A stretch of 62,036 bases of DNA, filler included, from Kipferlia bialata (taxonomy: Eukaryota), in NCBI GenBank assembly GCA_003568945.1. It is 4 parts of 4 records of this genome, joined end to end, with 100 filler letters (N's around TTAATTAATTAA, not from the genome) between each part and the next. Parts side by side here need not be neighbours in the genome. Positions count along the whole stretch, not along the records: positions 17,146 to 34,176 come from BDIP01000552.1; 3 more parts are not named here. One strand, 5' to 3'. Made by a program: the position numbers and the translations under genes. Shown in pieces: positions 1 through 62,036 of this stretch. How positions within the stretch are numbered: position 1 is the stretch's first letter; the number at the start of each line of letters is the position of its first letter. Under the pieces are notes generated by a model. The model was not told the origin of the DNA and made no database searches. It worked only from the letters and a program-made list of their open reading frames with translations.

Positions 1-48
1 GGGCGGTGAAAGACCCAAACCCCCCCCCCCCCCCCCCCCCCCACCCCA

Positions 49-951
49 GACACCCTGTATGAGGAGCCCCACATAGCAGCGGTGGAGATGGAGGGTGAGG
101 CCATGGTGGTGTATGGACCTATCAATGCCTACGTTCCCGACCCCCCCCCCTATTCCTCTCTCTCTATGTGCATACCCTCTACCCCCCTCACCCAGGCACC
201 CCCTCCACCCCCTGCCCTGAGGCCAAGGCAGTGACTAAGACCCATCCCACCCCAGACACAGAGGGAGAGGCAGAGGGAGAGGGGAAGGAGGCCGCCAAGG
301 TGGGTGGTGTCTGTTGCATACCCATTCCTCCTCTCTGTGTAATGCGGAGTCTTACATTATATATATATATATATATATATATGTACCCATCCTGTGACCC
401 CAGGAGTCCAAGAAGGAGAGGCTGAGACGGGAGAGGGCCTCAGCAGATGGGGCCACATGGGTGCACCTGTACACCTGGTTCATGCCCAACACAGCAGAGT
501 GAGTGCATGTGTGTACATGTAGACACATATATATATATTTTAAGGTATGAGTTGTATACTGTTTTGTACACTACCCACCCCAGGTATCGTGTGCGTGTTG
601 CCTTCCAGGCCCCCCCAGTCAGGGGTGTCAAGGGGGAGAGGGGGCAGAGCGAGGAGGCCAGCCTCGACGTCACAAAGTGGGTCTCTCCAACTCTCTCCCT
701 CTCTCTCTCTCTATGTCTGTGTTGCCGTGATGTCTCTGACCCAGGTACTTCACCGAGAGGGGTGAGTTCATCGAGACGGCATTCACAGCAGACGTCAAGG
801 TGGGTGGGGGTGTATTTGTTTATTACCGCCAGCACTTGACTGGGTGTGTTATTTTGTTTTCTCATTCAAAGCACACCCCTCCTCTTCCTTACCCCAGGCC
901 CTTGTCTCTGGGTTCAAGTCAGCCCACATGGCCAAGGCCCACCAGCAGTAG
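49..951 (+). CDS. 3' part of a spliced gene, probable signal peptidase complex subunit 2 (SPC25/SPCS2-like); 5' end outside window
   Basis: Spliced C-terminus reads RYRVRVAF...SLDVTK|YFTERGEFIETAFTADVK|ALVSGFKSAHMAKAHQQ* (TAG 949-951). It resembles the SPCS2 C-terminal 'v..fF.e.G.....F...v..l' pattern, recognised from memory. Confidence 0.45.
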
Positions 952-1408
952 GCACCATAGCTAGTGGACAGGCTCCCTATATAGCAGAGGTGTCGAAGAT
1001 ACTCAGTTCACATAGAGATCTATGGGTATTGTGGCCATAATCACAGCTATGTATGTGTGCATGTGTCTTCAAGCAAGGCAGTGTGGGATGTTGGACATTA
1101 ATAGATGATGTCAGTCCATCAGATAGCATCTATGGGGGTGTGGAGGATAATACACACCAGCAGATATAGAGTCTATTGAATACATGTATCCTGGACATCA
1201 AGTAGAAGTGCAAGTGAGAGGGGTGCAGAGTCAAGGAACCGTTCAAACACTCCATTGGCCCAACTCTCCATTGTTCATAGTAGTCAGGAAGTAGGTGAGT
1301 GGGTGTGCACCCCCTTCTCTCAACCAGATCTATTGGTAGTACAGTTCAATCAATTTCTGACATAGGTTAACGTGGGAGACAGAGAGAGAGAGAGAGAGAG
1401 TTGACGGC

Positions 1409-3652
1409 ATGACCTACCTGGACTACCACCACGAGTGGCTGTTTGTGGCACGGGTTGTCAACTGCATCCTGCTCTCCATATGCTATGGTGTCACTAGAAG
1501 GCATGGGTCAGCCAAGGACACCAAGCGGTATCTCGGCTGGATACTGGCAATGTGAGTGATAGTATGTATATTCGACCCCCATCCAATCATTGGATTCCAA
1601 TGGGTGTGTTTTACTGGCCTCTCCCTTCCCTGTCATTGGTGCTGCTTTGTGCACTCATGCATGTACATCCCCCCCCCTCTCTCTCTCGCCCCCCCTCCCC
1701 CTCCCCTTCCCCCCAGGTACATCATCGCCGTTGTCGCTGCCTCCCTGTCCAACCTGGGTCTCTTCTCAGACGAGGCCATGTACAGGGTGCTGCCATACGA
1801 GGTACGCATACGCTGTGTCGGTATCCATGGTCAGTGTACGTGTGACTATATCTAACTGATGATGCCATCCAGAGTGCGTCTCTCTCCCTCTCTCTCTCCC
1901 TTTCTTAGCTCTTTATCACCCCCAAATGAATAGGTCAATTTTGTCATCTCCCCTCCCTCTCTCTCTGCATCTCTGCAATTGTCTTCACTCATTTACCGTA
2001 GGTGGGTAATACCATTCTCTCTCCTTCTTACCTCTCCATATACTTTCATACTCCAGACTCCTCTAATCTGTCTCAATCCATCAAAAGAATGTGTCGATGG
2101 AGTATGTCTCCTCCTACCCCAGGCGATTCTCGACCTCATCTGTTTCTCAGCCACTGTCTTTCTGCCTGTCTCACTCATGTTCCTGTATGTCCATGTGTTC
2201 AGAATCCTGCTCAACCCAAGGTGGACTGTCTCCCTTCCCTCTCTCTCTCTCTCTCCCCCTCTCTCTCACCCTAGCACAGTGAGGAAGGTGTACAAGGTGC
2301 TCCAGGTGTCAGGGCTAGTCTATTGTTGTTGCCTTCTAGGTACCATATGTGTTTGGACATATGTGCGTATGTACTCGGTCTTTGACTGTTAGCGCCGCAC
2401 AGACTGTAATCCCCTCTCCGTACTTCACTCTCTAGGTACCACACTCCTTTCCTGTCTGTACTTTATCATCTGTACTACTACCTAGCTGTCCCTCTCCCAC
2501 CCCTAGCCGTGGCCCTCTACCAGGGGGTGTACATGGCAGATGTACACAGACAGGGCTTCGAGTACTTCGTCCAGGTACGACATCAACGTCTCTCTCTTTC
2601 CTATATTCCATCACACAACTCTTTCCCTTCTAATACAATGAATATGTCTTTGACGCTCCTTCTGTCCGTGTTAGTTATATAGGTCTAGAGAGTCAACTTC
2701 TCATACATTGTTCCCTGTTACAGGTGTCTGGCCTCTCTTCCACCAGGTCCAGGACTCTGACCAGTTTGACAGGCACTACCATGGGGTATATAGCTGGTGC
2801 GTGTCAAGAGACTTGGTACATATACATACACCAAAGTACCAACTGTCACCAATCACCCTCAGGTATAGAGTACTCAGCAGCCTCGCCGTGTCCCAACTGT
2901 GAGTGGACTAGTGGCCATCTACAGCTGCATTACCCTATTTCATAACTCGTTACCCGTCCCATCTCCAATGCTTTCAAACACCCAGCGGATACTTGACGAC
3001 CACTCGTCGTATATTCAACATAGCCGATATTGGCAGATCTCCTTTGAACACAGCCTAACCATCCAGAACCTGCCTCTTAATAGGTCTGAAGTGGATCAAA
3101 CGGGGTTTTGAAACCAACCTAGACCACATGTGAGTGTACTTATTTACATATACCTTTTGGTACCAGGTCTTTCATATCCCTACCAGACCTGAGTGTATTT
3201 CCCTTAACACTGTCTGACCCCAGCCAGATGTCTGTGGCCACCAAGGACACTCCCACACCCACCCCGCTGACACCCCCACCCAGACGGGTGGTACTGAGCA
3301 AGCTGGACTTCATCACGTATGCATGCTCCGTGTACTGTGTGCTGTACCTAGGGGTGTCAGGGTCATACCTATTGAGGTGGGTATAACAACTGATAACATG
3401 TCACATGTAGACTTCAGTGGATCAGTCTCACACTTGACCGTCTACAGCAATCAAGTATGTTAGTGTTGCGGACGTAGTCTCCACAGCCTCCCTCTTGATA
3501 CCCTCACTGTCAGTAATAGCATCCCCCCCAACTTCTACCGATACATCCTTGTCCCCTGCACGTGGCTAGATGGGGCGATGCTGGCAGTGGTCATACTACC
3601 CGCATACAAGGGAAAGGGGAAGGGGGGGCAGAGGCGGGGTACTGCTGTGTAG
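1409..3652 (+). CDS. Multi-exon multi-pass membrane protein, 7TM/GPCR-like
   Basis: ATG 1409 MTYLDYHHEWLFVARVVNCILLSICYG; hydrophobic exons YIIAVVAASLSNLGLF, AILDLICFSATVFLPVSLMFLYVHVF, VLQVSGLVYCCCLL, FITYACSVYCVLYLGVSG; last exon YRYILVPCTWLDGAMLAVVILPAYK...TAV* (TAG 3650-3652). Confidence 0.65.
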
Positions 3653-3857
3653 GAATAGAGTGTAATAGTAATACACCAATACTTGTGACGACCACTAGTT
3701 GTGTCTCTTTAATCAAGTTGATTTAATGAGAAGCAATATAGATAATACGGGTATGATACTCTCTATGAAAACACAGAGACTCTCTGTGGGAGTCTCAACA
3801 AGTTACAGGAAAGGCATAGCCATCCAGGTGATTATGTTCCGGCTCCGCCCCCTCTAC

Positions 3858-6001
3858 CTAGACCGAGGTGGTGACGCCCCTCTTCTTGGCCTGGGACAGT
3901 GAGTGATACAGTGAGTGTGACAATGCAAATATACATCCCATGTATATAGAGTATATAGAGTAAGTGTGACACAAGACAATAACAGTGAAAAGTGCATATC
4001 AGATCAGCGTATATAGAGTTACTCTCCATATACCTTAGACGGTCTGAGCGGGTAGTACACCAGTGACATACACGTGTACTGTAGTACTGTGCCCACATCT
4101 AATAGCCACATCTGTGATGCCAGCGCACCCACCAGTGCTAGCACCGTGATACCAGCCGTACACACCACAATGACAGTGTACAGCCAGGGGAGGATGGCCA
4201 TCTTGTTTAGGGATCTACGCCTCTTGACACCACTTACCCCCATACTCCTGGCCTGCAGGGTACGTGTTGTCATCCTCCTCAGGAGGGCGATGGATGCCAC
4301 GACAAAGGCCATGAGGGCTAGGCATAGGGTGCCCAGGATACCCACATAGACGGCCCAGACCTACGCTGGTCAGAGATGCTGAGAGAATATACAAATTATG
4401 GGTGGACGTCAGAGAGAGAGGGGGGGGGGGGGGAAGCGCCCGTACCAGATCTGTGTGCCCATAGAACATGTCCAGGGTGAATCTATCCAGACCCCCTCTG
4501 TACATATCTCTGTAGACCAGGGTGTCCCAAGCATATACACACAGGGCGGCAAGGGTGAGGGCACACGATGATACCTGTGGTGAAGGCAAGAGTAGTGGTA
4601 CACAGAACAATACATGCCGTCACTTTCAATCGAGATGACGTATAAAGCACATGGTATAATGCATCATTCTATTTGAGGAAATGAAAATGGACTATAGTCA
4701 CTTTAGTGTATGAACTAGTACAGTACCGCTCACCTTGACCAGCCGTGTCATGAACCTGAATGCCTTGGGGGACACAACACCCCGGAACACCTGGGGTCGG
4801 GGGGAGGGATATCCAGAGGAGTAGAGCACACGTGTGTACCCACATGTATAAACATATGGATGTACGGGGGGGGGGGGGATCACTACCGATGTGTATTATG
4901 TATTTAAGTTGTCTCCACGTACCTGCACGTATACGACTATGAGTGGGAGTGACGTGTACACTTCCATACAAGTGGCGCAGAGGGTGATGGTGGATCGGTA
5001 GGGGAGAAGCTGGGTGAGGAATGGAAACAGAGGGAGAGAGAGAGGTACCACTGTACTTATGGGGAGTGGGCGAAGACACAGAAAGAATGGGGAGTCATGA
5101 CCACCCAAATGGGGGAGAGACGGAGTGGCTAGTTTACTATATCAATCAGCACACCTCAAATAGGACCTCCACGGGTATCTGCCTGGCCCAGTGTGATGTG
5201 TCTATCCTACTAGAGATCCAATAGACATAGGTACTGTAAACACAACCCCCTATGAGGCTGAGGGCTAGGGCAGCTGGGGGTAAGTGTATCAAGATATGCA
5301 TGGACGGGAGAGAGAGAGAAAGAGAGAGAGAGAATACATTCCCCCTATGAGGCTGAGGGCAAGGACAGCTGGGGGTGAGGGATGTGTATCAGTATATATA
5401 GATGTATATATATGTATATATCTATATATATGTATATGGGGGAGGGGAGAGAGAGAGAGAGAGAAAACGGACAGTCGTCTATGAGACTGAGACCAGCTGT
5501 GAGTATGTAGATATACGGGATACTACAAGTGGACATATTGATAGAGGAGACATATTCGTGAAGAGAGAGAATGAGAGGAGAGAGAGGGGGGGGATGGGGG
5601 GGATAGCTTGGGGATAGTCTATTAGCATACGTATATATAGAGAGGGGGGGAGGGACATTACATATAAGGTTAAGTGGATGGGCAGCTAAATGTATGGAGT
5701 GTCCTTGACAAGTAGTATATAATAGTGTATCAGAATGGGCACTGGATGAGAAGATGGTAGCGGGACGGGAACAAGCCAATACACTCTATGTATGTTGGTA
5801 CCAGAGACACAGAGACGGACACCTACCTGTCATGCCGTACAGACTGGCCCTGCCCCACGGGTTGTCCCTCCTGTGTCTGTGCATTTGGACGTAGGAGAAG
5901 GTCTCGGCACACATCCCCACCACCTTCACTCTCTCATACACCAGGCAGGCCAGGGTGAACACATCCATGGCTGAGAGGAGAAGACAGACGGAAGTGGACA
6001 A
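3858..6001 (-). CDS. Multi-exon multi-pass membrane protein, 7TM-like; convergent with the previous gene
   Basis: Starts MSTSVCLLLSAMDVFTLACLVYER. Later exons include VSSCALTLAALCVYAWDTL and GILGTLCLALMAFVVASIALLRR...MAILPWLYTVIVVCTAGITVLALVG...YTCMSLVYYPLRPSK|AKKRGVTTSV*. Confidence 0.65.
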
Positions 6002-6209
6002 TTTGCGTAGTATCTTTTCATGTGTTTTACCAGAATGTGACTAAGCAAAGTTTCCCACTACACGATATGACTCAGTCTACATATCTATATCGACACAACC
6101 CACAGTCTCCAGTATGGTTTCCTGGACTGGGATCCTACACTCTCTCACTCACACTAATGGGACCCTTTCAGTCCGGATTCCACCTCCCTCCACCTCTCTC
6201 TCCCCCAGT

Positions 6210-8056
6210 CTAGAACGTGACCCATGTCTGGCTGCCCCCTGTGCTCCACACAGGCTGGTCATGCACCTGGAGTGGGATGGAGTGGTGAGCAAGCGAGAGA
6301 TACTACCAATGTATACAAGGTAGACATAGGAGCCCTTGAACATGGGGACACACGTGCGTAAAGTGTCTCGTCATCTGTACCTGCACCCTCTCTCTGTCTG
6401 TCCCCATCCCCATCTCTATCTCTGTCTCTAGGGGTGCCTGGGGGAAGCCATCCATGATCTGCTTGGCCTGGTATGAGTGGGTGTAAAGATGGGTTGAACA
6501 GAGAGTTATGAACATTCACTCTGTAGTACAGTATAGGTACTATATGTACAACAAGGGGAATACATGTGTATACTACCTACCTGTCCACTAGATGGACTGA
6601 GTGCCTCCTGGCCCTTGGTGTAAAGGGCATCCCGGATGGAGAGAGAGAGGGGGCGCTTGACCTGGGAGGTGAGGGGGGGTGGGACAGTGTGACTAAGTAC
6701 TACTATAGCCTATCAATGGCCAGACAATGCAGGACAGAGCACCAAACTAAACCACAACTGCCACCCCTATCCATGTATACCCGTCCCCACCTGCACACTA
6801 GACGGGCTAGTGTTGAGCAGGGTGTCGTCCTGCAGGGGGGTGTCGGCCTCAACGCTCTTGGTCCTGGGGTCAGGGGGTGGGTACTGTTAGTGACTATATA
6901 CATTGCAACATATTCATGACGCGATCATTGGTACCTGTATTCCTAACAGTTAGAGCGAAAAGAAATAGTTGTTCGAGACAAATAAAGACGCTGTACCGGT
7001 CAGGTTACCATTGCTAGTACCCTGTTACACAGCTTGGTACCTGGGTACCCTCTTGAGACCCTGGTGCTCCCCTGTCTGGACGCTGGCTGGATGGTAAGGA
7101 GGGGAGGGAGAGGGACATACATATATACATTGGTCATCGATACAGAGAGAGAGAGAGTACCTGTGAATATGTCGATGTCCCTCTCACTCTCCATCATGAC
7201 CCCATACAGACAGGGGCCGTCTAGGAGCAGCACGTGCCTGGGGGTCAGCATGGTCATAGAAATAGAAAGATCATGTTGGAATGTGACGCACCAGCACCCC
7301 TTGCCCACAGCCACTGTCTGACTGCTGTACTCCACACTGCATATCTCACCCTCCCCCATACCCCACTCCACAAAGTCAGAGAGGGAGGACGGGATGGAGG
7401 GGGAGGGGGAGGTGGGGGGTGGGGTCCTGGGGTGAGGGTGGGAGAGGGAGAGAGAAGCTGTTGACATGGCTTTATGAGGCGAGAGATACAGTGACTACTG
7501 CATATAGTATATGTATATGTATATGCTGAGATACCCCTACCTGTAGAGAGTGAGTGTGGGTGCACATGAGCACCCACTGTATGTGGCATCACGGGCACAG
7601 GCAGGGTGGGACGTGACCTGGGGTTAGGGGGTACTGATAGTGTGGCAGAGAGTGGCTAGAATCTAGCCACTAGATCAAGAGAGTCAATGGCACTAGGAGA
7701 AACAATATAGTCTATGGAATAGAGGGCTGCACATGTAGCTACACGATAGAAGAGCGAAAGAGTTGTTTGAATACGTGTTAGTGAAAGTGAATGAATATGA
7801 TCCACAAGAAGACACACACTACAGACTCCACGTGACTCCAACCGCATATGGTGCCAGTATATAGAATGCCCTCACCTTTATAGACCCCCTCTCACACACC
7901 ACCTCCCACTGTGCAGTGGAGACCCCGTCTGCCACAGAGGCCAGACACACAGAACAAGGCAGGTGGGACTGGGGGTGAGGGGTAGTGGAAGTATCACCAC
8001 GCTCACTCAATGGAATACGCGTGACTGACGGCTCATACCTTAGTTGTGGTTTTCAT
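6210..8056 (-). CDS. Hypothetical multi-exon protein
   Basis: MKTTTK|SHLPCSVCLASVADGVSTAQWEVVCERGSIK| ... AKQIMDGFPQAPLETEIEMG ... VHDQPVWSTGGSQTWVTF*, with canonical GT donors and CCCCAG acceptors. No family recognised. Confidence 0.5.
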
Positions 8057-8454
8057 CAACACTGTGAGTGGCGCTATATGCTAGGTTGTGTGTAAGATCG
8101 TCGGTGTCTAGAGAGCTGTGTCACTGCGGGTCATAGCCGAGGTACATATCTACAGTTTGGACATGAGTCACTGTAGTATCCAAGGAATGGGGCGAGCACT
8201 ACTGGTGACAAGCTGTAGAGTGTGGAGTGTACAGTCTCTGGAACACGAAGTTCAGACCTGCATGTCACTGTTGTGACAAGCATTTCCAGTGAGACACCTA
8301 TTAGCGCAGAACTTCATCCATCTATTCTCCGAGAGCACTGGCAATGCCAGTCTGGCATACCGTCTCTTGAGTCTCTAAAGACCAGTCGTCATTGTTGTTG
8401 TGCCCTATATACCAGCTCCAACTACTGTAGGTCCCCTCCCCTCTCACTCCCTCT

Positions 8455-10123
8455 CTACCCCAATGGCAGCCACGTAGCTGACAGAGGTCTCCCTGTCACT
8501 GGTGGTCAGAGACAGTACACACTCTAGTATCGCACTGATACACAATATATACACACATACTACCAGACACCCACCTTGTGATGTTCCCAGACTGTGCATA
8601 CTTCAGCATGGAAACAGATATGGGGATGCCTGGGGTTAGATAGAGTGTCACTGGGCACATATACACTTGGAGTACAATACATATACCACCCACCTGCTGT
8701 CTCGAATGTCTTGAGCACCAGGCTGATGGGGAACCTGCCGCAGATGGTGTTGTGGGTGGAGGCCATGTACGAGGCAAAGGGGGCAGACCCACCCCTGGGG
8801 TCAGAAGGGTTAGAAAGAGAGAGAGCGTCTCCCTCGGTATCCACTGATATGTATATATGCACTCCCCCCCACTTGATTGCCTCCACCCCGGCCATGTCCA
8901 GGTCCTGTATCTGGGTGTGCAGGGGCCTCTGGTCTCTGACCACCCCGGCATCCTCAAGGGTGTAGCCAAAGCGGGCACCTGGGGTGAAGGGGTAATACTG
9001 GTGTCTATCTTGTTAGCAAAAGTGTATACGCCTTGAAATCTCCGTGCCCACACACATACCGTAGTGGTAGATCAGAGATCTACACATACTCATAGTCAAT
9101 TACCATACCGTAGTGGCAGAAGTCTGATGACACGACCCACAGGTTGGTGGGGTCCTTGGCCAGGGTGGACAGATACTCAGCAGCGGTGGCTACAGAGGCC
9201 TGGTCGTCCTGGGGGTGAGGGTGTGGGTGGGGGGTACAGTGCCTATATCAATATTGAATACGTATTCTACAATATATACTGGCAGACAGAAGGGGAGAGT
9301 ACAGTGACTCAACCCCTATACATCTATCTGTCTCCCCCCACCTGGAATGACACAATCATGGGCAGGATGGGCATGTCTGACCCCAGGACAGCATGCACAA
9401 AGGGCAGCATCAGCTGGGGGTGGGGGGTCAATACATACTCAGTAGTATGCATCGGAGGGAGAGGTATTGGTATTGGATGCACAATAGTATATATATACAC
9501 ATAGTATATACAAACACTGGCTACACCGTACCTCCAGGTCGTGCTCTGCCTCGTCGGCTGTGTTCTCATTCCACCTAGGGGTGAGGATCAGTGCCACTGA
9601 TCATGATAGAGAGAGCTTGAATACGTAGACAGTGTATATAGGTATAGGGAGAGTAATAACAAGTAGTATTCTAAGGATTCCATTCATATACTTGTACACA
9701 CAAAGACATATATGTTCACACATATATACCTGGCCACGCTGCACCCCTCCACCACCTCCTTGGCCAGTGTAGTGTCCACCTGCAGGGCACCACCTGGGGT
9801 GGGGGATGTATATGATAGAATGGACACTATATTCACCTTTACAATATACATATGCACCTGACATACAACAGCTAGTGTAGGGACCAGGGCACAACCATAT
9901 ATATATGATATGTTATACCCACCCGGTGTGTTCCACTCCTTGAAGCGTGTCACCAGCAGTCCCCTCTGGTGGGACACGTGGTTGGGGCCTAGCAGGATGA
10001 CACGGCGGAACATGGGGGGTGAGGGGTGTAGCTGTATATAGCTGTACCTTTGAACACACACACATATATAATCATATATTCTCTCTCTTTCATACACACA
10101 TAAATATACACGCATATATATAC

Positions 10124-10159
<36 letters not shown>

Positions 10160-10579
10160 TCATAATACGTACTGGTCCTTGGGAATGGCAGCAAAGGAGT
10201 GTCCAGCCACAGGGCCAGAGTAGGAGTAGCCTGGGGAGGGAGTGGGGAGTTAGAGAGAGAGAGAGAAAGTGAGAGAGAGATAGACACACTGTGCATGGTG
10301 GCCAAAGAGCACCTCGAGATATATGAATCAATATACATACATGTTATATTAGAGGAGGGAAAGAGAAGATATATATATACTAGACAGGCTTAGACAATGA
10401 GAGAGACAACCAGGGGGGGGAGAATGGGAGAGATGACTGTAGTGTGTACTACACTCCTCTTGAAGGAGAGAGAATGAATAGAAACGTTGGACACAGTGAA
10501 GCAAGCTGGAAGGATATAACACCAGTCCCTACCTGCATGGGGTGCAATCAGGAACCTGAGGTTGGGCACCTCCTGACAG

Positions 10580-10623
<44 letters not shown>

Positions 10624-10877
10624 TGTAGACACATTCTCTCTGCCACACACACACTCCCCCCCACCTCCTGCCCACTGGATGTGAGGTACTTGGCCACATC
10701 TCTGGCACAGTCCACACCGTTGGGGTACCACGTGCCTGGAGGTGAGGGGAGGGGCACATAGATGTACAAACACTGTATACAATGCCTTTCCCTCGTGTGC
10801 CTCTGAGGTTATCAAGCAAGGTATCAGGACTAAGAGAGAGTACCTGCGTGGGTGGCTGCTCTGTACTGGGGTACCAT
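8455..10877 (-). CDS. MEMO1: Protein MEMO1 (AmmeMemoRadiSam protein B family)
   Basis: Family motifs in order: YRAATHAG|TWYP, LRFLIAPHAG|YSYSG, RVILLGPNH, QLMLPFV, VSSDFCHYG, HNTICGRFPI, YAQSG, TSVSYVA. Confidence 0.92.
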
Positions 10878-11152
10878 CTCTCTCTCTGTCTGTCTCTCTA
10901 CTCTTAGGAACGGTGGCTGTTGAGAGCAGCATCTGTTTTTCTCAACTCGATTGAGAGTAAGGGTTGACTCAGCCTGAGAAGAGACTATCTCTCCACTCCT
11001 ATGGTTAGCACATCTATGCATCCTACGATGGTTGTGGAGGAGTGTGACGCTGAGGTGTCATGATGCCACTCTCTTTCGGACACCCACGTGTATCACACCA
11101 TTCAATCTCGCCACTGACAGAGAGAGAGACTTCACCAAACACTCTTGAAGAG

Positions 11153-13425
11153 ATGGGAGGAGGGATGGGTATGTACACGAGGGCGCCCCCCCTGCAGGGT
11201 AGGAGAAGGAGAAGGTATGCATCCACCCTCCGGGTACACGTATGTATACACATGTGTATCAGACCCATGTGTATATGTCGCTCAGCTCCAGATTCATCCT
11301 CAGGCGGTACCCTGTGTATGCTGAGTCTGAGTCTGATCTGGAGGACCTGTACCCTGAGTGGGTCAATGAGAGGGAGAGGGCGATAGAGAGGGAGAGAGAG
11401 GCAGCACTCACTGTCGGAGCAGGTAGGGATAGACCTATTTCTCGAGTAACACATATACTCATACACTTGCATAAACTTAGCGTCTAGGCCCACTCTCCTA
11501 GTTCTCTCTCTTCCTCCCTCTGGTCCTGTCTACCCATATACTGTATATGATATACATGTAACCCCAGGCACCTCCTCCCTCCCTGCCCCTCTCTTCTCTG
11601 CCCCCATCAGAAGTGGTGCCAAGAGGATAGTGCTCTGTGGGCCACCAGGGTCTGGGAAGGTATGGTGACATATAAGATTCATTATCCTCACCCAGAGACC
11701 CCCTAATAGATATAATGCCCACTGCTATCACACCTTTGGCGTGTAATAATGCAGATATCAATCCATATTCTGCTAGTATCCCACGCCAGGGCACTGTGTC
11801 CCCTGCCCTCATAGCGGCATACGGCATGGTGCACATAGCACCAGGTACAGGGGATAGTAATGTGTTACACTACTAGTGTGTCTATAGAGTTTCACCGTAC
11901 CCATAGGCCCCCACCCTCAGGTGACATGCTCCGAGAGAATGTGCAGAACAACACACCCCTGGGTAGGAAGGTAAGATCCCGACTGGTAATGCTCTATAAC
12001 AGATTACCCTACATGGAATGGAAGGTATATGTCTGTAACAGCACCTGTACTCATTCTCTGTCTGCGTCTCTCTCGGTATATCCAGCCCCTGTACTGTCTC
12101 ACCCCATGCCTCTGCCTTCATGGAGAGTGGGGACCTGGTACCAGACGACATCATCATACAGATGGTGCTGGGTGAGTGTATATATATGAATTGAACCCAG
12201 CTGGCCTCTCATCATCTCTCAGATAGTGTATCTCTGATCCATGAATACGTATATAACATATTCTTGTAATGTAGCACTATCCATGTTACATACTCACCAG
12301 CAGACCGCCTTGACAGACCTGATGTGGCCATGCATGGGTTCATACTCGACGGGTTCCCAAGGTGTATTCCAACTACCTAGAGAATGCTGGTCAATGTAAC
12401 ATAGTGATATTACAGTGTACTCTGCCCTCACCCCCAGGAACGTGGCCTATACTGGTCAGTGTAGCATAGTACCATTATCTTTGTCTACTGCCCCCACCCC
12501 CAGGAACGTGTCTCAGGCCCACTGTCTCCTGGACGCAGGCATAGTCCCCACACACGTGTTGGTGCTGGAGGTGGGTGAAAGTGACGCTCCAACACTCTAT
12601 CACTATGTCTACTCGGCTGGCTACCTGACCCCCAGATCCCCGAGCCTGAGGTTGTGCGTAGACTGGGGGGCAGACTGGTGGACCCACAGACTGGGGACAC
12701 ATACCACAGAGAGTGAGGGCGTGATAGTGTATATTCAGAGAAGGAGTCATTCACATACTCTATTCTCTCCTCCACATATATATGACAGTGTAGCTGACAG
12801 AGCCCTATTCCCTCTCTCTCTCCATCCACTCAGCCCAGGTTCCGCCCCCCACCCCCTGGCCCCATCTCTGACAGGTGCACCACCAGGCCTGACGACACTA
12901 TGGACAGTATCAGACACAGACTCAGGGTGTACAGGGGTAGGGATATATCAACCATATTGAAGTATAATAGGGCCAAATAACTATAGTGTAGAGTCTACCC
13001 CCAACCCCAGCCACCACCCACCCCGTTGTCTCTGTCTTTGAGAGGCATGACTGCAACGTGTCCCCTGAGATCATTCGGTGGGTGTCTACCATATATGCCT
13101 AGTAGGCATTGCCTACCCATATAAATTCTACTATCGGATCACACTAGTGAATGTCACAGTGCCCATATCCTCTCACCTCAGGGTTGATGCCTCCCTAGCC
13201 CCCTCTGACGTCGCCCAGTCCTGTCTAGCAGCACTCCTGCCACCAGCAGAGAGAGAGGCAGAGAGAGAGAGGCTGGCTGCTCTCAAGGAGAAGGGAGAGA
13301 AGGAGAGGGCAGAGACTGAGAGACTGCGTGCTGAGAGAGAGAGAGTCAGCAAGGAGAGAGAGTGGAAGGCTGCTGCTGAGGGGGCTGGCTTGGGGTCACT
13401 CAACGACACCCTGGCTCATGTGTGA
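11153..13425 (+). CDS. Adenylate kinase with N-terminal extension and charged C-terminal tail
   Basis: P-loop RIVLCGPPGSGK|GT, HIAPG|DMLRENVQNNTPLGRK, FMESGDLVPDDIII, GFILDGFPR, RLGGRLVDPQTGDTYH, TRPDDT, VDAS; stop TGA at 13425. Confidence 0.92.
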
Positions 13426-13682
13426 GCAACTACTCTCACTTTACACTGCTATGTCTCCATATACGAGTATGTTGGAATGCTCCTGACTCATAAATGAAAT
13501 AGAAACCATCCCTGATAGAGTTGAGGTCTTTGCAAATACATATACATCCACATCCCACTGAGATCGGATACAGGATGGTATCTATTCTGATCCACCCAGG
13601 CACCCTCCCCACACTCTCTCCTTCTTACTGATACAATGTAAATACACGTTCGAACTACACCAACTGATACCTCTCTCCCTCT

Positions 13683-14874
13683 CTAGATGGGCTCCACATA
13701 GGATGGGGGGAAGAACCCTGTGAGGGTCTCGCCATACTGGTTGGTCTTGGTCCCACTCACCCAGCCACCCTGCAGGGACACAATCTCAACGACGTCACCC
13801 GCCACAAGGTCGAGCATCCTAGGGGTCAGGGAGAGAGAGAGAGAGAGAGAGACGTATACATACTCATATGGACTACCACTCACCTGTCATCCTCGTATGT
13901 GAAGTCGTCTATGCACCGGCACCTCATGCCGGGCACAAGCTCCACCTCCTCCACCTCCTCCTCTGGGTAGTACTCCTCCTCCTCAGAGGCCTCAACTGCT
14001 TGGGCACCCGGCACAACGCCCTCTGCCTCTGCCTCTGCCTCCTCCCCCTCACTCTCAGGGGCCATCATAGGCGGGGCAGGGCTGTCTCCCTCCTCCTCCC
14101 CCTCCTCGCTGTGGGCACTCTCCCCCTCTGCCTGACCCTCAAACTGGGGTCTAGAGAGGGCAGAGTGGGCACGGGCCACGTAGGGTGTGTGTACGTAGTA
14201 GGCATCCGCCTCAGACATGGCGTCCTGGGGGGTGAGGGGGGAAGTGTGAGAACAATGATGATGTGTATAGGGTAGCTATGATGACACCCACCTGCTCTGT
14301 GGGCTCGTACTCCTCCTCCTCCACTATGACAGAGGCCATGTGGTGGGGGACAGAGGAGCCTGGGGGGTCAGGGGGTGGACAACGTTGGAGAGAGAGAGAG
14401 GTAGAGAGAGAGAGAGAGAGAGAGTGAGAATGTACCTGGTGTTGTGATGGGGGCACTGGACGGCTGGGGCTGGGTGGCAAACATGTCGTTCCACCTGCCC
14501 ATGAACCTGACCAGGGTGCACAGCACAAGGGACTTCTCGCCCTGGGGGTAAGAGAGAGAGGTAGACAGAGGGATAGAAACCTGTACCTTGTGGCATGACA
14601 GCACCACTGCGTCTCCCTGGGGGGGCTTCACCCTGAACCTCTTGGGGTCTGAGGGCATGGGGTCCAGGGACAGGGCAGAGCCTGGGGGGTGAGATGGAAA
14701 TAGATAGGAATATACATGTATACTAATATTCATGGTGAACGTACCGAGGGGGAATGAGAACACGGGCTCTCCCTTGCCTCCGAAGCGCCTTCTCTTGTGT
14801 GCCTCCACCCCCCTCAGAGAGAGTGTGGCCACAAGGCGGATGAAGTCCTTGGCGGCGGTGCCTGGGGTGAGAGG

Positions 14875-14906
<32 letters not shown>

Positions 14907-17000
14907 CTGACAGGAGGGAGACACACGTGGTCCTTCTATCCTCTAGATGTACATTCCCTACACACCTGTCCTGAGCTTGAGCAGGTACACGGCCTCGCCC
15001 TTGGTGATGGCTCTGTCGACCCTGGGGTTAGAGGAGGATGCGATAAACCACAAAGTGGTACTTAAAGGCACTCTAAACACGCCACTCACTTCTTGGCTGT
15101 GTCTGGGGTGGGCTGGTCCACTGGGGGTATGCCCATGGGATATACGGCAGAGGGGGAGACATGGGGCTCAGAGGGGGCATAGGCTCCGTCTGACTCAGAC
15201 TCGTCTGGCAGCTGGGCCATGGCCATCTCGGCCTCCTCTCTCTCTCTCTCTCCCTCCACACCAGTCTCCACCCCACCTGGTACACCACCGTATGTCACTG
15301 TGTCTGGGGTGTAGCTGGGCTCGGCTGGGACAGGGGCCGGGGCCTCCTCCCTCAGCTCCACCTGTCTTACTGGCTGCATGGTGGCTGCCAGGGAGGGGTG
15401 TGCCTGTGCCTGTGCCTTGGGTACGGTAGAGGGAGAGGCAGAAGTGACTGGGGGCGGGGTGCCCCTCTCTCTCTCCTCCGGCATCACAACCTCCACCTCC
15501 TGCAGCGTCATCTCACCCATGTTGGGCCCTCTCTCTCTCTCCCTCACCCCCAGGTCAATGGTCCTGCTCAGCCCCTCGTCCTCTCTCTCTGCCTCTCTCT
15601 CCCTCTGTCTCTGCCCGTCCTCTATCTCCCCAGGCCTCAGCATCTCAGCCATCACCACAGGCTCAGCTGTCCTGGCAGCCACAGCCATACTCATGCTGCT
15701 ATCCCTCCTATCCACAGCCATGCCCTTGGGGGGATACTCCCTGCTGTCACCCCCCGACAGCACCACAGGCTGGGAGGGTAGGGGTGGGGGGGCCCTCCTG
15801 CGCCTGGAGCTCTGGGACAGTCTCTCTCTCTCTCTCTCCCTGTCCCTAGTGTCTGGACTGGCAGGGCCTGGGCCGGGTCTGGCACTGGCCTACAGGGTAA
15901 GGTGACAGCTGGGTGACATAGCGTATATACACACGCATACAACCATATATACTGCGATGTGTAGCATGCCCCCCTTACCTGCTCAGGTGAGTGTGCCGCC
16001 GCACTCTCAGTTCTGATGGACTCCAGGATGTCACGGCGCTGGGTGTGAGAGAGTGCCATATGCATATATATACTACACACACTCATCACCATCCAGACCC
16101 TGTACCTGGTTGTCGAGTATCGCCTTGAGCTCTGAGGCTGTGAAGGTGGCCCCGCCCTCGGCCTCTCTCTCCCTCTCCGTCTCTCTCTCCATCGACGCCA
16201 GGCTCTGTCTCTCTGTCATAGCAAATGACCCCATACCCCTAGAGGGACCAAGGGGAGGCAGTGCGGTGTGGGTGTGTGCGAATGATGCCTGTGCGGCAGG
16301 GGCTGCCATGGGTGTCTGGTTGTACCTGCCCATAGAGACAGACCCAGCGGTTGGGGACGCATTGAAGTTGGGGATGGAGTGTCTGTGCACTAGCTGGGGC
16401 CTAGGGGCAGCATTGGATGTGGTGGTGTCATAGACTGGGCTACGTTGTCTCTGCTCTGCAGTGACTGAGGCAGAGAGAGGGCTCCTCACCAGGGACACGC
16501 TCCTGTCCCTCTCCCCCTGTAGCTCCCCCCCTGTCACCATAGGTGTACCTGGGGTGCTGAACACACTGCCCCTCACCCCAGCCCTCCGCATCTCACTCAG
16601 AAGGTGGTCACGGTCAGCACCTGGGGGTGAGGGCGAGGGGGTGCAGGGGAGAGATACATATAGGAGTATATGCATATGTATCCTATGTACTATTATCCTG
16701 TGCACCCACCCGATATGCCTGGCCCTGACACACTCAGCATGAGCCGGGGCCCAGCGGCCAGGGCGGCACTGACCAGGGTGTCCACACCACCCACACTCAG
16801 ACGGTTGCCACCCACGTGCAGGGCCTGGGAGGGTGAGGGAGGATGATGCAAGCAGCGGTAGAGCTGCACATACATACACGATTATGAAAAAAGGCCCCCA
16901 CCTTGATGGATGGCACTGAGTGGAGCACTCTGGCCAGGGGCAGAGAGGACACATCCGACAGACCACACCCATTGAGACACAGGGTGTGCATGCCTAGGAG
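13683..17000 (-). CDS. LRR-like / PH-like / C-terminal SH3 protein; 5' truncated by contig end
   Basis: C-terminal SH3 RCRCIDDFTYEDDR|MLDLVAGDVVEIVSLQGGWVSGT...GFFPPSYVEPI*. N-terminal RI-type LRR-like segments LCLNGCGLSDVS and LHVGGNRLSVGG. Possible PH-like fold in exons ~14440-15020. Long low-complexity linkers. Confidence 0.8.
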
Positions 17001-17006
17001 TGAGAC

Positions 17007-17037
<31 letters not shown>

Positions 17038-17045
17038 AAAAAGAA

Positions 17046-17145
17046 NNNNNNNNNNNNNNNNNNNNNNNNNNNNNNNNNNNNNNNNNNNNTTAATTAATTA
17101 ANNNNNNNNNNNNNNNNNNNNNNNNNNNNNNNNNNNNNNNNNNNN
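17046..17145. other. Assembly linker N44-TTAATTAATTAA-N44
   Basis: TTAATTAATTAA at 17090-17101 (stops in all six frames) flanked by 44 N each side. Confidence 0.95.
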
Positions 17146-18546
17146 GAGTCCCAAGCAAGATCATTGGTATGCTCTCGAATTTCAGCTCTCCAGTGGTATA
17201 TGACTATATATATACTATATACAGGCGTATGTGGGTGTGTGGGGCTATCTATAGTTAGACTGGTATTGGAGAGCGATACCGGTATCAGAATTGTATACAT
17301 TCGGTACTGGCATGCTACTGGTTCATTCAGGTCTATTCTTCTGCCAATGGACTCTTATTCCACATGTGCTACTGATACATAGAGTATTAGGTTACCTGGA
17401 GTGTAATAGCCGATGTGTATTTCGGTACCGGTACCAAGAAATATCGGCTTGTATACAGCCTCATATATAGACACTCACCACACATTGTATGTACTAATGA
17501 TCATATATGGGTCTGAATACAAGTATGTGTTTCCCTTGCTACCTCACCTCCCCCCTCTCAACACACGTACTTTTGTTGTTAAACACTCATGGTACTCTAT
17601 ACCACTCTCTTTCTCTCCATCTCTCTCCTTAACTCGATAGGTAGTACTGTGGGCACTTATTAGTGGCATTTAGTGTCAATATCCCTAGTATATGCCCCCC
17701 CCCCCCCCCCCTCTCTCTCATCTCTCTCTCTTGTGTATCACATCTCTCTTTCTCATCTCTCTCTCTTGTGTATCACATCTCTCTCTCTCTCTCTCTCATC
17801 TCTGGTGGAGGGGATCTCTTAGTCTTGTACCAGCTGTGTATGTACTAGTGAATCACTCGTAGTTATACTTGATTCCATACTCTATATGCTGAGAACTGTC
17901 AAGTACCCTCACCCACTCTATATATACCACTGTTATTGACAACATTTTAGTGTATAGTACCCACACGCTTATGACCCCCCTCCTCTCTTGCAACACAGTG
18001 CGTTATTCAGGTGTGAGGAATAGTATGCTGCAGTGGTTGTATGTGTAGTAGGGGTGTACATAGAGAAATGAGTTTTTGCCACCCATGAGAGTCGGATGGT
18101 CAGTTTTTGCCAACCTTCCCTCTCTGCCACCTATCTATCCAGTCTCATCCCACATATGCCTCAACACCCTACTAGGCACCCGTATGAGAAGCTCAGACAG
18201 TGAGACTCACTGAGTAATGGGATTGTGGACCAAGAAAGATGTTGCACTCCCAGAATATATATATAAATACATCAGGGACAGCCAGATATATATGAGTTGC
18301 ACCGTTAGATATACATAATAATCTAAATATACTAGATTTAGTTTATCATAGATATGTGCACACACAGAAGGCTGTCAACCACGTGTAAGGATCCTTAGTG
18401 CCCAATATGCACCCATCAAACATCATTTATTACACTCACACACAAAGAACATCCAAAAAATTGGAGAGAAGGGTCAGGTCCCTCCCACATGATTCACTGA
18501 CACACACACACCCTCTCTCTCTCTTACCCTTCGACTCTCTCCCCCC

Positions 18547-21500
18547 TCACTCTGCGTGTCTGGTTGACATCCCAAACACAGTGGCACCCCTCTCACTGTC
18601 ACTGGTCTCACTCTCCACGCTGTCAGTCTCACTCTCTGCTGTACTCACTGACTGGGCATCCATCTGGGGGGCTAGGGGGACACTTGGGGCCTGGGGGTAA
18701 GGAAAACACTATACATATATAACATACATTCAGTATGTGACAAGGGGGACACTTGGGGCCTGGGGGTCAGAAACAATAGAGACAAAATAATGCATAATAC
18801 ACAGTGTATATACCACATATATCTCTGGGGGGGAATTTGAAATGCTAGGGCCTAATGGTTAGTAACATCCTTCGACACAGCGACACAGAAAGACATAAGG
18901 GGGGGCAGGAAGGTCAGTATTAATACCAGTCTTAGCATATGTGTATATATCATATATTGCATATGCCTGTGGGTACCCCCTGCTAGCCCTGGATGACTCC
19001 TCTGTTGACATACATATATATAACAAGTATATATATACTATATGTATATCTTAGCATATGGATATATATATCACGTGCATATACCTGTGGGTACTCCCTG
19101 CTGGATGACTCCTCTGTCGACACACATATATATAACAAGTGTATTATACACATATCAAGTACATAGTATGCATGCAGTATGTAGTGTGTACCTGAGGATA
19201 CCCCCTGCTGGATGACTCCTCTGTCGACACACTCCCACTGCCAGGTGGGGTGGCCTGGCTGGTTAGATATACACACATACATACATATACATATACATAT
19301 ATACATCCGTGGTATACACACTTAGGTATATGGTATATATATGTAGGTATATGTAGATATATGATATATACAAATGATATGTACTATCACTAATCAAATA
19401 TACACTCCCCACCTCTCTCTCCGCCATGGCCTCTCTCATCACACACATACATACATATATAATCATATATATATATAAATCTATATGGTATATATGTTTT
19501 GATGTTACTCTTACTCCCTACCTGTCTCTCCGCCATGGCCTCTCTTAGCATCTCTCTCTCAAGGGAGTCCTGAGGGTTAGACACAAGTGCAAAACATATA
19601 TATATATATATATATACATAGACATATATATATATATATTAATGTACACATACCTCACTGTCAGATGTCTCTGATGAGGATGCACTGTCGTTGACCATTG
19701 CTGACTCCATGGCAGAGGGTCTCTCAACAAGACCTCCGGAGACCTGAGGGGGTTAGACTATGCTACTATTTACGTATGGTTATCTTTGACATGCCCATGC
19801 TATACAAGTAGTCGGATATATGTATGTATATATATATATGCGGTACCTCTCTCTTGACTGCACTCAGGGGTGGAGGGGCGGCACTCAGAAGGTCAGGCAG
19901 GCCTGAAGGTTAGAGATACAAACTGTACATCGTATACCACCATACCTACGAGTAGGTCATCCACTCAAGATACTAAGGATACTCAATATACATATGTACT
20001 TGCCTGTATAACAATATACACATATACTGATGATTACTATATACCTGCCAGCAGGTCATCCACCCCAATTGACCCCTCTGCGTCCCCCTCTCCGTCTCCC
20101 TCTCCCTCTCTATCCCTGTGTGTTGCCTCTAGTGATGCCTCCATGGCAGAGTGCTCATCGACAGACAGCATAGACAGCTGACTGGCCCTAATATGTTAGA
20201 ATAGAAAGATAGAGAGAGAGAGAGAGAGAGATGCCTNNNNNNNNNNNNNNNNNNNNNNNNNAGATAGAGAGAGAGAGAGAGAGAGATGCCTCCATGGCAG
20301 AGTGCTCATCAACAGACAGCATAGACAGCTGACTGGCCCTGGTATCAGTATATGTAGGTTCATATATATATATATGGAGAGAGAGAGAGAGAGAGAGAGT
20401 GATGCCTCCATGACAATATATAACCACAGCACTATCTATATATAACCACGCTCATCGACAGACAGCATAGACAGCTGACTGGCCCTGGTGTTTTAGAATA
20501 GAAAGAGAGAGAGAGAGAGAGAGAGATGCCTCCATGGCAATATCTATATAAAACTATAGTACTATCTATATATAACAATGCTCATCAACAGTCAGCATGG
20601 ATCAGCTGGCTGATGTATATGAGAGTAAATACGCAACATACCTTGCTGCAGGGTGGATGGACCCAAAGGAGTAGTCACTGTCTCCACACTCAGACTCTAG
20701 GGTGCCTGGGGTTATTATAGTGTATATACATAGGATCATATATAGGAACATACATAGGAGGTATAGGGTGCATGTGTACTAGTAGGTTAATGCAGTAGTG
20801 TATACTATATATCCATATTATACTAATGAAGATGTGTGTCAATACCTGTCTCTCTGTCTAGCCCGAGGTCCCTCTCTATCCTCTCCCTTGCATTGCAGGG
20901 AGGGGGGGTGTTGGTGGCTGGGGGGTCAGACAAGATAACACGTATACATTAGTATATCAATAAGTATAGTAGATGAGTATAGTAGATGAGTATAGTAGAT
21001 GTAGTAAGACACATTGAGTATATATACCCATACCTGGGAGGGGTGGCCTAGAGGCTCCGCCCTTGCCAGGGAGGGGCTTACGCATGGCCCTGGGTGTCAG
21101 AGATAGAAACATGTACAGTATCTATATCTATACATAGCGTAGATATGTACATGCATATCTATCAATATACCTAGGGTCCATGGGTGACCTTGGTGCACAG
21201 GGTGAACGGGGTGCAATGGGGGGCCTGGGGGTGAGAAGCAAGAACAGTTATTAATCACTAACTAGTCATTTACCATATATGTGTATTGTAGCGCAGTATG
21301 TGTACTATATATACCTAGGACTGGCCGTGGGTGGCAGTGGTGACCTGACAGACTCTCTGGCCCTCAGTCCCACCACACCGGCCTTGCCACGTGGTGCCTC
21401 TCTCTCTCTGTCTCTCTCCCTCTCTCTCTGACCATCTCCGAAGGGTGCCTGCCTGCGCATGTCCCTCTCATGGTCCCTGTCTCTCTTTCTAAGGGTAAGG

Positions 21501-24500
21501 ATCATAGTACAGTTAGTATATATAGGTCCCTGTCTCTCTTCCTAAGGGTAATGATCATATCATAGTGAGTATAGATAGTATAATTGGAAGTATATGTGTG
21601 TAGTAGTGTAGTAGTATAGATCTCTCGTGGTCCCTGTCAGTATCAGTATCAGTATCTCTCTTCCTGGGGGTCACTGATGACTCCAATAATGTAGTTGGTA
21701 GAATAGTATGTATTGGCAGATATATTACATAACGTCTAGTAATGAAGAGTCATTGAGATTTCCCACCTCTCTCTGGCCCTCTCCCTCTCTCTCTCTCTCT
21801 CCCTCTCCCTCTGCCTCTCATCCACTGAGTCACTCGACTCCTCGGCCAACTCAGAGTGACGGAGATAGGAGCCTAGAGTTAGGTAATAAACCAGTAAATA
21901 TAGTATAAAAATATAAACTCGGAGTGACGGAGATAGGAGCCTAGAGTTAGGTAATATATTAGTACATAGATATATACAAATTATCCCACCTGAGTTGAAG
22001 GACCTTCCCTTCTTGGGCCCTCTCTCTCTCTCCCTGCCCCTCTCCCTCCCAGAATCAGCATCTCTGTCTCTCTCTCTCTCTCTGTCTCTTCTGCCACGGT
22101 GTGTGAAAGTATCGGCTATGACACTCGCACGGATGGCCTTCCTGAGGTCATTAGAATAGGGATATAGTCATTAGAATAGTGACAGAGTCATAGTGAAAGG
22201 GTCATCTCAGAGCACTCTAATGTACATACCTCCCCCCTCTCCTTGGTCTGTACGTGTCATCCTCAGAGTCAGAGTCAGAGTCATCGTGTCTAGAGGTGAG
22301 TGTATATATACATGTCTAGAGAGATGTAGATACAACATATATACAAATATGCATATACTATACTATACCATACTATACTATATACATGTCATCCTCAGAG
22401 TCAGAGTCAGAGTCATCATGCCTGGGTGAGTGATTCTCTTATAAACATTACTATAATCTACCAGATATACACATACTTAGTATATATATACCTCCTTCTG
22501 TCTCTCCTCTCCCTCCCACTCCTGTGACTCTTGGAGAAGCGACCCCTGCCGCGAGACCTATTGTCATCCTGAGGGTTAGGGATGAGAATTATACACATAC
22601 ATGCAATGCATTATCTGTCGGTGTCGTACTGAGGGACAGTGACATTACAAATATAGTATATACTGAAGACACAGAATATACAAAGTAGTTATACCTCACT
22701 GTCGCTCTCAGACTCAGAGGGGTTCTCTGGGTTACCACTCAGGGCAAACTCACCACTTGGCCACTCCACCCTGCTGTACACAATGCCCTGGGAGTTAGTA
22801 ATATACTATGTCAGTATCAGTAATAGATATGTGCTGCACTCAATGCATATGATTCAAGGAACGTGTCTTAGTGAATAGACTACGCCTAAATACACACTAA
22901 ATATACCTTAGCATCGTGCTGCACGGCCTGGCCACAGAAGGCACGCAGACCTGGGGTGAGGGTATATACTATACAGACATAGTGAAAACACCATGTTACA
23001 CTATGTGGACACTGTATACCTGCTGCACTGCTGGGGGTGACTGTGGCCTGGTACACACTTATACATTCATATATATATATATGTATATACACTTATATGT
23101 ACTCTATATACTATATACACTACACATTAAGTGTACCTGCCGCACTGCTGGGTGTGACTGTGGCCTGATAGAGTTCATTCAGACACTTGAGAAAGACACA
23201 TAATAATATATACACACACACATATATATATATGTATACTTCCACAACACATACCTGCTGCACTAGACGGTGTCACTGTAGCCTGATACAACTCGTTCAG
23301 ACACTTGAGACAGACACACTTGGGGGCATACTTGGCCAGGAGGGGGTCCTAGTATGAGTTTGCGTAGGTATACATATATATATACATATACATAGTATAT
23401 ATATCATATATCATATATGTATATAATAAATACACAGTATATATATATATATACATACATAGTACATACATCATATATTGTGTACACAGTATGTATATAA
23501 ATATACTTGGGGACATACTTGGCTAGAAGGGTGTCCTGGGAATAGTACATATATACATTGTGTACATATACACAACATATGCAGGTATAACGAGTGGTAG
23601 TATATATATACAGCCCTCCATACCTGCGGCATCAGGAATGCTGGCCTTAGTGCTGGGTACTTCTTGTGTCCCATGGTGCTGAACCTAACTGGGACAGAGG
23701 TGTGACACATGTCGCACAGGCCCTAGAAGTTAGATGAGTGTATGTACAATATATACACTTCCACATACCGCCTTGACCAGTGCCTCCTGCAGATAGACAT
23801 GATACATACGCTCATACACACACACACACACACATCTATATATATATATATACGCATAGGAGTAACTATGAATATCTATGTGTACCACATACCGCCTTGA
23901 CCAGTGCCTCCTGTGGCTTGGCCTTGATATATATATACATANNNNNNNNNNNNNNNNNNNNNNNNNNNNNNNNNNNNNNNNNNNNNNNNNNNNNNNNNNN
24001 NNNNNNNNNNNNNNNNNNNNNNNNNNNNNNNNNNNNNNNNNNNNNNNNNNNNNNNNNNNNNNNNNNNNNNNNNNNNNNNNNNNNNNNNNNNNNNNNNNNN
24101 NNNNNNNNNNNNNNNNNNNNNNNNNNNNNNNNNNNNNNNNNNNNNNNNNNNNNNNNNNNNNNNNNNNNNNNNNNNNNNNNNNNNNNNNNNNNNNNNNNNN
24201 NNNNNNNNNNNNNNNNNNNNNNNNNNNNNNNNNNNNNNNNNNNNNNNNNNNNNNNNNNNNNNNNNNNNNNNNNNNNNNNNNNNNNNNNNNNNNNNNNNNN
24301 NNNNNNNNNNNNNNNNNNNNNNNNNNNNNNNNNNNNNNNNNNNNNNNNNNNNNNNNNNNNNNNNNNNNNNNNNNNNNNNNNNNNNNNNNNNNNNNNNNNN
24401 NNNNNNNNNNNNNNNNNNNNNNNNNNNNNNNNNNNNNNNNNNNNNNNNNNNNNNNNNNNNNNNNNNNNNNNNNNNNNNNNNNNNNNNNNNNNNNNNNNNN

Positions 24501-26995
24501 NNNNNNNNNNNNNNNNNNNNNNNNNNNNNNNNNNNNNNNNNNNNNNNNNNNNNNNNNNNNNNNNNNNNNNNNNNNNNNNNNNNNNNNNNNNNNNNNNNNN
24601 NNNNNNNNNNNNNNNNNNNNNNNNNNNNNNNNNNNNNNNNNNNNNNNNNNNNNNNNNNNNNNNNNNNNNNNNNNNNNNNNNNNNNNNNNNNNNNNNNNNN
24701 NNNNNNNNNNNNNNNNNNNNNNNNNNNNNNNNNNNNNNNNNNNNNNNNNNNNNNNNNNNNNNNNNNNNNNNNNNNNNNNNNNNNNNNNNNNNNNNNNNNN
24801 NNNNNNNNNNNNNNNNNNNNNNNNNNNNNNNNNNNNNNNNNNNNNNNNNNNNNNNNNNNNNNNNNNNNNNNNNNNNNNNNNNNNNNNNNNNNNNNNNNNN
24901 NNNNNNNNNNNNNNNNNNNNNNNNNNNNNNNNNNNNATATATACTAATATACGTACCGCCTTGACCAGTGCCTCCTGTGGCTTGGCCTTGACTGTGCCAA
25001 GGTCCTTGACCTGCACGTTGCACCTGGTACATTAGATGATGATCTATACATATATTATTACTATAAATATATATATATATATATGTACTAATTGGTACAC
25101 TTGTACAGTGATGTCCAGGTCCTTGACCTGCACGTTGCACCTGGTGTTAGGATATGGAACACATATATATAGAAACAGGTATAGGAGGTGATACAAACAG
25201 TAGTATGACAGTATATATGTGCCCAGGTCCTTGACCTGCACACTGCACCTGGTGTTAGAATAATATACGTGTATATATACGCACACACACATATATATTA
25301 ATCTATGCTTATGGTGGTACAACTCCCGTACCTCCTAATAGATGCAAGCACTATGACTAGCACTAGACTGCTGGCCAGGAAGAACATGCTGGGTATATAT
25401 ATATATACAGTACTACACACTATATACGTGTATCACTACAATACCTTCTGATACTAGCCAATACGATGACCAATACAAGACTACTGGCCAGGAAGAACAT
25501 GCTGGGTGCCACCAGTTCAATGACAGTGACAGTGTCAGCAGTGACAGTCTCTAGGATGTGGGCCTAAGGGTTAGAGACATAGTAGTATGTGCATAAATAC
25601 ATCGCATTCATAGAGAAAACATATAGCTATATGGAATGTCAGTATTGGCCTTGTGTTAATCCATATGTACACTCCTCCTCCCATACCTGTGCATACATAG
25701 GTGGTAGCACCACGTATCCATGCCCATCCACCCACTGTGTCTGGAGGTTGATGGAACAGAGGACAGTCTGATGGTTAGTATGTATAGAGAGAGAGAGAGA
25801 GGGAAAGAGGAAGAGAGGTTGATGGAACAGAGGACAGTCTGGGGGTTAGTATACACAGACATAAAGGGAGAGACTATGACAGCCCATACCGACGCTGTCA
25901 GACACACGTATCCCCAATTGACACTATAACATTATCATATATAACCCACCTGCTCCGTGACATAGACACCCCCATCTGTCACCACTGGTAACTGCAGGGA
26001 GGTGGACGCTGGGGGTGAGGCATAAGACATCATGCATATATATCATACATATAGATGTAAGGAATACAAAGTTCTGGTACGTACTCAGGTCCAGTTCGTC
26101 CCCACTGATGAGTGTCCTCAGACTGGACAGATCCACAAAGGGGGCACCGGCCTGAGGGTAAGGGACTGTGAATAGTATATATATGTACTATATAATACAG
26201 ACTATACTATATATGTGTTATATAGAGTATACAAGGTATATATCCACAAAGGGGGCACCGGCCTAGAGGGTAAGAGCGGAGACTACTACATCCTGGGTAC
26301 CTTTATACTGCTGCATTATACTCTTAGAATACTATGAATACATATATACACTGTACCTGACACAGCCCAGTCCAGTATGTGATGGGGTCATCCTCATCGA
26401 AGGCAAAGGCCGCACCCGAGGGGTCACCCTGCTCATCGGTCTCAGTGCCTGATGTAAGGGTATATATCACACTATGGTAGTGTGATGGCGTTTGCACATT
26501 TCATTAAGAGTTCAATACACTATACACAGTATACACCCATACCTGCCAGCCCAGGGTATATGTCCAGAATCTCGGGTGCAGTGTATATCACGGTGCGTGT
26601 CCTCTCGGGATGTTCATCCTTCACAGTGTCCATTACACTGTTAGCACTGTTAGCACTGTCACTTGATGCACTATCCACTGTATCTGTGCTTGTGCTCTGA
26701 ACCTCAAAGGCGATGGCTGTGGAGTTGGCGGCGAGGAGACCTGGTAGGTAAGTATAATCAAGAACATACATATACATATTCAAACATACACATGTATGCG
26801 TATGCTATTCGACGTACTGAGGTGTGCTGTGTCTGGCCTGTCACTGGGTGTGCATATCACTACATCCAGAGTGGTGAGGGCAGTGTCAATTGGGTTGCCC
26901 TGGGGGTAAGTGAATTATGAATATATCCTCATCATCTACTCCATTATGACATCGAACCCATACATATACTCTCTCTCTCTCTCTTAACATATCAT

Positions 26996-27032
<37 letters not shown>

Positions 27033-62036: not shown

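Follow-up and report, generated by a model that had tools for sequence, protein, structure and literature searches.

Partial copies of exon ends with a protein-coding signature in the introns of Kipferlia bialata

Host gene and introns of the window

The window, the whole 62,036-nt stretch of DNA analyzed here, consists of several Kipferlia bialata scaffolds joined by spacers, and all counts below refer to this window alone. Two of its exons matched the K. bialata records KIPB_003050 and KIPB_003048 at 100%. The host gene of the exon described below lies on the minus strand at positions 18547–34110 and was predicted to contain about 58 exons encoding a long protein. According to the gene model, this protein has one hydrophobic stretch, encoded by exon 25563–25445, and a tail rich in Arg, Glu, and Ser. 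None of the four single host-gene exons tried gave a Pfam match. A homologue search with one host-gene exon returned nothing and is weak, since the query missed its own gene too.

The window introns were of the GT-AG type and carried CT(A/C/G)AC two to four letters ahead of YAG. These two properties are common to the window introns and the fornicate introns described in parts of PMC6679479 and PMC5874029; the former reports a branch point fused to the 3′ site, and the latter counts 124,912 introns in K. bialata. The parts of PMC5874029 and PMC6679479 covered, together with word searches, contained no mention of duplicated exon ends, and the string 'duplicat' had no matches in the main texts.

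An exon with three partial copies

The exon in question is 94 nt long (DPLLAKYAPKCVCLKCLNELYQATVTPSSAA; 23255–23348, minus strand) and has its own acceptor and donor, with the donor GT at 23254. A spliced contig from run X2 matched 23253–23350 with no other letters, and the open frame carries on through six downstream exons. A single 304-nt intron follows (22951–23254, minus strand; X2 record 10), and two partial copies of the exon end, referred to as donor echoes, were found within it. In the direction of transcription, the used donor GT and a 54-nt TA-rich filler with a GC content of 0.24 (23201–23254) are followed by donor echo 1, which corresponds to the last 64 nt of the exon (23137–23200) and runs into an unused GTACAC (GT at 23136). 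The unused donor and an 81-nt TA-rich filler with a GC content of 0.22 (23056–23136) then lead to donor echo 2, the last 36 nt of the exon (23020–23055) followed by an unused GTATAC (GT at 23019); both this filler and echo 2 lie within contig 8 of run X1. The remaining 69-nt intron core (22951–23019) ends in the branch point and acceptor (CTCACCCCAG; acceptor at 22951). All of these features are on the minus strand, as is the next exon of 44 nt (22907–22950), which was placed by the X2 joint 22786>22906 and the gene model. Echo 1 starts without an acceptor.

The sequence-only reading had noted three versions of this exon end with almost exclusively silent divergence. The minus strand carried the three strings that it quoted without a single changed letter, and the divergence was as it described: the exon and echo 1 differed in nine codons, eight of them silent (including TCT/AGC) and one a C>F change, and the exon and echo 2 differed in six codons and the two echoes in three whole codons, all of which were silent.

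The three versions are real, but the triple echo is not a single case. A fourth copy lies upstream of the exon (23505–23537, minus strand) and consists of AG and the first 31 nt of the exon (copy itself at 23535–23505), without a donor of its own; 55 families of such copies were found window-wide. This acceptor-side echo, which is predicted to be skipped in splicing, differed from the exon by two silent and two amino-acid changes. Its match to the exon ends where that of echo 1 starts; put together, the two overlap by 1 nt and make up all 94 nt of the exon. It is possible that an earlier version of this exon was interrupted at a single point when the present exon was inserted, leaving the upstream copy as one half and echo 1 as the other.

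Linkage of the copies on one molecule

In the DNA run X1, an 846-nt contig (contig 8) covered 22423–23195 with no differences and contained three downstream exons, most of echo 1, and the whole of echo 2 with the filler on either side of it. Its depth was 425, compared to 410–471 in the other seven pieces listed, and no other letters were present in X1 over the region among the pieces listed. The longest identical stretch shared by the exon and echo copies was 15 nt, and no 30-mer of 22423–23195 recurred in the window. Because the copies share at most 15 letters and no recurring 30-mer, a k=31 graph would be unable to stitch them together from separate molecules. X1 is possibly the data behind the assembly, and its contigs were made by a different assembler. 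Between echo 1 and the true exon (23196–23254), continuity rests on the gap-free assembly and the spliced contig joining this exon to the next; the listed DNA pieces leave 23196–23370 uncovered, a hole that is no evidence either way.

We give almost no credence to an assembly artefact in which the assembler chained alleles or strains from separate molecules. Such an artefact would be in keeping with a 51-Mb short-read SPAdes assembly with gaps (parts of PMC5874029), with the one true scaffolding duplicate present at 28442–28550, with the lack of a listed DNA piece bridging echo 1 and the exon, and with X1 perhaps being the assembly's own data. However, the independent contig 8 was unchanged over its span at full depth, the copies had no 30-mers in common, the published host coverage has a single peak at 130–150x (parts of PMC5874029), and the echoes lack the remaining exon that a second haplotype would carry. 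The scaffolding duplicate itself, a 54-nt perfect repeat around a single N at 28496, was left out of the families.

Splicing across the echoes

Run X2 was taken to be an RNA run by guess, not by record, and was chosen for its nine GT-AG joints in 20262–23370. In X2 record 10, the pieces 22694–22786 and 23253–23350 were separated by 43 letters, which fit only exon 22950–22907, and the X2 depth was zero over 22966–23173. The joint across the 304-nt intron was derived from the coordinates of this record, not from a row of the joint table. The acceptor-side echo of exon 22289–22230 (22383–22422, minus strand) and that of exon 21872–21767 (21916–21941, minus strand) were skipped at the X2 joints 22289>22492 and 21871>21989, respectively. 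The branch and AG score of the latter echo equals that of the used site (3.3 vs 3.3), yet it was skipped. The X2 main contig skipped four of the four echoes that it crossed and carried the exon letters, with the proviso that contigs drop rare forms. The X2 joints indicate that splicing runs from the first donor to the last acceptor and skips the echoes.

One X1 contig at normal depth and a spliced contig skipping both donor echoes show that the copies are intronic and not a haplotype artefact. The earlier argument that three versions speak against two haplotypes thus agrees with these data, and the opposing case, in which each version sits on a separate molecule, does not, as echo 2 and most of echo 1 are on one contig.

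Frequency and arrangement of the echoes

A diagonal scan gave 104 pairs at offsets of 30–700 nt and none in either control band, with offsets shifted by 3000 and 8000. Since both control bands were empty, the echo pairs are not due to chance; the scan is biased towards well-kept echoes. The curated set comprised 55 families with 73 echoes, and the full exon was modelled at one copy in all 55. Echoes were present in 40 of the 161 modelled and scored introns, about a quarter, and in 2/54, 19/47, 9/27, and 10/33 of those on the individual scaffolds; in the host gene, 19 of 47 scored introns carried echoes. The unmasked gene model mistook echoes for exons.

The medians over 65 pairs were 107 nt for the offset, 29 nt for the echo, and about 72–73 nt for the filler. 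Fillers under about 45 nt were nearly absent. Donor echoes lay downstream and acceptor echoes upstream of the continuing exon copy in 67 of 68 pairs. Echo length was uncorrelated with filler length (rho 0.03), and the duplication jump therefore has no fixed length. Scans at two far offsets, each covering an offset band of 670 nt in this window, gave no matches to the inserted parts, and an introner or transposon insertion, or fillers from mobile elements, was rejected because the inserted parts form no cross-locus families in the scanned bands. No second copy that could represent a paralogous donor was found at an 80% threshold in X1 or X2, which is a weak result.

Six exons had echoes on both sides, and the lengths of the two halves summed to the exon length −8, −20, −1, +1, −27, and −7. 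The halves never overlapped by more than 1 nt, the gaps were 0–27 nt, and four of the six pairs met within 8 nt (p 0.016–0.029, with the threshold set post hoc), one of these four spanning an N gap. This suggests, as a lead only, that the two halves stem from one break into which the present exon and its intron flanks were set. Two further weak partners had gaps of 70–80 nt. By a rough estimate from counts, two-sided exons are about as common as chance predicts.

In another gene, five donor echoes of one exon end were arrayed at 39855–40543 on the plus strand, with fillers that were partly alike. All six variable sites of this array were silent and mosaic. The filler ends differed at several sites, and the neighbouring echo carried no amino-acid change. 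Diverged filler ends next to an intact echo require frequent refreshing or present selection.

Coding signature of the divergence

Reading frames were taken from the echo-masked gene model and agreed with the public protein KIPB_003048 in 10 of the 10 families checked; in these, each echoed peptide occurs once in the protein. Of the 73 exon–echo pairs, 69 were scored, two being dropped as they ran across an N gap and two as they were gapped at the anchor. Mismatches at codon positions 1, 2, and 3 numbered 27, 19, and 131, respectively, with a dS of 0.29, a dN of 0.031, and a dN/dS of 0.10. The dN/dS was 0.09 for donors, 0.12 for acceptors, and 0.11 with one echo per family (53/55). Adjacent echoes compared with each other (16 pairs, partly non-independent) gave 3, 6, and 35 mismatches, a dN/dS of 0.08, and a dS of 0.285. 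Seventeen of the 69 exon–echo pairs were identical.

In a spectrum-matched null, in which each base change was kept and its position moved, 38.6 ± 4.7 single changes were silent (maximum 56), compared to the 84 of 119 observed. When a neutral echo and an exon with silent changes only were simulated under the same trimming, the third-position share was 0.44–0.47 and at highest 0.63 (160 runs); it was 0.84–0.85 when the echo was also constrained. The observed share, 0.73, lies between the two, and most, not all, of the divergence therefore arose while both versions were coding.

These results bear on the simplest reading, in which the echoes are plain sister-chromatid tandem duplicates in neutral decay and the silent bias comes from changes in the exon, mutation bias, or the choice of pairs. 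The single-junction tandem geometry and a scan that favours well-kept copies are what this reading would predict. It is contradicted by the simulated share, which did not exceed 0.63, by the null maximum of 56, and by the echo–echo pairs, which share no coding branch and yet have a dN/dS of 0.08; third positions likewise showed no directional GC bias (50 vs 43). Neutral duplication is largely refuted by these data, and we regard it as highly improbable.

Divergence at fourfold sites was uniform across 52 pairs (57/265; chi2 44, df 51; low power), as expected for draws from one allele pool. Some array sites have three states, and the arrays require three to six versions. Private amino-acid changes numbered seven in the 11 outermost echoes, two in 16 inner echoes, and two in 11 exons (p=0.028). 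Alternatively, diverged genomes might have been joined in one hybridisation or polyploidy event, or in a few, and the echoes would then be scars of later homogenisation and not of ongoing exchange between alleles. This might account for the single uniform divergence level and for the variation in echo density between scaffolds, from 2/54 to 9/27, 10/33, and 19/47; the intact splice sites and low dN would also suggest a similar, recent age. The three to six versions of the arrays, their three-state sites, and an echo–echo divergence equal to that between exon and echo do not fit such events, nor do outer copies that look older and the identical pairs. We consider this origin quite unlikely.

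Splice sites and intron flanks of the echoes

The echoes kept GT in 33 of 34 cases and AG in 35 of 36, and their splice sites scored at least as high as the used site in 22 of 34 donors and 21 of 36 acceptors. A usable acceptor was present at the start of one in 31 donor echoes, and no excess of donors was found at the ends of acceptor echoes (p=0.48). Branch-like scores showed a slight rise immediately ahead of donor echoes (p=0.0015); degenerate acceptors at these starts were unsupported, the weak branch-like excess being all that was seen. The intron-side likeness of exon and echo exceeded random out to 14 nt for donors and 30 nt for acceptors and then stopped where tested. Beyond the signals, 5 of 65 pairs were alike at p≤0.05 (three expected), with medians of 17 vs 16 (p=0.01). 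Dinucleotide-repeat seeds were not in excess at the junctions of echo and filler (34% vs 33%, p=0.76).

The offsets of the echoes modulo 3 were 24/22/18, and use of the echo site left an open frame in 8 of 64 cases. Alternative 5′ or 3′ splice-site extensions were rejected, as echo-site use was in frame and stop-free in these eight cases only, and recursive splicing was rejected, as a usable branch and AG were present at 1 of 35 donor-echo ends.

It is unlikely that the echoes are coding now, whether through minor or stage-specific isoforms, joining within repeats, or frequent swapping of exon ends at the DNA level, in which case the purifying selection would be direct. The strength of their splice sites, the silent bias of the echo-private changes (16 of 25 silent, p=0.001), and the exclusively silent variation of the five-copy array despite its diverged fillers agree with present coding. 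Against it, the X2 contig skipped every echo crossed and carried the exon letters, the offsets are even with respect to frame with few open frames, donor echoes almost never start with an acceptor and acceptor echoes have no donor excess, and the outer echoes gather amino-acid changes.

The lack of a second splice site also bears on an origin as whole-exon duplicates, which would once have been mutually exclusive exons gathering silent changes until one copy lost an end. Duplicates of this kind would explain the silent bias without other alleles, and the median filler of 73 nt, which approaches the size of a minimal intron lacking one signal, and the raised branch-like scores agree with them. 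However, decay would predict four arrangements, whereas 67 of 68 pairs fell into two; there were no complete duplicate pairs among the 55 families; and a search for a hidden other half in 43 one-sided families gave no match aside from four weak candidates, of which two held up. An origin by lost ends is thus very unlikely.

Discussion

In a clonal lineage with one copy coding at a time, we reason that dN/dS would not fall much below 0.5. A dN/dS of 0.1 thus points either to present use of the echoes or to versions that diverged as working alleles on different chromosomes. Since use by ordinary splicing is disfavoured (no second site, frame lost, non-recursive, skipped), recombination between diverged alleles is left. 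We therefore hold it somewhat better than an even bet that the echoes are partial tandem duplicates and that recombination with diverged coding alleles supplied, or keeps refreshing, their exon-like part.

Under this explanation, a jump back of about 107 nt would first duplicate the exon end together with its splice site and some 72 nt of the adjoining intron. Either an ordinary short tandem duplication or homologous repair, with one seamless and one end-joined side, would produce this. Alleles with a silent-site distance of about 0.3 would then supply the exon-like part, or later trade it, by gene conversion or unequal exchange acting only within the homology, i.e., the exon end and the first 10–30 nt of the intron. 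Only half-exon duplicates would survive, as the spliceosome would match up whichever acceptor and donor lie closest across an exon and pass over a piece with a single site, and repeated events would move older copies outward, where amino-acid changes would slowly gather. In one form of the process, break repair would invade the homologue at the exon, copy a tract of about 100 nt that crosses the splice site and enters the intron, and be end-joined to the other side of the break, leaving the old exon end behind. In a second form, unequal exchange with alleles would refresh an older tandem duplicate, and both forms may act. The five-copy array, with its related fillers and six mosaic silent sites, is consistent with the second form; its mosaic structure and the fading of intron-side identity by 14–30 nt are features of inter-allelic exchange. 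The duplicates would be tolerated because half an exon would go unrecognised, and the survival of half exons is best explained, judging from the splicing seen in X2, by nearest-site pairing across the exon.

Parts of PMC8516963 list K. bialata entries for Spo11, four Dmc1, five Rad52, and PolQ but no Rad51A, and describe metamonads without Ku end joining; Dmc1 tolerates mismatches (parts of PMC8682777). This set of Dmc1, Rad52, and PolQ genes makes the recombination route plausible. As to a second allele, none was found: X1 had no other letters and X2 had two records, both 99%+ alike (80% threshold; contigs show presence, not absence), and a metagenome scan for another K. bialata allele gave one unrelated match. 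As no second allele was found, we infer the donor alleles. If the best reading holds, the echoes would record cryptic sex and very high diversity within a single K. bialata genome.

Several known systems resemble the echoes in part. Mutually exclusive exons are neighbouring exon copies under purifying selection with silent divergence. The purifying signature is common to both (dN/dS 0.10 here), whereas the echoes are partial, have one splice site, do not keep the frame, and are skipped; the missing second splice site (an acceptor at 1 of 31 donor echoes) led us to reject this explanation. In the silent gene-conversion cassettes and the concertedly evolving pseudogene pieces of avian immunoglobulin or antigenic-variation loci, partial copies that are not translated stay similar and keep their reading frame because they recombine with an expressed copy. 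These cassettes store amino-acid diversity at special loci, whereas the echoes hold hardly any of it, contain the splice site, and are spread over introns in many genes unrelated to one another. Recursive splicing and AG|GT intron gain place extra splice signals inside long introns, and AG|GT at donor-echo ends is alike; however, 7 of 37 acceptor echoes start with GT, and no new intron is made.

A further comparison is with the short, closely linked duplications in vertebrates, about 800 of them in the human genome, which are ascribed to break repair by SDSA with non-homologous junctions; they reach 619 bp, may contain splice sites and parts of exons, and have microhomology or filler at their ends (parts of PMC2671141, Pace et al. 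2009). Both kinds of copy are short and near their source, the echoes at a median offset of 107 nt. The SDSA copies derive from nearby DNA of the same chromosome, whereas the echoes occur in a quarter of modelled introns, are head-to-tail and centred on the splice site, and have a dN/dS of 0.1; no excess of repeat seeds was found at their junctions, where true microhomology would show only against the unduplicated allele, and the gaps of two-sided exons are 0–27 nt. Plain repair-mediated duplication was rejected, as neutral decay from an identical copy is contradicted by the simulation and by the echo–echo dN/dS of 0.08. By comparison, the echoes work like repair-mediated proximal duplication joined to gene conversion. 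The literature searched, mostly at title and abstract level and with thin coverage of subscription papers, contained no description of the echo pattern; within it, the parts of the mechanism are known, and the product at this density with a coding signature is new. We consider it unlikely that the in-frame spare exon ends are a working system under selection today through swapping at the DNA or RNA level by a Dmc1/Rad52-based route; if they were, the turnover of exon ends and their splice sites would build as well as renew the introns of this intron-rich fornicate.

Non-coding DNA with a protein-coding signature at this density was unexpected, and gene finders will mistake the echoes for exons. 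The echoes are also a natural test of splice choice, in which full-strength decoys about 100 nt from the used sites are ignored; that a reduced spliceosome ignores them points to exon definition in a short-intron protist. Through such echoes, introns could lengthen by about 107 nt at a time and splice sites could be replaced by fresh ones. If the best reading is true, one apparently uniform genome would hold thousands of samples of past alleles (40/161 extrapolated to 124,912 introns), from which silent diversity could be estimated directly at about 0.3, and would provide evidence of recombination in a free-living relative of Giardia, from a group that lost Rad51A and Ku end joining.

Echo arrays

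Echoes, the intronic partial copies of a neighbouring exon end that carry one splice site, also occurred in multiple copies. In the window sequence, one exon end was followed by an array of five donor echoes at 39855-40543 (+), all of which encoded the same 15 residues, and all six variable sites among them were silent. The intron sequence between these echoes was of two related types, arranged in mixed order. The curated families contained other arrays of three and four copies in a single gene, at 53977-55034 and 57801-58131 (-); two were donor-side and one was acceptor-side, and the copies in the latter became shorter outward (36, 32, and 27 nt).

Decayed, short, and excluded matches

The clearest case of a decayed echo site was the outer donor echo at 18966 (-), in which the expected GT reads GC and the window sequence carries an insertion of 6 nt. 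At 30200-30208 (-), a short stretch comprising PTQ and the donor resembled the end of exon 30379-30306 but fell below the threshold of the diagonal scan. Short echoes are probably undercounted. The perfect 54-nt duplicate at 28442-28550, whose copies are split by one N, is a scaffolding overlap artefact and was excluded from every echo count. Searching metagenome sequences for another allele yielded a sole match, L001:404-466 (21 residues, 62%). It is uninterrupted, GC-rich coding sequence dissimilar to that of Kipferlia and was treated as unrelated.

Echo distribution and gene content

Protein matching and domain searches placed KIPB_003050 at 46424-51882 (-), with a kinase domain, a weak HECT-like match, and an IBR-like match in the C-terminal part. 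The exons of this region were longer, and the diagonal scan found no echoes in it. At 58511-62035 (+), an open frame without introns runs for 1175 amino acids or more; a reverse transcriptase match (PF00078, E 4e-22) lies within it, and it is probably a retroelement. Echo density differed strongly between scaffolds: the first (1-17045) had echoes in 2 of its 54 introns, compared with 38 of 107 across 17146-58400. This difference may follow the type of gene or the rate of recombination.

Follow-up and report, generated by a model that had tools for sequence, protein, structure and literature searches.

The analysed stretch of the Kipferlia bialata genome (hereafter the window; 62,036 nt including filler, joined from four records of assembly GCA_003568945.1) holds three genes, G1, G3 and G4, whose introns carry copies of neighbouring exon edges, and six further gene models. 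We call such a copy an echo, i.e., an ungapped intronic copy of the adjacent exon edge. Two kinds are found, namely an exon end with its donor, located downstream of the exon, and an acceptor with an exon start, located upstream. The features of G1 that are central here, together with the clearest echo groups of the three genes, are listed in Table 1.

G1 is predicted from its model to be a single-pass membrane protein, with the focal segment as its sole strong hydrophobic stretch. The frame of G1 is backed by a stop-free chain of 34 exons as well as by RNA joints and is open save for one scaffold overlap. The latter is a 54-nt exact repeat on either side of a single N (28496) within a G1 exon (28442-28550); it is a scaffolding overlap and not an echo. 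The predicted cytoplasmic tail (18551-23722, minus strand) comprises 588 residues with two CxxC motifs, followed by (GA)n microsatellites that encode extended runs of Arg/Glu and Ser/Asp. A Pfam comparison with 13 G1 exons gave nothing near the cut-off, and protein searches among proteins of up to 2,000 residues provided no relatives; the RNA contig introduced below suggests a longer G1 protein. Matches to two representative proteins and one metagenome locus all fall on a Ser/Asn-rich stretch and were rejected as low complexity. Beyond the 11 introns confirmed by RNA, the gene models were built here and checked by open frame alone. The frames of one of them (G6) are ambiguous, and it was used for echo density only.

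Table 1. Location of the focal features and of selected echo groups, in coordinates of the whole window.
Feature	Position	Strand	Basis
G1: 56 exons encoding about 1,530 residues within the window; the 5' part lies outside the contig	18551..34110	-	models; 11 introns by RNA
Real exon with the predicted TM segment of G1	25445..25563	-	RNA contig (25443-25562, 0 other letters); frame; hydropathy
Copy A, the exon end present in the mRNA contig	25445..25506	-	sequence and RNA contig
Focal GT..AG intron of 421 nt with copy B and two acceptor echoes	25024..25444	-	RNA joint 25021-25443
(TA)7 run at the junction before copy B	25394..25407	.	sequence
Copy B, donor-type echo: 23 identical nt, then 14 differences, same peptide	25332..25393	-	sequence
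Donor GTACGG of copy B, intact, unused	25326..25331	-	sequence
First acceptor-type echo of the following exon, made of branch motif, AG and 31 nt (silent/replacement differences: 2/1)	25218..25260	-	inside RNA joint
Second acceptor-type echo of the following exon, with 29 nt (silent/replacement differences: 1/1)	25112..25152	-	inside RNA joint
Real next exon	24957..25023	-	RNA contig and frame
Exon 23255-23348; echo 23137-23200 with 11 silent and 1 replacement differences, echo 23020-23055 with 8 silent and 0 replacement differences; another Ser switch	23020..23348	-	sequence
Exon 33030-33115 with echoes 32841-32895 (6 silent, 0 replacement) and 32709-32763 (6 silent, 1 replacement)	32709..33115	-	sequence
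G4 six-copy donor array: real exon end and 5 echoes; 6 variable sites, all silent	39855..40542	+	sequence
G3 four-copy donor array; last copy decaying with 3-4 residue changes	53978..54386	-	sequence

The end of the focal exon (copy A) recurs within the following intron (copy B), which a sequence-only reading had described as a silently recoded duplicate. Our recount agrees, i.e., the 62 nt differ at 14 positions in 11/20 codons with all 20 residues unchanged, and copy B starts 51 nt into the intron, behind the (TA)7 run. The serine AGT/TCT switch it had listed is indeed among the differences; counted strictly stepwise, these comprise 12 silent steps and 2 via another residue. All differences are confined to the last 13 codons, following the identical 23 nt (24 including the preceding base; clustering P=0.001), and 11/13 codons are changed compared to a mean of 8.7 at saturation. 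For these genes, the codons of copy A in this part are unusually rare (p=0.004; copy B: p=0.09). The two copies are 77% alike over their exon-derived positions, and their aligned flanks about 66%. Use of the donor of copy B would add 113 nt and shift the frame, followed by a stop.

If 14 substitutions are placed randomly on the A/B pair, at least 2 residue changes always result (200,000 trials). A model that combines a neutral echo with an exon changing only at silent sites produces zero residue changes in 0/20,000 trials. The proposed comparison of substitutions between the copies amounts to 14 nt differences with 0 residue changes, and the claim that both copies evolved under coding constraint is supported for most of their divergence.

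We compared the stretch 24940-28110 of the window with contigs from two runs of one sample. Run X2 was taken as RNA on account of its 11 GT..AG joints; run X1 is DNA and possibly the source of the assembly. X2 provides one spliced contig, whose joints confirm 11 G1 introns. With regard to which copy reaches the mRNA, for which the reading had proposed an RNA comparison, this contig joins 25021 to 25443 and thus contains copy A, with 0 other letters. Copy B as well as both copies of the next exon's start are removed in one intron. Among the 6 scored echoes of this 3.2 kb stretch, 5 are inside RNA joints and the sixth is located in a bin without RNA cover. The RNA result stems from one contig of one sample, and contigs drop rare forms such that minor isoforms would stay hidden. 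In X1, one contig of 854 nt spans 24962-25771 at depth 433 (neighbour: 397) with 0 other letters and 0 gaps; its depth is flat across a 198-nt exon and across copy B. No other letters are observed in X1 over the covered bins (22/30), and no second X1 contig matching the exons at 80% at least is found among the matches listed.

Since the RNA contig skips the echo and the DNA contig holds both copies, two explanations raised along with the original observation are unsupported. For the first, an optional in-frame exon of 57 nt, the acceptor scores -0.6 and thereby below all 71 real acceptors (on a hand-built score), the preceding intron would be 56 nt long compared to 66 nt for the shortest real intron, and the sole RNA contig skips the piece (rare forms are invisible in contigs). 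For the second, a tandem mis-assembly of two haplotypes, copies A and B are found together in the full-depth 854-nt DNA contig with 0 differences.

All modelled introns were scanned for echoes. G1 and G3 show 57 hits in 71 introns, where decoys reach the score in 1/1,680 trials. Dropping 3 low-complexity hits leaves 54 echoes, i.e., 36 scored echoes in 23/54 introns of G1 and 18 in 12/17 introns of G3 (53075-58373, minus strand; 432 residues). G3 is an LBP/BPI-like gene model, in which one exon matches Pfam LBP_BPI_CETP with an E-value of 0.006, below the cut-off. G4, modelled afterwards, adds 20 echoes, such that the total is 74 echoes in 47/96 introns of the three genes. Five doubtful hits without splice dinucleotide were kept among the 74; the echo at 56329 was left out of the counts of codon-position identity and codon preference. 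The six other gene models show 0 echoes in 48 introns. The focal A/B pair is the extreme of the 74 echoes and not a singular event.

The 54 echoes of G1 and G3 divide into 29 of donor and 25 of acceptor type, and GT/GC or AG is kept in 52/54 (GC donor in the echo at 18967). Splice-site scores of echoes and real sites are similar (median 4.6 vs. 5.3, p=0.27). The innermost acceptor-donor pair is always the real exon, which matches what exon definition would give. A branch motif CT(A/C/T/G)A(C/T) is located 1-7 nt ahead of the closing YAG in 66/71 modelled introns, and splice signals look alike across the four contigs of the window.

Microsatellite-mediated unequal recombination had been suggested as a source of copy B. 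Here, (AT)3+ runs lie beside 36% of the echo junctions vs. 18% of the intron background, such that the association is modest; over 10 gene segments, a link between echo density and (AT)n content is not established (rho=0.50, p=0.14). By hand count, donor and acceptor echoes share an intron in about 6 cases, with 6 expected. This chance-level co-occurrence does not favour the insertion of whole intron-spanning fragments.

The spacers of the six-copy G4 array are 71-93% alike. Decay is seen in the echo 31284-31314, which lost its GT and gained a stop. Between the echoes of exon 29335-29400, two more acceptor-like units with a short shared tail are found (29440-29530, minus strand), which are below the score threshold by decay. 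Single echoes outside the counts are present at 5246-5379, 12384-12510 and 45416-45544 in otherwise echo-poor gene regions.

Both echo density and protein-level constraint on echoes are demonstrated for the window. Based on strict counts, the 74 echoes show pS=0.281 and pN=0.053, i.e., a ratio of 0.19, whereas neutral decay gives at least 0.5. The neutral-echo null is rejected in each of four gene segments (P<=0.002); it produces on average 96 residue changes with a minimum of 76 in 300 runs, compared to 55 observed. The identity between real exon and echo is 1137/1202 (0.946) at codon positions 1 and 2 and 481/602 (0.80) at position 3. Within the donor flank (+3..+12), identity drops to 145/270 (0.54) vs. 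0.37 for the background of unrelated donors. That is, the donor flank of echoes is homologous yet has drifted far beyond the replacement sites of the echoes.

The same pattern is observed when echoes are compared only with each other, where 21/29 variable sites are silent and 8 are replacements (p=1.5e-7). Within the G4 six-copy array, the five echoes vary at 5/13 silent but 0/29 replacement sites (p=0.0015). Echoes with high pS do not show a higher pN (0.035 vs. 0.049). Since pN does not rise with pS, silent divergence does not reflect the age since duplication. Intron-flank identity is uncorrelated with pS. Codon preference is uninformative on which copy changed, as the commoner codon is found in the real exon in 51 and in the echo in 47 cases. 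For one array, the spacers are 53/56 alike, yet 6/18 codons differ. Private silent changes per copy amount to 13 in 10 real exons vs. 13 in 22 echoes.

An untranslated sequence keeps the code only if it is recently derived from a working exon or returns into one, and we thus propose exchange. Our favoured reading, which we consider probable, is that echoes are tolerated exon-edge duplications which working exons on divergent homologues keep renewing through exchange. With regard to copy B itself, a divergent allele as source or exchange partner, one of the origins suggested beforehand, is likewise the best and a fairly likely account; the second haplotype that goes with it was not seen in X1.

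The reading can be laid out as follows. Each echo has one splice site and the innermost real pair is used, so that exon definition may explain why echoes are tolerated. Replacement sites of the echoes have changed far less than either the silent sites or the intron flank of these echoes. An echo would mispair with the real exon end of a homologue, whereupon gene conversion or unequal crossover could write the working allele into the echo. Exchange in the reverse direction would expose harmful echo mutations to selection, and exon and echo would come to differ as two alleles do. Mosaic patterns, taken together with the constraint, would imply sequence movement from the echo into the expressed site. 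For the focal pair, the identical 23-nt block may be a recent conversion tract and the remaining 39-nt block may represent two old allele lineages. The exon-like part, which would be the best conserved stretch between diverged homologues, is where out-of-register pairing would take place. As a candidate lead, repair by Dmc1 only might tolerate mismatched triplets and let diverged stretches pair. The fornicates examined in PMC8516963 are all described as lacking Rad51A and having two Dmc1 paralogues, and metamonads as lacking NHEJ; stabilisation of mismatched base triplets by Dmc1 is reported in PMC6719624.

We studied the reading by simulating a small population of 150 individuals with simplified sites, as a toy model run once for each setting. 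If homologues do not exchange sequence, pN/pS ranges from 0.45 to 0.75 in 6/6 settings, and conversion within one chromosome alone was rejected on this basis. When inter-homologue exchange is added at scaled conversion rates of 3-20, pN/pS is 0.03-0.31 (0.03-0.29 where the homologue is the conversion donor) and pS tracks allele diversity, while at a rate of 0.3 the ratio stays at least 0.48. For homologue conversion at theta 0.3, pS is about 0.32 and extremes like the focal pair appear in 0.2-2% of the echoes. Since the observed values fall inside the range found with exchange, we adopted the inter-homologue reading. It would require, judging from the model, a silent allele diversity near 0.2-0.3. 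The meeting of homologues may take place through sex, in a hybrid or in an anciently asexual diploid. Selection for escape from homology was discarded on logical grounds, since any change of an echo would be favoured and not only silent ones.

Several observations count against exchange with homologues. A divergent donor allele was seen neither in X1 (no other letters over 22/30 bins, no second contig over the exons among the matches listed) nor in a metagenome scan, whose single match is low complexity, and P0001, a kinase protein encoded in the window, has no twin above 57%. The required silent diversity (about 0.2-0.3) equals or exceeds the record of 13-20% given in PMC8270832. Two k-mer peaks led to K. 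bialata being called diploid (PMC5874029), which fits high allele diversity badly unless the sequenced cells are largely homozygous. With 11/13 changed codons above the saturation mean and the rare codons of copy A, the focal pair goes beyond what allele drift alone predicts. The array with spacers 53/56 alike and 6/18 differing codons demands that tracts be short and limited to the exon portion. Finally, the 0 echoes in 48 introns of six gene models are unexplained.

An alternative route into protein is direct use, i.e., echoes enter a minor share of the mRNA, or the mRNA of a different life stage, and are thereby selected directly, be it as optional exons or through a non-canonical repeat jump. 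Echo splice sites about as strong as the real ones speak for such use, as do the in-frame and open 57-nt piece, the strong constraint and the fact that contigs hide rare isoforms. Still, copy B is skipped in the RNA contig, and the weak acceptor of the 57-nt piece and its 56-nt upstream intron stand against it. Direct use of the echo sites would be in frame and open in only 5/48 testable echoes, and an acceptor-like AG within the range of real acceptors is present for 2/27 donor echoes, where both pieces are 11 nt long and shift the frame. We know of no canonical route that swaps half an exon, and overall we deem direct use unlikely.

Echoes might also be neutral snapshots of older exon states, where the exon has since changed at silent sites. 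Real exons do show more private silent changes, copy A is rich in rare codons and some echoes clearly decay. The snapshot null, however, does not get below 76 residue changes with 55 seen. Furthermore, it would need an exon rate about 8 times that of the echo, yet the intron flank of the echo is far more diverged than its replacement sites, and the predominantly silent differences among echoes contradict it. We thus consider snapshots quite unlikely.

If the donors were resident paralogues or a second subgenome (of a hybrid or old asexual diploid) from which echoes are copied, silent-only divergence would arise without extreme population diversity, in line with the diploid k-mer call. This is improbable in view of the lack of a second contig at 80% at least over the exons among the matches listed, of the flat depth over the 198-nt exon and copy B, and of arrays with three or more mutually diverged versions. 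In addition, the kinase protein P0001 encoded in the window has no near twin (none above 57%). A past hybrid followed by loss of heterozygosity may merge with the exchange reading.

We consider it very improbable that somatic deletion between direct repeats occurs in part of the DNA copies, with both versions expressed from rearranged templates. Identical blocks (e.g., the 23 nt) could serve as crossover points with an unchanged protein product, and somatic instability is reported for the Adh3 repeats of amphioxus (PMC3087553), but no A-B joint is found in DNA, the 854-nt X1 contig is unbroken and the mRNA contig has copy A only. For a heritable form it can be argued that clean and damaged echoes would be lost alike, with no selection among the survivors. 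That the assembler joined two haplotypes in tandem is hardly credible: (AT)n is often found at the junctions, a true scaffolding overlap is present once in the window (N at 28496) and X1 is possibly the source of the assembly, but the separate re-assembly yields one contig over 24962-25771 (depth 433 vs. 397, 0 differences, 0 gaps), the junction run (14 nt) and shared block (24 nt) are both shorter than a 31-mer, copy B starts mid-exon as no intact haplotype would, and RNA processing removes the whole as one GT..AG intron.

The structure of the echoes is that of the amphioxus mirages and as such already known, while the protein-level constraint is new. Mirages are described for Adh3, the globins BflGb6 and BflGb9, troponin C and PGBD5 as tandem duplicates of the 5' or 3' exon boundary that retain AG/GT and leave splicing normal, including arrays with signs of unequal exchange (PMC3087553, PMC3902484). 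Kipferlia echoes likewise span the exon-intron boundary (copy B consists of the exon end, GT and homologous flank) and cover both 5' and 3' boundaries (29 donor, 25 acceptor). They keep their splice signals (52/54), and the real sites are used for 5/6 echoes in the RNA contig, in which rare forms are invisible. The minisatellite clusters of mirages (81-100% alike) are matched by the six-copy G4 array, whereas the focal pair has 2 copies at 77%. Further differences are the host, here a fornicate protist with echoes in 47/96 introns of three genes and mostly 1-3 diverged copies, as well as strongly diverged intron flanks next to exon-like parts under protein-level constraint. Such constraint is not reported in the mirage sections of PMC3087553 and PMC3902484. 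Within the open-access literature (supplements aside), we found no paper on such copies in Kipferlia and none on purifying selection in mirages; the main text of the K. bialata paper (PMC5874029) contains 'duplicat' 0 times. The Rogers model, in which a duplicated AG/GT proto-splice site gives rise to a new intron (PMC3087553), shares the short intragenic duplication hidden by splicing. In contrast to it, no new intron position arises here, but an existing intron grows (median 262 vs. 104.5 nt).

Two further systems keep unexpressed or alternative copies of coding sequence, and echoes differ from each of them. Silent gene-conversion cassettes (trypanosome VSG, Borrelia vls, chicken Ig pseudogenes) are unexpressed copies whose coding character is maintained by exchange with an expressed site, and they supply new amino acids. 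Echoes, however, encode nearly the same peptide and reside inside the gene's own introns in unrelated genes. With regard to the suggested swap or conversion cassette, echoes resemble one in the kept coding character but not in the supply of residue variants (0/20 residues differ in copy B; pN=0.053 overall). Tandem exon duplication can also give rise to mutually exclusive or cassette exons, which are neighbouring copies with low dN/dS. In contrast, echoes have one splice site only and are absent from the RNA contig, and the acceptor proposed for copy B scores below any real one.

For non-coding copies to follow the genetic code, some route has to lead from them into protein. If this route is homologue exchange, one assembly would suffice to estimate allele diversity and to provide evidence for recombination in Metamonada, in which sexual or parasexual processes are described as not directly observed (PMC8516963). 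Echoes would then be a built-in record of recombination and extreme diversity, and a natural test of the effects of Dmc1-only repair on a genome. If the route is use at the RNA level, an unknown kind of splicing would be at work. With either route, dozens of decoy splice sites per gene that are as strong as the real ones form a test set for splice-site choice, in an organism for which a reduced spliceosome is reported (87/174 proteins; PMC6679479). Gene finders mistake echoes for exons, as gene finding did here. As a tentative generalisation, never-spliced exon edges may be kept protein-true throughout the genome of the free-living K. bialata by constant, mismatch-tolerant, Dmc1-only exchange between homologues. 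Each gene would then have several old alleles with a silent diversity of 20-30% or more, and the echoes would record inter-homologue recombination (sex or parasex) in a metamonad.

The window also includes the kinase gene of P0001 (46424-50030, minus strand; KIPB_003050, exon 100% identical, paralogues at 57% and 53%) with a HECT-like exon (E-value 8e-05, below the cut-off). Unlike those of its neighbours, its 15 introns hold 0 echoes, are nearly devoid of (AT)n and have weak branch motifs. Beside G3, an intron-free open frame on the plus strand (58961-61400) matches RVT_1 with an E-value of 2.5e-22 and is likely a non-LTR retroelement, flanked by G/C runs near 58490-58540. A gene model with 0 echoes in 10 introns is located at 13682-16824 (minus strand) and ends in an exon that we take, by eye, to be SH3-like. 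A small gene at 34447-35135 (minus strand), presumably ubiquitin-like as judged by eye, has two more acceptor echoes near 34583-34620 and 34700-34760, which are outside the counts.
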